From NCBI GenBank assembly GCA_051013385.1, contig CP143274.1, forward strand, positions 27,157 through 51,156: a DNA stretch of 24,000 nucleotides, written 5' to 3'. The DNA is from Phormidium sp. (lineage in GTDB: Bacteria; Cyanobacteriota; Cyanobacteriia; Cyanobacteriales; Aerosakkonemataceae). Below are positions 1 to 24,000 of the stretch, in pieces. The notes below the pieces were generated by a model that worked only from the letters and a program-made list of their open reading frames with translations, had not been told where the DNA came from and did not search any database. Made by a program: the position numbers and the translations under genes. Within the stretch, counting starts at the first letter, position 1; each line of letters starts with the position of its first letter.

Positions 1-408
1 CAGCAAAAGTCTCAACGCCCTGAAATTAAAAAGCTTGCAGACGAAATTATTAAAGCTCAAAATAAAGAAATTAATCAGTTGAAACAGTGGCGTAAGGCAT
101 GGTATACCGAGGCTAGCAGTAGCCCGGTGGCTTATGACCATCATACGGGGCATACAACTTCGATGTCTCAAGAACAGATGAATAGCATGATGATGGATAT
201 GAACTTGGGAGCTGCCGATGCTCAGTTCGATCTGCGCTTTATCAATGCAATGATACCGCACCATGAAGGCGCAATATCGATGGCTCAAGATGCGTTGAGT
301 AAATCTAAGCGTCCAGAAATCAAGCGGCTGGCTCAAGATATTATCACCTCACAAAAGGCAGAAATTGAGCAAATGAAACAGTGGCGGCAAGCTTGGTATA
401 AAAAGTAG
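1..408 (+). CDS. DUF305-family periplasmic metal-binding protein (CopM-like), 5'-partial
   Basis: Frame 1 is open from base 1 (QQKSQRPEIKKLADEIIKAQNKEINQLKQWRKAWY...) and runs into the listed ORF, with the stop at 406-408. It carries the DUF305 hallmark FDLRFINAMIPHHEGAISMA. The helix RPEIK(K/R)LA..II..Q..EI.Q(L/M)KQWR.AWY occurs twice, matching the two-repeat DUF305 layout. Confidence 0.8.
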   Translation, partial: QQKSQRPEIKKLADEIIKAQNKEINQLKQWRKAWYTEASSSPVAYDHHTGHTTSMSQEQMNSMMMDMNLGAADAQFDLRFINAMIPHHEGAISMAQDALSKSKRPEIKRLAQDIITSQKAEIEQMKQWRQAWYKK

Positions 409-501
409 GTTTTTTCAATAATCGCATCAGGACGATTTTAGACCTCCCCAAATGCCATCCTCAAAAATTATTCTTCCTCTGTATACTCAAGGACATTCCC
501 A

Positions 502-2199
502 ATGATACTTAACTCTTACCATTTTCAACGATCAACACCGCGACTTTGTGTTTCTGGGACAATCCTGAGTCTAATATTACTAACGGCTCCTACTCCCGTT
601 TTAGCTCACGCCGGACATGGAGACGAATTTCAAGGGGGAACTGAGGCAAGTCAGTCAACTGATTCTATTCAAGTCGATACCGAAACCGCCAAACGACTGG
701 GAATTCAAGTCGAACCAGTTAAAAGTCAGCGGCTGGCTGTTGGCATTAAAACTACAGGTCAGATTGAAACCTTGCCTAGCAAGCAAGTAGAAGTTACTAC
801 ACCAATTTCAGAAACCAAAGTTGTTGAGCTTCTTGTACAACCCGGTGCATCCGTAACAGCGGGTCAACCTGTCGCCGTTTTATCTAGTTCTGGTCTGGTT
901 GAACTGCGCGTTACATCCCAGGAAAAACTGGCAGAGGGGGAAGCGGATCTACAGCAGGCTCAAGCAGACTTAAACTTAGCTCGACAAAACTATCAGCGAT
1001 TCTCGCAGATTGCCGCAGCTGAAATTGCAGACGCACGTAGCAAGCTGGCATTTGCCCAAGAAAAGTATGATAAAGACCAGCAGCTAGCCCAGGCGGGTGC
1101 CCTTCCACGTCGCCAAGCCCTTGAATCCCAAACCCAGCTCATTCAAGCCAAAGCCGATCTCACCAAAGCTAACAGCCGCCGGGAAGTTATCGAAGCTGAA
1201 GCTCAACTCAAACGCGCTCAATCAGCGGTTCAGGTAGCTCAGTCCCGTATCCGCCTAAGTAACGCTACTTATCAAACTCGACTGCAACAACTGGGAACCC
1301 GCGCCAATGACAAGGGACTGGTAACGGTGACTGCACCCATTGCTGGCAAGGTTGCCGACCGAGAAGTCACCCTCGGTCAATCATTCGAGGACGCAGGCGG
1401 CAAGCTAATGACTATTGTCAATGACAGTCGCGTTTTTGCTACTGCGAATATCTATGAAAAAGATTTAGATAAAGTTAAAACGGGTCAAGCGGTGAGCGTG
1501 AAGGTTGCTTCTGTGCCTAATCGTACCTTTAATGGACAAATTGCCACGATTGGGTCGGTGGTGGAAGGGGAAACGCGGATTGTGCCAGTGAAAGCCGAAC
1601 TGGACAACCCGGGTGGAGTGCTGAAACCGGGGATGTTTGCCGAATTGGAAGTCCTAACAAGCCGGACTCCTAATGCTATTTTGGCTATTCCCAGTTCAGC
1701 TGTAGTGGAGGCTAATGGCAGAAAAACCGTTTATGTCCAAAATGGCAATGCATATCAGGCTGTTGAAGTCACGTTAGGTCAAACCTCTGGGGACATGGTT
1801 GAGGTCAAAAGTGGTTTATTCGAGGGAGATTTGATCGTCACTCAGCGTGCGACTCAACTTTACGCTCAATCTTTGCGCGGCGGCAGCAAAGCACCGGAGG
1901 GCGAACATAAGGAAAGCGAGGCAAAGCAAGCACCCTCGCCGACAACAAATTCTGCCAAAAATATTGGGCAGCTGCCTTGGTGGTTGGTTCTACCAGTTGG
2001 GGGTGCGATCGCATCTGGCATATTCTTCGCCGGAATTTGGGCTGGTCGTCGCCAGCGCCGAGTCCTACCAGCGAGCGGTTTAGAGTCCTCTACTTCTATT
2101 TATGAACCAGAGTTTCACCTTAACAACTCCAAGCAACCCACCTTGTCTCGCTCTACCCTTCTTGTAGGGGAGCATGAAGACCCGAACCTGCCAAACTAA
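502..2199 (+). CDS. Efflux RND transporter periplasmic adaptor (MFP/HlyD family, CusB/CzcB-like) with unusual C-terminal extension
   Basis: 565-aa ORF with an N-terminal signal/anchor (LSLILLTAPTPVLAHAGHGDEF), a long coiled-coil hairpin (EADLQQAQADLNLARQNY...AQLKRAQSAVQVAQSRI) and beta-barrel motifs (VTAPIAGKVADREVTLGQ; IVPVKAELDNPGGVLKPGMFAELEV). It lies directly upstream of an RND pump gene. Confidence 0.85.
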   Translation: MILNSYHFQRSTPRLCVSGTILSLILLTAPTPVLAHAGHGDEFQGGTEASQSTDSIQVDTETAKRLGIQVEPVKSQRLAVGIKTTGQIETLPSKQVEVTTPISETKVVELLVQPGASVTAGQPVAVLSSSGLVELRVTSQEKLAEGEADLQQAQADLNLARQNYQRFSQIAAAEIADARSKLAFAQEKYDKDQQLAQAGALPRRQALESQTQLIQAKADLTKANSRREVIEAEAQLKRAQSAVQVAQSRIRLSNATYQTRLQQLGTRANDKGLVTVTAPIAGKVADREVTLGQSFEDAGGKLMTIVNDSRVFATANIYEKDLDKVKTGQAVSVKVASVPNRTFNGQIATIGSVVEGETRIVPVKAELDNPGGVLKPGMFAELEVLTSRTPNAILAIPSSAVVEANGRKTVYVQNGNAYQAVEVTLGQTSGDMVEVKSGLFEGDLIVTQRATQLYAQSLRGGSKAPEGEHKESEAKQAPSPTTNSAKNIGQLPWWLVLPVGGAIASGIFFAGIWAGRRQRRVLPASGLESSTSIYEPEFHLNNSKQPTLSRSTLLVGEHEDPNLPN

Positions 2200-2232
2200 G
2201 TAGGTGGGCATTAATATTTGTTGTTGAAGTAA

Positions 2233-2260
2233 GGCAGAGGGCAGATGGCAGATGGCAGAA
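2233..2260. repeat. Heptanucleotide tandem repeat GGCAGAN x4 (STRR-like)
   Basis: Read directly: ggcagag ggcagat ggcagat ggcagaa, in the adaptor-pump intergenic spacer. It is flanked by a 14-bp imperfect inverted repeat, taagtaggtgggca (2197-2210) and tgcctacctactta (2315-2328). Confidence 0.7.
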
Positions 2261-2363
2261 GGGAAGAGAGTTTTAGTTTCTCTCACATTTGTTGACATAG
2301 CTGCGTTTAGCGTGTGCCTACCTACTTAATTAAAGAATTGCAGATTTTAAATTTAAAATTGCC

Positions 2364-5300
2364 ATGCTTAGTGCCATTATTAAATGGGCGATCGCTCGTC
2401 GCTGGTTAGTCATCCTCGGTGCAATTATCGTCACCTTTTGGATTTTTCGCACCATCATCCAGATGCCTCTGGATGTCTTTCCCAGCTTTGCACCTCCCCA
2501 AGTCGAAATTCAAACTGAAGCCCCCGGACTCGCTCCCGAAGAAGTCGAATCTTTAGTCACCTTACCAATTGAAAGTTCGATTAACGGGACTCCCGGAGTT
2601 ACAGCAGTACGCTCTTCCAGTGCATCAGGAATCTCGGTAGTCAAAATTATATTTAATTGGGGAACCGAGATTTATCAGGCCCGCCAGTTAGTAACAGAGC
2701 GATTGCAACAAGCTCAAAGTAAGCTGCCTGAAGGTGTGGAAACCCCACAAATTTCTCCCACCAGTTCTCCTGTTGGCACCGTATTGCAATACGCCTTTAC
2801 ATCTGAAAGCACTCCTTTAATGGAAGTGCGACGCATAGTTGATTGGCAAGTAACAAACCGCATCTTAGCGGTTCCTGGCGTCAGTCAAGTAGTTGCTTAT
2901 GGTGGCGATATTCGTCAGTATCAAGTATTGATTGACCCAGAGAAGTTGAAAGCCTTTAACGTCACTTTAGATGACATTGTAGAAGCAGCTAAAGCCGCAA
3001 ATGTTAATGCTCCAGGTGGCTATTTAATCACTCCCGACAGAGAAAAGTTAATTCGGGGAATTGGGCGGATTGAATCTATTGAAGAATTACAGCAATCAGT
3101 CATTACTGCCCGCAATGGTACGCCTGTAAAAATCTCTGATATTGCTGATGTACAAATTGGTGCGGCTATCAAACGGGGAGATGGCAGTTTTAACGGTCAA
3201 AAGGCCGTAATTTTGATGATTAACAAACAGCCGCAAGCCGACACTCCCACTGTTACCCGTGCTATTGAAGCAGCAATGGAAGAAGTGAAAGCAGGTTTAC
3301 CCAAAGACATTAAAGTTACCCCAACCTTCCGACAAGAAAATTATATTGATTCTTCGATTGAAAATGTCAGAGAAGCTTTATTTGAAGGCAGCATTATTGT
3401 TGCTATTATTTTAATTCCATTTTTAATGAATTGGCGCAACCTGGCAATTTGCTTAACAGCCCTTCCCTTGTCTTTATTAGTTGGAGTTCTACTTCTAAAT
3501 TGGGTAGGCCAAGGTTTAAATACAATGACTTTGGGAGGGTTAGCGGTAGCCATTGGTTCAGCAGTTGACGATGCCATTGTGGATGCTGAGAATGTCTACC
3601 GCAACCTGCGAGAAAACAAGTACTTACCTAATCCACGTCCAGTTTTAGATGTAGTATTTGATGGCTGTCAAGAGGTAAGAGATTCAGTATTTGGAGCTAC
3701 AGTTATTACCATTGTTGTCTTCGCTCCAGTATTTGCTTTAACGGGGGTAGAAGGAAGCATTTTTATTCCGATGGGGTTGGGTTATATGGCAGCAGTTATT
3801 GCTTCTAGCATCACAGCATTGACGGTGACTCCGGCTTTATGTGCTATTCTTTTGCCTTACGGTAATTTGCCAGAAATAGAACCTTGGGTTGCCAGATTTT
3901 TTAAGCGGCTTTATTATCCTTTGTTAACGTTTTCAATGAAGCTTTCAGGAATTATTTTAGTTATAGCCGCTGCTAGTTTAGTGGCAGCAGTTGTAATAGT
4001 TCCTTCTTTTGGAAGAGTGTTTCTACCAGAGTTTCAAGAGCAAACTTTAGTCAATACTTTAACTCTTTATCCAGGTGTATCTCTAGAAGCTACCAATGCC
4101 GCTGGAGAAGCACTTCAGGCAGCACTTAAAGATGACTCTAGATTTCCTTACGTGCAGTTGCGTTCGGGACGTGCGCCAGGAGATGCGGACGCAGCGGGGG
4201 TGAATTTAGCACACTTGGATATTGAGTTGAGCGATGAAGGGATGAAAGATAGGGAAGGGACGCTGGAAAAGCTGCGAGAAGAGTTTAATAAACTACCAGG
4301 AGTTGCACCGAATATTGGCGGTTTTATTTCTCACCGAATGGATGAAGTCTTGTCTGGAGTTAGGAGTGCCATTGCCGTCAAAATTTTCGGTTCCGAATTA
4401 GAGCAACTTCGCACTATTGGCAGCCAAGTCAATGAAGTGATGAAAACTGTTGAAGGAATTGTAGATTTGCAACTTGAACCCCAAGTTCCAGTCGAACAGA
4501 TACAGATTAAGTTTAACCGTTCTGCTGCTTCTCGATATGGTTTGACAGTTGGAAAACTCTCCGAAATCATTGAAACAGCGCTCAATGGGCGAGTGGTATC
4601 TCAAGTATTAGAAAAACAACAAACTTTCGACTTAGTTGTCTGGTTAAAATCAGATGCCCGTCAAAATCTGGATACCATTCGCAATTTGTTAGTTGATACT
4701 CCTGATGGGATTAAAGTTCCATTAGCACAAGTTGCCACCATTGACAATGGCACGGGGCCTAGCACCATCAACCGAGAAAATGTTTCCCGTTTAATTGTTG
4801 TTTCGGCTAATGCTAGCGGCAGAGATTTGCGCTCTATTGTCAATGAAATTCGGGAAAAAGTGAATCAGCAAGTACAAGTTCCTGCTGGTTACTATATTCA
4901 GTATGCAGGGCAATTTGAGGCCCAAGAAAGAGCAACACAAAACATCCTCCTCTTCAGTGCTATAGCTTTTGTAGCTATTACAGTCATCATGTATCTTTCT
5001 GTCAAATCAAATCCATTCCCTCTACCGCCATGATTATGATTAACTTACCCTTAGCCTTGGTGGGGGGAGTATTTTCAGTGGCGATGACTGGAGGAATTAT
5101 TTCTATCGCCTCTCTAGTCGGCTTTGTTACTCTGTTTGGAGTGGCTACTCGTAACGGGTTGTTGCTAGTAGATAATTACAATACAAAATCTGCTGAAGGA
5201 ATGCCTTTAAAAGACCTTATTATTAAAGGGTCGATGGAACGGCTTAATGCGATTTTGATGACTGCTTTTACCTCGGCTTTAGGCTTAGCACCGTTAGTAG

Positions 5301-5494
5301 TAGAGGGTGGGCCAGGTAAAGAGATTTTGCAACCACTTTCGATAGTCGTGTTGGGTGGATTGTTTACTTCTACGGCATTGACGCTGTTAGTTTTACCGGC
5401 CTTGTATGCCAAATTTGGGAAATTTTTGCTGCCGAAGCGAACTATGCCAGTTGTTGAGGACGAGAGAGCAGTTGGAGCCGTCTTTGAGCGGTAA
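2364..5494 (+). pseudogene. CusA/CzcA-family heavy-metal efflux RND permease, frameshifted (889-aa plus 154-aa ORFs)
   Basis: The two consecutive ORFs 2364..5033 and 5030..5494 together look like one ~1041-aa HME-RND pump. Supporting strings are MLSAIIKWAIARRWLVILGAIIV, AVAIGSAVDDAIVDAENVYRNL and the C-terminal LNAILMTAFTSALGLAPLV. The frame switches at a CAAAT CAAAT tandem duplication (5003-5012). Deleting one copy gives a continuous ...MYLSVKSIPSTAMIMINLPLALVGG.... Confidence 0.85.
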
Positions 5495-5575
5495 TCCATC
5501 CCATATATTGCTAAAAATTTTCGTTTTAGCTAAGTTTTTTAGATTTGCAATTGTTTCAAGTTAGGAGCGAAACGT

Positions 5576-6073
5576 ATGAAATCTGTCAAGTCTCTACTGA
5601 TGGTTCTAGGTAGTGTAAGCTTGATTTTCCTGGGAGCTTGTGCTAACAGTAACCAAGCCACTAACCCAGAGAATAGCCCGAAAAGTACCCCACCAGCTGA
5701 GTCAGCTGCACAAACGACTACCCCAGCCAAAACTGGTTCATCCGGTCATGCCGCAGTCCCTCAAAAAGGTGGTCAAGTTGTCGAGTCAGGTCCCTACCAT
5801 TTAGAGTTTGTCCCTGAAAAAGAAGCTAATGGAACTCATTTAGATTTCTATTTGCAAAGAGGGGACAATCACGAAGCAATACCTAACGCAAAAGTCACAG
5901 CTCAAGTTCAGCTACCAGATGGGACTCAAAAAACAGTTCCCCTCACCTATGACGCTGCGGGTAAACACTACGCAGCTTTGCTTCCTGGACAGTTAGCTGG
6001 TCAATATCAGGTGAAAATTACCTCTAATATTAATGGGGAAAAGGTAGATGGTCGTTTTTCTTTCAATCAATAA
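5576..6073 (+). CDS. Small periplasmic lipoprotein, function unknown (metal-island associated)
   Basis: AGGAG RBS at 5563-5567 and ATG at 5576. Signal peptide with lipobox (SLIFLGAC), a Pro/Thr/Ser-rich linker, then a ~100-aa beta-rich domain (YHLEFVPEKEANGTHLDFYLQ...QYQVKITSNINGEKVDGRFSF). It occupies the position of the third gene of a copBAC-like unit. Confidence 0.6.
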   Translation: MKSVKSLLMVLGSVSLIFLGACANSNQATNPENSPKSTPPAESAAQTTTPAKTGSSGHAAVPQKGGQVVESGPYHLEFVPEKEANGTHLDFYLQRGDNHEAIPNAKVTAQVQLPDGTQKTVPLTYDAAGKHYAALLPGQLAGQYQVKITSNINGEKVDGRFSFNQ

Positions 6074-6082
6074 TCTCTAGAC

Positions 6083-6349
6083 TTCGAGTCAGCTAATTTA
6101 GTACTCGCCGAAGATGACCCCCTGGATGTTGTGCGAACCCTCAAGCTGGCTCAAGCCACTTACTCCAAAATGGTACGAAACCTATTTTGGGCGACTGGAT
6201 ACAACGTTTTAGCAATTCCTTTAGCTGCTGGAGTTGCCTACCCCATAGGTCTTTTGCTGTCTCCAGCTGTAGGAGCTTTGTTCATGAGTCTTTCCACTGT
6301 AATTGTGGCAATCAACGCCGTAACGTTACGTCGAGTCAAGATGGCCTAA
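6083..6349 (+). pseudogene. C-terminal remnant (~88 codons) of a heavy-metal P1B-type ATPase
   Basis: Translation is ESANLVLAEDDPLDVVRTLKLAQATYSKMVRNLFWATGYNVLAIPLAAGVAYPIGLLLSPAVGALFMSLSTVIVAINAVTLRRVK. This is the conserved end of CopA/ZntA-type pumps, covering the last two TM helices. There is no upstream ATPase sequence, and the frame is closed by the TAA at 6071-6073. Confidence 0.75.
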
Positions 6350-6384
6350 GAAGTTACAGTAAATTTTTTGAGATTGGAGCATCA

Positions 6385-7290
6385 ATGAAACTATTTTTCA
6401 CGACAATTGCTGCGGTTTCTACCCTATTACTCGCTCAAGGTTGTTCGCCATCTGTGCAATCAAGGGAAACATCGAACTCAGCTGCAACAAAACAGCGCCA
6501 AGAACTTTCGATGGGTAATGAGGAAGCACATAACTCTGCTAAATCGAATCCTCATGGAGGGCATTCGATGGAACATGGGGAGAATTCAGCTCAAGTTCAA
6601 GCTAAACTCACTACTCCAACAAACATTACTCCCAATACTCCCGTTACGTTGGCAATTGATATTCGAGACTCAGATGGAAAAGCGATCGCTAAATTTGACA
6701 CCTTTCAAGAAAAACTGATGCACCTGATTGCTGTTAGCGATGACCTTCAGTTTTTCAATCATATTCATCCCACCTATAAAGGGAACGGACGCTTTGAAGT
6801 TGAAGCCAGTTTTCCCCAACCAGGTGGTTACACGCTTTTCAGCGATTACAAACCATCTGGGAAAACAGAACAAGTCTCGGTTCTGAAAACTCAAGTTCCT
6901 GGAAACAGCCCATCTGCCCCAGCAATAGACTTAAATAGCTCTAAAACTTTCGCTGACACTAAGGCTAATCTGACCTTCTCTCAACCTGCATTGAAAGCTG
7001 GGCAAGAAGTTATGTTGGTGTTCAATTTACAAGAAGCTGCCAGCAATCAACCCGTTAAAGACTTGCAGCCTTACTTGGGAGAACGGGGGCATTTAGTCAT
7101 CATTAAACAATCATCCCCATTGACAAAAGCCGACTACATTCATGCTCATGCTCATGCGATGGAAAATATGCCACCTGGGGAAGTTCATTTTATGACCAGT
7201 TTCCCCAAACCAGGAAAATATAAGCTCTGGGGGCAGTTCAATCGGAATGGCAGAATCGTGACCGCTGATTTCTGGGTAAATGTCCAATAA
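6385..7290 (+). CDS. His-rich secreted (lipo)protein, putative periplasmic metal-binding protein
   Basis: The listed ORF 6187..7290 overlaps the ATPase relic. A GGAG RBS (6376-6379) plus ATG 6385 gives MKLFFTTIAAVSTLLLAQGCSPS, a signal with a lipobox-like Cys. His clusters are present: HNSAKSNPHGGHSMEHGEN, FFNHIHP, DYIHAHAHAMENMPPGEVHF. Confidence 0.7.
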   Translation: MKLFFTTIAAVSTLLLAQGCSPSVQSRETSNSAATKQRQELSMGNEEAHNSAKSNPHGGHSMEHGENSAQVQAKLTTPTNITPNTPVTLAIDIRDSDGKAIAKFDTFQEKLMHLIAVSDDLQFFNHIHPTYKGNGRFEVEASFPQPGGYTLFSDYKPSGKTEQVSVLKTQVPGNSPSAPAIDLNSSKTFADTKANLTFSQPALKAGQEVMLVFNLQEAASNQPVKDLQPYLGERGHLVIIKQSSPLTKADYIHAHAHAMENMPPGEVHFMTSFPKPGKYKLWGQFNRNGRIVTADFWVNVQ

Positions 7291-7301
7291 CTGCGCTAAT
7301 A

Positions 7302-7318
7302 TTTCATCTTGATTTCAT
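7302..7318 (+). promoter_or_regulatory. Direct-repeat box 1: TTTCAT-CTTGA-TTTCAT (putative OmpR-family regulator site)
   Basis: Two identical hexamers sit 11 bp apart centre to centre. A TAATAG -10-like hexamer lies at 7339-7344. The box is upstream of the small peptide ORF at 7481. Confidence 0.45.
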
Positions 7319-7480
7319 CAAGCTATGTCATTGTGAATTAATAGACAGATTCATCTCTAGTTGATATGGAAGATGGGAGATAGAATATCTGTATAGAAAT
7401 TGGCTATAGCTCCTTGACCTCCATCCACCTGAAGACTTGAATCTGTTAGACATGAACACTGGTTATCAGGAGAATTCACC

Positions 7481-7639
7481 ATGATTTTGATGAAGCATAG
7501 TAAAAGCATCATAAGTGCAGCTGGTATCAGTCTGGCATTGCTGGCGCTGACCGCTGGTGCTAGTCTGGCACAAGACCAGCCCCAAACGAGCGGCTGCCCT
7601 TGCTGCCAGCGAATGATGGGACAAGGTTCTTCTAGATAA
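7481..7639 (+). CDS. Unlisted 52-aa secreted Cys/Met-rich peptide
   Basis: AGGAG at 7468-7472 lies 8 nt before ATG 7481. Translation is MILMKHSKSIISAAGISLALLALTAGASLA|QDQPQTSGCPCCQRMMGQGSSR with stop at 7637-7639. It has a typical signal peptide with an A-x-A-type cleavage site. It is below the 60-aa ORF-track cutoff and is followed by a hairpin terminator. Confidence 0.45.
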   Translation: MILMKHSKSIISAAGISLALLALTAGASLAQDQPQTSGCPCCQRMMGQGSSR

Positions 7640-7742
7640 TAGGCAGGTGAGGCGGCAGCGTTCAGTCTGCAATGAGCGGTAGCCAGAACTATCAGAATCA
7701 TGCTTCACGCAGTTCAAGTAGGTACGAAAAACCGAAATATAG

Positions 7743-7773
7743 AAACCCGTTTTCTCTAAGAAAACGGGTTTTT
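7743..7773 (+). terminator. Rho-independent terminator-like hairpin
   Basis: aaacccgttttc (7743-7754) pairs perfectly with gaaaacgggttt (7760-7771) around a 5-nt loop. The T run is short (it continues to 7773). Confidence 0.55.
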
Positions 7774-7777
7774 CAGA

Positions 7778-7846
7778 CTTTAGGGGTAGTTTAATCAAAA
7801 CATCAGAATCGTAACAGCTAACTTTCAGGTAAATGTCCAACAGTAA
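7778..7846 (+). pseudogene. Relic 3' end of a paralog of the His-rich lipoprotein gene
   Basis: This segment translates L*G*FNQNIRIVTANFQVNVQQ*. It aligns with the end of the intact gene at 7225-7290, LWGQFNRNGRIVTADFWVNVQ*. The Trp and Gln codons have become TAG. Confidence 0.55.
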
Positions 7847-7854
7847 CGCTGATA

Positions 7855-7871
7855 TTTCATCTTGATTTCAT
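7855..7871 (+). promoter_or_regulatory. Direct-repeat box 2: TTTCAT-CTTGA-TTTCAT
   Basis: The 17-mer is identical to box 1. TAATAG lies at 7891-7896. The box is upstream of the gene at 8108. Confidence 0.45.
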
Positions 7872-8107
7872 AGTTATCTGTCAATCTAGTTAATAGGGGG
7901 AGTATGCCCGTTTGGCAAAGACATCATTAGCTGGATGAATCCATCAACAGCAAGGCAGCTATCTAAATAACCCCCGCTATTGAGTGAGTAGAGGGGAAAT
8001 TGACTATGGATTTATAAAGTCGAGATGCCTCCCCATTAATAACAGGCTCATTTATTCACAGTGAGTCTGAAACTTGGTTGACGTAGTTGATTCCTTGGAA
8101 AGTCAAA

Positions 8108-8602
8108 ATGAAGAGAATACTGATGAACAATTTGATTTATACGGGTGCAGCATTTCTCCTAGCAATTGCATCTTCCGTTCCGGCTGTCTGGGCAACTGGA
8201 AGACCAAGCGATGCTAAAGTTTCTCATTTAGTTGATAGTGCTGCCTATCCTGATAGCGCTACTGTTCAGAATGCTACCCATCAGTTTGAGGTTCACGTTC
8301 AAGGAAAAGCTCTTTCAGAACTTTCGATTGATTTACCAGAAGAAGTAAGCATCAGTTATGGAATTAAGGTAAAAAATCAATTGGGTCAAAAAATTTCAGC
8401 AACAGTTTCTATTAATGACAGAAAAGCTACTGTGGTTTTTTCCCAACCTGTAGCTCCTGAGACAGTACTGTCAGTCTCTCTACAAGGCGTTCAGACTCCA
8501 GGCTATGACCAAATTTTGCTGTACCGATTCTACGCTAAAAAGGTTGGTCTAACTGCTGAAATTCCACTTGGTACAGCTCGAATTCATACCTACAGAGGAT
8601 AA
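8108..8602 (+). CDS. Secreted protein of unknown function, paralog 1 (possibly DUF2808-like)
   Basis: The listed ORF begins at a TTG (8087). ATG 8108 (MKRILMNNLIY...) or ATG 8123 aligns with the paralog's start. Signal peptide AFLLAIASSVPAVWA. The core is ATHQFEVHVQGKALSELSIDLPEEVSI...RKATVVFSQPVAPETVLSVSLQGV. The family name is a recollection only. Confidence 0.6.
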   Translation: MKRILMNNLIYTGAAFLLAIASSVPAVWATGRPSDAKVSHLVDSAAYPDSATVQNATHQFEVHVQGKALSELSIDLPEEVSISYGIKVKNQLGQKISATVSINDRKATVVFSQPVAPETVLSVSLQGVQTPGYDQILLYRFYAKKVGLTAEIPLGTARIHTYRG

Positions 8603-8615
8603 AGAGACGCTGCTG

Positions 8616-8632
8616 CTTCTTCCTGATTTTAT
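8616..8632 (+). promoter_or_regulatory. Direct-repeat box 3 (degenerate): CTTCTT-CCTGA-TTTTAT
   Basis: It has the same 6-5-6 geometry and the central CCTGA of box 4. TAAATA lies at 8651-8656, at a distance similar to that seen at boxes 1 and 2. It is upstream of the gene at 8694. Confidence 0.3.
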
Positions 8633-8693
8633 TCAAGGGATTTAGGCGAATAAATAGCGAGTTCATTAAGTTAATTGTTCAAGGAGAACCGCA

Positions 8694-9173
8694 ATGAAAA
8701 AGCTGATTTATGCAGGTGTAGCATTTACCCTAATAATAGCCGCTTCAATTTCCTCTGCTAGGGCAGCTGGAAGCTTACGGAATGCCAATGCTCCTCACAT
8801 TGTCCATAGTGGCTCGCATACTAGTAATCCTCGTTTTCTTGATGCTACTCATCATTTTGAAATTCACGTTCAAGGGCCTGCTCTTTCAGAACTTTCAATT
8901 GACTTACCAGAGGATTTGAGCATTCGTAGGGGAATTGAGGTAGAAAATAAATCGGGTCAGAGAATCCCGGCGACCGTTTCTATCAGAGATAGAAAAGCTA
9001 CAATAGTTTTCTCTCAACCTGTACCTCCTGAGACAACGCTATCAATCAAAATGCAAGGTGTTAATGCTCGATTTTATCGGAGCATTAGGCAGTACATGGT
9101 CTATAGCAAGATGGTTGGTTTGAATGCAGAAATTCCACTTGGTACAGTTCGGATTCAAACCTCCTCTCGATAA
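8694..9173 (+). CDS. Secreted protein of unknown function, paralog 2
   Basis: AGGAG RBS. Signal peptide MKKLIYAGVAFTLIIAASISSARA. The core ATHHFEIHVQGPALSELSIDLPEDLSI...RKATIVFSQPVPPETTLSIKMQGV is roughly two-thirds identical by eye to 8108..8602. Confidence 0.7.
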   Translation: MKKLIYAGVAFTLIIAASISSARAAGSLRNANAPHIVHSGSHTSNPRFLDATHHFEIHVQGPALSELSIDLPEDLSIRRGIEVENKSGQRIPATVSIRDRKATIVFSQPVPPETTLSIKMQGVNARFYRSIRQYMVYSKMVGLNAEIPLGTVRIQTSSR

Positions 9174-9287
9174 AGAGTTTTGGTAGTCAAATTGATGTAT
9201 TCTCAGCTGTGCTGCGTAACCAGTACAGTCGAGAGTTTCTTGCATCATTGTAAGCTTGATTGGGTAAACCCCAAAAAAGGACTGGTA

Positions 9288-9304
9288 TTTCATCCTGATT
9301 TCAC
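9288..9304 (+). promoter_or_regulatory. Direct-repeat box 4: TTTCAT-CCTGA-TTTCAC
   Basis: It has the same 11-bp-spaced hexamers and lies ~200 bp upstream of the response-regulator gene. It is preceded by gggtaaac, which resembles the ggtaaatg preceding boxes 1 and 2. Confidence 0.4.
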
Positions 9305-9504
9305 AACTACCTGTTAATCTACAAAGTAATGGCTCAATAGACTTCTGACATATACTCCTTTTCATTGACTTTTTAATCTTCACACTGAATTTAGCAAGGA
9401 GTCTACTGAGCTTTTCTTGATAAAAGTTATTGATTAAGTCGTTTTTTGAGAAAAAGCAGAAAGCCTGTAAAAAAAATCAAACTGACAGGTGACAAATTGA
9501 TTCT

Positions 9505-10209
9505 ATGAGAGTACTGCTAGTTGAAGATGAGCCAGACCTGGGTGCCGCAATTAAACGAACCTTAAATCAGCACAAGTATGTGGTTGACTGGGCGCTCGAC
9601 GGCACTGAAGCTTGGAACTACCTAGACAACCCGAAAACAAAGTATACGCTAGCTATTTTTGACTGGTTGATACCAGGAATATCAGGTTTGGAACTGCTGC
9701 GGCGATTGCGTGCTAGAAAAAATCCCCTTCCAGTGTTAATGCTTACAGCAAAAGACAGAATGGAAGATAAAATAACTGGTTTAGATGCGGGGGCAGATGA
9801 TTATCTGGTCAAGCCGTTTGGTATGGCGGAATTGCTAGCACGGTTGCGAGCTTTGCAAAGACGCTCGCCTCAAATCCAACCGGAACAACTTCATGTAGGT
9901 ACTCTCACTTTGGACTACGCCACTCGAAGTGTTTATCGTCTCGCTCACAACGATGAAAAGCAGGAAATTCCCCTCACTAATAAAGAATTTCAGCTACTCG
10001 AATATTTTATGAAACACCCTAACCAAATTGTCACCAGCGATCAAATCCGCAATCAGGTTTGGGAAATGAGCGCAGATGCGATCAGTAATGTGGTAGCCGC
10101 TCAAGTACGCTTGCTCAGACGCCAACTAGCATCGGTAGGAAGCGCTCATTTGATTGAAACTATTCACGGTACTGGCTACCGTTTCAATACATCTGATGAA
10201 CCAAAATAA
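9505..10209 (+). CDS. OmpR/PhoB-family response regulator (CopR/CusR-like)
   Basis: Receiver domain MRVLLVEDEPDLG...FDWLIPGISGLELLRRLR...PVLMLTAKD...GADDYLVKPF. Winged-helix output domain LTNKEFQLLEYFMKHPNQIVTSDQIRNQVW...IETIHGTGYRF. Confidence 0.9.
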   Translation: MRVLLVEDEPDLGAAIKRTLNQHKYVVDWALDGTEAWNYLDNPKTKYTLAIFDWLIPGISGLELLRRLRARKNPLPVLMLTAKDRMEDKITGLDAGADDYLVKPFGMAELLARLRALQRRSPQIQPEQLHVGTLTLDYATRSVYRLAHNDEKQEIPLTNKEFQLLEYFMKHPNQIVTSDQIRNQVWEMSADAISNVVAAQVRLLRRQLASVGSAHLIETIHGTGYRFNTSDEPK

Positions 10210-11494
10210 GTTATTCTCTCAAACTCGTCTGCGATTAGCGACTTCCTATGCCGTTGTGATGGGCTTTATCTTAGCTCTATGCGGTTTGGGTGTATATGAG
10301 GCGATTGTTCACGCTCACTGGCAAACTTTAGACCGAGAACTGGAAACGGTTGCAGGAACTTTACATGACAGTATTGAAAACAAACTCAAGCTACCCGGAC
10401 GTTTGGAACCGATAGAAGAGAAACTGTTTTCTGTCTCTCCCTCGAAACGCCACACTTTAGGAGCAATTTACCAAGGCAACTATTATGTGCGGTTGTTAGA
10501 TCGTTCCGAACGAATTGTTGCGGAAGCTGGTTCCGTACCCCTTGGTTTACCTGTCACATCACCTAAAGTGACTTGGCAGAATCTCAAGGATAGCGAAGGG
10601 AATCGTTATCATCAAATTTCTCTATCCCTGCATACCCAGGATAATCTTTCTTGGGGATATATGCAGATGGGGCGGAGTCTCAAAGACCTCGATGACTACC
10701 TCAAAACTGTTAAATTGGTATTGTTTTTTGGATTGCCGATCGCGATGATTTTGGTGGCTGGTTCTAGTTGGTGGCTGGCAGGATTGGCTATGCAACCAAT
10801 TTACCAATCTTATCGCCAGATTCAACAGTTTACAGCTGATGCTGCTCACGAGTTACGAACGCCTTTAGCTGCTACACAAGCGACCGTTGAATCAGCATTG
10901 GAAATGCCTCAGATGGATGAACTTGAGGTACGTGATATCTTAAGAACTATAGAGCGTCAAAATCGCAGGCTAATTCAGCTGGTTGCCGATTTGTTGTTGC
11001 TGGCACGCCTGGAGCGACAAGCTGTACCGATGCGACTGAAAGCTTGTTGCTTGAATGATTTGGTTGGCGATTTAATCGAGGAATTTGAAGCTTTGGCGAT
11101 CGCTAATGGTTTAACTCTGGCTGCTGATATTCGGGGGAACCACCCAGTAGAGGTAGTGGGTGACGAAGAGCAACTGTATCGCTTGGTTTCTAATTTGATG
11201 GTGAATGCCATCCAGTATACTCCTGCCGGAGGGAAGGTAATAGTGGTTTTATACCGCAGCGATCGCTATGCTGCGATCGAAGTTCAAGATACTGGTATTG
11301 GGATTGCACCCACCGAACAAAAGCGGATTTTCGATCGCTTTTATCGAGTTAATACCGATCGTTCTCGCAGTACAGGTGGGTCAGGTTTAGGATTAGCAAT
11401 TGCTCAAGCTATTGTTCAGGCACATGGAGGCGATCTACAAGTACAAAGCGAATTGAGCAAAGGTAGTACTTTTACGATTAGTCTACTAGTTTGA
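10196..11494 (+). CDS. Sensor histidine kinase, two TM helices with a periplasmic loop (CopS/CusS-like)
   Basis: The likely start ATG 10196 (MNQNKLFSQTRLRLATSY...) overlaps the regulator's stop by 14 nt. H-box FTADAAHELRTPLA, N-box LVSNLMVNAIQYT, G1 VQDTGIGI, G2 GGSGLGLAIAQ. The TM helices are VVMGFILALCGLGVY and LVLFFGLPIAMILVAGSSWWLAGLA. Confidence 0.9.
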   Translation: MNQNKLFSQTRLRLATSYAVVMGFILALCGLGVYEAIVHAHWQTLDRELETVAGTLHDSIENKLKLPGRLEPIEEKLFSVSPSKRHTLGAIYQGNYYVRLLDRSERIVAEAGSVPLGLPVTSPKVTWQNLKDSEGNRYHQISLSLHTQDNLSWGYMQMGRSLKDLDDYLKTVKLVLFFGLPIAMILVAGSSWWLAGLAMQPIYQSYRQIQQFTADAAHELRTPLAATQATVESALEMPQMDELEVRDILRTIERQNRRLIQLVADLLLLARLERQAVPMRLKACCLNDLVGDLIEEFEALAIANGLTLAADIRGNHPVEVVGDEEQLYRLVSNLMVNAIQYTPAGGKVIVVLYRSDRYAAIEVQDTGIGIAPTEQKRIFDRFYRVNTDRSRSTGGSGLGLAIAQAIVQAHGGDLQVQSELSKGSTFTISLLV

Positions 11495-11772
11495 ATGAAT
11501 TTGCGATTTTGTATCTCTATCAGAGCATTACTACAATGCTTGCTCGATCGCTCCTGGTAACTAGCAAATTGAGTTAATTACACAAAAGACTGGGCTACAA
11601 GTCTTCTCTAGTAAAAAATATTCAAAAAATTAATGTGTAATTAATCCTGTCCAATTACTTATTTTGTTAGATTCAATTGGCCTCTCAATATATAGCGTTT
11701 CTCTGACTCATGAGGTACATATTGTTGGCTAACCATAGCGTAATATAAAACCTTGTTTATTATCCATCTACC

Positions 11773-13698
11773 CTAAAATTTTTCGCTCTTCATATTGGCA
11801 AAATGGTCTTGTAATAGTTTGTGGAAGAATTGATAGCGACCCCCAATTTTTATGATAAATAAGCGTTCTTCTGCATAATGGAGAAAGCGAGCGTAGTTCC
11901 AAGGTATGTAACCATTGCGCCAAAGCAAGAATCGCAACAAAAAATGTTGAAGACAAGCCATTCCACCTGTTAATAGTGCTATCGTTGGTACTACTGTCGC
12001 TCCAGTAATTAGTGTGGAAAAAGCTATTTTATCTGTCAAAATAATTGTTAATCCGAATCCCAAACAACTTATTAGTATAAATATTAATGTGATGCGTGTT
12101 GAATAAAAAATATCTTGATTGGGAGCTTTTCTTTGTTTGATTTCTAGCCGCTCACTCGTGAAAGCTAAATTACCTAACAAAACTAAACTAAATATGCATC
12201 CGAAAATTAATCTGGGAATTAATTGCGTATTTACTCCAAATGCCAAACTTAAAATTAATACACTCACTCCGTAACCTAAAAATAATTTATAGAGCTTTAC
12301 TTGAGGAAATTTAAAAGTCTCAATTGGTGTGATTTGCTTATACAAGTATTTAAAAGGAAATGATGCTACTATAGAGCCGATTACAAGTCCAATAATATCC
12401 GAAAATGACAACTGTTGTGTAATGGTAGGCAAGACGGTGGTTAAAGAAAAGATTAATATAATAATTATTAAAAGAATAATATTATAAATTCTTAAATCAG
12501 TTGGCTTTAACCAATTTGGTTGCATCTTTTCAATTAAAAATTCAGTTTGAGACTCTCTTTGTAACTGTTGCGCTAACCAAATAAGCCAAAGTCTGGTTTG
12601 ATGAGAGCTAGGAAACTTTTGTTTAATGTATGCTTTACTATCAATGTCCCGGCTCAACATTCGTCCTACGTAGCTATCAAGCAAATATTGAATTCGGTCT
12701 TCTACAGACGTTAGCTTCTGCCATTGTTCAAAAGATATTTCTTCATAGGCTAGAATGGAAACATTAAGCAGCAAAGGATTTCTAACTAACGGTAATAGAT
12801 TGGAGTTGTTGCTAATACTTTGCCAAAAGTAGGTATGGCTAATATTAGCTAAGTACTCCTGAAGTTGAGAGTTAGTTAAGGATTTTAAGCTGATGGAGTT
12901 GCTGAGTTCAAGGCGAGTATCATAATTTTCATATTCACCTAAGCGGCTACAAACAACTAGATGTTTAGGACGGTATTCTCCCTTCATTAGCTCGTTAATT
13001 GCCTGCACGCAAAGTTCTTGACGAGTTGATTGTAGTTCATCCAAACCATCCAATAGTGGTATAATTCGTTGATTCTTTAGCCATTCTCCGATCAACCCCT
13101 TTAAGGGTTTAAACTGTAATTCGATTGTAGTTACCAACCAATCAGCTATAGTTTGGCGATCGTCCCTCCAAGATGAAAGGTTGCACACCCAAGGAATTGG
13201 ATAATTAGGATCGGCTTCAGCACGACTAATCAGAGTTTCAGCTAGTTCTAACAGAGTAGTAGTCTTTCCCGCTCCTGGCGCACCCAGGATTAACAATCTA
13301 CCTGCAATTTCTTCTAAGTCAAAGATTTCAATAACGTTAGTATTCGATGGTAAAAGAAAGGGAGGTTTTTCGCCGATCTTAACTTCAGTATTCCAAAGCT
13401 GCTTTACCTGCTGAGGTTGTAACTCCTTAACCAAGTTTATCGGCTCAGTATAAAGTAGAGATTTCTTTAGCCGATCGCTAACCATTTGCTTCATTTCCTC
13501 TAAGAGGAATTGTTCTTTACGCGATCGAACTAAATTGTTTCCTTTTGCAAACTGCTGACCCAGAAAAATATTATTATTATAGATATCGCCGCCTATTTGA
13601 TTAGCATAAACATTTGTTGCATCTACAATACCGCCCGCAAATTGAGAACCTCTTAGGTCATGATTAGAAACTTTTTTAGGATCTGGCGCTTCAGACAT
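11773..13698 (-). CDS. NACHT-family P-loop NTPase with an N-terminal G/N/Q-rich motif and a C-terminal polytopic membrane domain
   Basis: Walker A is LILGAPGAGKTTTLLELA and Walker B is RIIPLLDGLDEL. The C-terminal ~230 aa contain at least 6 hydrophobic helices, including NIILLIIIILIFSLTTVL, IIGLVIGSIVASF, LGYGVSVLILSLAFGV, LIFGCIFSLVLLGNLAF, LIFILISCLGFGLTIIL and TGATVVPTIALLTGGMA. I prefer ATG 13698 (MSEAPDPKKVSNHDLRGSQFAGGIVDA...). The listed GTG 13773 would overlap the upstream gene. Confidence 0.8.
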   Translation of the reverse strand: MSEAPDPKKVSNHDLRGSQFAGGIVDATNVYANQIGGDIYNNNIFLGQQFAKGNNLVRSRKEQFLLEEMKQMVSDRLKKSLLYTEPINLVKELQPQQVKQLWNTEVKIGEKPPFLLPSNTNVIEIFDLEEIAGRLLILGAPGAGKTTTLLELAETLISRAEADPNYPIPWVCNLSSWRDDRQTIADWLVTTIELQFKPLKGLIGEWLKNQRIIPLLDGLDELQSTRQELCVQAINELMKGEYRPKHLVVCSRLGEYENYDTRLELSNSISLKSLTNSQLQEYLANISHTYFWQSISNNSNLLPLVRNPLLLNVSILAYEEISFEQWQKLTSVEDRIQYLLDSYVGRMLSRDIDSKAYIKQKFPSSHQTRLWLIWLAQQLQRESQTEFLIEKMQPNWLKPTDLRIYNIILLIIIILIFSLTTVLPTITQQLSFSDIIGLVIGSIVASFPFKYLYKQITPIETFKFPQVKLYKLFLGYGVSVLILSLAFGVNTQLIPRLIFGCIFSLVLLGNLAFTSERLEIKQRKAPNQDIFYSTRITLIFILISCLGFGLTIILTDKIAFSTLITGATVVPTIALLTGGMACLQHFLLRFLLWRNGYIPWNYARFLHYAEERLFIIKIGGRYQFFHKLLQDHFANMKSEKF

Positions 13699-13744
13699 AC
13701 ATTTAGCAAAAGATTGTAGATAGGTTAATCTAATCTGAAAATCT

Positions 13745-15513
13745 CTAGGGAGCGGGGTTGTCGATGTTACCACCTATGTGTTGGGAATGAACTATCTCGG
13801 CATCTACAATTCCACCAGCTATTTGAGAGTGTTGTAGGTCGTAATTAGAGGATTTAACCACAGCTTTTGCCTCTACAGTGATGGGCTTATTAGCCAATAT
13901 CTTAACAATTTCCGTGAGATTTGCATTTTGCTGACGATGAGTAGCTATCTGTTCATCCTTAGCTTCTAACTGGTATCTATATTTTTCTTCTAAGGCTTTT
14001 AATTGCAGTTCGTATTCTTGCTTGAGGTATTTCTCTATTTCTGCCTTATTTGCATTAAAAGGAACATTAACACGAATGATAAAAGCACCATCATTCTTGT
14101 TTTCAAGAGCTTGAATAGATAGCTCCTCACTACCACACTTAACTTGCAGCTTTTGAAATGAATTAAGGAATGCCTGCCAATCAATGCCGTTACGGAAAAC
14201 TAGATCGACTGTTGCTACTGCTTTTTGGAATAATTTAGTAAACTCTCCTGAAGCAAAGTTTCCACTACTAGGGCGGCGTTCTTGTTCTCTTTCTTGAAGA
14301 TAAACATAGTCACAAATCACTCCATTCAACTGGGTGGTACTATTAATATTCCAATCTTGAATGCAGGCTCCAGTTAATGTTGCTTGCCGAAAGGTACTAC
14401 CCATTACTAGAGCCGTAGATAAATTGGCCTGAGTGAGATTAGCATTACACAAGTTGCATTCTCTAAGATCGGCTTCTGCCAGATTAGCTTTAGCTAGATT
14501 AGTGTTTGCCAATATTGCGTTACTCAAAGATGCTTTCCGAAGGTCTGCTTTACTGAAGTTTGCTCCACTGAGGTCTGCCTCCTCTAGTAAAGTCGCCACA
14601 AGTAAGGATTCAACTAACTGTGCATCTCTGAGATCGGCTTTTGTAAGATACGCCGCTGTGAGGTTAGCTTGATTTAAAGAAGCCAATATAAGGGATGATT
14701 CCCACATTTGTGCGCTAACGAGAATTGCTTCTGTAAGATTAGCTCGATCGAGGTTGCACTTGTTGAGAATTGCCCCCTTCAGGTTGGCTTTGTACAAAAC
14801 GGCATTGCTGAGATTAGCTTGGGTGAGGTTCGTTATAGTAAGGAATGCGCCACTGAGATCTGCTCCTGTTAAGTCTGCTCCTGTTAAGTCTGTCCTTGTC
14901 AAGTTTGCTTGGCGAAAGTTTACTCCACTGAGATTAGCTTCTTGAAGATTAACCAGACAGAGATTTGCTCCACAAAAATTGGCTTCCGTAAAGCGTGCGC
15001 CGCGAAGTTCAGCAATGCTGAGGTTAGCTCCCTGAAAATTTGCTCTGCTAAGGTTAGCTCGATTCAGGATGGCCATTCCTAACTCTGCTCCCCTGAGATC
15101 TGCCTCACTCAAATTAGCTTTCTTGAAGTTAGCATTTCCCATATCTGCTTTCTGGAGATATGCTCCACTGAGATTAGCTTTGCTAAAATCTGCCTCCGTG
15201 AGTTTGGCTTCAGTGAAGTTAGTTTCTTTTAAGTAAGCATTTTGGAAGTTAGTTCTATCAAGGTCTGCTCGACGGAAGTTGGCTCTGCTAAGATTTGCCC
15301 CATTAAACTTTGCCCATTTGACAATAGCCCTGCTAAAATCGATTCCACAGAGGTCTGTATTGCTAATATCAGCACTTTTAAAGTTAGTTCCATCCAAGGA
15401 AGCGCCATTAAGTTTTATCCTACTAAGCTTGGCACTCCGAAAGTCAGCGCCCCTAAGATTAGCATTCGAGAGGTCAGCACCATTTAGGGTGACTATGCCA
15501 AGGTCTGTTTGGC
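13745..15513 (-). CDS. Pentapeptide-repeat protein, main (3') portion; the 5' end is separated by an antisense group II intron
   Basis: There are about 65 consecutive A(D/N)LxX pentads (ANLSRANFRRADLDRTNFQN...). A ~190-aa non-repeat domain follows (CIQDWNINSTTQLNGVICDYVYLQ...). The C-terminus is SSNYDLQHSQIAGGIVDAEIVHSQHIGGNIDNPAP*. Upstream of the listed TTG 15397 the frame stays open and pentapeptide-like (QTDLGIVTLNGADLSNANLRGADFRSAKLSRIKLNGASL) as far as the intron boundary at 15513. Confidence 0.85.
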
Positions 15514-16061
15514 GTGCGATTCGTTGTAGCCGAATCAGTGGAAATAATCCACGAAATAACGCTACTCACAACCGTTTAGAGGTTGTGAAACTCTCAAGAT
15601 GATGAGGGTGCAAGCCCCTCCCATCAGGTAAGGATGTGACTCCCAATCTAGCCACAGCGACCAGACTCGGAATTCTGGAGACTGAAGCTGGCAGTAGGGC
15701 GCAATCAGAGCTTGACCGAAAGCACACTGGCGCTAGGGGAGTTCCCAAGGTGAAACAGAGCCTAAAAAAGCAGCTTAAGGCCGAAACCGGACGGAAAAGA
15801 ATAACCCCCCGGATTTCACTAGAGTAAAAACCCGCTAGCTTATGCTAAAGAGACTAGCCTTACCAAGGGTTTCTAGTAGCTGAAGTGGCTACGCCTAAAG
15901 GAACAAGACAATCACTTGAGGGAACGAAGAAAAACGAATTTAGGGTCTTGGGAAAGGTCGAACCCCAGGTAGGCGAGACGAGACGCAGAAACCCCTAGAT
16001 TCGGGTAGGATTCAGCGTAATTGCTGAAAGGCAATCAGAGTAAACACTACAGGAGTAGAGC

Positions 16062-17564
16062 ATGATTGGGCGCAGTCTTAGTGCTAGCGAATTTTGGAAG
16101 AAATTACCTTGGAAGAAGTTTCGACGTAATCTATTCCGCCTGCAAGTGAGGGTTTACAAAGCTATTAGAGCCAATGACCTGCGTAAAGCTAAGTCATTAA
16201 TGAAGCTAATCCTGAAGGCCAGAGCAGCAAGATTACTGGCAATCCGTCAAGTAACACAACTCAATGCAGGGAAGAAAACCCCCGGTATCGACGGCAAAGC
16301 GTCCCTGACACATCAGGAACGCTTAGAGTTGAGTACACAACTCAAGGGTAATGTTAACACCTGGAGACACCAAGGGCTGAGAGAAATTCCCATACCTAAG
16401 AAAGATGGGTCAACCCGGATACTGAAAGTCCCCACTATAGGCGATAGAGCTTGGCAATGCCTAGTGAAATACGCCATAGAACCTGCACATGAGGCTACAT
16501 TCCATGAAAGAAGCTATGGGTTTAGACCAAGTAGAGCAGCACACGACGCTCAGAAATTCTTGTTTCTAAATCTAAGCTCCAAAGTAAACGGAAACATCAA
16601 GAGAGTCATCGAACTAGATATCGAGAAATGCTTTGACCGAATAAGTCACACCGCCATAATGGACAAACTCATAGCCCCATCGGGCATCCGCAACGGTATT
16701 TTCCGGTGCCTAAAATCAGGAGTCAACCCAGGGTTCCCAGAACAGGGAACGCCCCAAGGCGGAGTAGTTAGCCCACTGCTAGCGAACATTGCATTAAACG
16801 GTATCGAAAAGATACACCAATCAATAAGATACGCCGACGATATGGTATTCATACTGAAACCAAAAGATGACGCTCAAAAGATACTTGAGGAAATCAGTCA
16901 GTTCCTTGCTCAAAGAGGTATGAAGATTAGTGAAAAGAAGACAAAAATAACCGCAGCGACAGATGGATTTGACTTTCTAGGATGGCACTTCAAAGTGCAA
17001 AAGAACGGAAAGTTTCGGAGTCAGCCTTCAACGGAAAACTTCAAAAAGTTCCGAGGTAAAGTCAAGAAAATCGTCAATAACTCGAATTATGGGGCAAAGG
17101 TAAAAGCCGAAAAGCTTGCACCTATTGTCAGAGGTTGGAGAAACTACCACCAGTTCTGTAAGTTGGATGGCAACAGATTCAGTTTATCGTCACTCCGCGA
17201 AAGAACTTGGCGAGTATTCAACAAAGAAAAGAAGCTTAACCGATACCAGGTAAAAGAACTGGTCAACAAAGCATTCCCGGCTGTCCCCTACCACGAAAAC
17301 AAATTCATAAATGTGAAAGGGGGTAAGTCACCTTTCGATGGCGATATCCTGTACTGGGCAAAGCGTAACAGCAATTTATACGACGGTACAACCTCAAAGA
17401 TGCTCAAAAAGCAGAACCATACTTGTGGACATTGTGGGCTTCTCTTTATCGGAGAAGAAAAGGTGCATCTACACCACATCGACGGTAATCATAGCAACGG
17501 GAAGGCTAACAATCTGATGGTTGTCCACGAAAGCTGTCACGACTACATCCACATGAGCAATTAA
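16062..17564 (+). CDS. Group II intron reverse transcriptase/maturase with a C-terminal HNH endonuclease domain
   Basis: RT blocks are TPGIDGKASL, IPIPKKDGSTRILKVPTIGDRAWQ, SYGFRPSRAAHDA, IELDIEKCFDRISH, GTPQGGVVSPLLANIAL and the YADD motif (IRYADDMVFI). The maturase X region has GWRNYH. The HNH region is CGHCG...HLHHIDGNHSNGKANNLMVVHESCHDYIH. Confidence 0.95.
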   Translation: MIGRSLSASEFWKKLPWKKFRRNLFRLQVRVYKAIRANDLRKAKSLMKLILKARAARLLAIRQVTQLNAGKKTPGIDGKASLTHQERLELSTQLKGNVNTWRHQGLREIPIPKKDGSTRILKVPTIGDRAWQCLVKYAIEPAHEATFHERSYGFRPSRAAHDAQKFLFLNLSSKVNGNIKRVIELDIEKCFDRISHTAIMDKLIAPSGIRNGIFRCLKSGVNPGFPEQGTPQGGVVSPLLANIALNGIEKIHQSIRYADDMVFILKPKDDAQKILEEISQFLAQRGMKISEKKTKITAATDGFDFLGWHFKVQKNGKFRSQPSTENFKKFRGKVKKIVNNSNYGAKVKAEKLAPIVRGWRNYHQFCKLDGNRFSLSSLRERTWRVFNKEKKLNRYQVKELVNKAFPAVPYHENKFINVKGGKSPFDGDILYWAKRNSNLYDGTTSKMLKKQNHTCGHCGLLFIGEEKVHLHHIDGNHSNGKANNLMVVHESCHDYIHMSN

Positions 17565-17573
17565 GATTGTCGG

Positions 17574-17607
17574 GAGCCGGGTGCGGTGAAAGTCGCACGC
17601 CCGGAGC
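17574..17607 (+). ncRNA. Group II intron domain V-like hairpin
   Basis: GAGCCGGGUGCGGUGAAAGUCGCACGCCCGGAGC has the AGC triad, a GAAA tetraloop and a 2-nt AC bulge in the canonical places. In my hand fold, two basal pairs (A2/G33 and G3/A32) are non-Watson-Crick. Confidence 0.7.
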
Positions 17608-17650
17608 TAAATGAGAGGGGCGAGGAATAATACCCTCCCTCGACTCAACC

Positions 17651-17789
17651 TAAAGTCAATGCCGCGTAGGTTTAGATTGCTAAAGTCTGCTCCGCAAAGT
17701 TCGGGTTTAATTTCAGGATTGTTTAACCGCCACTCATTCCAAACCTCTATCCCCTGCTTGAGCAGAGCGAGATGTTTCTCATTGATCAT
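17651..17789 (-). pseudogene. 5' segment (46 codons plus 1 nt) of the pentapeptide-repeat gene, cut off by the intron
   Basis: ATG 17789 gives MINEKHLALLKQGIEVWNEWRLNNPEIKPELCGADFSNLNLRGIDF, a typical N-terminus of cyanobacterial pentapeptide proteins. The rest of the listed ORF (RLSRGRVLFLAPLI) is read-through into antisense intron sequence. Confidence 0.75.
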
Positions 17790-17835
17790 CTTATTGCACC
17801 AAAACTTAAGTTTGTTTCGTCTACAAATAAGATGA

Positions 17836-18010
17836 TTACTTGCCTTCTTTCCAACCTTCTAAACTTGCTATAAGGATATTAACTAAAGGATGGTTAATCA
17901 ACTCTTTAAAAGCTTCAATACTCCCTGCTTTTAGCGCTCTAACTACTCGCGCCTTGAGAGATGGATTACTCTCAATTTGCTCGATCGCTTCCGTTACAAC
18001 TGTCTGTTTC
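17836..18010 (-). pseudogene. 3' segment of the IS-split gene (C-terminal helical tail)
   Basis: The minus-strand translation from 18003 is TVVTEAIEQIESNPSLKARVVRALKAGSIEAFKELINHPLVNILIASLEGWKEGK*, with the stop at 17836-17838. It continues ...NTQEEKQT from 19341 in frame once the IS and one target-duplication copy are removed. Confidence 0.75.
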
Positions 18011-19340
18011 TTCAGGGGGCGACAACGAAGCTAGAGAGGTTGCTGGATCAGGGTTATAGCTCTCACACCTCGTTGATAAAATGATTTTTTATTGGGCGTA
18101 TAATTAAGCATTTCTTCTACCCATAACTGGCAGGAGTAAAAAGCGATTAGCCAATTTTCTCCATAAAGACCAATCCAAAAGTTGCTATGTCTCCTTCTAG
18201 TTCTACCGGGTTCTGTGAGACGACAGACATATTTTTGTTGCCCTTGTAGCTTAGTTCTTTTGCCTTGTAACCAAGCGGAAGTCATCGCCAAAGCAATTAA
18301 TAATATCAGGCTAATTAATCTATTAGGTGATGCTTGAGAAGCTTCCAGATTATAACCACCTGTTTTACAATCTTTAAACATAGCTTCGATGCCATAACGT
18401 TGACTATAAACACGAGTTGCACTTTTTAAATCCGGGAAATTAGTCAATAAATACCAAGGTTCTGATTCTTGTTTACTTTTATATCTTCTTTTCCAGGAAA
18501 CGGCTAAATTAAACCGATTAAAACCCTTCTTTTGCGTGAAACTAATATGCTCGTAGAATAAATGAATACCTGGTTGAATCGGGATACTGCTTAAAGGTTG
18601 GAATTTCTGTCTATAGGAGCGAAAAGTTGTGGTGCATTTTTGTCGAAGTACGAAGCCAAGATGCTGACGGTGCAGCCATTGCGCCAGTTCTATACTCTGA
18701 AACTCTCTATCCCCAATAATCACTAATTTATATTTACTTAATAATCGGATTACTGGACGTAATACTTGTTTTTGTTCAATTAAATTACAGGCTCCTTTTT
18801 TATCTAACAACATCCAAAATATGGGAAAAGCTCTTTTTTGATGAATCGCACTTACCATTAAAACATTATTTTTTTTCCATTGGGTTCTATCTAAAGCGAT
18901 AATTAGTTGACTCCCTGGTTTGATTTGACGAGATATCACTTCTTTAATAATCGGAAACCACAGCGCCAATACGCTTAATTTACTTAGGGCTAAAAATCGT
19001 TGAATATGACGACGGCGACTATTTTCTAGGATTGGTAATGGCAGGGTTGCTGCCAGTCTTTCTATCCTTACCTGCTTTTGAGATTGCAACAACCATACCA
19101 GCATCTTCAAGGTGATTAACTGTGCTGGCTTCAGATATCTTTCCAGATATTTTTGATAAAATGATGGCATCATTTTGAATGGGTCTTGTGAAATTAACTA
19201 GACCTTTCCTTATTTATCACAATTCAGGGCTTTTTTCTCTACGAGGAGCTTGTTGTCAATAAGCAGGGAATTTCTCGACCAGGTTTGTGCCGCAAAACCC
19301 TTTCCCTATATTGGTTTGGGGGCGCTTGTCGCCCCCTGAA
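18011..19340 (-). mobile_element. IS4-family insertion sequence, 1330 bp, complete
   Basis: Perfect 15-bp terminal inverted repeats: TTCAGGGGGCGACAA (18011-18025) and TTGTCGCCCCCTGAA (19326-19340). They are flanked by the 9-bp direct duplication GTCTGTTTC (18002-18010 and 19341-19349). A single transposase ORF lies inside. Confidence 0.9.
18031..19173 (-). CDS. IS4-family DDE transposase
   Basis: 380 aa. Candidate DDE residues lie in LIIALDRTQW, LVIIGDREF and YGIEAMFKDCK. YSQRYGIEAMFKDCK fits the IS4 Y-(2)-R-(3)-E-(6)-K signature. Confidence 0.85.
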   Translation of the reverse strand: MMPSFYQKYLERYLKPAQLITLKMLVWLLQSQKQVRIERLAATLPLPILENSRRRHIQRFLALSKLSVLALWFPIIKEVISRQIKPGSQLIIALDRTQWKKNNVLMVSAIHQKRAFPIFWMLLDKKGACNLIEQKQVLRPVIRLLSKYKLVIIGDREFQSIELAQWLHRQHLGFVLRQKCTTTFRSYRQKFQPLSSIPIQPGIHLFYEHISFTQKKGFNRFNLAVSWKRRYKSKQESEPWYLLTNFPDLKSATRVYSQRYGIEAMFKDCKTGGYNLEASQASPNRLISLILLIALAMTSAWLQGKRTKLQGQQKYVCRLTEPGRTRRRHSNFWIGLYGENWLIAFYSCQLWVEEMLNYTPNKKSFYQRGVRAITLIQQPL

Positions 19341-20212
19341 GTCTGTTTCTCTTCCTGGGTATTGGTCGGATACGTTTGCTCTAGTTGTTGCAATAGCTGC
19401 TGAATTTCTGCTGCGGCTTCAACTAAGTTTTGTCTTTGTTCGGGTGCGTAGTTGTTTATGTTACCGCCTATCTGCTGCGCGTGGACTGTCTCAGCATCTA
19501 CAATCCCTCCAGCAATTTGGGCATTTTGTAGATTAAAAGTTGAGGACTTTTTTGATTCTTGTGACATCATAATCTCCTTTTCGTTTATAATTCTAGCTAT
19601 TTTATCTGCTTTGACTTCTCCTTGGTTAACCCCAACCCCTATAGAAGATTTACTTTGATCGATGTTTGTTTCACTCACGGTTGCTCCCATATTGTTACCA
19701 TAATTATTACCGTAAATATGAATAGTTACCTTAGCATTTTCATCTTCCCCTAAACCTATTTGTAATTGAGCTAGATAGTTTTCAATATAATAAATAAATG
19801 GCTTAACCACATTATGATTAAATTTATTGACTTGCTCCTTTCGGTTTCCATTAAAAAAGTTTTCTACAGAGGCAGCTAACTCCCAATAACCGAGTTCGCT
19901 TTGGTAAAATTTTTGTAATCCATACTTAAGAAGTTGATATATAAAGCTTATTTCATCTGCTGCTGATTCATCAGGAATTTTAAATCCTGGCTTTAATGAA
20001 TTGTAAGCGCATATATATGAAATATCAAATTCTTTATTAGGGTTTTTTTGAATAAAAGAACTAATTACTAAATCGTTATCAATAAAACTAATAAACCTTT
20101 TGAGATTACTCATCCCAGTATCGGGTAATGATTGCATCAGACGGTTTCCATACATCCTAAAGTCAGATGATATTTTTCTTAATTCGTTTTTACTGATTTT
20201 TAGTTCATCCAT
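19256..20212 (-). CDS. Unknown protein carrying the shared G/N/Q motif, disrupted by the IS (native sequence only to 19341)
   Basis: A ~220-aa N-terminal domain with no motif I recognise is followed by SSTFNLQNAQIAGGIVDAETVHAQQIGGNINNYAPEQRQNLVEAAAEIQQLLQQLEQTYPTNTQEEKQT. The last 27 codons (SGGDKRPQ...FPAY*) are read from the IS end. Confidence 0.7.
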   Translation of the reverse strand: MDELKISKNELRKISSDFRMYGNRLMQSLPDTGMSNLKRFISFIDNDLVISSFIQKNPNKEFDISYICAYNSLKPGFKIPDESAADEISFIYQLLKYGLQKFYQSELGYWELAASVENFFNGNRKEQVNKFNHNVVKPFIYYIENYLAQLQIGLGEDENAKVTIHIYGNNYGNNMGATVSETNIDQSKSSIGVGVNQGEVKADKIARIINEKEIMMSQESKKSSTFNLQNAQIAGGIVDAETVHAQQIGGNINNYAPEQRQNLVEAAAEIQQLLQQLEQTYPTNTQEEKQTSGGDKRPQTNIGKGFCGTNLVEKFPAY

Positions 20213-20213
20213 A

Positions 20214-20663
20214 TTACCTTACTCCACAACAGGGACAATAAATACCTATTACCTTGTTCAAGAACCTAGTCTTAGCAGTTATTTGGCAGCAATTAAGATT
20301 AACTGTCTCTAGTTCTTCCTGTTCAAATAAAATTTTCTGTACTTCCATTTTTAGGGGTTTATCAGCCTTAAACTTTACATTTTTACTTCCTTTGAAGTTT
20401 CTCTCCAATTTTTTAACCCATTCGTTAATCATTGACTTGGCATAATTATTAGCAACAGTGTGAGCTTGTTCGATAACCTCATCTCTTAAAAAATGGCTAT
20501 GTTGATGCCGTAATCCGCAGTAAGGACAAAATATTTCAATAATATCTTCTCTTTCAAAGTCTGTTACTGTCAGTTTAAATCTATCCTCACAAAAAGGACA
20601 TTGGAGCGTAACAAACCCGTCGTTATCGCTGGGGATGGTTATTTGAAAAACTACGTCAGCCAT
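20214..20663 (-). CDS. Double zinc-ribbon-like small protein, function unknown
   Basis: 149 aa with Cys pairs CPFC...CPYC (N-terminal half) and CC...CPCC (C-terminal end). Its stop is 1 nt from the ATG of the next gene, which suggests co-translation. Confidence 0.6.
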   Translation of the reverse strand: MADVVFQITIPSDNDGFVTLQCPFCEDRFKLTVTDFEREDIIEIFCPYCGLRHQHSHFLRDEVIEQAHTVANNYAKSMINEWVKKLERNFKGSKNVKFKADKPLKMEVQKILFEQEELETVNLNCCQITAKTRFLNKVIGIYCPCCGVR

Positions 20664-20761
20664 ATTTGTTACTCCGCTTCAACTTGGCACTCGCATTATG
20701 GTTCTAGGGTAATCAGGGTGCTGAAAAAGAGCAATTTAGCAGCCTATGTACAGTAGATCTA

Positions 20762-20995
20762 TTAGTGCTTGGTATCTTTTGGCGGACAAGAATCGTTGCC
20801 GTAGCTATCTTTATCCCGGATTTTTCCATCTCTTCCGTGTATTACAACCTCCGTATGCTGGTTTTTGGCAATTTCTTTGGCCTTATCAATCGCTTCCTTT
20901 TGGGTAGCACATACTTTTGTCGCTTTAGTAGCGCCTTCTGATTTAACTTGCCATCCTTCGGGATGCGGGGTAACGTGTTGTGCTTTTTTAGCCAT
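20762..20995 (-). CDS. DUF2188-like small protein
   Basis: MAKKAQHVTPHPEGWQVKSEGATKATKVCATQKEAIDKAKEIAKNQHTEVVIHGRDGKIRDKDSYGNDSCPPKD matches the pattern I recall for DUF2188 (HV.P...GW.VK.EGa.ra......eAi..A...A......e..IHgrDG.Ir..dSYGnDp.PPkD). I prefer the ATG at 20995 over 21016. Confidence 0.6.
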   Translation of the reverse strand: MAKKAQHVTPHPEGWQVKSEGATKATKVCATQKEAIDKAKEIAKNQHTEVVIHGRDGKIRDKDSYGNDSCPPKDTKH

Positions 20996-21148
20996 AACCC
21001 TTTTGTATTGGTACATTTTGAGGCTAGCACAACGTTTTATAAGGTGTACGTTATAAAGTAGGTAAAATATTAAATATTTGTTAAAATATTAGATAAATGG
21101 GTGTATGTTACTAAACGATCGAGATCGCTACTACTAAGCGCTAGCACT

Positions 21149-21643
21149 ATGGACGGCTTTACTCGTCAGGAAACCTTGGCTCTCTGCGGAACTACATCCA
21201 GTCGTCTTGCCTACTTAGACAGGACGAAAGTCGTTGTGCCTCAAAAATACGGCAATCTTAAGAAACCAACGGTGATTTACACTTGGGAGCAAGTTTTAGA
21301 GATTCGGGCGATTAGTCATCTAAGAGAAAAAATATCTCTACAGACGGTCAGAAAAATTATTCAATTCTTAAATGATAGTGGATTTGAAGAAAGCCTTAGA
21401 GATAAGCATTTGGTTGTAGTCAATGATGAAGTCTATTGGGTAATGCCTGATTGGTCTGATATGCCCCGCGTGATGAAGGTTGCTGATAAAAAAAATAAAG
21501 AAAATGGACAATTTGTATTGATTGTTATCCCCCAGCTATCATGCCTTATTAAGGACGTTTGGAATGCTGCTAAAAAGTCTAATATTGTGGACTTTGAAAG
21601 TTTTAAACAGAGAGCTAAAGCCAAACCAACTAAAGCAGCGTAA
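21149..21643 (+). CDS. Putative MerR-like HTH protein, function unknown
   Basis: From ATG 21149, MDGFTRQETLALCGTTSSRLAYLDRTKVVVPQKYGN..KPTVIYTWEQVLEIRAISHLREKISLQTVRKIIQFL follows the MerR N-terminal HTH and wing spacing. The C-terminal half is unrecognised. It is divergent from the DUF2188-like gene across an AT-rich spacer. Confidence 0.4.
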   Translation: MDGFTRQETLALCGTTSSRLAYLDRTKVVVPQKYGNLKKPTVIYTWEQVLEIRAISHLREKISLQTVRKIIQFLNDSGFEESLRDKHLVVVNDEVYWVMPDWSDMPRVMKVADKKNKENGQFVLIVIPQLSCLIKDVWNAAKKSNIVDFESFKQRAKAKPTKAA

Positions 21644-21790
21644 GTTTAATTCATGATAGGAGTATTAGGTCTTTTGGAAACTTATACCAATTTTTCACAA
21701 TTGATAGTAATAGTAATTTCTAATCGCAGCCATACTTTTATGCGGAAGAATCCGGTCGCAATGTTGAGGACGAGTTCATGTTCTTATTTG

Positions 21791-21947
21791 ATACCAAATC
21801 CGGGTTAACTATCCGCTTTATTTTTTTCTCTTCTTTGCACTCTATAGCGCTATTGCACATGGCTACCCTACGGAAAGGCTTACGCCTATCGCTAGTGTGT
21901 CCTTTGCGGTTAGTTTAAAAAGGGAGTAATCAAAGCGGATTTGGTAT
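21791..21947. mobile_element. MITE-like 157-bp element with 12-bp terminal inverted repeats
   Basis: ATACCAAATCCG (21791-21802) and CGGATTTGGTAT (21936-21947) are perfect inverted repeats. An inner atccgcttt/aaagcggat pairing extends the stem. The element has no coding capacity. Confidence 0.4.
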
Positions 21948-22011
21948 GATTAGGGTTTGAAGAACATCTTGCAGCTTATGGCAGAAGTTGTCTAATCTGG
22001 AAATGCCATAA

Positions 22012-23889
22012 TTAAAAGCATTTTAAGAAAGCGTCTATCTCAATTTCATTGAATGGTAAAAGCAATGTTGATTGGATAAAATCTCTAGTTTCACGCTTGA
22101 CATAACATGGCGATTGAAGGCAATCTAACAACAATTTATTAGCGTAGCAATATGCTCGTAACATTCCCCATTCTTGCTCGGTATCTAATTGCCAATCATA
22201 ATCAATATTGCGATATTTACGATTCAAGCCTTTAAGCTTATCACCCCAAGCACCACTATCATGCTTATACCAATGGTAATTTTCATCCCAATGATCGTAA
22301 ACCCCTTCTGGCAATTCTTCATCTAGGTTGATAAGTTCTTTCTGAAAATCTTGATTATCAGTCAATGCTATGGCTGAATATAACGCATCAGATAAGGTGT
22401 AAAAATTAGTATCGTCAATCGGATGCTTGTTATACATTTCATCAATTTCATAATCCTCATCTCCTTCATAAAGGCTAATAGATGTAAATTCCTCATTTTG
22501 AGGATTCTTGTTAGCAATGCGATTTAACAAAGATGCTTGAGCGCGAGCATGAGCCAAATTAAGGTCTAAAGCTAGATTTGGATCGTCAAGAGAAGCACGG
22601 AAATTTCCCATACCAAATCCTGAAGCACATCCTTCATAAAAACTTAACTGAATATGGGAATCTAAAGATTGTAATAGATCGCTCATCTCTAAAAATTCCC
22701 AAGTTGAATCGAGAGGAGAGTTTGTATTATCTAATATGTAGATACCCACAGCTAAACAAATGTAAAATGCTCTAATTGCATTAGGCTGATGAGAGCTAGA
22801 TATTTGACGAGACTTTTGACTAGCCCAAGTTAACAATTCTTGAATGGTTCTATTCTGTGCGGCGGCTAGATCGATTTGATATTTCATTGATAGCAAAAGC
22901 ACATCAGCACTTCTTAGCATCTCAGTAGTTAGCAAGAAAACTTCACGCCATTGTTTATAAAAAGCGTATTGGATTAAATTATTCAGAGCCGAATCGTTGA
23001 ATTCATTTGGATTAGCTTTTGATACAATCTCTTTGGCAGCGAAATACTCGTGAAAGGTTAAATGAGAAAATGAATAAACTTCTCTAGCTCGTTCTACTAA
23101 TAACCCATGCTGTGCCTCAATAGATTTTAATACAGCTTCGCTATCTAGCAATAAAGCTTCTGGAACTTGAGAAGATTCTGTCAAGTTCTTAATATAAGAA
23201 GCAATATATTCCTGCACATCCTGTTGTTTCCAAAAATGTTCCCCCTTCTCAAAAGTTGTTAAAGCTAAATAACTAAGTAAATCTTCTTTGCGCGGTACAG
23301 AGAGATGTTTATAAGCGTTATCACGTTCAATAATACGAGTAGCATCCCATTTCCTTAGAAGTGTATGAGTTGCCCTTTTGTATAACTCAGCACGACTATT
23401 AGGAAAGTCTCCAGCATCTTCAAATTCAATACATAACAAAGTTAACAGTAGTGGGTTATTAGCAAGTTCCTCGATTGATTTGTTCTTTTGGAGGTGTTCC
23501 ATAAACCGTTGGTCAGAATTACAGATATTATTTTTATATGAAAACCACTTACTGACAAAGGTTTGGATTTGTTCTCGATCAAAATCAGCAACTTCTACAT
23601 CTGTAAAATGCTCAAATGTATATTCCTTAGCTGCGATTCGGCAAGTCAGAATAAATTTGTTATTAGGAAACCTTTGAGAAATATCACGGATTTCTTTTAA
23701 GACGTGGCGATCGTATTCTTGCCGAACCTCATCCAATCCATCAAGCAATAATAGTATTCGTCCTAGCTCAAATAACCGAACTATTTGGTTATTGTCAATG
23801 TGGTTATTAGATAATTCCTTACCAATGTAATCGAGTAAACCTACAGCGCTTTGCGCTGTTATGAGGTACGATAAAATATCATTTTGTAG
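22012..23889 (-). pseudogene. Second NACHT-family NTPase, 5'-truncated (Walker A region missing)
   Basis: The minus frame is open from 23889: ...LLDYIGKELSNNHIDNNQIVRLFELGRILLLLDGLDEVRQEY (Walker B), then FILTCRIAAKEY and NNPLLLTLLCIEF. No GxxGxGK(S/T) lies upstream. Instead an oppositely oriented IS630-like transposase gene starts at 23899. Confidence 0.75.
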
Positions 23890-23898
23890 TCAGAGCTA

Positions 23899-24000
23899 AT
23901 GAAAGCATATTCAGTGGAGTTCCGCAAAAGAATAGTGATGGCGCATTTGGTAGAAAAAATATCAATCAGGAAAGTGGCCACCAAATTCGCTGTCAGTAAA
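23899..24000 (+). CDS. IS630/Tc1-mariner-family transposase, N-terminal HTH part (runs off the window)
   Basis: MKAYSVEFRKRIVMAHLVEKISIRKVATKFAVSK resembles the N-terminal HTH of IS630-family transposases (MKAYS.D.R.KI......G.S.R..A..F.VS). The IS end between ~23860 and 23898 could not be placed. Confidence 0.5.
   Translation, partial: MKAYSVEFRKRIVMAHLVEKISIRKVATKFAVSK

Follow-up and report, generated by a model that had tools for sequence, protein, structure and literature searches.

In the proteobacterial CusRS, CopRS and PcoRS systems, a membrane kinase senses periplasmic copper and an OmpR-family regulator activates the genes for an RND pump and for periplasmic copper-binding proteins; their copper box, usually given as palindrome-like, differs in sequence from the repeats considered here. 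In the E. coli pho box, two 7-bp direct repeats with 4-bp spacing lie 10 bp upstream of the -10 element and replace the -35 element, and a head-to-tail dimer of PhoB, a winged-helix regulator of the OmpR/PhoB family, binds the box and activates transcription. Direct repeats in the cop promoters of the Synechocystis CopRS copper-resistance system were reportedly described by Giner-Lamia et al. in 2012.

According to a recent review, Synechocystis PCC 6803 is the only member of the phylum in which the copper response is well characterised (PMC12292863). CopR is reported to bind the Synechocystis copM and copB promoters (PMC4284471; PMC4890671), and the reported regulon consists of two operons, with copRS transcribed behind copM (PMC13421787). 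With a 72-nt PcopM fragment 'containing two direct repeats', transcript levels on induction were comparable to those obtained with a 195-nt fragment (PMC4890671). On Synechocystis pSYSX, TTTCATCCTGATTTCAT precedes the copM start codon by 50 nt, and the 123-nt copS-copB spacer contains TTTCATCTTGGTTTCAT. Both promoters match TTTCAT-N5-TTTCAY with 0 mismatches, and their spacers (CCTGA and CTTGG) are close to CTTGA and CCTGA in the Phormidium sp. locus described below. Because this is the only repeat seen within 72 nt of the copM start, and because it recurs before copB, we take it to be the published pair of direct repeats. Searchable literature text yielded no transcription start data for copM.

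We analysed a 24,000-nucleotide stretch of Phormidium sp. DNA (contig CP143274.1; hereafter the window) that, judged by its genes (DUF305/CopM, membrane-fusion protein, RND pump), is a cop island. The response regulator gene at 9505..10209 (+ strand; Pfam Response_reg, PF00072, and Trans_reg_C, PF00486) encodes an OmpR/PhoB-family protein 62.7% identical to pSYSX CopR. The sensor histidine kinase gene at 10196..11494 (+; Pfam HisKA and HATPase_c) encodes a protein 53% identical to pSYSX CopS over its full length, with 441 aligned residues starting from CopS residue 1 and including the sensor domain. By these similarities, the adjacent regulator and kinase are CopR/CopS orthologues. The recognition helix of the regulator, SNVVAAQVRLLRR, is nearly invariant, and SNVVAAQ(V/M/I)RLLR(R/K) is kept in 7 orthologues including Synechocystis CopR. 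The nearest solved structures are OmpR/PhoB-family regulators, for example 1kgs DrrD; to PhoB itself the relationship within the family is distant (TIGR02154 scores 187 bits, with a cut-off of 296). The window system resembles CusRS/CopRS/PcoRS in its membrane kinase, OmpR-family regulator and RND pump, but the cyanobacterial regulator belongs to a different NCBIfam equivalog, and the cztR_silR_copR subfamily model gives it 181 bits, below the cut-off of 279.

The first-pass annotation of the window had proposed four direct-repeat boxes as a compact regulon of the adjacent two-component system, and a check of the sequence recovered all four strings. Boxes 1 (7302-7318) and 2 (7855-7871) are identical 17-mers on the + strand, TTTCATCTTGATTTCAT; the other two strings, also on the + strand, are CTTCTTCCTGATTTTAT at 8616-8632 and TTTCATCCTGATTTCAC (box 4) at 9288-9304. 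The loose repeat pattern with two mismatches allowed is not significant alone (4 matches in the window, 6.06 expected). The spacer-specified pattern TTTCATCYTGATTTCAY, with up to three mismatches, gave 4 matches against 0.53 expected, a number reached in 1 of 100 shuffles. We then scored the window with a position weight matrix spanning -4 to +33 that had been trained on 49 independent boxes from other cyanobacterial loci. The best site in the window was that at 7855 (47.9 bits), followed by those at 9288 (37.8 bits) and 7302 (34.5 bits). The next-best site, in an overlapping register, scored 1.0 bit, and the top score in 30 shuffles was 13.7 bits. The 8616 site scored -8.4 bits (rank 16 of 47,926 positions), whereas all 49 training sites scored at least 21.6. 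Compared with the shuffles and the training sites, the boxes at 7302, 7855 and 9288 thus lie far above chance, and the 8616 site is indistinguishable from background by sequence alone.

The window together with orthologous plasmid loci (243 kb) contains 49 perfect boxes, against 0 in shuffles, and all the related loci that were examined have the motif before orthologous genes. A wider set comprised 287 non-redundant boxes from 135 loci. Only 18 of these (6%) lie within ORFs of at least 100 aa, compared with 71% of random positions. A same-strand ORF starts no more than 300 nt downstream of 182 (63%), compared with 13% for random positions and 45 boxes in the mirrored orientation. When 185,579 species genomes were scanned with ATTTCATCYTRATTTCAT, about 73 of the 80 stretches among the matches listed were cyanobacterial by their record titles.

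Boxes 1 and 2 lie within a 94-nt direct repeat (7225-7318 and 7778-7871, 77% identity) that also carries the 3' end of the upstream gene, so the identity of the two 17-mers is partly due to common descent. The second copy of this gene end (7778..7840, +), corresponding to the last ~20 codons of the gene at 6187-7290, is pseudogenised, and on reading the sequence its frame has two stop codons. It might be argued from this arrangement that the repeats are functionless leftovers of segmental duplication, but we regard this as improbable in the extreme. The duplication is old, as a similar gene-end relic precedes the second box in the related locus L019, and boxes 1 and 2 with their 3-nt flank are identical at 20/20 positions while the remainder of the repeat is ~70% identical. 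Box 4 lies outside the 94-nt repeat, and the motif is conserved across Synechocystis, Nostocales and Pseudanabaena, where it precedes genes in the correct orientation. The box sequence thus appears to be under selection, having been kept identical while the surrounding repeat diverged.

The string at 8616..8632 (+) has a different history. It lacks TG+24/25 and T+32, and in alignments of the equivalent spacers it coincides with real boxes in Oscillatoria, N. cf. commune and Brasilonema, which identifies it as a decayed relic; its counterpart in P. ambiguum, the closest relative, is likewise degenerate (CTTATTCCTGATTTGAT). The eroded box is probably non-functional. The proposal of four boxes therefore stands for three genuine ones, scoring 34-48 bits, and fails for this one.

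The consensus of the boxes is ATTTCAT-CYTR-ATTTCAT, two 7-bp direct repeats separated by 4 bp and 11 bp apart centre to centre, a period that would accommodate an OmpR/PhoB-type winged-helix domain bound as a head-to-tail dimer. Among the 287 boxes, 97% have A at -1 and 95% have A at +10, and all three window boxes conform. Downstream of the box, T+24 (0.83), G+25 (0.77), A+28 (0.88) and T+32 (0.87) are conserved. We interpret this element as a putative extended -10 (TG-N-NAnnnT) with the hexamer starting 10 nt past the box, which would place the box at roughly -39 to -23, where it would replace the -35 hexamer. A perfect TATAAT occupies +27..+32 in 7 of the 287 boxes, and the proposed hexamer begins with C or A instead of T, which leaves some doubt about the -10 assignment. 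In the window, predicted extended -10 elements occupy the conserved positions at 7326..7334 (+; TG t CATTGT; predicted transcription start near 7341), 7879..7887 (+; TG t CAATCT; start near 7894) and 9312..9320 (+; TG t TAATCT; start near 9327). At +27..+32 of the 287 boxes, CAATCT ranks third in frequency. The predicted starts would fall some 22-24 nt past the box end, to which the sufficiency of the 72-nt PcopM fragment lends indirect support.

The -10 hexamers proposed earlier, 18-22 nt downstream of the boxes, do occur (TAATAG at 7339-7344 and 7891-7896, TAAATA ~18 nt after the 8616 site, TAATGG at 9327-9332); they are not conserved and were probably misplaced. Across the boxes, the segment at +36..+41 is A/T-rich, has no TAnnnT pattern and shows T at its last position with a conservation of just 0.18, so +27..+32 is preferred. 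We also rejected TGTCA at +24..+28 as a third half-site: it is offset by 13 nt rather than 11 from the second repeat, and its matching T and C are conserved at ~45%, compared with 77-88% for TG, A+28 and T+32.

The OmpR/PhoB-type direct-repeat geometry seen by the first-pass annotation is borne out by the 11-bp period and, from comparison across loci, by the apparent replacement of the -35 at a fixed distance from the predicted -10. The window boxes share repeat period, distance to the -10 and -35 replacement with the E. coli pho box, and differ from it in the repeat itself (ATTTCAT rather than CTGTCAT) and in that the pho signal is phosphate, not a metal. Since the box overlaps the -35 region, where repressors can also act, the regulator might instead bind as a repressor or roadblock. 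This is very unlikely: the promoters have no -35 hexamer, two repeats 11 bp apart and 10 nt before the -10 are the geometry of PhoB-type activation, and Synechocystis copR mutants show lower cop expression and are copper-sensitive (PMC12292863; PMC4284471).

Our preferred reading, to which we assign a probability of roughly 85%, is that the CopR orthologue encoded at 9505-10209 binds the three boxes (7302, 7855 and 9288) and activates transcription on a metal signal. A CopS-like kinase would sense excess copper (possibly other metals, more weakly) and phosphorylate the CopR-like regulator, which would bind the boxes and recruit RNA polymerase. Three units in the window would be switched on: the 52-aa peptide gene, the two DUF2808 paralogues, and copRS itself by positive autoregulation. 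Autoregulation had been suggested from the last box, and comparison with relatives agrees: box 4 (9288..9304, +) is the predicted copRS promoter, and the regulator genes of Nostoc 7120, Tolypothrix, A. cylindrica, Brasilonema, Scytonema, N. carneum and P. ambiguum are preceded by orthologous boxes that share its downstream block (..TGACTCAATAGA..). The assignment of the boxes to the adjacent two-component system is likewise strongly supported by CopR/CopS orthology, the match to the cop-promoter motif and recurrence in related loci.

The boxes could be real and yet be served by another paralogue, for example a regulator of NrsR/RppA type encoded at another place in the genome, or their main signal could be a different metal (Ni, Zn, Cd). 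Related cyanobacterial plasmids often carry two or three regulators of this family, with a second rppB on pCC7120beta, so a paralogue could in principle use the same box. In Scytonema, a gene with the annotation 'nickel resistance protein' lies behind a box-bearing regulator-kinase pair. PcopM responds, more weakly, to Zn, Cd and Ni (PMC4890671), and the DUF2808 protein All7597 of Nostoc 7120 rises under cadmium stress (bioRxiv 10.1101/2022.09.23.509143). The NCBIfam model 'RppA' names both the window regulator (407 bits) and Synechocystis CopR (384 bits), a label shared with Synechocystis RppA/NrsR (sll0797), a two-component regulator that responds to metal, controls its own expression and is encoded beside an efflux operon (PMC13421787). 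RppA/NrsR is, however, nickel- and redox-linked, and its reported motif AAMAWCTCYYWCCCC (Yu et al. 2025, as cited in PMC13421787) is unrelated to TTTCAT-N5-TTTCAT. Moreover, the CopR orthologue, the sole regulator in the window, sits directly behind a box, its recognition helix matches that of CopR, the kinase matches CopS through the sensor domain, and the cluster holds CopM and a CopBAC-type pump. We consider control by a paralogue or mainly by another metal unlikely and retain CopR as the probable activator.

The pump genes would form a fourth unit, comprising copM, the RND pump genes and the 165-aa and 367-aa genes, probably transcribed from a box just upstream of the window. The copM-like gene (1..408, +; Pfam DUF305, E = 2.8e-25) is represented by its 3' part, cut by the window start, and its promoter lies outside the window; we infer it from P. 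ambiguum, in which the copM box is 137 nt before the ATG, and from other relatives, in which a perfect box lies ~290-520 nt upstream of the copM-fragment alignment on the same strand. The gene order of the window cluster is the same as in P. ambiguum. This closest locus (80-93% nucleotide identity) has perfect boxes before copM, the membrane-fusion gene, the first DUF2808 gene and copR; the notion of a compact regulon confined to the window boxes thus gives way, copM and the membrane-fusion gene each having one in P. ambiguum.

In the window, the gene for the CopB-like membrane-fusion protein of the heavy-metal RND pump (502..2199, +; Pfam HlyD_D23/CusB) is separated from copM by a spacer (409-501) that has no box, in agreement with the absence of a box before the RND genes that had been remarked earlier. 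A box is present at the equivalent position in P. ambiguum (locus L141, 3116), and the pump genes of N. carneum and Synechocystis are also preceded by one. The CopA-like RND pump gene (2364..5494, +) is split into ORFs of 889 and 154 aa, to which Pfam ACR_tran positions 1-890 and 891-1020 map; alignment with intact orthologues attributes the split to a 5-nt tandem duplication (TCAAA TCAAA, ~5002-5011). The frameshift and the missing spacer box make it possible that this strain is losing part of the system.

Behind the pump gene, a 165-aa protein (5576..6073, +) with no assigned function and no match in Pfam or NCBIfam searches is encoded; its gene follows the RND gene in all syntenic loci, including L018-L020 and P. 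ambiguum (L141). The next gene (6187..7290, +) encodes a secreted-type protein with a weak YtkA-like match (Pfam YtkA, E = 5e-6). Its homologues on cyanobacterial plasmids (tblastn) are ~300 aa long and 58-65% identical and align only from residue 54-66 onwards, which makes a start downstream of 6187 probable. A box lies 9-11 nt after the stop of this gene in the window, Brasilonema, L018-L020 and P. ambiguum.

In the window, this box is box 1 (7302..7318, +), the predicted promoter of the gene for a 52-aa secreted peptide (7481..7639, +) consisting of a signal peptide and then QDQPQTSGCPCCQRMMGQGSSR. The box-peptide arrangement is orthologous in L018-L020, where the peptide gene is syntenic. 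A tblastn search against plasmids gave no match to the peptide; a large protein search gave seven homologues at 67-92% identity, in which the signal peptide, CC, MM and GS are invariant. After the peptide gene, a 13-bp hairpin (7743..7771), probably a terminator, is the only terminator-like site found in 5400-11800. It was called on the - strand; on the + strand its 3' arm ends GGGTTT and is followed by TT.

Box 2 (7855..7871, +), whose orthologue is the P. ambiguum box at L141 9749, is the predicted promoter of DUF2808 paralogue 1 and probably also of paralogue 2. Paralogue 1 (8108..8602, +; Pfam DUF2808) is a secreted protein starting with ATG at 8108 (the ORF lister starts at TTG 8087), with 101 homologues, the best at 96% and 83% identity. 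The closest relatives of the window proteins, 92-96% identical, are on short Logan contigs. Paralogue 2 (8694..9173, +; Pfam DUF2808), also secreted, is 55% identical to paralogue 1, and the 91-nt spacer between them contains no terminator-like site; the two genes are probably co-transcribed. A structured RNA in the 215-nt leader of paralogue 1 was considered and rejected: Rfam gave no match, 4 leaders gave a weak consensus fold (-14.2 kcal/mol, covariation term 0), and by BLAST the leader occurs in P. ambiguum and as short pieces elsewhere. The predicted structure of paralogue 1 is an Ig-like beta-sandwich (pLDDT 81), for which the best fold matches are pilins and adhesins, with copper-binding YcnI among the matches (TM 0.51/0.63, E = 4e-5). 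A function read from this generic predicted fold was rejected, the likeness to YcnI being, at such similarity, a hint and not evidence. All7597 is preceded by an identical box 168 nt upstream and is secreted (PMC10957091); with its rise under cadmium stress, this also speaks for the preferred reading.

The window and Synechocystis copMRS/copBAC have in common the motif, an orthologous regulator and kinase, autoregulation, linked DUF305/CopM and HME-RND pump genes, and a TG..A...T block after the box. They differ in that the window copRS has its own box, that boxes also precede the DUF2808 paralogues and the 52-aa peptide gene, and that the window lacks the box before the pump genes. As a mechanism this is textbook and, with the motif known from Synechocystis since 2012, ordinary; the novelty lies in what the regulon contains. 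In many cyanobacteria, CopR boxes are carried by DUF2808 secreted paralogues and by the conserved 52-aa Cys/Met secreted peptide, and the literature searched held no description of either as copper-regulated. We lean, by a narrow balance, towards a CopR regulon in filamentous and many other cyanobacteria that is far larger than the two operons of Synechocystis, with a core that includes multi-copy DUF2808 Ig-like proteins and a ~22-residue CxCC..MM mature peptide.

In relatives, CopR boxes also stand before cysteine-synthase/SbnA-like genes, EamA exporters, porins and P-type ATPases, and some boxes without an ORF behind them might drive small RNAs.

The 18-bp CopR box with its extended -10 would be usable as a phylum-wide predictor of copper-regulated promoters, and, for genome annotation, the results show that regulators labelled 'RppA' by NCBI beside cop genes are CopR-type. 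The boxes would also offer compact metal-inducible promoters of graded strength for cyanobacterial engineering, in which PcopM is already in use. The DUF2808 proteins, the CxCC-MM peptide and the YtkA-like 300-aa protein become candidates for copper resistance; if the larger regulon is real, the DUF2808 proteins and the CxCC..MM peptide would be new extracellular or periplasmic copper-handling factors.

The direct-repeat boxes in the window are real, and the main reading given them by the first-pass annotation, as sites of the adjacent two-component system, is right: they are a further case of a known pairing of regulator and box, CopR with (A)TTTCAT-N5-TTTCAT, and not a new kind of element.

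The window contains a cyanobacterial copper-resistance island. A copM-like gene (DUF305; 1-408, truncated by the window start) is followed by genes for a CusB-type membrane-fusion protein (502-2199), an RND pump broken into two ORFs (2364-5494), a 165-aa protein with no assigned function (5576-6073), a weakly matched YtkA-like protein (6187-7290), a 52-aa peptide (7481-7639), two DUF2808 proteins (8108-8602 and 8694-9173), an OmpR/PhoB-family response regulator (9505-10209), and a histidine kinase (10196-11494). The region 3' of copS (11773-23748) has mobile- or defence-like gene content, including NACHT NTPases (11773-13773 and 22012-23748, both minus strand), a pentapeptide-repeat protein (13745-15397, minus strand), a group II intron reverse transcriptase (16062-17564, plus strand) and a DDE transposase (18031-19173, minus strand), consistent with a plasmid or island location of the cop cluster.

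A tblastn search with the regulator returned genes with 60-77% identity on about 40 cyanobacterial plasmids, among them pSYSX of Synechocystis PCC 6803, where the matching gene (62.7% identity) is copR (slr6040). The recognition helix SNVVAAQVRLLRR is common to the window regulator, Synechocystis CopR and five other orthologues. The window kinase is 53% identical to CopS in an alignment that begins with the first CopS residue and thus covers the sensor domain. Under the NCBI 'RppA' family model the window regulator reaches 407 bits and bona fide CopR 384 bits, so this database label does not distinguish CopR from RppA/NrsR; RppA (sll0797) has a reported motif that bears no relation to the box (PMC13421787). 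On pSYSX, TTTCATCCTGATTTCAT lies 50 nt upstream of the copM start codon and TTTCATCTTGGTTTCAT lies within the 123-nt copS-copB spacer. The copMRS and copBAC promoters are reported to be directly bound by CopR (PMC4284471), and a 72-nt PcopM fragment with two direct repeats gives the induced transcript level of a 195-nt fragment (PMC4890671). Within 72 nt of the pSYSX copM start, the sole direct repeat seen by eye is ATTTCAT, present twice.

The four strings proposed as boxes occur in the window as described: TTTCATCTTGATTTCAT at 7302 (box 1) and 7855 (box 2), TTTCATCCTGATTTCAC at 9288 (box 4) and CTTCTTCCTGATTTTAT at 8616. A loose pattern with two mismatches matched the window four times against 6.06 expected and is not significant alone; a spacer-specified pattern with up to three mismatches gave four matches against 0.53 expected. 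A weight matrix built from 49 independent boxes of other cyanobacteria scored 7855 at 47.9 bits, 9288 at 37.8 bits and 7302 at 34.5 bits, and found no other site above 1 bit in the 24 kb; the best score in 30 shuffles was 13.7 bits.

Perfect boxes, oriented toward the genes they precede, were present in all orthologous loci fetched (49 in 243 kb total vs 0 in shuffles). On pCC7120beta of Nostoc 7120 they precede DUF305, the cysteine-synthase operon, copR and two DUF2808 genes, including all7597; in Oscillatoria nigro-viridis, two of three DUF2808 genes; in Anabaena cylindrica, three DUF2808 genes, copR and cysteine synthase; and in Gloeocapsa, genes for a porin, DUF2808, copR and a P-type ATPase. 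Brasilonema, Scytonema, N. cf. commune, N. carneum and Nostoc C052 have 4-14 boxes per locus, and in Pseudanabaena, Picosynechococcus and Acaryochloris a box or one-mismatch variant adjoins copR. We also scanned one genome from each of 185,579 species with ATTTCATCYTRATTTCAT: among the matches listed, about 73 of 80 stretches were cyanobacterial, judged from record titles, and the matched stretches often held several boxes per 8 kb. Pooling all loci gave 287 non-redundant boxes, whose placement is not independent of promoters: 6% fall inside an ORF of at least 100 aa (71% of random positions), and 63% have a same-strand ORF start no more than 300 nt downstream (random, 13%; mirrored orientation, 16%).

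Some boxes in the comparison loci have other settings. A CopR box divergent from the copR promoter is present at L002 9478(-), L004 9503(-), L005 9522(-), L010 9437(-), L016 16637(-) and L007 6939(-). In several Nostocales this divergent box is predicted to drive a cysteine-synthase/SbnA-like gene, with a gene for a 440-aa hypothetical protein or an EamA transporter after it; these genes may constitute a copper-induced thiol or chelator pathway. Three boxes in Brasilonema and Nostoc C052 (L017 10176, L017 10308 and L016 11147) are followed by a perfect TATAAT and the conserved hairpin-like ACATGCTCCTCATGT, with no ORF of at least 45 aa behind them, and are candidate CopR-dependent small RNA or micro-ORF promoters.

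Among the 287 boxes the repeat unit is 7 bp, with A at -1 in 97% and A at +10 in 95%, separated by a CYTR spacer; the pho box has the same 7+4+7 layout. Conservation continues downstream of the box, at T+24 (0.83), G+25 (0.77), A+28 (0.88) and T+32 (0.87), and seven of the 287 have a perfect TATAAT at +27 to +32. A -10 hexamer is typified by A in its second and T in its sixth position. We infer that TG, one base and a hexamer beginning 10 nt past the box end form an extended -10 element, which would put the box at about -39 to -23. This arrangement also holds for the Synechocystis promoters (TGcCAGACT for copM, TGaAACACT for copB). In the window the predicted elements are TG t CATTGT at 7326-7334 for box 1, TG t CAATCT at 7879-7887 for box 2 and TG t TAATCT at 9312-9320 for box 4, with predicted starts at ~7341, ~7894 and ~9327, respectively. 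The hexamers originally proposed as -10-like, 18-22 nt downstream of the boxes, are present in the sequence, but TAnnnT is not conserved there and they coincide with the predicted starts.

The fourth site has a different standing. From end to end, the sequence separating the two DUF2808 genes can be aligned to the corresponding spacers in Oscillatoria, N. cf. commune and Brasilonema, which have a perfect box at the position matching 8616. The window site has three mismatches in the repeats, lacks TG+24/25 and T+32, and scores -8.4 bits, where all training sites score at least 21.6. The equivalent in Phormidium ambiguum IAM M-71 (locus L141), the closest relative, is likewise degenerate (CTTATTCCTGATTTGAT). 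Of the four boxes claimed, three (7302, 7855 and 9288) are predicted to be functional, and 8616 is a relic. Since no terminator-like site was found between the two DUF2808 genes, the simplest view is that paralogue 2 shares the transcript of paralogue 1. The spacer (8603-8693) is 94% identical to its P. ambiguum counterpart (L141 10481-10571), with two of the six differences inside the 8616 site, and the larger BLAST block (window 7783-11479) is ~80% identical; some feature besides the dead box may be conserved there, for example a leader, a site of processing or a further promoter. In several Nostocales (Scytonema, N. cf. commune, N. carneum and Nostoc C052) the distal box is followed ~200 nt downstream, still ahead of copR, by another perfect box that is promoter-proximal; no intact second box lies between box 4 and copR in the window. 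The window has TTTCATTGACTTTTTAA at 9360-9376, between box 4 and copR (two mismatches, -14.8 bits).

The P. ambiguum locus has the gene order of the window at 80-93% nucleotide identity, without the peptide gene. Its perfect boxes lie 137 nt upstream of copM, in the copM/membrane-fusion gene spacer (L141 3116), 11 nt past the stop of a 301-aa gene and upstream of DUF2808-1, and upstream of copR. Only one box separates the 301-aa gene from DUF2808-1; its upstream flank is that of window box 1, and its downstream flank is that of window box 2. Boxes 1 and 2 themselves lie inside a 94-nt direct repeat (7225-7318 and 7778-7871) that flanks the peptide cassette and consists of a gene 3' end plus the CopR box; P. 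ambiguum has one hybrid copy (L141 9677-9765). In the second window copy, the final ~20 codons of the gene at 6187-7290 recur in a form riddled with stops. More distant syntenic loci (L018-L020) have the complete order box, peptide, box, DUF2808, and a relic also precedes their second box. Most simply, the gene end plus CopR promoter was duplicated long ago, and repeat-repeat recombination later caused a deletion in P. ambiguum. The box with its 3-nt flank is identical between the copies (20/20), compared with ~70% for the remainder of the repeat, which argues for selection on the box.

A box is predicted about 140 nt ahead of the copM ATG, beyond the window start. The copM/membrane-fusion spacer (409-501) is ~95 nt shorter than its P. 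ambiguum equivalent and has no box, unlike P. ambiguum, N. carneum (L015 509) and the region ahead of Synechocystis copB. The RND gene contains a 5-nt tandem duplication (TCAAA TCAAA, 5002-5011), not in the P. ambiguum and Scytonema orthologues, that breaks the frame into ORFs of 889 and 154 aa. Either the gene is a pseudogene or the split reflects a sequencing error; if the duplication is not an error, the pump arm is decaying while the secreted-protein arm and regulator are intact.

Within that secreted-protein arm, the 52-aa ORF represents a genuine gene family: it has seven homologues (67-92% identity), with a conserved signal peptide and Q-T-x-G-C-x-C-C-x-x-M-M-x-x-G-S motif. Signal peptides are present in the DUF2808 paralogues too, as is a TH..F.VHV segment that is almost invariant. 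An AlphaFold model of the 8108-8602 product is a nine-strand Ig-like sandwich (pLDDT 81, core >90) with generic PDB matches, pilins and adhesins on top; B. subtilis YcnI, a copper-binding protein, is also among them (E = 4e-5, TM 0.51/0.63). The DUF2808-1 leader (~215-240 nt, window 7872-8107) aligns with leaders on three Nostocales plasmids (L007 798-1033, L009 8004-8238 and L010 5238-5467; mean column identity 79%, with box and start codon counted in); its consensus fold is weak and an Rfam search gave no match. A literature search for a DUF2808-copper link found no paper. The Nostoc 7120 DUF2808 protein All7597, whose gene has an identical box, was detected in the exoproteome (PMC10957091) and rises under cadmium (bioRxiv 10.1101/2022.09.23.509143). 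The regulon extends past the window, and its conserved, uncharacterised content is worth following.

Follow-up and report, generated by a model that had tools for sequence, protein, structure and literature searches.

Genes and features of the locus

The stretch of DNA analysed here (the window) spans 24,000 nt of a Phormidium sp. contig, and all genes and features described in this section lie on its plus strand. At the 5' side, the Pfam/NCBIfam scan identified genes for a CopBAC-like membrane-fusion protein (502-2199) and a CopBAC-like RND pump, which is frameshifted (2364-5494). They are followed by a CopC-like lipoprotein gene (5576-6073), whose product is 59% identical over 100 aa to that of the gene after copA on pSYSX, and a P-type ATPase remnant is also among the genes upstream of the small gene studied here. 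Directly 5' of the small gene lies a gene for a YtkA-like, His-rich exported protein (6385-7290, Pfam YtkA). On the 3' side, a decayed copy of the 3' end of this YtkA-like gene (7778-7840) and a second exact copy of the regulator box described below form a repeat (D2, 7778-7871) that is 77% identical to 7225-7318. Two DUF2808 paralogs come next (8087-9173), the first apparently served by the exact box at 7855-7871 and the second preceded by a weaker box-like stretch (repeat D6, 8610-8629). A further box, found by the scan at up to one mismatch (9288-9304), stands ahead of a two-component pair, consisting of a CopR-like response regulator (9505-10209, NCBIfam RppA, 63% identical to pSYSX CopR) and a CopS-like kinase (10154-11494, NCBIfam RppB, 53% identical to pSYSX CopS). 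RefSeq also gives the names RppA and RppB to CopR and CopS of pSYSX.

Direct reading of the sequence between the YtkA-like and DUF2808 genes gives a 52-aa ORF at 7481-7639, preceded by an AGGAG ribosome-binding site (7468-7472) 8 nt 5' of its ATG, and a purine-rich ribosome-binding site lies 7-12 nt 5' of the start in all its homologs. Codons 1-30 (7481-7570) encode a predicted cleavable Sec signal peptide, with an n-region MILMKHSKS made basic by K5, H6 and K8, a hydrophobic run as the h-region, and a c-region TAGASLA that is followed by QD. Codons 31-52 and the stop (7571-7639) would provide a mature peptide of 22 aa, QDQPQTSGCPCCQRMMGQGSSR, in which the translation places C39-P40-C41-C42 (7595-7606) and M45-M46 (7613-7618).

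Upstream, the direct-repeat box TTTCAT-N5-TTTCAT (TTTCATCTTGATTTCAT), a distal promoter element and putative site of a CopR-like regulator, is matched exactly at 7302-7318. A probable -10 region, TGAATTAAT (7334-7342), follows 15 nt past the box, as judged from the geometry of the copM promoter. Downstream, an intrinsic terminator hairpin (7741-7773) has a 15-bp stem, a 3-nt loop and a following U-run, with a dG of -18.4 kcal/mol and z = -5.4. Box, ribosome-binding site and terminator together set out a predicted monocistronic gene. A preliminary description of this DNA had claimed an ORF with a CPCC..MM tail, its AGGAG site, a signal peptide, a regulator box of its own and a downstream hairpin terminator. 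Since ORF, box and terminator were all verified in the sequence, that description of the ORF was accurate; the ribosome-binding site is likewise present, and the signal-peptide layout agrees with sequence rules.

Evidence for a protein-coding gene

Homologs were sought by six-frame searches of related genomes, in a collection of 5.8 billion proteins and in public contigs, and 14 distinct homologous coding sequences were gathered. The frame of the small ORF is open in 14/14 of them, and the other five frames bear stops in nearly all, with a few antisense frames remaining open in individual homologs. Two long minus-strand ORFs cover the region (7357-7701 and 7466-7840), which the preliminary description had doubted; stops interrupt the antisense frames in most homologs, so these ORFs are not conserved, and both were dismissed. 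Against its nearest relative the small ORF has a dN/dS of 0.29, and against the next 0.36. Over 32 informative pairs the mean is 0.30 in the small-ORF frame, compared with 0.52-1.84 for the other five frames of the same alignment. A dN/dS near 1 had been named at the outset as an argument against the gene, and the value obtained is about 0.3. Indels within the ORF are multiples of three in the homolog alignment, and the Cys residues are retained through synonymous exchanges of TGC and TGT. The small ORF evolves under purifying selection, and 7481-7639 is almost certainly a real protein-coding gene.

The opposite reading, that the ORF is not a functional protein and is either a chance ORF or a regulatory leader ORF in a conserved non-coding RNA, could draw on the flanking untranslated regions, which are likewise well conserved in the closest relatives, and on the AlphaFold2 prediction from a 35-member alignment, which gives no confident fold (pLDDT 59; a low-confidence helix at 7-30 and a short helix at 40-49). 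However, selection is specific to one frame, the indels keep that frame, and the Cys triad is conserved over 35 divergent members despite differing flanks and promoters. The RNA evidence points the same way. An Rfam scan of 7200-8100 returned no match except a sub-threshold hit to a miRNA model, and in consensus folding of the 3' region of seven relatives the terminator, with one compensatory pair, was the only conserved structure, so that an additional small-RNA function is unsupported. Moreover, the small gene is closed off by its own terminator, so it has no cistron after it to lead, which speaks against a leader ORF. We regard a non-functional ORF as extremely improbable. In the same 3' region, a 40-codon ORF (7672-7794) was dismissed because its start codon is missing in one relative (L062).

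A family of CxCC-Met peptides

Searched with a profile (E <= 0.001), a set of 1.84 billion representative proteins yielded 29 proteins of 49-93 aa with one common plan: a signal peptide with small residues at -3 and -1, a polar linker rich in Q, T, N and P, the motif G-C-x-C-C-[KQ]-x-M, and a Met-rich tail that varies from MM to MQQM and MPMPMP. Longer forms of 96-107 aa, found in two genomes of the window's genus and in others, have the same ends joined by a long linker, and linker length across the family ranges from about 5 to about 60 residues. In the 35-member alignment every member has C41 and C42, and at least 90% of members retain C39 and likewise M45, the Met three residues past the last Cys. 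No other residues of the mature part are as well conserved as the Cys triad and the following Met, whose conservation the preliminary description had proposed as a check. A cousin in one genome (G295) has a different Cys-rich tail, CGCGKCDKGCGCGG, and adjoins a CopC-like gene. The weakest profile match (P0035) has the UniRef name 'Pentapeptide MXKDX repeat protein' and shares only CECCKDM and a signal peptide; neither it nor the cyanobacterial members match an NCBIfam model of that family at E <= 10.

The small ORF had been called unannotated, and its exact peptide is absent among about 15 billion predicted proteins. The few homologs that are annotated are always termed hypothetical proteins, such as BAZ47205.1 on a plasmid of Chondrocystis sp. 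NIES-4102 and MBD1938655.1 of Microcoleus. The window peptide and seven relatives match no Pfam or NCBIfam family even at E <= 10, and a profile search of the PDB returned only signal-peptide look-alikes (E > 0.4). A plasmid database gave no match by megablast of the window DNA or by tblastn of the peptide; the short, filtered query was insensitive, as is seen from the existence of homologs on Chondrocystis plasmids. We found no description of a CxCC-Met peptide family in the literature searched or in curated family libraries.

Among 401 genomes sampled from the window's order, family members were verified in 14 (14/401). In a separate sample of 401 genomes of the phylum, every match fell within that order. 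Eight further weak profile matches (G010, G237, G166, G004, G071, G185, G347 and G350) lack a CxCC ORF at the matching site and were left uncounted as signal-peptide noise. We conclude that the CxCC-Met peptides are new, uncurated and unusually small candidates for exported soft-metal-binding proteins of resistance islands.

Two kinds of metal-regulator promoter

At up to one mismatch, the window holds three boxes (starting at 7302, 7855 and 9288) where 0.44 are expected, and 0/100 shuffles reach three. The box of the small gene lies 163-179 nt 5' of its ATG, so the 5' leader is long. It is kept 175-179 nt 5' of the ATG in the window, in G033 and G196 and at the L061-L067 loci (including L061, L062 and L065), and G026 has a close variant nearer the start codon. 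The exact box occurs twice in 12 kb of the Synechocystis plasmid pSYSX, directly 5' of copM and copB, and both operons are CopRS- and copper-dependent by experiment (PMC4182526). The copM promoter on pSYSX consists of the box, 15 nt and TGGAATTAG, and the spacing of its TGRAATTA element equals that of the small gene. From the recurrence of the box at copM, copB and the window genes, we infer that a CopR-like regulator binds it. With the direct repeat of copM and copB and with CopR and CopS homologs encoded nearby, the small gene qualifies as a putative member of a CopRS regulon of the Synechocystis type.

Promoters in the family are of two kinds, this CopRS-type box and a MerR-type promoter. 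The latter occurs at nine other loci as CTTGACTCT..dyad..AGAGT and a -10 element with a 19-20 nt spacer; it begins with CTTGACT, its spacer holds a perfect dyad (CTCTAG..CTAGAG), and the -10 element follows. A merR-like gene is immediately divergent at three of the loci (L050, L053 and L055) and stands two genes off at another (L071), and in G123 a merR-like regulator precedes a Cu-type P-ATPase. The window itself carries what looks like a relic of such a promoter (TTGACC, 17 nt, TTGAAT; 7414-7442, plus strand), placed at -68 from the ATG as in intact MerR-type promoters. In the window's group the relic retains CTTGA and part of the dyad, with a spacer of 17-18 nt and a weak -10. Because a degenerate MerR-type promoter lies at the same -68 distance in this group, the small gene was evidently captured from MerR control into a two-component regulon, or the reverse.

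Metal genes around the homologs

The order YtkA-like gene, small gene and DUF2808 genes recurs in metagenomic and MAG contigs that carry the family members P0002 and P0005. The whole unit aligns between the window and its relatives, including the decayed YtkA 3'-end copy, which is also present at L061, L062, L065 and L067. Elsewhere the surroundings are rearranged, with genes of similar kinds. At homolog loci, tblastn and annotation identified as neighbours a membrane-fusion protein, an RND pump, a CopC-like protein, CopM-family DUF305 proteins and a response regulator/kinase pair, as well as a CopA-type Cu ATPase, a multicopper oxidase, a Csp-like Cys-rich four-helix protein and MerR-family regulators. 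Metal genes are present at every homolog locus whose flanks extend beyond a few kb. The ORF is kept in both syntenic and rearranged metal-resistance loci, and the small gene is linked to metal islands and to metal-regulator promoters. The preliminary description had also pointed to DUF305 loci as a setting of the peptide; none lies within the window, and DUF305 genes do flank homologs in other genomes.

This context, together with the two kinds of metal-regulator promoter, supports a role for the peptide in soft-metal handling, and the genes neighbouring the homolog loci make copper the probable metal. The same exported thiol/thioether peptide might instead serve Cd(II), Zn(II), Pb(II), Hg(II) or Ag(I). 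Some islands are of a multi-metal kind, and the Chondrocystis island holds CadC, CDF and 'coaT' genes. None of the subtype models scores the MerR-type regulators above its cut-off, and the dimerisation helix of these regulators opens with a Cys, a feature typical of divalent-metal sensors, and the CTTGACTCT..AGAGT operators at family loci presumably resemble those of the ZntR, PbrR and CadR type more than that of CueR. However, the most constant neighbours are of copper-specific kinds, namely the CopM-family DUF305 proteins (NCBIfam CopM), the CopBAC and CopRS homologs with the pSYSX box, a Cu-type P1B ATPase (TIGR01511, above cut-off), a multicopper oxidase and a Csp-like protein. In addition, the peptide tails are rich in Met, as is typical of Cu(I)/Ag(I) sites. 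We therefore give a metal other than copper a low probability.

Export of the peptide and its possible fates

Sequence and alignment both agree with a Sec signal, with a basic n-region, an h-region and small residues at -3 and -1, and Ala stands at -1 of the predicted cut in at least 90% of the 35 family members. A lipobox with Cys at +1 is absent, and no Cys follows the h-region in any member of this alignment. We consider it quite probable that the product is exported and cleaved.

Alternatively, the protein could stay uncleaved as a membrane anchor whose periplasmic Cys/Met tail modulates the CopS-like kinase or the RND pump in a metal- or redox-dependent manner. Models for this are MgrB, which acts on PhoQ in feedback, and AcrZ, which acts on AcrB. 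With about 47 aa, MgrB combines a hydrophobic segment at its N-terminus with Cys residues in the periplasm, and its gene belongs to the regulon of the two-component system that it controls by feedback. The hydrophobic segment of the small ORF and LTAGASLA are unusually conserved for a signal peptide, and among close relatives pN/pS is lower in the signal-peptide region (0.32) than in the mature region (0.53), so the hydrophobic segment could have a role of its own. In the window, moreover, the small gene belongs to the predicted regulon of the adjoining kinase pair, and it often stands beside genes for a membrane-fusion protein or RND pump.

Several observations argue against an anchor. The combination of small residues at -3 and -1, polar residues at +1 and +2 that are kept family-wide, and an h-region whose sequence varies freely among distant members is the pattern of a cleaved signal. 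A linker of such variable length is hard to reconcile with docking in a fixed geometry. For many members the locus is MerR-controlled and no kinase gene was found in the 13-17 kb fetched, and no similarity to MgrB was detected; MgrB differs as well in being an uncleaved anchor, while the CxCC-Met family also occurs where the fetched flanks lack a kinase gene. The kinase-less MerR loci and the tenfold variation in linker length weaken the idea of a signal to the kinase. An uncleaved anchor is thus unlikely, and export followed by cleavage is the fate that we prefer.

Another fate would be that of a precursor of a modified, secreted natural product, chalkophore-like or RiPP-like, which chelates copper outside the cell. 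The short Cys-rich core behind an N-terminal leader and the copper context would suit such a product, and extracellular copper capture has a precedent in cyanobacteria, since CopM has been reported in extracellular fractions and vesicles (PMC12292863). However, the leader is a standard Sec signal peptide and not a RiPP leader. Beside the small gene in the window there is no MbnB/C-like, radical SAM, YcaO or lanthionine synthetase gene, the neighbours being all assigned as efflux, YtkA, DUF2808 and two-component genes, and the neighbours identified at homolog loci include no recurring modifying-enzyme gene. A modified natural product is therefore very unlikely, and less likely than the anchor.

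Comparison with known copper proteins

The closest chemical precedent for an unmodified, exported CxCC-Met peptide is CopG, a periplasmic protein that holds a tetranuclear Cu cluster through CxCC and two adjacent Met (reviewed in PMC7558416). Both are tied to export, CopG (DUF411) to copA- and cus-type genes as a periplasmic protein, and the small-ORF peptide has CPCC followed by MM, that is, the CopG-type combination of CxCC and adjacent Met in a protein predicted to be exported. In contrast, CopG has a folded thioredoxin-like domain within about 150 aa, and the small-ORF peptide has about 22 mature residues and no confident fold. The peptide and seven relatives do not match the DUF411 model in the Pfam/NCBIfam scan at E <= 10, and the resemblance is one of motif, not of homology.

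In architecture, the closest precedent is PcoE, a Met-rich periplasmic Cu sponge that copper strongly induces through CusRS and that is presumed to tie up copper until the main system has been made (PMC7558416). PcoE and SilE are, like the small-ORF peptide as we picture it, small disordered exported binders of Cu(I)/Ag(I), and the small gene is likewise monocistronic by prediction, with its own box. They differ in that the CxCC-Met family is built on three Cys and, among the genomes sampled, is confined to one cyanobacterial order. PcoE and SilE are also far larger and have several Met/His sites and no Cys. No Pfam/NCBIfam family match connects them to the small-ORF peptide.

CusF is a small exported protein that binds Cu(I) and Ag(I), and its gene accompanies those of an HME-RND pump; it may be a functional analogue of the peptide with respect to the CopBAC-like pump. 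It is a folded beta-barrel with Met, His and Trp ligands, and its gene is co-transcribed within the cus operon, whereas the small gene has its own promoter and terminator; the peptide does not match the CusF family model. CopM of the Synechocystis copMRS system is a CopRS-induced, exported and extracellular copper binder (PMC4182526, PMC12292863). It shares with the small gene the box 5' of copM, and CopM-family genes adjoin many of the peptide homologs. However, CopM is a helical bundle of about 200 aa with Met and His as ligands and is unrelated in sequence to the small-ORF peptide, and pSYSX has no homolog of the peptide after copC.

The metallothioneins SmtA and BmtA and the methanobactin precursor MbnA resemble the peptide as short Cys-rich metal-binding polypeptides. 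SmtA is cytosolic, with a zinc-finger-like fold and no signal peptide, in contrast to the small-ORF peptide with its N-terminal signal peptide, and MbnA requires the modifying enzymes MbnB and MbnC and has no Sec signal. Neither the metallothionein nor the MbnA family models match the peptide.

A model of peptide function

Taken together with the precedents above, context and promoters lead us to favour, with slightly better than even confidence, a metal-induced, Sec-exported, Cu(I)-binding mini-peptide that acts as a buffer or chaperone. A metal sensor would induce the small gene, in the window presumably the CopRS-like pair through the TTTCAT-N5-TTTCAT box. The 52-aa precursor is predicted to be exported by the Sec pathway and to be cut by signal peptidase after ASLA, which would free the mature peptide of about 22 residues. 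It would enter the periplasm, with the thylakoid lumen or the medium as other possible destinations. There, the C-x-C-C thiols and nearby Met thioethers would serve as ligands of a soft metal, with Cu(I) the most likely one, probably in small Cu-thiolate clusters that span several peptides, since a single chain of about 22 residues is hardly long enough to enclose one. The peptide could then be a fast and cheap first-line copper buffer, or it could be a carrier that supplies the CopBAC-like pump or another copper protein of the periplasm. Of the functions offered in the preliminary description, context and promoters favour the metal buffer or chaperone, and the signalling role for the kinase has lost ground through the MerR loci that lack one.

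The RND pump gene adjoining the small gene is frameshifted in the genome of the window, which counts against a buffer or carrier. In an oxidising periplasm, moreover, the three Cys could form disulfides rather than bind metal.

A bolder proposal, which we put forward tentatively and hold to be rather doubtful, is that these are the smallest known ribosomal Sec-exported copper-cluster peptides. Each would be a 20-residue 'periplasmic mini-metallothionein' forming CopG-like inter-chain Cu(I)-thiolate clusters, and the gene would be a mobile accessory of copper islands that has moved between MerR and CopRS sensors.

Implications for copper handling in cyanobacteria

Periplasmic copper handling in cyanobacteria is known mainly from Synechocystis, through CopRS, CopBAC and CopM, and a 2025 review on copper in cyanobacteria does not list a small exported thiol peptide. 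The CxCC-Met family is thus a candidate copper component that annotation pipelines have mostly missed or called hypothetical. Its small-ORF member offers a minimal, chemically tractable CxCC-Met site that is open to peptide synthesis, and its promoters show plainly how one small gene has changed hands between two classes of metal sensor. Should the peptide prove to be a copper buffer or a carrier for RND pumps, it might double as a compact genetically encoded copper chelator, and its presence could partly explain differences among strains in their tolerance of copper algaecides.

Duplicated and decayed genes around the small gene

Downstream of the small gene, we found that positions 7778-7871, aligned with 7225-7318, include a degraded duplicate, interrupted by stop codons, of the final ~20 codons of the YtkA-like gene that lies directly upstream of the small gene. 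The duplication that frames the small-gene cassette is old, since the degraded copy is also kept at four loci of relatives (L061, L062, L065, and L067). The duplicated segment contains a second exact copy of the box, the TTTCAT-N5-TTTCAT direct repeat, 3' of the small gene's terminator. Two tandem DUF2808 paralogs follow at 8087-9173, with 71% identity across 300 nt; the first has an exact box upstream, at 7855-7871, and the second has only a weaker resemblance to the box in its upstream region (8610-8629). DUF2808 genes are also found downstream of the small gene in several relatives.

On the upstream side, the RND gene at 2364-5494 is broken into ORFs of 889 and 154 aa in different frames, and the break point coincides with a tandem CAAAT CAAAT at 5003-5012. 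Its counterparts in the relatives compared, L047 and L053, are single unbroken ORFs of ~1040 aa. Thus, the RND pump adjoining the small gene may be inactive in this genome, or the split may be an assembly error. Closer to the small gene, the interval between the CopC-like and YtkA-like genes holds a remnant of a heavy-metal P-type ATPase (6131-6349): only the C-terminal part is present, standing alone, and it matches the ends of the full-length enzymes encoded in L051 and L055.

Promoter retention and a longer form

At four loci of the Myxosarcina/Chondrocystis type (L048, L049, L051, and L060), the divergent merR-like gene upstream of the small gene is reduced to its first 22 codons, and the remnant is followed by a 201-aa ORF of unknown family. 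A sister plasmid (L050) carries the merR-like regulator whole, at 148 aa, and at L053 the regulator is shortened and runs on into sequence unrelated to it. At every one of these loci, the small gene retains an intact MerR-type promoter.

Where the 52-aa form is absent from genomes of the window's genus, a form of 107 aa is encoded (L034:1489-1812 and L033), which has the same signal peptide and the core GCSCCKNMMNNM. In L034, this form adjoins a tyrosine-recombinase-like gene, suggesting that it is mobile there.

Other cysteine-rich and thiol-related genes

Genome G295 encodes a 53-aa ORF (L031:1459-1620, minus strand) directly 3' of a CopC-like lipoprotein gene, with a signal peptide similar to that of the small gene. 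Its tail, CGCGKCDKGCGCGGSGSC, is different and resembles a metallothionein, and the ORF may represent a second class of exported mini-peptide rich in Cys. Another Cys-rich protein, 115 aa long and related to the four-helix-bundle copper storage proteins of the Csp1 family (NCBIfam TIGR04401, score below the cut-off), is encoded 2-3 kb from the small gene in L051 (5672-6019, plus strand), L048, and L049. In genome G051, genes for two small thioredoxin-like CPLC proteins and a MerR-family regulator (L071:598-1369, minus strand) are divergent from a long-linker family member. Finally, in the islands carrying the homologous protein P0005, the RND pump cluster includes a phytochelatin-synthase-like gene (PF05023; L065:580-1785 and L067:1663-2868), and genes for a PALP (cysteine-synthase-like) protein and an EamA transporter lie farther along. 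These genes are a hint of thiol-peptide metabolism in the islands that carry P0005.

Follow-up and report, generated by a model that had tools for sequence, protein, structure and literature searches.

A 32-residue Gly/Asn/Gln-rich peptide occurs in three copies, all on the minus strand, on neighboring genes of a cyanobacterial plasmid, and on balance we think it probable that this motif acts as a type-specific, homotypic adaptor in the manner of BASS/HET-s motifs, with a putative amyloid nature. Across genomes, the motif invariably pairs a NACHT ATPase with the genes encoded just upstream, and it is therefore most likely a plug that wires immune effectors to a switch. Here, we describe the three copies in the window (the whole 24,000-nucleotide stretch of DNA that was analyzed), the distribution and pairing of the motif across related loci, and its relationship to known signaling modules.

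Motif copies in a disrupted operon

The NTPase encoded in the window consists of the motif, a helix at residues 60-83, a NACHT module, six transmembrane helices and a conserved C-terminal end. Walker A (GAPGAGKTT at residue 139) and Walker B (LLDGLDE) motifs identify it as a NACHT STAND NTPase, and both domain calls of the initial annotation hold, as Pfam NACHT matches above its cut-off (Table 1) and the membrane domain is evident as six hydrophobic segments at residues 407-581, with long helices in the AF2 model. The protein matches a plasmid protein of a Phormidium sp. MAG at 100% identity, and in 48 of its 120 closest homologs the motif is found at the equivalent position. Its ATG lies at 13698, 46 nt past the stop codon of a pentapeptide-repeat gene on the same strand, and its N-terminus reads MSEAPDPKKVSNHDLRGSQFAGGIVDATNVYANQIGGDIYNN. 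The upstream open reading frame (13745-15397) ends in KAVVKSSNYDLQHSQIAGGIVDAEIVHSQHIGGNIDNPAP directly before its stop codon; as listed, this frame is only the 3' part of an intron-split gene. The third copy, SSTFNLQNAQIAGGIVDAETVHAQQIGGNINNYA (19445-19546), also exists as annotated, but is internal rather than terminal (residues 223-256 of the open reading frame 19256-20212) and belongs to the same operon.

The motif contains an internal pseudo-repeat (NAQFGGG.IN and NAQRIGGDI.N), with strongly conserved Gly-Gly pairs and Asn positions between short hydrophobic stretches. Pairwise, the three copies share 19, 24 and 18 identical residues of 34 aligned (53-71%). Their nucleotide differences at codon positions 1/2/3 number 13/7/19, 6/4/17 and 14/8/22, and each pair differs by 7-11 synonymous codons. 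Because the differences are mostly at third positions and many codons differ synonymously, the copies must be old and kept by selection on the peptide, as had been proposed from the sequence.

Two mobile elements interrupt the partner genes. A group II intron, whose reverse transcriptase/maturase is encoded at 16062-17564 (TIGR04416, E=2e-83) and whose 5' end reads GTGCG, splits the pentapeptide-repeat gene; in-silico excision of 15513-17650 restores a 635-residue open reading frame, and in the syntenic loci L088 and L090 the intron is missing and the gene is unbroken. The 3' part of this gene encodes, in order, the repeats, a region of about 190 residues with a coiled coil, and the motif. An IS4-family element, bordered by 16-nt perfect inverted repeats and a TCTGTTT target duplication, truncates the third partner gene, whose PDC-M14B assignment comes from an intact homolog, P0260 (93% identical; PADLOC E=9e-42). 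The PDC-M14A gene comes first in the array, and in L088 its stop codon lies one base from the start of the next gene. The ancestral operon, intact in related strains, encodes in order PDC-M14A, a PDC-M14B domain with motif and helical tail, pentapeptide repeats with coiled coil and a motif just before the stop codon, and finally motif-NACHT-6TM. With the IS4 element in one partner and the intron in the other, the system is probably non-functional in the window.

Table 1. Features of the motif-bearing operon, with positions in the window
Feature	Position	Strand	Description
NACHT-TM NTPase gene	11773..13698	-	641 aa; Pfam NACHT PF05729, E=3e-9
Motif copy 2	13576..13671	-	Residues 10-41 of the NACHT-TM NTPase, VSNHDLRGSQFAGGIVDATNVYANQIGGDIYN; HMM score 62.2
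Pentapeptide-repeat partner, 3' part	13745..15512	-	Pfam Pentapeptide, E=8e-83
Motif copy 1	13757..13852	-	SSNYDLQHSQIAGGIVDAEIVHSQHIGGNIDN at the very C-terminus of the pentapeptide-repeat partner, followed by PAP and the stop codon (13745-13747); HMM score 58.0
Group II intron	15513..17650	+	Antisense in the pentapeptide-repeat gene; Rfam RF00029 at 17572-17649
Pentapeptide-repeat partner, 5' part	17651..17789	-	Begins MINEKHLALLKQGIEVWNEWRLNNPEIKPELCGADFSNLNLRGIDF
Third partner gene, 3' part	17836..18009	-	Rest of the helical tail, KQTVVTEAIEQIESNPSLKARV...LEGWKEGK, then stop; collinear with L088/L090
IS4-family insertion sequence	18010..19341	-	Transposase at 18031-19173
Third partner gene, 5' part	19342..20212	-	PDC-M14B-like domain, then the motif and the first part of the helical tail; IS4-truncated
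Motif copy 3	19451..19546	-	Internal, residues 225-256 of the PDC-M14B-like partner; HMM score 57.4
PDC-M14A candidate defense component	20214..20663	-	CxxC zinc-ribbon-like; PADLOC PDC-M14A, E=7e-55; first gene of the array

Distribution and gene pairing of the motif family

A 32-column profile of the motif, searched against 1.84 billion proteins, matched 145 at E<=1e-3 and 51 at E<=1e-10, far above chance expectation. Of 139 scored occurrences among 145 representative proteins, 23 are terminal and 38 internal, bearing out an earlier caveat that the motif can be internal in cyanobacterial proteins. Internal copies precede either a CHAT domain or a conserved, helical tail of about 90 residues. 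This tail always comes after motifs, in the order motif then helices, the reverse of HeLo/Bell proteins. Across 195 distinct instances the motif is enriched in N (4.2x), G (2.1x), Q (1.8x) and I (1.5x), with V at 1.0x, and depleted in K (0.24x), P (0.11x) and L (0.5x), in line with the composition of BASS motifs (N, Q, G, V and I up; K, P and L down). Hydrophobic residues recur at about every fifth position (columns 6, 11, 16, 21 and 26), and partner-side copies carry Q/N in place of the charged R7, R25 and D29 of NTPase-side copies. The named source organisms are all filamentous cyanobacteria (Phormidium, Nostoc, Scytonema, Tolypothrix, Trichormus, Moorena, Lyngbya and Calothrix), matching, for the named sources, the restriction of BASS motifs to multicellular or filamentous prokaryotes.

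Motif-only sequences matched no Pfam model even at E<=10, Pentapeptide and EAD models included, and NCBIfam holds no model for the motif or the helical tail. A word-indexed homolog search with the 41-residue motif returned nothing, as no candidate had three 5-residue words in common with it. Profile searches of PDB sequences with motif and tail gave chance-level matches only, Foldseek of the tail model against the PDB returned nothing below E=0.7, and a full-text literature search on motif strings found no relevant paper.

Pairing with the NTPase is strict. In 1.37 Mb of related loci, gathered with an alignment of the NACHT family, strong motif matches occur only where the NTPase starts with the motif, and always upstream on the same strand. 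All eight independent motif-NACHT-TM loci have a motif-bearing upstream partner, versus 0 of 77 other NACHT-TM loci (Fisher p=2e-11); a ninth paired locus, with an NB-ARC-like NTPase, brings the total to 9/9. The arrangement first seen in the window, in which an NLR-like NTPase starts with the motif and an adjacent, co-linear upstream gene also encodes it, recurs in other genera, and the test for neighbor enrichment suggested by this single locus was positive. When N-terminal segments of NACHT-TM homologs were compared with open reading frames of their own locus, 22 of 82 gave a match of at least 37 bits; the rate across loci was 2.2%. Both genes of a matched pair, which lie 9-96 nt apart, carry one and the same motif type (A, C, D and others). 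Motif similarity within a locus (52%) barely exceeds that between loci (47%), so evidence for co-evolution of cognate pairs is weak and we make no such claim.

The NACHT-TM scaffold is modular. At least five other short N-terminal motifs occur in the family, each matched to its own upstream neighbor; some N-termini resemble the published BASS8, and the same slot can instead hold EAD domains (PF19954/PF19955) or a fused CHAT domain (L048, L008 and L010 have one or the other, with an EAD pair at L010). Domains on the partner side include pentapeptide repeats, CHAT, TIR_2, cpYpsA-SLOG, TRADD-N and PDC-M14B, and in L062 the motif sits on a minimal protein of about 130 residues (149-codon open reading frame). 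The initial annotation had placed the sensor on the non-NTPase partner. This is unlikely: the N-terminal slot that elsewhere holds fused CHAT or EAD adaptors is the effector position, and partners carry the effectors TIR, CHAT and SLOG, which makes an effector role for the partners likelier than a sensor role. Pentapeptide repeats have, to our knowledge, no established role as executioners.

Proposed mechanism and alternative readings

We propose that the motif would be disordered at rest on every protein that carries it. Triggering of the membrane-embedded NACHT NTPase would lead it to oligomerize, and the clustered N-terminal motifs would stack into a beta-arch core; through physical motif-motif interaction, this putative cross-beta core would act as a template for the motifs on the partners encoded upstream, and the partners, as their motifs adopt its fold, would be recruited, polymerized and activated. 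Signaling would then run from NTPase to partner. In AF2 monomer models the motif is predicted to be disordered on both NTPase and partner (pLDDT of about 30-40, below 50, and no secondary structure), while adjacent domains are confident, a result equally expected for any peptide that couples folding to binding. Several observations count against this model. The motif is frequently internal and flanked by two domains (PRP-motif-CHAT, X-motif-tail), an arrangement that departs from the typical Bell-BASS layout; the signal of co-evolution between cognate pairs is weak; pentapeptide repeats are not known as executioners; and both sides carry a single unit, where HET-s has two repeats.

A non-amyloid homotypic adaptor working on the EAD principle is possible, though we consider it doubtful. 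Here, NTPase and partner peptides would co-fold into a finite beta-sandwich or hairpin of fixed stoichiometry that tethers effectors without a self-propagating polymer. Predicted disorder is compatible with such binding-coupled folding, as is the frequently internal position of the motif; moreover, PF19954/PF19955 EADs, including the L010 pair, use the same NACHT-TM slot and follow the same genomic logic, with one copy at the NTPase N-terminus and one on the adjacent effector gene (Kaur et al. 2020/2021, PMC7159879, PMC8195603). Known EADs, however, are globular modules of 60-100 residues, whereas the motif is a 32-residue N/G/Q-rich segment of BASS-like composition that matches no EAD model, and the partner-side Q/N at positions 7, 25 and 29 favors in-register stacking.

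Two further readings are much less probable. One treats the motif as a tag that directs processing, cleavage or degradation by a common protease such as the CHAT caspase-like partner, and we consider it very unlikely: CHAT is fused beside the motif in several partners and a disordered motif would be accessible, but most motif loci, the window included, have no CHAT protease, strict neighbor matching of different motif types is not expected of a protease site, and conservation over 32 residues with invariant glycines far exceeds the length of a cleavage site. Slimmer still are the chances that the motif is a linker or oligomerization element of cyanobacterial pentapeptide-repeat proteins, placed on the NACHT protein by coincidental domain shuffling. 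Many pentapeptide-repeat proteins have the motif, and its five-residue hydrophobic spacing recalls their repeat, but it also occurs on TIR, TRADD-N, CHAT, PDC-M14B and L062 proteins without such repeats, about 190 residues separate it from the repeats, and the neighbor association contradicts coincidence. A related candidate, in which the motif would derive from a pentapeptide-repeat coil by degeneration, was rejected on the lack of a Pfam Pentapeptide match; the motif lacks the tandem A(D/N)LXX profile of the Rfr fold and has only the five-residue spacing in common with it. Finally, recent DNA duplication or gene conversion without a function of its own has a negligible chance of explaining three copies inside 6 kb, being refuted by the codon-position pattern of differences, a nucleotide identity of just 57-74% and conservation of the motif across genera.

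Returning to the templated adaptor that we favor, a broader version is speculative and, in our judgment, rather unlikely: the motif may be one barcode in a combinatorial amyloid wiring of filamentous cyanobacteria, in which at least six interchangeable motifs would join effectors (CHAT, TIR, SLOG, pentapeptide repeats, PDC-M14B) to several NTPase classes and other N-terminal carriers (NACHT-TM, NB-ARC, AAA_35, nSTAND1-WD40 and an FGE-sulfatase protein), partners with tandem arrays of different motifs would act as hubs, and the helical tail would be a new amyloid-controlled executioner or relay. If the adaptor model is correct, it would enlarge the small set of bacterial amyloid-signaling motifs by a widespread cyanobacterial family, and extend such motifs to non-Bell partners including pentapeptide repeats, CHAT, TIR and the uncharacterized defense candidate PDC-M14. 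It would point to a role for a large number of pentapeptide-repeat proteins in cyanobacteria, and for the helical tail, a common domain that lacks annotation, and yields a specific hypothesis of the way in which PDC-M14 might be coupled to an NLR-like switch. One NACHT-TM scaffold with swappable, neighbor-matched motifs would also be a clean natural system in which to study the specificity of templated signaling.

Comparison with known signaling motifs

EAD1-12 are small non-catalytic modules found on NTPase N-termini and adjacent effector genes (Kaur, Burroughs, Iyer, Aravind 2020/2021, PMC7159879, PMC8195603). As with EADs, partners of the motif can carry several adaptor modules and the distribution lies in multicellular prokaryotes; unlike EADs, many of which are Death-like, the motif has neither a predicted globular fold nor membership in a described family. 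The fungal HET-S/NWD2 pair likewise places a motif beside an effector domain and at the N-terminus of a neighboring NACHT NLR, with the same logic of templated activation. There, however, HET-S carries two 21-residue pseudo-repeats and NWD2 one; here, both sides align over a single 32-column unit, the effector is no HeLo pore-former, and there is no sequence similarity.

Amyloid templating in phage defense has been shown experimentally for BASS11 (Bab/Agp) of E. coli, a family that is also linked to TIR, CHAT, NACHT and NB-ARC (Ibarlosa et al. 2024, bioRxiv 10.1101/2024.11.07.622273). Our motif resembles BASS11 in being short and common to an adjacent gene pair in a defense island, and in these domain links. 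By its description, BASS11 differs in its motif of about 23 residues, its TPR-GreA/B-C-PIN receptor and its Bell-like executioner, and our profile matches include no 109-residue protein with a C-terminal motif like Bab.

A close parallel is with BASS1-10, motifs that Bell-domain proteins have in common with their paired NLR-like NTPases (Dyrka et al. 2020, bioRxiv 10.1101/2020.01.06.895854). The initial comparison with BASS and HET-s was sound in layout and composition, but extends neither to membership in BASS1-10 nor to a Bell-domain partner. None of the strings IGGNI, IGGDI, GGLVNA, GGFINA, GGIVDA and NYNERI occurs in the complete BASS1-10 Table S2, and the listed BASS4, 5, 7, 8, 9 and 10 sequences differ from the motif. 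In place of a Bell-domain (HeLo-like) executioner with a C-terminal motif, the partners are pentapeptide-repeat, CHAT, TIR, SLOG, TRADD-N and PDC-M14B proteins; the motif is often internal, with the conserved helical tail after it, a single NTPase gene is preceded by two partner genes, six transmembrane helices take the place of TPR or WD repeats in the NTPase, and the amyloid character of the motif is putative. Like BASS1-10, it is a short N/Q/G-rich motif of similar compositional bias, found in filamentous cyanobacteria at the N-terminus of an NTPase and on the adjacent upstream gene with small gaps, and other members of the NACHT-TM family that carries it have BASS8-like N-termini.

Pairing of the motif between neighbouring genes

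Across 80 loci of the NACHT-TM NTPase family, one genome per species, we compared each NTPase N-terminal segment with every other ORF in its own locus. An own-locus match of at least 37 bits was found for 22 of 82 N-terminal segments, against an across-locus rate of 2.2%, and the matched ORF was the immediately upstream co-directional gene, lying 9-96 nt away and bearing the same motif type. For the ~32-residue Gly/Asn/Gln-rich motif of the window, strong profile matches in 1.37 Mb were confined to loci with a motif-headed NTPase, always upstream and on the same strand. Enrichment of the motif beside motif-headed NACHT genes, which the initial annotation had proposed as a check, is borne out: a motif-bearing partner is present in 8/8 loci with a motif-headed NTPase versus 0/77 others (Fisher p=2e-11). 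The eight paired loci are those of the window, Scytonema PCC 10023, S. hofmanni, Moorena, Nostocaceae CENA369, Tolypothrix PCC 7910, Trichormus variabilis and Nostoc NIES-2111; in a ninth, the NTPase is NB-ARC-like and its partner is a pentapeptide-repeat protein (PRP) whose motif copy is terminal.

The window's three-gene layout, in which a protein with motif and helical tail is followed by a PRP ending in the motif and then by the motif-headed NACHT-TM protein, is seen again in four related loci (L084, L086, L088 and L090). Two loci (L084 and L087) encode more motif-headed proteins downstream, namely an AAA_35 ATPase, an FGE-sulfatase protein and an nSTAND1-WD40 protein. Since the motif heads these proteins as well as NB-ARC-like and TIR proteins, one adaptor may be common to several receptors or effectors of one locus. 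Other short motif types also stand on NACHT-TM N-termini with the same type upstream (for example NINTGGGNYNERIEGDYIQGN, VQISGGTVQGLTQQNTGTITQNF and GGVTIGNVSGGISGSIIAGGDV), and several of these appear to be undescribed.

A 32-column profile of the window motif (A1), searched against 1.84 billion representative proteins, matched 145 at E<=1e-3, of which 51 reached E<=1e-10. Rescoring of the matched proteins yielded 139 occurrences in three placement classes: 78 at about residues 10-41, in the style of the NACHT gene (many of them fragments); 23 at the very C-terminal end, where endings such as NDA and TDNQEHPD are conserved; and 38 internal, where a CHAT domain or a ~90-residue conserved helical tail (QNLAEAAAEIQQLLQQLEQTYPT...GWQEAE) comes next. 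The last class makes the earlier caveat that the motif is internal in some proteins a correct one.

The interrupted gene array of the window

All motif-bearing genes of the window lie on the minus strand, and the third copy is of the tail type. Aligned over 34 residues, the three copies share 19, 24 and 18 identities pair by pair; nucleotide differences in the closest pair number 6/4/17 by codon position, third positions dominating, and each pair shows 7-11 synonymous codon differences. This third-position excess and the synonymous differences point to ancient copies whose peptide sequence has been preserved, in agreement with the initial annotation, which had favoured selection on the peptide over a recent DNA repeat.

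Insertions interrupt two of the three motif-bearing genes. The group II intron in the PRP gene is complete, yet cannot be spliced from the PRP mRNA because it is inserted antisense; its removal in silico restores a 635-residue PRP ORF. The IS4-family element splits the PDC-M14B-like gene within its helical tail. Both insertions are absent from two syntenic related-strain contigs (L088 and L090; 94-97% identical), where an intact, tight array encodes, in order, a CxxC protein of 149 residues, a protein of 344/345 residues, the PRP (455 or 636 residues) and the NACHT protein of 641 residues. In PADLOC, the genes for the CxxC protein and its neighbour match the candidate defence pair PDC-M14A (E=7e-55) and PDC-M14B (E=9e-42). 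No terminator-like site was found between the PRP and NACHT genes, and the window NACHT protein is 100% identical to a protein of a Phormidium sp. MAG plasmid. Strains that are almost identical differ in the length of the PRP repeat region, the proteins measuring 455, 635 and 636 residues; the segment directly before the motif has diverged in L090, where motif and NACHT gene are conserved.

The surroundings resemble a defence island carried on a plasmid. They include an 84-residue DUF2188 protein that PADLOC lists as single-gene defence candidate PDC-S16 (E=1e-37), and another NACHT gene, whose product has an NCH2 domain. Because synteny with the intact 828-residue L088 homologue of the latter, which has an HTH N-terminus, ends at 23843, the 5' part of this gene is missing or displaced in the window, possibly a third disruption. 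A response regulator and HisKA histidine kinase adjoin the first NACHT gene and are conserved in L088, with RND-transporter-like genes beyond them.

Features of the window and of compared loci (L-numbers) and homologous proteins (P-numbers)
Feature	Position	Strand	Remarks
Response regulator and HisKA kinase	9505-11494	+
NACHT gene	ATG at 13698	-	46 nt downstream of PRP ORF; N-terminus MSEAPDPKKVSNHDLRGSQFAGGIVDATNVYANQIGGDIYNN
PRP ORF	13745-15397	-	C-terminal end SSNYDLQHSQIAGGIVDAEIVHSQHIGGNIDNPAP, then stop
Segment directly before motif	13849-14150
PRP repeat region	14938-15438
Group II intron	15513-17650	+	5' end GTGCG; antisense inside PRP gene
Intron RT/maturase ORF	16062-17564
Intron domain V-VI	17572-17649		Rfam match
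PRP gene, 5' part	17651-17789	-
PDC-M14B-like gene, 3' end	18009-17836	-	resumes after IS4 element
IS4-family element	18010-19341		16-nt perfect inverted repeats; TCTGTTT target duplication
PDC-M14B-like gene, 5' part	19342-20212	-	upstream of PRP gene
Third motif copy	19445-19546	-	SSTFNLQNAQIAGGIVDAETVHAQQIGGNINNYA
PDC-M14A gene	20214-20663	-	upstream of PRP gene
DUF2188 gene	20762-21016	-	PDC-S16
Second NACHT gene	22012-23843	-	NCH2 domain
Tail instances	17836-18009 and 19342-19450		also proteins P0152-P0322
Motif-headed AAA_35 ATPase, FGE-sulfatase, nSTAND1-WD40 NTPase, NB-ARC-like NTPase, TIR protein	L084 7995-9416; L087 7882-8940, 9086-12937; L092 5967-7529; P0324
Loci with other matched motif types	L005, L006, L009, L019, L021, L023, L027, L032, L036, L045, L047, L063, L076

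NTPases, partners and the nature of the motif

The NACHT-TM protein has >2,000 relatives, chiefly in Nostocales. Among its 120 closest relatives, 48 carry the motif at the N-terminus (consensus V.NNDLRNAQFGGGFINAENVNAGRIGGDIWN), and in the remainder the same slot holds another short G/N/Q-rich segment (for example NINTGGGNYNERIEGDYIQGN, QGNQNRVVQGN... or STFGSGQQAAIGNDNIQNQGNNN), a true effector-associated domain (EAD; PF19954/PF19955), a transmembrane segment or a directly fused CHAT. Some relatives have N-termini of the type YNNYGRDQINV..., resembling BASS8 of the published bacterial amyloid signalling sequences (BASS). The QGNxNxVVQGN-type N-terminal repeats (P0024, P0025, P0036 and others) match the grass antifreeze beta-roll PF21300 at 30.2 bits (cut-off 30), and this score, which reaches the Pfam threshold, gives a hint that N-termini of this type may form a beta-solenoid.

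Domains found on the partner proteins are pentapeptide repeats, CHAT (before or after the motif), TIR_2 together with TRADD-N, cpYpsA-SLOG, EAD9 or PDC-M14B, and several partners bear tandem arrays of different motif types; a minimal partner of ~130 residues, consisting of motif and tail only, is a 149-codon ORF in L062. The tail is C-terminal in many cyanobacterial proteins, always after at least one short G/N-rich motif. In most PDC-M14B family members the window motif is absent and the place before the same tail is taken by another short segment (SSIGVGVNQGEI.AEKLAGTINE); the motif thus behaves as an inserted module, which PDC-M14B has gained in the window lineage only. Given that CHAT can be fused directly into the NTPase N-terminal slot and that typical effector domains occur on the partners, an effector role is more plausible for the partners than a sensor role, and the earlier placement of the sensor on the non-NTPase partner is unlikely. 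Sensing or anchoring is more likely to fall to the constant 6-TM region of the NACHT protein; TM-bearing bacterial NACHT proteins are classified likewise by Kibby et al.

Residues over-represented in the motif are N (4.2x), G (2.1x), Q (1.8x) and I (1.5x); K (0.24x), P (0.11x) and L (0.5x) are under-represented. Strong conservation marks the Gly-Gly pairs of columns 13-14 and 27-28 and the Asn residues of columns 8, 17, 22 and 32, with short hydrophobic stretches between these positions (columns 6, 11, 15-16, 21, 26 and 30) and an internal pseudo-repeat at a 14-residue offset. NTPase-side copies favour R7, R25 and D29, and partner-side copies have Q and N at the same columns, a replacement that would make it easier for partner-side copies to stack in register. 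AF2 models built with family alignments give the motif pLDDT <50 and no secondary structure, both in partner P0297 and in NACHT residues 1-55, and the P0297 tail is helical (pLDDT ~90). Neither motif nor tail has a sequence relative in Pfam, NCBIfam or PDB, and the tail model has no relative by fold. We consider a role as cognate adaptor highly probable for the motif, and lean slightly towards amyloid-like templating as the way in which it works; alternatively, the motif interaction could form a finite complex instead of amyloid.

Relation to known signalling pairs

The motif shares gene layout and composition bias with the BASS pairs of Dyrka et al. 2020. The BASS likeness noted in the initial annotation thus holds at these two levels but does not extend to membership in a published family: the motif's diagnostic strings are absent from the complete Table S2 of that study, and the cyanobacterial BASS sequences listed there differ from it. 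For BASS11 (Bab/Agp), experiments show that such a pair can signal via amyloid templating in phage defence. BASS11, compared by description only, is like the window motif linked to TIR, CHAT, NACHT and NB-ARC; no Bab-like protein was found among the A1 profile matches. The EAD principle (Kaur et al.) follows the same genomic logic with globular adaptors. Unlike Bell-partnered BASS, the window motif has non-Bell partners, is often placed internally and has an uncharacterised tail attached. We propose that it represents a new family within an already known class, a BASS-like, type-specific adaptor.

Follow-up and report, generated by a model that had tools for sequence, protein, structure and literature searches.

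Short motifs or EADs common to the N-terminus of an NLR and the C-terminal part of a neighbouring gene product have already been described, in the Bell-BASS NLR amyloid-signalling gene pairs of filamentous bacteria, modelled on fungal HET-S/NWD2 (Dyrka et al. 2020, bioRxiv 10.1101/2020.01.06.895854), and in the EAD-coupled STAND and ternary conflict systems (Kaur, Burroughs, Iyer and Aravind 2020, PMC7159879; 2021, PMC8195603). Bab/Agp (BASS11), an E. coli abortive infection system with proven antiphage function, has adjacent genes with a common amyloid motif, found at the C-terminus of the executioner and at the N-terminus of the sensor (Ibarlosa et al. 2024, bioRxiv 10.1101/2024.11.07.622273). 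The antiphage bNACHT proteins include a listed ‘TM regions’ class (Kibby et al. 2022, bioRxiv 10.1101/2022.07.19.500537), and PDC-M14, with two genes, and PDC-S16 are phage-defence predictions made by guilt-by-embedding (Payne et al. 2024, bioRxiv 10.1101/2024.01.29.577857). The locus analysed here brings an uncatalogued motif and new partners to the known NLR adaptor principle. We lean towards regarding it as an NLR-type conflict locus of composite make-up, serving phage defence or regulated cell death, in which two independently mobile modules would be coupled by the motif.

The 24,000-nucleotide stretch of Phormidium sp. DNA that we analysed (the window) carries four co-directional minus-strand genes at 11773-20663, encoding a zinc-ribbon protein (M14A), M14B, a pentapeptide protein and a NACHT NTPase; the features below lie on this strand unless stated otherwise. 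Our gene calls agree with the preliminary description in this arrangement, and its spacers of 1, 46 and 46 nt were recovered after subtraction of the mobile elements. The intact syntenic clusters that it had proposed to look for were present in L001 and L004, free of IS and intron, with spacers of 1, 46 and 47 nt. Comparison by blastn with L001, L004 and L008 (a 72% identical relative whose NACHT end lies outside the recovered sequence) confirmed both insertion boundaries and showed the genes in the same order where the elements are lacking. The order and the 46-47-nt spacers are held from 72% to 93% identity, and the full four-gene arrangement was found in one narrow clade only.

The first two genes correspond to a catalogued candidate system. 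M14A (20214-20663, 149 aa) has two zinc ribbons (CPFC..CPYC and CC..CPCC) and matches PADLOC model PDLC04447 over its full length (E = 6.7e-55). The adjacent M14B gene starts at 20212; its 5’ part (19349-20212, residues 1-288) matches the PADLOC PDC-M14B model over the full N-domain (E = 7e-44), and its 3’ part, which resumes at 18009 past an IS4 element, supplies the rest of a helical CTD and the stop codon (17836-18009, stop at 17836-17838). The repaired 345-aa product is 91-93% identical to the intact P0001 and P0002 and consists of a helical N-domain, a native G/N-rich ‘type A’ stretch, an inserted NACHT-type motif and the ~87-aa helical CTD. In the AF2 model the N-domain (residues 1-166) has a pLDDT of about 90, compared with values below 35 for the motif region; a structure search with the N-domain model gave no significant fold match in the PDB.

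In the loci examined, M14A was always immediately upstream of M14B, with 70-79% identity of M14A across cyanobacteria and about 40% in Clostridium and Psychrobacillus. Pairs without the pentapeptide and NACHT genes (module 2), whose two genes either overlap or are spaced by 1 nt, were found in Microcoleus, Rivularia and other cyanobacteria. M14 pairs frequently adjoin restriction-modification (RM) systems: the Rivularia pair lies next to pPIWI-RE and RM, and those of Clostridium and Psychrobacillus next to type I/III RM systems. Since most M14 pairs have no adjacent NACHT, M14 can do without module 2. The window M14B differs from the described PDC-M14 by its extra NACHT-type motif and its physical link to a NACHT module, a combination missing from all seven other M14 contexts that we inspected. 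The motif copy (STFNLQNAQIAGGIVDAETVHAQQIGGNINNY; 19442-19534, motif HMM E = 6.5e-18) lies within a 46-aa insert that only the window sequence and P0001-P0003 possess in the alignment, suggesting that M14B gained it in the window’s lineage only. The insert is limited to the lineage in which M14B adjoins a motif-bearing NACHT.

The pentapeptide gene starts at ATG 17789. Residues 1-46 (17651-17789) were assigned from frame continuity minus the intron and alignment with L001 and L004; the repeats, a linker domain and the C-terminal motif lie at 13745-15513 (Pfam Pentapeptide E = 7.9e-83), with the motif copy (SNYDLQHSQIAGGIVDAEIVHSQHIGGNIDNP) at 13757-13846 (motif HMM E = 4.4e-13). The ~65 turns counted in the preliminary description are right for the 550-aa ORF; the repaired 635-aa protein has about 80 units in one register, or 20 coils. 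The NACHT gene (11773-13698) most likely starts at ATG 13698 and encodes 641 aa, with its stop at 11773. Its product scores 37.2 bits against Pfam NACHT (cut-off 26.7 bits), carries the motif at its N-terminus (SNHDLRGSQFAGGIVDATNVYANQIGGDIYNN; 13576-13665, motif HMM E = 2.9e-15) and, in keeping with the proposed STAND/NACHT switch, has intact Walker A (GAPGAGKTT) and Walker B (LLDGLDE) sequences. The suggested membrane domain proved to be a block of six hydrophobic helices at residues 399-594 (11917-12504; hydropathy and AF2). AF2 placed the helices at 399-427, 432-452, 469-487, 493-511, 528-554 and 559-594, followed by a beta-hairpin and a helix, and a short winged-helix-like C-terminal segment (GGRYQFFHKLLQDHFA) comes after the TM block. 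NACHT homologues number >2000, mainly in Nostocales, and the pentapeptide and NACHT-TM pair also occurs in Nostoc and Scytonema. A pentapeptide gene lies directly upstream of NACHT-TM in L017, L019, L022 (twice), L048 and L072; these make up 5 of the 78 species loci, where our own rough estimate would predict about 0.4. As judged from these comparisons of sequence, the cluster is a junction of two modules found separately elsewhere, PDC-M14A/B and the pentapeptide and NACHT-TM pair.

The pentapeptide and NACHT genes might also be read as a split NLR, with the pentapeptide protein as sensor (for example, of a DNA-binding phage protein), the NACHT TM block as an effector that permeabilises the membrane, and M14B as a second input or modulator. 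Superstructure-forming repeats are the sensor in classical NLRs, Kibby 2022 counts pentapeptide repeats among sensor repeats, and the preliminary description likewise took the TM domain as a potential output. The repeat number is polymorphic among near-identical strains (455, 635 and 636 aa), and the linker and motif region of the L004 protein is a divergent allele, which fits sensor diversification. However, wherever motif- or EAD-coupled systems have been characterised, the NLR uses its N-terminal adaptor to recruit downstream effectors, and the C-terminal motif of the partner marks it as the effector; pentapeptide repeats stand in effector position (Kaur 2020), NACHT TM regions have been read as sensors (Kibby 2022), and members of this NACHT family have small BASS8 proteins, similar in size to Bell, as partners. 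We regard the split arrangement as quite improbable.

The motif, ~30 residues long and G/N/Q-rich, links three of the four products (M14B, pentapeptide, NACHT) as had been claimed; 71 instances went into its HMM. Two 14-residue pseudo-repeats (xAQhxGGxhxx) make up the motif, which is absent from Pfam and NCBIfam and was not found by string search among the BASS1-10 pairs of Dyrka 2020. Among the 120 NACHT homologues listed, 44 have it at residues ~10-45. The three window copies all have AGGIVDA, and Nostoc NACHTs have GGGFINA. The type in the window and L017 is NLQNAQFxGGxxxAxxVxAxxIGGxIxN, that common to L019, L072, L022, L018 and L037 is NINTGGGNYNERIEGDYIQGN, and that of L048 is NVVQGxxNRVVQGDNN; in every one of these loci the partner has the type of the adjacent NACHT N-terminus, and the type differs between loci. 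From this pattern, the motif is best described as a swappable cassette across genomes. Matching exceeded the 99th percentile of an unrelated-locus control in 14 of 76 loci; at the residue level, identity was barely higher within loci (0.54) than between loci (0.49; n = 9). Homologous NACHTs, assigned to the same family by a C-terminal GGRYxFxH signature and not by TM helices, pair with ~140-aa upstream proteins via RQYNNYGRDQINIE, which is BASS8 (Dyrka 2020, Table S2), and others have Pfam EAD1 or EAD10 in the motif’s N-terminal position. Fusions of the motif, alone or together with the CTD, were also seen in CHAT, REase and pentapeptide proteins, a related type-A stretch with the CTD occurs in an AbiTii protein, and TIR and AAA_35 proteins carry the motif N-terminally. 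The motif regions of M14B and NACHT are of low confidence in the monomer AF2 models, as expected if they are templated segments.

This promiscuity of the motif-plus-CTD cassette (AbiTii, REase, CHAT and pentapeptide proteins) would also be expected if two unrelated systems were simply neighbours within a defence island, the M14B motif being a by-product of recombination with no functional coupling; each module is found alone elsewhere, and defence genes group together without interacting. Yet the insert is present only where M14B adjoins a NACHT of the same subtype (AGGIVDA versus GGGFINA in Nostoc), the order and spacers are conserved over the identity range given above, and matching of the cassette type to the neighbour is a general rule in this NACHT family. 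We consider mere juxtaposition improbable.

Under the preferred reading of a composite, motif-coupled locus, the membrane-embedded NACHT would be the switch: a trigger would lead to oligomerisation and gather its N-terminal motifs, which would bind their counterparts in M14B and the pentapeptide protein through homotypic templating, probably beta-solenoid or amyloid-like. Both proteins would thereby be recruited or activated as downstream effectors, and the pentapeptide beta-helix may serve as a DNA-mimic or scaffold. We infer that the motifs interact physically, that the templating is of the amyloid kind, that signalling runs in this direction and that the locus acts in defence, and by analogy the pattern fits NLR-associated amyloid/EAD adaptor signalling.

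Like Bell-BASS pairs, the locus has a G/N/Q-rich motif of ~25-30 aa with internal pseudo-repeats, located in the C-terminal part of the partner and at the extreme N-terminus of the next co-linear NACHT, with short spacers and in multicellular cyanobacteria, and homologous NACHTs use BASS8 itself with small upstream proteins. In contrast to those pairs, where the partner is a ~110-140-aa Bell domain, the NACHT here is accompanied by a pentapeptide protein of 635 aa and by PDC-M14B, the motif is non-terminal in many relatives because an 87-aa helical CTD comes after it, the NACHT has an inserted 6-TM block in place of TPR/WD repeats, and amyloid formation, by analogy, is putative. No Bell/HeLo-like pore-forming partner is present in the cluster. 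The motif positions in adjacent genes are those of Bab/Agp, whose partner diversity is mirrored at this locus, a likeness drawn from the published description; the Bab/Agp executioner, in contrast, is a small pore-forming helical domain. With the EAD systems the locus shares a small non-catalytic module on the NTPase N-terminus and on effectors encoded next door or elsewhere, greatest similarity between adjacent copies, pentapeptide repeats in effector positions, and EAD1 or EAD10 at the motif position of homologues of the window NACHT. The 12 EADs, however, are folded, mostly alpha-helical and Pfam-modelled, and the window proteins match none of their Pfam models; the present module is a short motif of beta type, to which an undescribed helical CTD may be appended. 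The bNACHT proteins likewise have many cyanobacterial paralogues and variable N-terminal effector/adaptor positions, whereas the effector here would be supplied in trans via the motif and not as a fused N-terminal enzyme. We know of no bNACHT of this architecture among those tested.

A DUF2188 gene (20762-21016; Pfam E = 3.7e-26) lies 98 nt upstream on the same strand, as noted before, and matches PDC-S16 (E = 9.6e-38). Its suggested membership of the unit did not hold: it is missing from the otherwise syntenic L008 and is, for this reason, a dispensable neighbour rather than an obligate part. A divergent plus-strand gene (21101-21643) with a weak MerR-like HTH (weak MerR_1 match) is kept beside the cluster in L001, L004 and L008 and is a possible regulator. 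A second NACHT gene lies 1.3 kb from the cluster, and the neighbouring NACHT-NCH2 gene is truncated by a third IS. A two-component system flanks the locus. The PADLOC candidates and the second NACHT support a conflict-type setting.

Pentapeptide proteins, HetL among them, act in heterocyst differentiation. The best NCBIfam match of the repeat region is HetL, below the cut-off (213 vs 260 bits), the multicellular Nostocales have a very large NACHT-TM family, and with the flanking two-component system these features would suit a role outside defence in filamentous cyanobacteria, for example in developmental signalling or signalling between cells, with NACHT-TM as a membrane-signalling ATPase. 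We find such a role highly improbable: the domains of motif- or CTD-bearing partners are conflict-type (TIR, CHAT, REase, AbiTii), M14 adjoins RM and pPIWI systems, and the presence/absence variation of the locus, its cassette swapping and its repeated inactivation typify conflict systems, not core developmental genes. The earlier reading as an NLR-like conflict system is partly supported, by synteny, switch, motif and surroundings, but not as one indivisible four-gene unit. The PADLOC comparison proposed there, against the view that no described system matched, returned catalogued candidates for genes 1-2 (PDC-M14) and DUF2188 (PDC-S16), and the organising principle is described as well; the motif is uncatalogued and its partners are new.

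Two mobile elements interrupt the window cluster. An IS4-family element (18010-19341; transposase ORF 18031-19173, NCBIfam transpos_IS4_2 E = 7e-67) splits M14B inside the CTD; it has 16-bp perfect inverted repeats (18010-18025 and 19326-19341) and a 7-bp target duplication, TCTGTTT (18003-18009 and 19342-19348), and is absent from L001, L004 and L008. The pentapeptide gene is split by a plus-strand group II intron at 15514-17650 (boundaries +/-1 nt; Pfam, Rfam and blastn), 2137 nt long by blastn against L001 and L004 (junctions 15513/4-17649/50), with an RT/maturase/HNH ORF (16062-17564; Pfam RVT_1, RVT_N and GIIM; TIGR04416) and domain V-VI at 17572-17649 on the plus strand (Rfam RF00029). 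The preliminary description had simply subtracted the intron, which masks its antisense orientation to the pentapeptide gene; splicing consequently cannot rescue the mRNA. Judging by these two interruptions, the cluster is non-functional in the window’s genome. The locus is also broken in Phormidium sp. LEGE 05292, suggesting that, for some strains at least, there is only weak or negative selection for the system.

Listing and translating the open reading frames placed four co-directional genes on the minus strand at 11773-20663: a Zn-ribbon gene (20214-20663; 149 aa), gene 2 (start at 20212; a 318-aa ORF as it stands), a pentapeptide-repeat gene (end at 13745; a 550-aa ORF as it stands) and a NACHT gene (end at 11773; 641 aa from an ATG at 13698). 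The GTG listed as the NACHT start (13773) would overlap the preceding gene; the ATG at 13698 leaves a 46-nt spacer and puts the motif of this protein at residues ~10-45, matching homologues. Gene 2 and the pentapeptide ORF are separated by two mobile elements. The IS4-family element (18010-19341) has 16-bp perfect inverted repeats, a 7-bp target duplication (TCTGTTT) and a DDE transposase recognized by the NCBIfam model transpos_IS4_2 (225.9 bits against a cut-off of 152). The group II intron encodes a reverse transcriptase/maturase/HNH ORF on the plus strand at 16062-17564 (Pfam RVT_1, RVT_N and GIIM; NCBIfam TIGR04416), and Rfam Intron_gpII (RF00029, domain V-VI) matched 17572-17649 on the same strand (45.2 bits against 40). 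With insertion boundaries fixed by blastn against relatives, removal of the IS and one copy of its duplication gave a gene 2 product of 345 aa, and removal of 2137 nt (15513/4-17649/50) joined a 46-codon 5' exon (ATG at 17789) to the 550-aa ORF, generating a pentapeptide protein of 635 aa. The element-free spacers of 1, 46 and 46 nt were those of the preliminary description; no similarity was found between the two 46-nt spacers. The subtraction behind them holds for the spacers but not for the transcript, since the intron lies on the plus strand, antisense to the pentapeptide gene, and splicing cannot restore its mRNA. Scanning the intact cluster for promoters and terminators gave results no different from those with shuffled sequences and was uninformative on operon structure.

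The exact ends of the intron are ambiguous by 1 nt because a C occurs at both ends (15513/15514 and 17649/17650). The canonical GUGCG 5' end leaves a 3' end of ...CAACC in place of the usual AY; the alternative boundary has the canonical ...CAAC 3' end, yet a CGUGCG 5' end. One 8-mer, GTCTGTTT, is found at the IS4 target site (18000-18009), within and beside the TCTGTTT duplication, and again 3 nt upstream of the intron 5' junction, where GGTCTGTTTGGC is followed by GTGCG (15500-15513). Its presence at both insertion sites may reflect coincidence or a shared target preference.

The repaired gene 2 product was 91-93% identical to two homologous proteins (P0001 and P0002) and 72% identical to a third (P0003), and the contigs of all three carry the same cluster with neither IS nor intron. 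The search for intact orthologous clusters proposed in the preliminary description was thus positive, and the four-gene arrangement stands confirmed because these relatives keep the same order. One of them, the 19-kb contig L001, encodes in sequence a NACHT-NCH2 protein (828 aa), a 164-aa protein on the other strand, a DUF2188 protein, the Zn-ribbon protein (149 aa), the gene 2 product (345 aa), a pentapeptide protein (455 aa) and the NACHT protein (641 aa), with spacers of 1, 46 and 47 nt within the cluster, which is followed by the two-component system also seen in the window. The DUF2188 gene was absent from another relative, L008 (blastn). The number of pentapeptide repeats is polymorphic among relatives, the proteins measuring 455, 635 and 636 aa. 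In L001 the in-frame repeat indels total 180 aa (one of ~175 aa plus a 5-aa gap). In the related contig L004 (9520-9921, compared with window 13733-14150) the linker/motif end of the pentapeptide gene is strongly divergent, with flanks 94-97% identical. The divergent allele and the repeat indels show rapid diversification or recombination in this gene.

A divergently transcribed gene of 164-180 aa with a weak MerR-type HTH (PHROG 31673) is located at 21101-21643 on the plus strand; it also adjoins the cluster in L001, L004 and L008 and may be its regulator.

A motif HMM built from 71 instances matched three of the four products in the window (E = 6.5e-18, 4.4e-13 and 2.9e-15), bearing out the link among them in the preliminary description. 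The motif is G/N/Q-rich and reads as two pseudo-repeats of 14 residues with GG at the centre of each (NAQIAGGIVDAETV and HAQQIGGNINNYAP); AF2 monomer models leave it unstructured. Among the 120 best NACHT homologues, at least 44 have it at residues ~10-45. In other cyanobacterial proteins the motif and a helical C-terminal domain (CTD) of ~87 aa are joined to CHAT, REase (DpnII-MboI) and pentapeptide domains, and a TIR protein has the motif alone, at its N-terminus. We compared motif fragments with BASS1-10 (Table S2 of Dyrka et al. 2020, 10.1101/2020.01.06.895854) by string match, not by profile: 9 of 11 were absent, including IGGDI, IGGNI, GGGFIN, FGGG and VNAQ, and the short strings GGNI, FAGG and IAGG occurred only inside unrelated BASS2, BASS4 and BASS6 entries. 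No window protein matched an EAD model at E ≤ 0.01-0.1.

The pentapeptide protein matched PF00805 with E = 7.9e-83, and when repaired it forms ~80 tandem A(D/N)LXX units in a single register. We scanned genomes for homologues of its NACHT neighbour, and the scan returned 80 loci, one per species. A pentapeptide gene lay immediately upstream of the NACHT gene in 5 of 78 loci, twice in L022; these five belong to the closest full-length homologues and come from Nostoc and Scytonema. Within a locus the motif of the partner and that at the NACHT N-terminus are of the same type, and across loci the types differ. The window-type cassette is found in the window and in L017, a NINTGGGNYNERIEGDYIQGN cassette in L019, L072, L022, L018 and L037, and an NVVQGxxNRVVQGDNNxxVLGD cassette in L048. 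A neighbouring ORF matched the N-terminal cassette of the NACHT above the 99th percentile of an unrelated-locus control in 14 of 76 loci. It is this matching of cassette types that is the informative signal of co-variation, unlike motif identity at the residue level, which was 0.54 within and 0.49 between loci. In L017 (Nostoc sp. ChiSLP01; 3139-10692), four adjacent genes with a common direction encode pentapeptide-motif-CTD, pentapeptide-motif, motif-NACHT-TM and motif-AAA_35 proteins; because all four carry the window-type motif, two different NTPases share one motif-bearing partner set.

NACHTs of the same family in L028, L047 and L029 (Tychonema, Nostoc and Egbenema) pair with upstream proteins of ~140 aa through RQYNNYGRDQINIE, which Dyrka et al. 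2020 (10.1101/2020.01.06.895854) list as BASS8 in their Table S2 and which was found in homologous loci alone, not in the window. These ~140-aa partners have no Pfam match and are presumably Bell-like. Other homologous NACHTs, P0144 and P0121 among them, carry Pfam EAD1 or EAD10 in the same N-terminal position. Because motif types, BASS8, EAD1 and EAD10 all occur there, the N-terminal ~50 residues of the NACHT family form an exchangeable adaptor slot, of which the window motif is one occupant.

The NACHT domain itself, as initially described, was supported by Pfam PF05729 (37.2 bits against a gathering score of 26.7) and by intact Walker A (GAPGAGKTT) and Walker B (LLDGLDE) motifs. Hydropathy and AF2 both gave six hydrophobic helices at residues 399-594, followed by a beta-hairpin and a helix with a winged-helix-like signature, GGRYQFFHKLLQDHFA. 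Several TM helices that follow the NACHT module or interrupt it place the protein in the 'TM regions' class of bNACHT proteins. In that class the TM block is inserted in the module and is read as sensing membrane or periplasmic signals (Kibby et al. 2022, 10.1101/2022.07.19.500537). By inspection of the GGRYQFFHKLLQDHFA segment the block looks inserted here as well, within the winged-helix region; hhalign against the neighbouring NACHT-NCH2 protein aligned the NBD alone, leaving the insertion point unconfirmed by alignment. A search of the NACHT for C-terminal TPR, WD or LRR repeats found none. Unlike a classical NLR, whose architecture it does not share, the protein has TM helices and a short C-terminal segment; repeats sit in the separate upstream pentapeptide protein. 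Foldseek with the model (pLDDT 59.6) returned weak ORC, AAA+ and NLRC4 matches, nothing beyond a 'STAND core'.

Genes 1 and 2 proved to be a catalogued candidate, in part against the earlier remark that the combination was not recognised as a described system. The Zn-ribbon protein matched the PADLOC model PDC-M14A (PDLC04447; E = 6.7e-55, residues 1-148 of 149) and the N-domain of the gene 2 product matched PDC-M14B (PDLC04449; E = 7e-44, residues 5-188); the two genes are adjacent and co-directional with a 1-nt spacer, M14B being split by the IS. The DUF2188 protein is PADLOC candidate PDC-S16. The PDC systems are 145 candidates obtained by 'guilt-by-embedding' (Payne et al. 2024, 10.1101/2024.01.29.577857). 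In several genomes the M14A/M14B pair (1-nt spacer or overlap) has no pentapeptide or NACHT-TM gene downstream: on a Microcoleus anatoxicus plasmid, in Rivularia beside pPIWI-RE and an RM system, in two other cyanobacteria, and in Psychrobacillus and Clostridium saccharobutylicum beside type III/I RM genes. The four-gene cluster is a composite of two modules, and simple juxtaposition of two independent systems is a live rival to coupling through the motif. An alignment of 33 M14B proteins showed a 46-aa motif-bearing insert, confined to the window lineage, that separates the native type A stretch (SSIGVGVNQGEVKADKIAG) from the CTD.

M14A is strongly conserved (70-79% identity within cyanobacteria). 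Among 1.84 billion representatives, the M14B N-domain family accounts for 171 clusters, a small number, and its architecture is constant: every member, Firmicutes included, has a helical N-domain, a G/N/Q-rich stretch and the ~87-aa helical CTD. The N-domain is well modelled (AF2 pLDDT ~90, residues 1-166); because Foldseek against the PDB gave just generic helical bundles, the best at E = 0.15 and none significant, a Bell/HeLo-like assignment was rejected. M14A, the M14B N-domain, the motif and the CTD gave at most sub-threshold noise in Pfam, NCBIfam and PHROGs, and nothing significant emerged when M14A, M14B and a CTD profile were searched against PDB sequences. EACC1 (Kaur 2020, PMC7159879), which is one conserved TM helix and occurs in actinobacteria, was rejected as the identity of the CTD. 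P0066, an AbiTii protein, has a related type-A stretch and the CTD; in a test for homology to the M14B N-domain, that part alone aligned. Scans of viral contigs for M14B and for the CTD returned one locus each, indicating that these modules are not typically phage-borne. The sole CTD match on a viral contig (L100; IMG/VR UViG_3300022536_000055, 2950-5270) encodes a vWA protein and, next to it, a multi-TM protein of 496 aa that ends in a PKYDLRD-type stretch and the same helical CTD (52% identity); the pair adjoins a terminase-like gene.

In the adaptor paradigm, a motif or EAD at the NLR N-terminus recruits or templates the same module on effectors encoded next door (Dyrka 2020, 10.1101/2020.01.06.895854; Kaur 2020/2021, PMC7159879, PMC8195603), as was shown by experiment for the Bab/Agp system (10.1101/2024.11.07.622273). 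As in BASS pairs, the motif is common to the C-terminal part of the partner and the N-terminus of the adjacent co-linear NACHT across a 46-nt spacer, and the same rule holds in other loci with three motif types. Unlike in BASS, the partners in the cluster are the pentapeptide protein and PDC-M14B, in which no Bell (HeLo-like) domain was found; non-Bell partners such as TIR and CHAT are also reported by Dyrka 2020 (10.1101/2020.01.06.895854). The window motif was assigned to none of BASS1-10, by string match alone, and differs from EAD1-12 (Kaur 2020/2021, PMC7159879; PMC8195603) in matching no EAD model. Because the anatomy of the cluster fits this paradigm, we propose that the membrane-embedded NACHT would act as the switch and probably also as the sensor, and that the pentapeptide protein and M14B (with M14A) would be downstream components recruited via the motif. 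The membrane domain had initially been put forward as a possible output; its six helices were recovered and its role is read differently here. The opposite polarity, in which the pentapeptide protein senses and the TM block is the effector, is a live rival. Amyloid-like templating by the motif is plausible from its composition and pseudo-repeats, from the unstructured monomer models and from a match of a sister cassette to the Pfam beta-roll family LbR_Ice_bind, which was below the cut-off.

The NACHT switch, the TM-bearing NACHT, motif/EAD coupling and the PDC-M14 candidate are already described. In the literature and libraries searched we did not find this family of motifs or its two sister cassettes, nor the constant helical CTD, a pentapeptide protein as habitual partner or a PDC-M14B captured by the adaptor motif of a NACHT. 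Our tentative reading, which may well prove wrong, is that the motif and its two sister cassettes represent a new bacterial amyloid/beta-solenoid signalling set, in which one membrane-embedded NACHT switch commands several interchangeable effectors in trans, including giant pentapeptide beta-helices and the otherwise orphan PDC-M14, with the ~87-aa CTD as an undescribed constant component, for example a polymerisation cap or regulator. If so, it would provide the first mechanistic handle on PDC-M14, and bacterial amyloid-type signalling would reach well past Bell-domain executioners. Pentapeptide-repeat proteins are abundant in cyanobacteria and mostly without known function. If the motif coupling is true, NLR-associated amyloid/adaptor partners would extend past Bell domains to these proteins, the PDC-M14 candidate would be tied to NLR-type signalling, giving a concrete hypothesis for M14B activation, and three interchangeable cassettes on one pentapeptide/NACHT-TM chassis would constitute a natural specificity-swap series.

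The copy in the window has no function because its genes are interrupted; it is a pseudogenised relic, for which annotation as disrupted genes is appropriate. Interruptions affect M14B, the pentapeptide gene and also the adjacent NACHT-NCH2 gene; this last (N-terminal HTH, NACHT and NCH2; ORF 22012-23748, minus strand; 828 aa in L001) is truncated at 23843/4 by a third insertion. The same locus in Phormidium sp. LEGE 05292 (L101; GCA_015207735.1, 3073-10416) carries different damage: a deletion has taken part of the MerR-like gene, the DUF2188 gene, M14A and the first ~150 codons of M14B, and the NACHT-TM gene is split into 169-aa and 471-aa pieces by an insertion of ~2.4 kb with DDE_5/DDE_Tnp_1 transposase genes, one end of which is 89% identical to the window element at 23844-24000. 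Its pentapeptide gene is intact (635 aa). Repeated inactivation by independent events is typical of conflict systems that carry a cost, and inactivation by mobile elements independently in two strains suggests that this system is costly; such cost is typical of regulated cell-death immunity. Elsewhere in the window, a plus-strand gene for an AcrB-type RND transporter, located downstream of an HlyD-family gene (502-2199), is split into two ORFs (2364-5033 and 5030-5494; 889 and 154 aa) that overlap by 4 nt and cover positions 1-890 and 891-1020 of the ACR_tran profile, which suggests a frameshift or a pseudogene.

Follow-up and report, generated by a model that had tools for sequence, protein, structure and literature searches.

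A group II intron that lies backwards inside a protein-coding gene raises a simple question: is it an intron of that gene, to be removed from its transcript, or is it a mobile element that has disrupted the gene by inserting into it? The case analyzed here comes from Phormidium sp.; the window denotes the whole 24,000-nucleotide stretch of its DNA that was examined. A sequence-only reading of this window had described a + strand group II intron within a pentapeptide-repeat gene encoded on the - strand. The evidence presented below makes it very likely that the second answer is the right one, namely that a mobile IIB intron was guided by its RNA into the antisense strand of the pentapeptide gene and disrupted it. 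Table 1 lists the features on which the argument is built.

Table 1. Features of the intron, its target site and the interrupted gene (window coordinates).
Feature	Position	Strand	Basis or details
Complete group II intron, IIB-type	15514-17650	+	2137 nt; clean indel relative to the G002 ortholog locus
5' boundary, GUGCG	15514-15518	+	start common to all related copies
EBS2, AGGCC (within AAGGCCG, 15777-15783)	15778-15782	+	variable domain I segment; covaries with exon -12 to -8 in 9 copies
EBS1, GCUAAA (in a stem-loop)	15844-15849	+	covaries with exon -6 to -1 in 9 copies
EBS3, G (in UUGAA[N]UGGCU)	15885 (intron position 372)	+	pairs with exon +1
Intron-encoded protein (IEP), 500 amino acids	16062-17564	+	intact, YADD in translation; Pfam RVT_N, RVT_1, GIIM
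Domain V, AGC triad, 2-nt bulge and GAAA loop	17574-17607	+	RF00029 match
Domain VI	17613-17646	+	RNAalifold, 20 copies: compensatory changes
Target 5' exon (intron strand)	15502-15513	+	IBS2 GGTCT (15502-15506), G, IBS1 TTTGGC (15508-15513)
IBS3, T	17651	+	G-T wobble with EBS3 G
Host pentapeptide gene, first 139 nt (46 codons + 1 base)	17651-17789	-	collinear with G002 ORF 10491-12398
Host pentapeptide gene, other 1769 nt	13745-15513	-	Pfam Pentapeptide, E 3e-95, 14 stretches
Chimeric 60-amino acid ORF	17607-17789	-	46 N-terminal host residues + 14 antisense-intron codons, then stop
First in-frame start past the intron, TTG	15395-15397	-	would yield 550 amino acids, lacking 85 residues

Results

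The empty site and the intron boundaries

Removal of the intron joins nucleotides 17789..17651 to 15513..13745 on the - strand and yields an ORF of 1908 nt that encodes 635 amino acids with 0 internal stops. The fit is exact to the base; removing one base more or one base fewer leaves a frame with 35-70 stops. Across the junction the protein reads ...NLRGIDF-S-QTDLGIV..., and the 5-residue register of the pentapeptide repeats continues through it. The sequence-only reading had claimed precisely this, that the deletion restores the frame and preserves the repeat register, and it had proposed alignment with an intron-less homolog as a check. An ortholog of the host gene is present in only 1 of 40 related genomes searched. 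This genome, designated G002, belongs to the same genus, and its gene is uninterrupted and encodes a protein with 94% amino acid identity. The ortholog DNA (loci L006 and L046) aligns gap-free across the junction (...GGCATTGACTTTAGCCAAACAGACC...), and segments 13205-15513 and 17650-18009 of the window meet at one single base of the G002 contig. The host gene and its ortholog are separated by 88 substitutions and 0 indels, with a dN/dS of 0.23.

The sequence from 15514 onward is GTGCGA. Full-length relatives of the intron, which are 81-87% identical to it, have the same ends as the window copy; 11 related copies start with GTGCGATTCG, and the base that precedes this start varies among them (C/T/G/A). 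Because 15513 and 17650 are both C, a single C can be assigned to either side, and the boundary is formally ambiguous by that one base. The invariant GUGCG start next to a variable -1 base, taken together with covariation between EBS3 and the first base of the 3' exon (described below), places the intron at 15514-17650.

The published consensus for group II introns is GUGYG...AY (PMC4424553). The window intron ends in ...CAACC, and the sequence-only reading had flagged this departure from AY in the 3' end that it proposed. The proposal was correct. ACC is the majority form, with a penultimate C in 41/59 relatives, and 15/59 end in AAC with a penultimate A. Judged from these relatives, the noncanonical ...ACC terminus is a trait of the intron family and no boundary error. 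A 3' boundary at 17649, which follows the Rfam alignment and would provide a canonical ...AC, was considered and rejected: removing 2136 nt breaks the host frame, the ortholog has a single C at this point, and it is the base following ACC with which EBS3 covaries. The EBS3/+1 covariation therefore fixes the 3' end at 17650, and the Rfam alignment, which ends ...AAC at 17649, is one base short. Both of the boundaries originally proposed are thus borne out by the restored frame and the gapless intron-less ortholog. For automated boundary calling and annotation it matters that most members of a large cyanobacterial intron family terminate in ...CC and depart from the textbook AY.

Ribozyme domains and intron-encoded protein

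The element at 15514-17650 is a mobile group II intron of the chloroplast-like, cyanobacterial IIB type. RF00029, the Rfam family for group II domains V/VI, matches positions 17572-17649 with 45.2 bits (gathering score 40) and is the sole Rfam family detected in the window. The match lies on the + strand, in agreement with the orientation given by the sequence-only reading, which had suggested that the group II covariance models be run. The Rfam D1-D4 models, searched at a permissive threshold (E <= 1) over 15400-17750, matched 0 families. With no match from these models, the 5' half of the intron and the EBS sites were fixed through alignment and covariation with relatives; the support for domain I consists of this alignment and the covariation of the EBS sequences. 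An alignment of the V/VI region from 20 copies folds into the two expected hairpins with several compensatory changes. In the consensus fold of these copies, the branch A (17643) is unpaired; it precedes the 3' end by 7 nt.

The RT/maturase ORF that had been noticed inside the intron is intact and carries three Pfam domains (Table 1). The IEP scores 280 bits with TIGR04416, the NCBIfam model of group II RT/maturases, just below the equivalog cut-off of 300. Its best PDB match, covering residues 10-384 (E 7.9e-66), is 6me0_C, the maturase/RT of a cyanobacterial IIB intron RNP. The HNH family PF01844 is matched weakly (19.2 bits; cut-off 21.4), and a CxxC...HH...N...H...CH motif can be read in the translation. 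The IEP belongs to a family that is very large in filamentous cyanobacteria, with at least 6999 proteins at E <= 1e-50. Among the matches listed, the nearest relative is 87% identical and comes from Phormidium sp. LEGE 05292; a search of public assemblies for the exact IEP sequence returned no record.

In comparing domain V of the window intron with that of its relatives, we noticed one difference. Position 17606, which faces the A of the triad, is a G in the window copy only; it is U in 19/19 and in 44/44 relatives. As a result, domain V has tandem A-G/G-A mismatches at its base. It is possible, if somewhat doubtful, that the U-to-G change has weakened or abolished the ribozyme and that the copy is an inert relic, incapable of splicing or of further movement. 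The occurrence of a single intron copy in the genome would also fit such a relic. On the other side, the IEP ORF remains intact with its YADD, and most relatives tolerate a G-A mismatch at the adjacent triad position. Domain V mutagenesis has indicated that the pair at the position of 17606 tolerates some change, which likewise counts against loss of activity.

Guide sequences and target site

The sequence-only reading had left the EBS/IBS pairings unassigned. EBS1 and EBS2 were sought in an alignment of domain I from nine copies with known 5' flanks, in which two hypervariable segments covary with the exon. Each of these nine copies pairs with its own exon at 9-11 of 11 positions (mean 10.3). 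In a control in which EBS and exon sequences were cross-assigned (72 assignments), the mean was 5.0 of 11 and the maximum 9. For EBS3, the column that contains 15885 is the only one in domain I that pairs with exon +1 in 7/7 copies scored; the pairs are A-T, T-A, and G-C across further copies and G-T in the window. The base immediately 5' of EBS1 is T in five copies of the domain I alignment, regardless of their +1 base. Covariation has thus placed all three guides, and each pairs with the insertion site. Pairing of the +1 base with EBS3, and not with a delta position beside EBS1, together with that of EBS1 and EBS2 with IBS1 and IBS2 in the 5' exon, is the arrangement of subgroup IIB.

At the occupied site, EBS2 pairs with IBS2 at 5/5 positions (4 Watson-Crick and 1 G-T) and EBS1 with IBS1 at 6/6 (5 Watson-Crick and 1 G-T), so that 12/12 guide positions are paired once EBS3 is included, 3 of them as G-T wobbles. 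The pairing of every guide position indicates that the insertion was RNA-guided. Measured against the genome-wide background, in which only 50 other positions of 14.2 million (both strands) pair at all 12 with wobbles allowed, the occupied site is far from random. A perfect Watson-Crick homing site (GGCCT-N-TTTAGC-C) occurs zero times on either strand of the genome. The 3 wobbles among 12 pairs and the lack of any perfectly matching genomic site point to ectopic retrotransposition instead of homing into a cognate site, and we conclude that the site is probably ectopic. The wobble pairs could instead reflect drift after insertion. Poorly matched sites, taken as retrotranspositions, have been described for some Thermosynechococcus introns (PMC2882425).

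The host genome contains one full copy of the intron and therefore offers no basis for inferring a homing site. The sequence-only reading had asked how many copies exist elsewhere; besides the full copy, there is a 168-nt 3' remnant at C1:659872-660039 that is 88% identical and covers domains V and VI together with the end of the IEP ORF. The remnant has the canonical GGUUC strand in domain V and ends ...CAACC.

Consequence for the host gene

The intron and the gene that it interrupts lie on opposite strands, as the sequence-only reading had stated: the + strand carries the intron, and the - strand carries the frame recognized by the Pfam pentapeptide profile (E 3e-95). Antisense insertion of a group II intron amounts to a non-conditional disruption, as in targetron knock-outs (PMC3898094). 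The further claim of that reading, that the intron is unspliceable from the host mRNA, therefore agrees with established knowledge: an intron placed backwards in a gene cannot be spliced from the message of that gene. The pentapeptide gene is very probably knocked out. Read-through of the antisense intron by ribosomes was considered and rejected, because a stop codon ends the host frame after 14 codons of intron sequence; the full-length protein therefore cannot be made.

These observations suggest the following model. A IIB-type intron RNP would have reverse-spliced into the noncoding DNA strand of the 635-amino acid pentapeptide-repeat gene, at a site chosen by EBS2-IBS2, EBS1-IBS1, and EBS3-IBS3 base pairing. 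The event would have been an ectopic retrotransposition and not homing to a cognate target. Initiated at the native start, translation is predicted to end after 46 host and 14 intron-derived residues, with loss of the full-length protein and, we infer, of gene function. The host gene carries no other lesion, which suggests that the insertion is recent.

The gene need not be dead if a shortened protein is made. Starting at the TTG at 15397 or at a later codon, translation of a read-through transcript, or of one initiated at a promoter inside the antisense intron, would yield a product of up to 550 amino acids that lacks the first 85 residues and retains most repeats and the C-terminal domain. 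The downstream frame is indeed entirely open and otherwise undamaged, and its first in-frame start lies only 39 codons beyond the junction. We nevertheless consider such a product unlikely. No recognizable ribosome-binding site can be read ahead of the TTG, and the number of promoter-like sites (10, against 7.3 +/- 2.8 in shuffled sequence) is at background level. Moreover, a recent insertion explains the missing decay equally well, and in this cluster the neighboring upstream gene is likewise interrupted, by an IS element.

It is extremely improbable that the intron sits in sense orientation in a genuine + strand gene overlapping the pentapeptide gene and is hence an ordinary spliceable intron: a junction-spanning + strand frame of 153 codons (92 + 61) does appear once the intron is removed, and G002 has a similar antisense ORF of 164 amino acids, but the + strand ORF has no Pfam match at E <= 1 compared with E 3e-95 for the - strand frame, the two frames share third codon positions (an arrangement that keeps antisense frames of repeat genes open by chance), and the persistence of the frame in G002 says little when the DNA is 95% identical.

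Disruption of the pentapeptide gene by an antisense intron, the preferred reading, was set beside the orientation of related copies. Among 46 distinct insertion sites of relatives with usable flanks, 12 introns are sense within an open frame, 1 is antisense, and 33 lie in no long frame; the count is based on open frames of at least 150 codons and not on annotated genes. Antisense-in-gene copies are therefore uncommon and not unique. The sole antisense case among the relatives is in a MAG labelled Candidatus Sericytochromatia and involves a frame of 204 codons.

Discussion

Relation to known group II introns

The window intron resembles the chloroplast-like IIB introns of cyanobacteria exemplified by T.el4h of Thermosynechococcus (PDB 6me0; PMC2882425), the source of the best PDB match of its IEP. 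Like introns of this type, its RNA has a GUGCG start, EBS1, EBS2, EBS3, domain V, and domain VI, and its imperfect site recalls the T. elongatus copies at poorly matched sites that are taken as retrotranspositions. Three differences are apparent. The IEP of the window intron has an HNH-like C-terminal motif (a weak match), the copy is antisense inside a protein-coding gene, and most members of its family end in ...ACC and not in AY.

The outcome for the host gene is the same as in non-conditional disruption by targetrons derived from Ll.LtrB (PMC3898094), in which the primary transcript contains the sequence complementary to the intron and is unspliceable. These targetrons are engineered, ORF-deleted IIA introns, whereas the window case is natural and involves a wild-type, ORF-containing IIB intron. 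With the ectopic retrotransposition of Ll.LtrB and RmInt1 (PMC2435150, PMC1802570), it shares an imperfect EBS match outside a conserved homing site. Our literature search turned up no account of this antisense-in-gene case; the general principle has been published (PMC3898094).

The insertion is thus a clean and ordinary mobile-element event, in which an element of known type shows known behavior. It leaves the understanding of group II introns unchanged. What it offers is a well-documented natural example of a group II intron as an insertional mutagen and not a removable intron, with an exact empty site and assigned guide pairings. Annotation of this genome should mark the pentapeptide gene as disrupted, and the boundaries given here allow the intron to be annotated correctly.

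Mobile elements around the NACHT-linked cluster

The gene resides on a replicon of 153 kb, probably a plasmid to judge from the structure of the assembly (3 contigs). A search of PLSDB with the replicon returned distant intron matches only. Just upstream of the host gene, the window contains two further segments that the collinear G002 contig lacks. The first, 18010-19340, is an IS element of the IS4 family with a DDE_Tnp_1 transposase; the second, 19755-21566, contains small ORFs with weak Pfam hints (DUF7836, MerR-like). For both segments, the flanks share an 8-nt overlap that resembles a target duplication. The region is accumulating mobile elements.

It is tempting to speculate that mobile elements have independently knocked out the same NACHT-linked cluster several times, with the intron as one such case, an idea that we regard as quite improbable. 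If it were true, the repeated knock-outs would mean that the cluster imposes a cost and that inactivating it is favored and not simply tolerated on a plasmid. In the window the cluster has been hit by the intron, by the IS4-family element, and by the third insert; in the sister species a different element has hit the NACHT gene. That gene adjoins the pentapeptide gene, and the Gly/Asn/Gln-rich C-terminus of the pentapeptide protein (13745-13852) bears a resemblance to the N-terminal end of the overlapping NACHT protein. The insert of G002 in its NACHT gene (L046 12937-15343) is ~2.4 kb long and contains three - strand ORFs, and the equivalent position in the window is ~13205-13208. Part of this insert is 89% identical to window positions 23839-23998.
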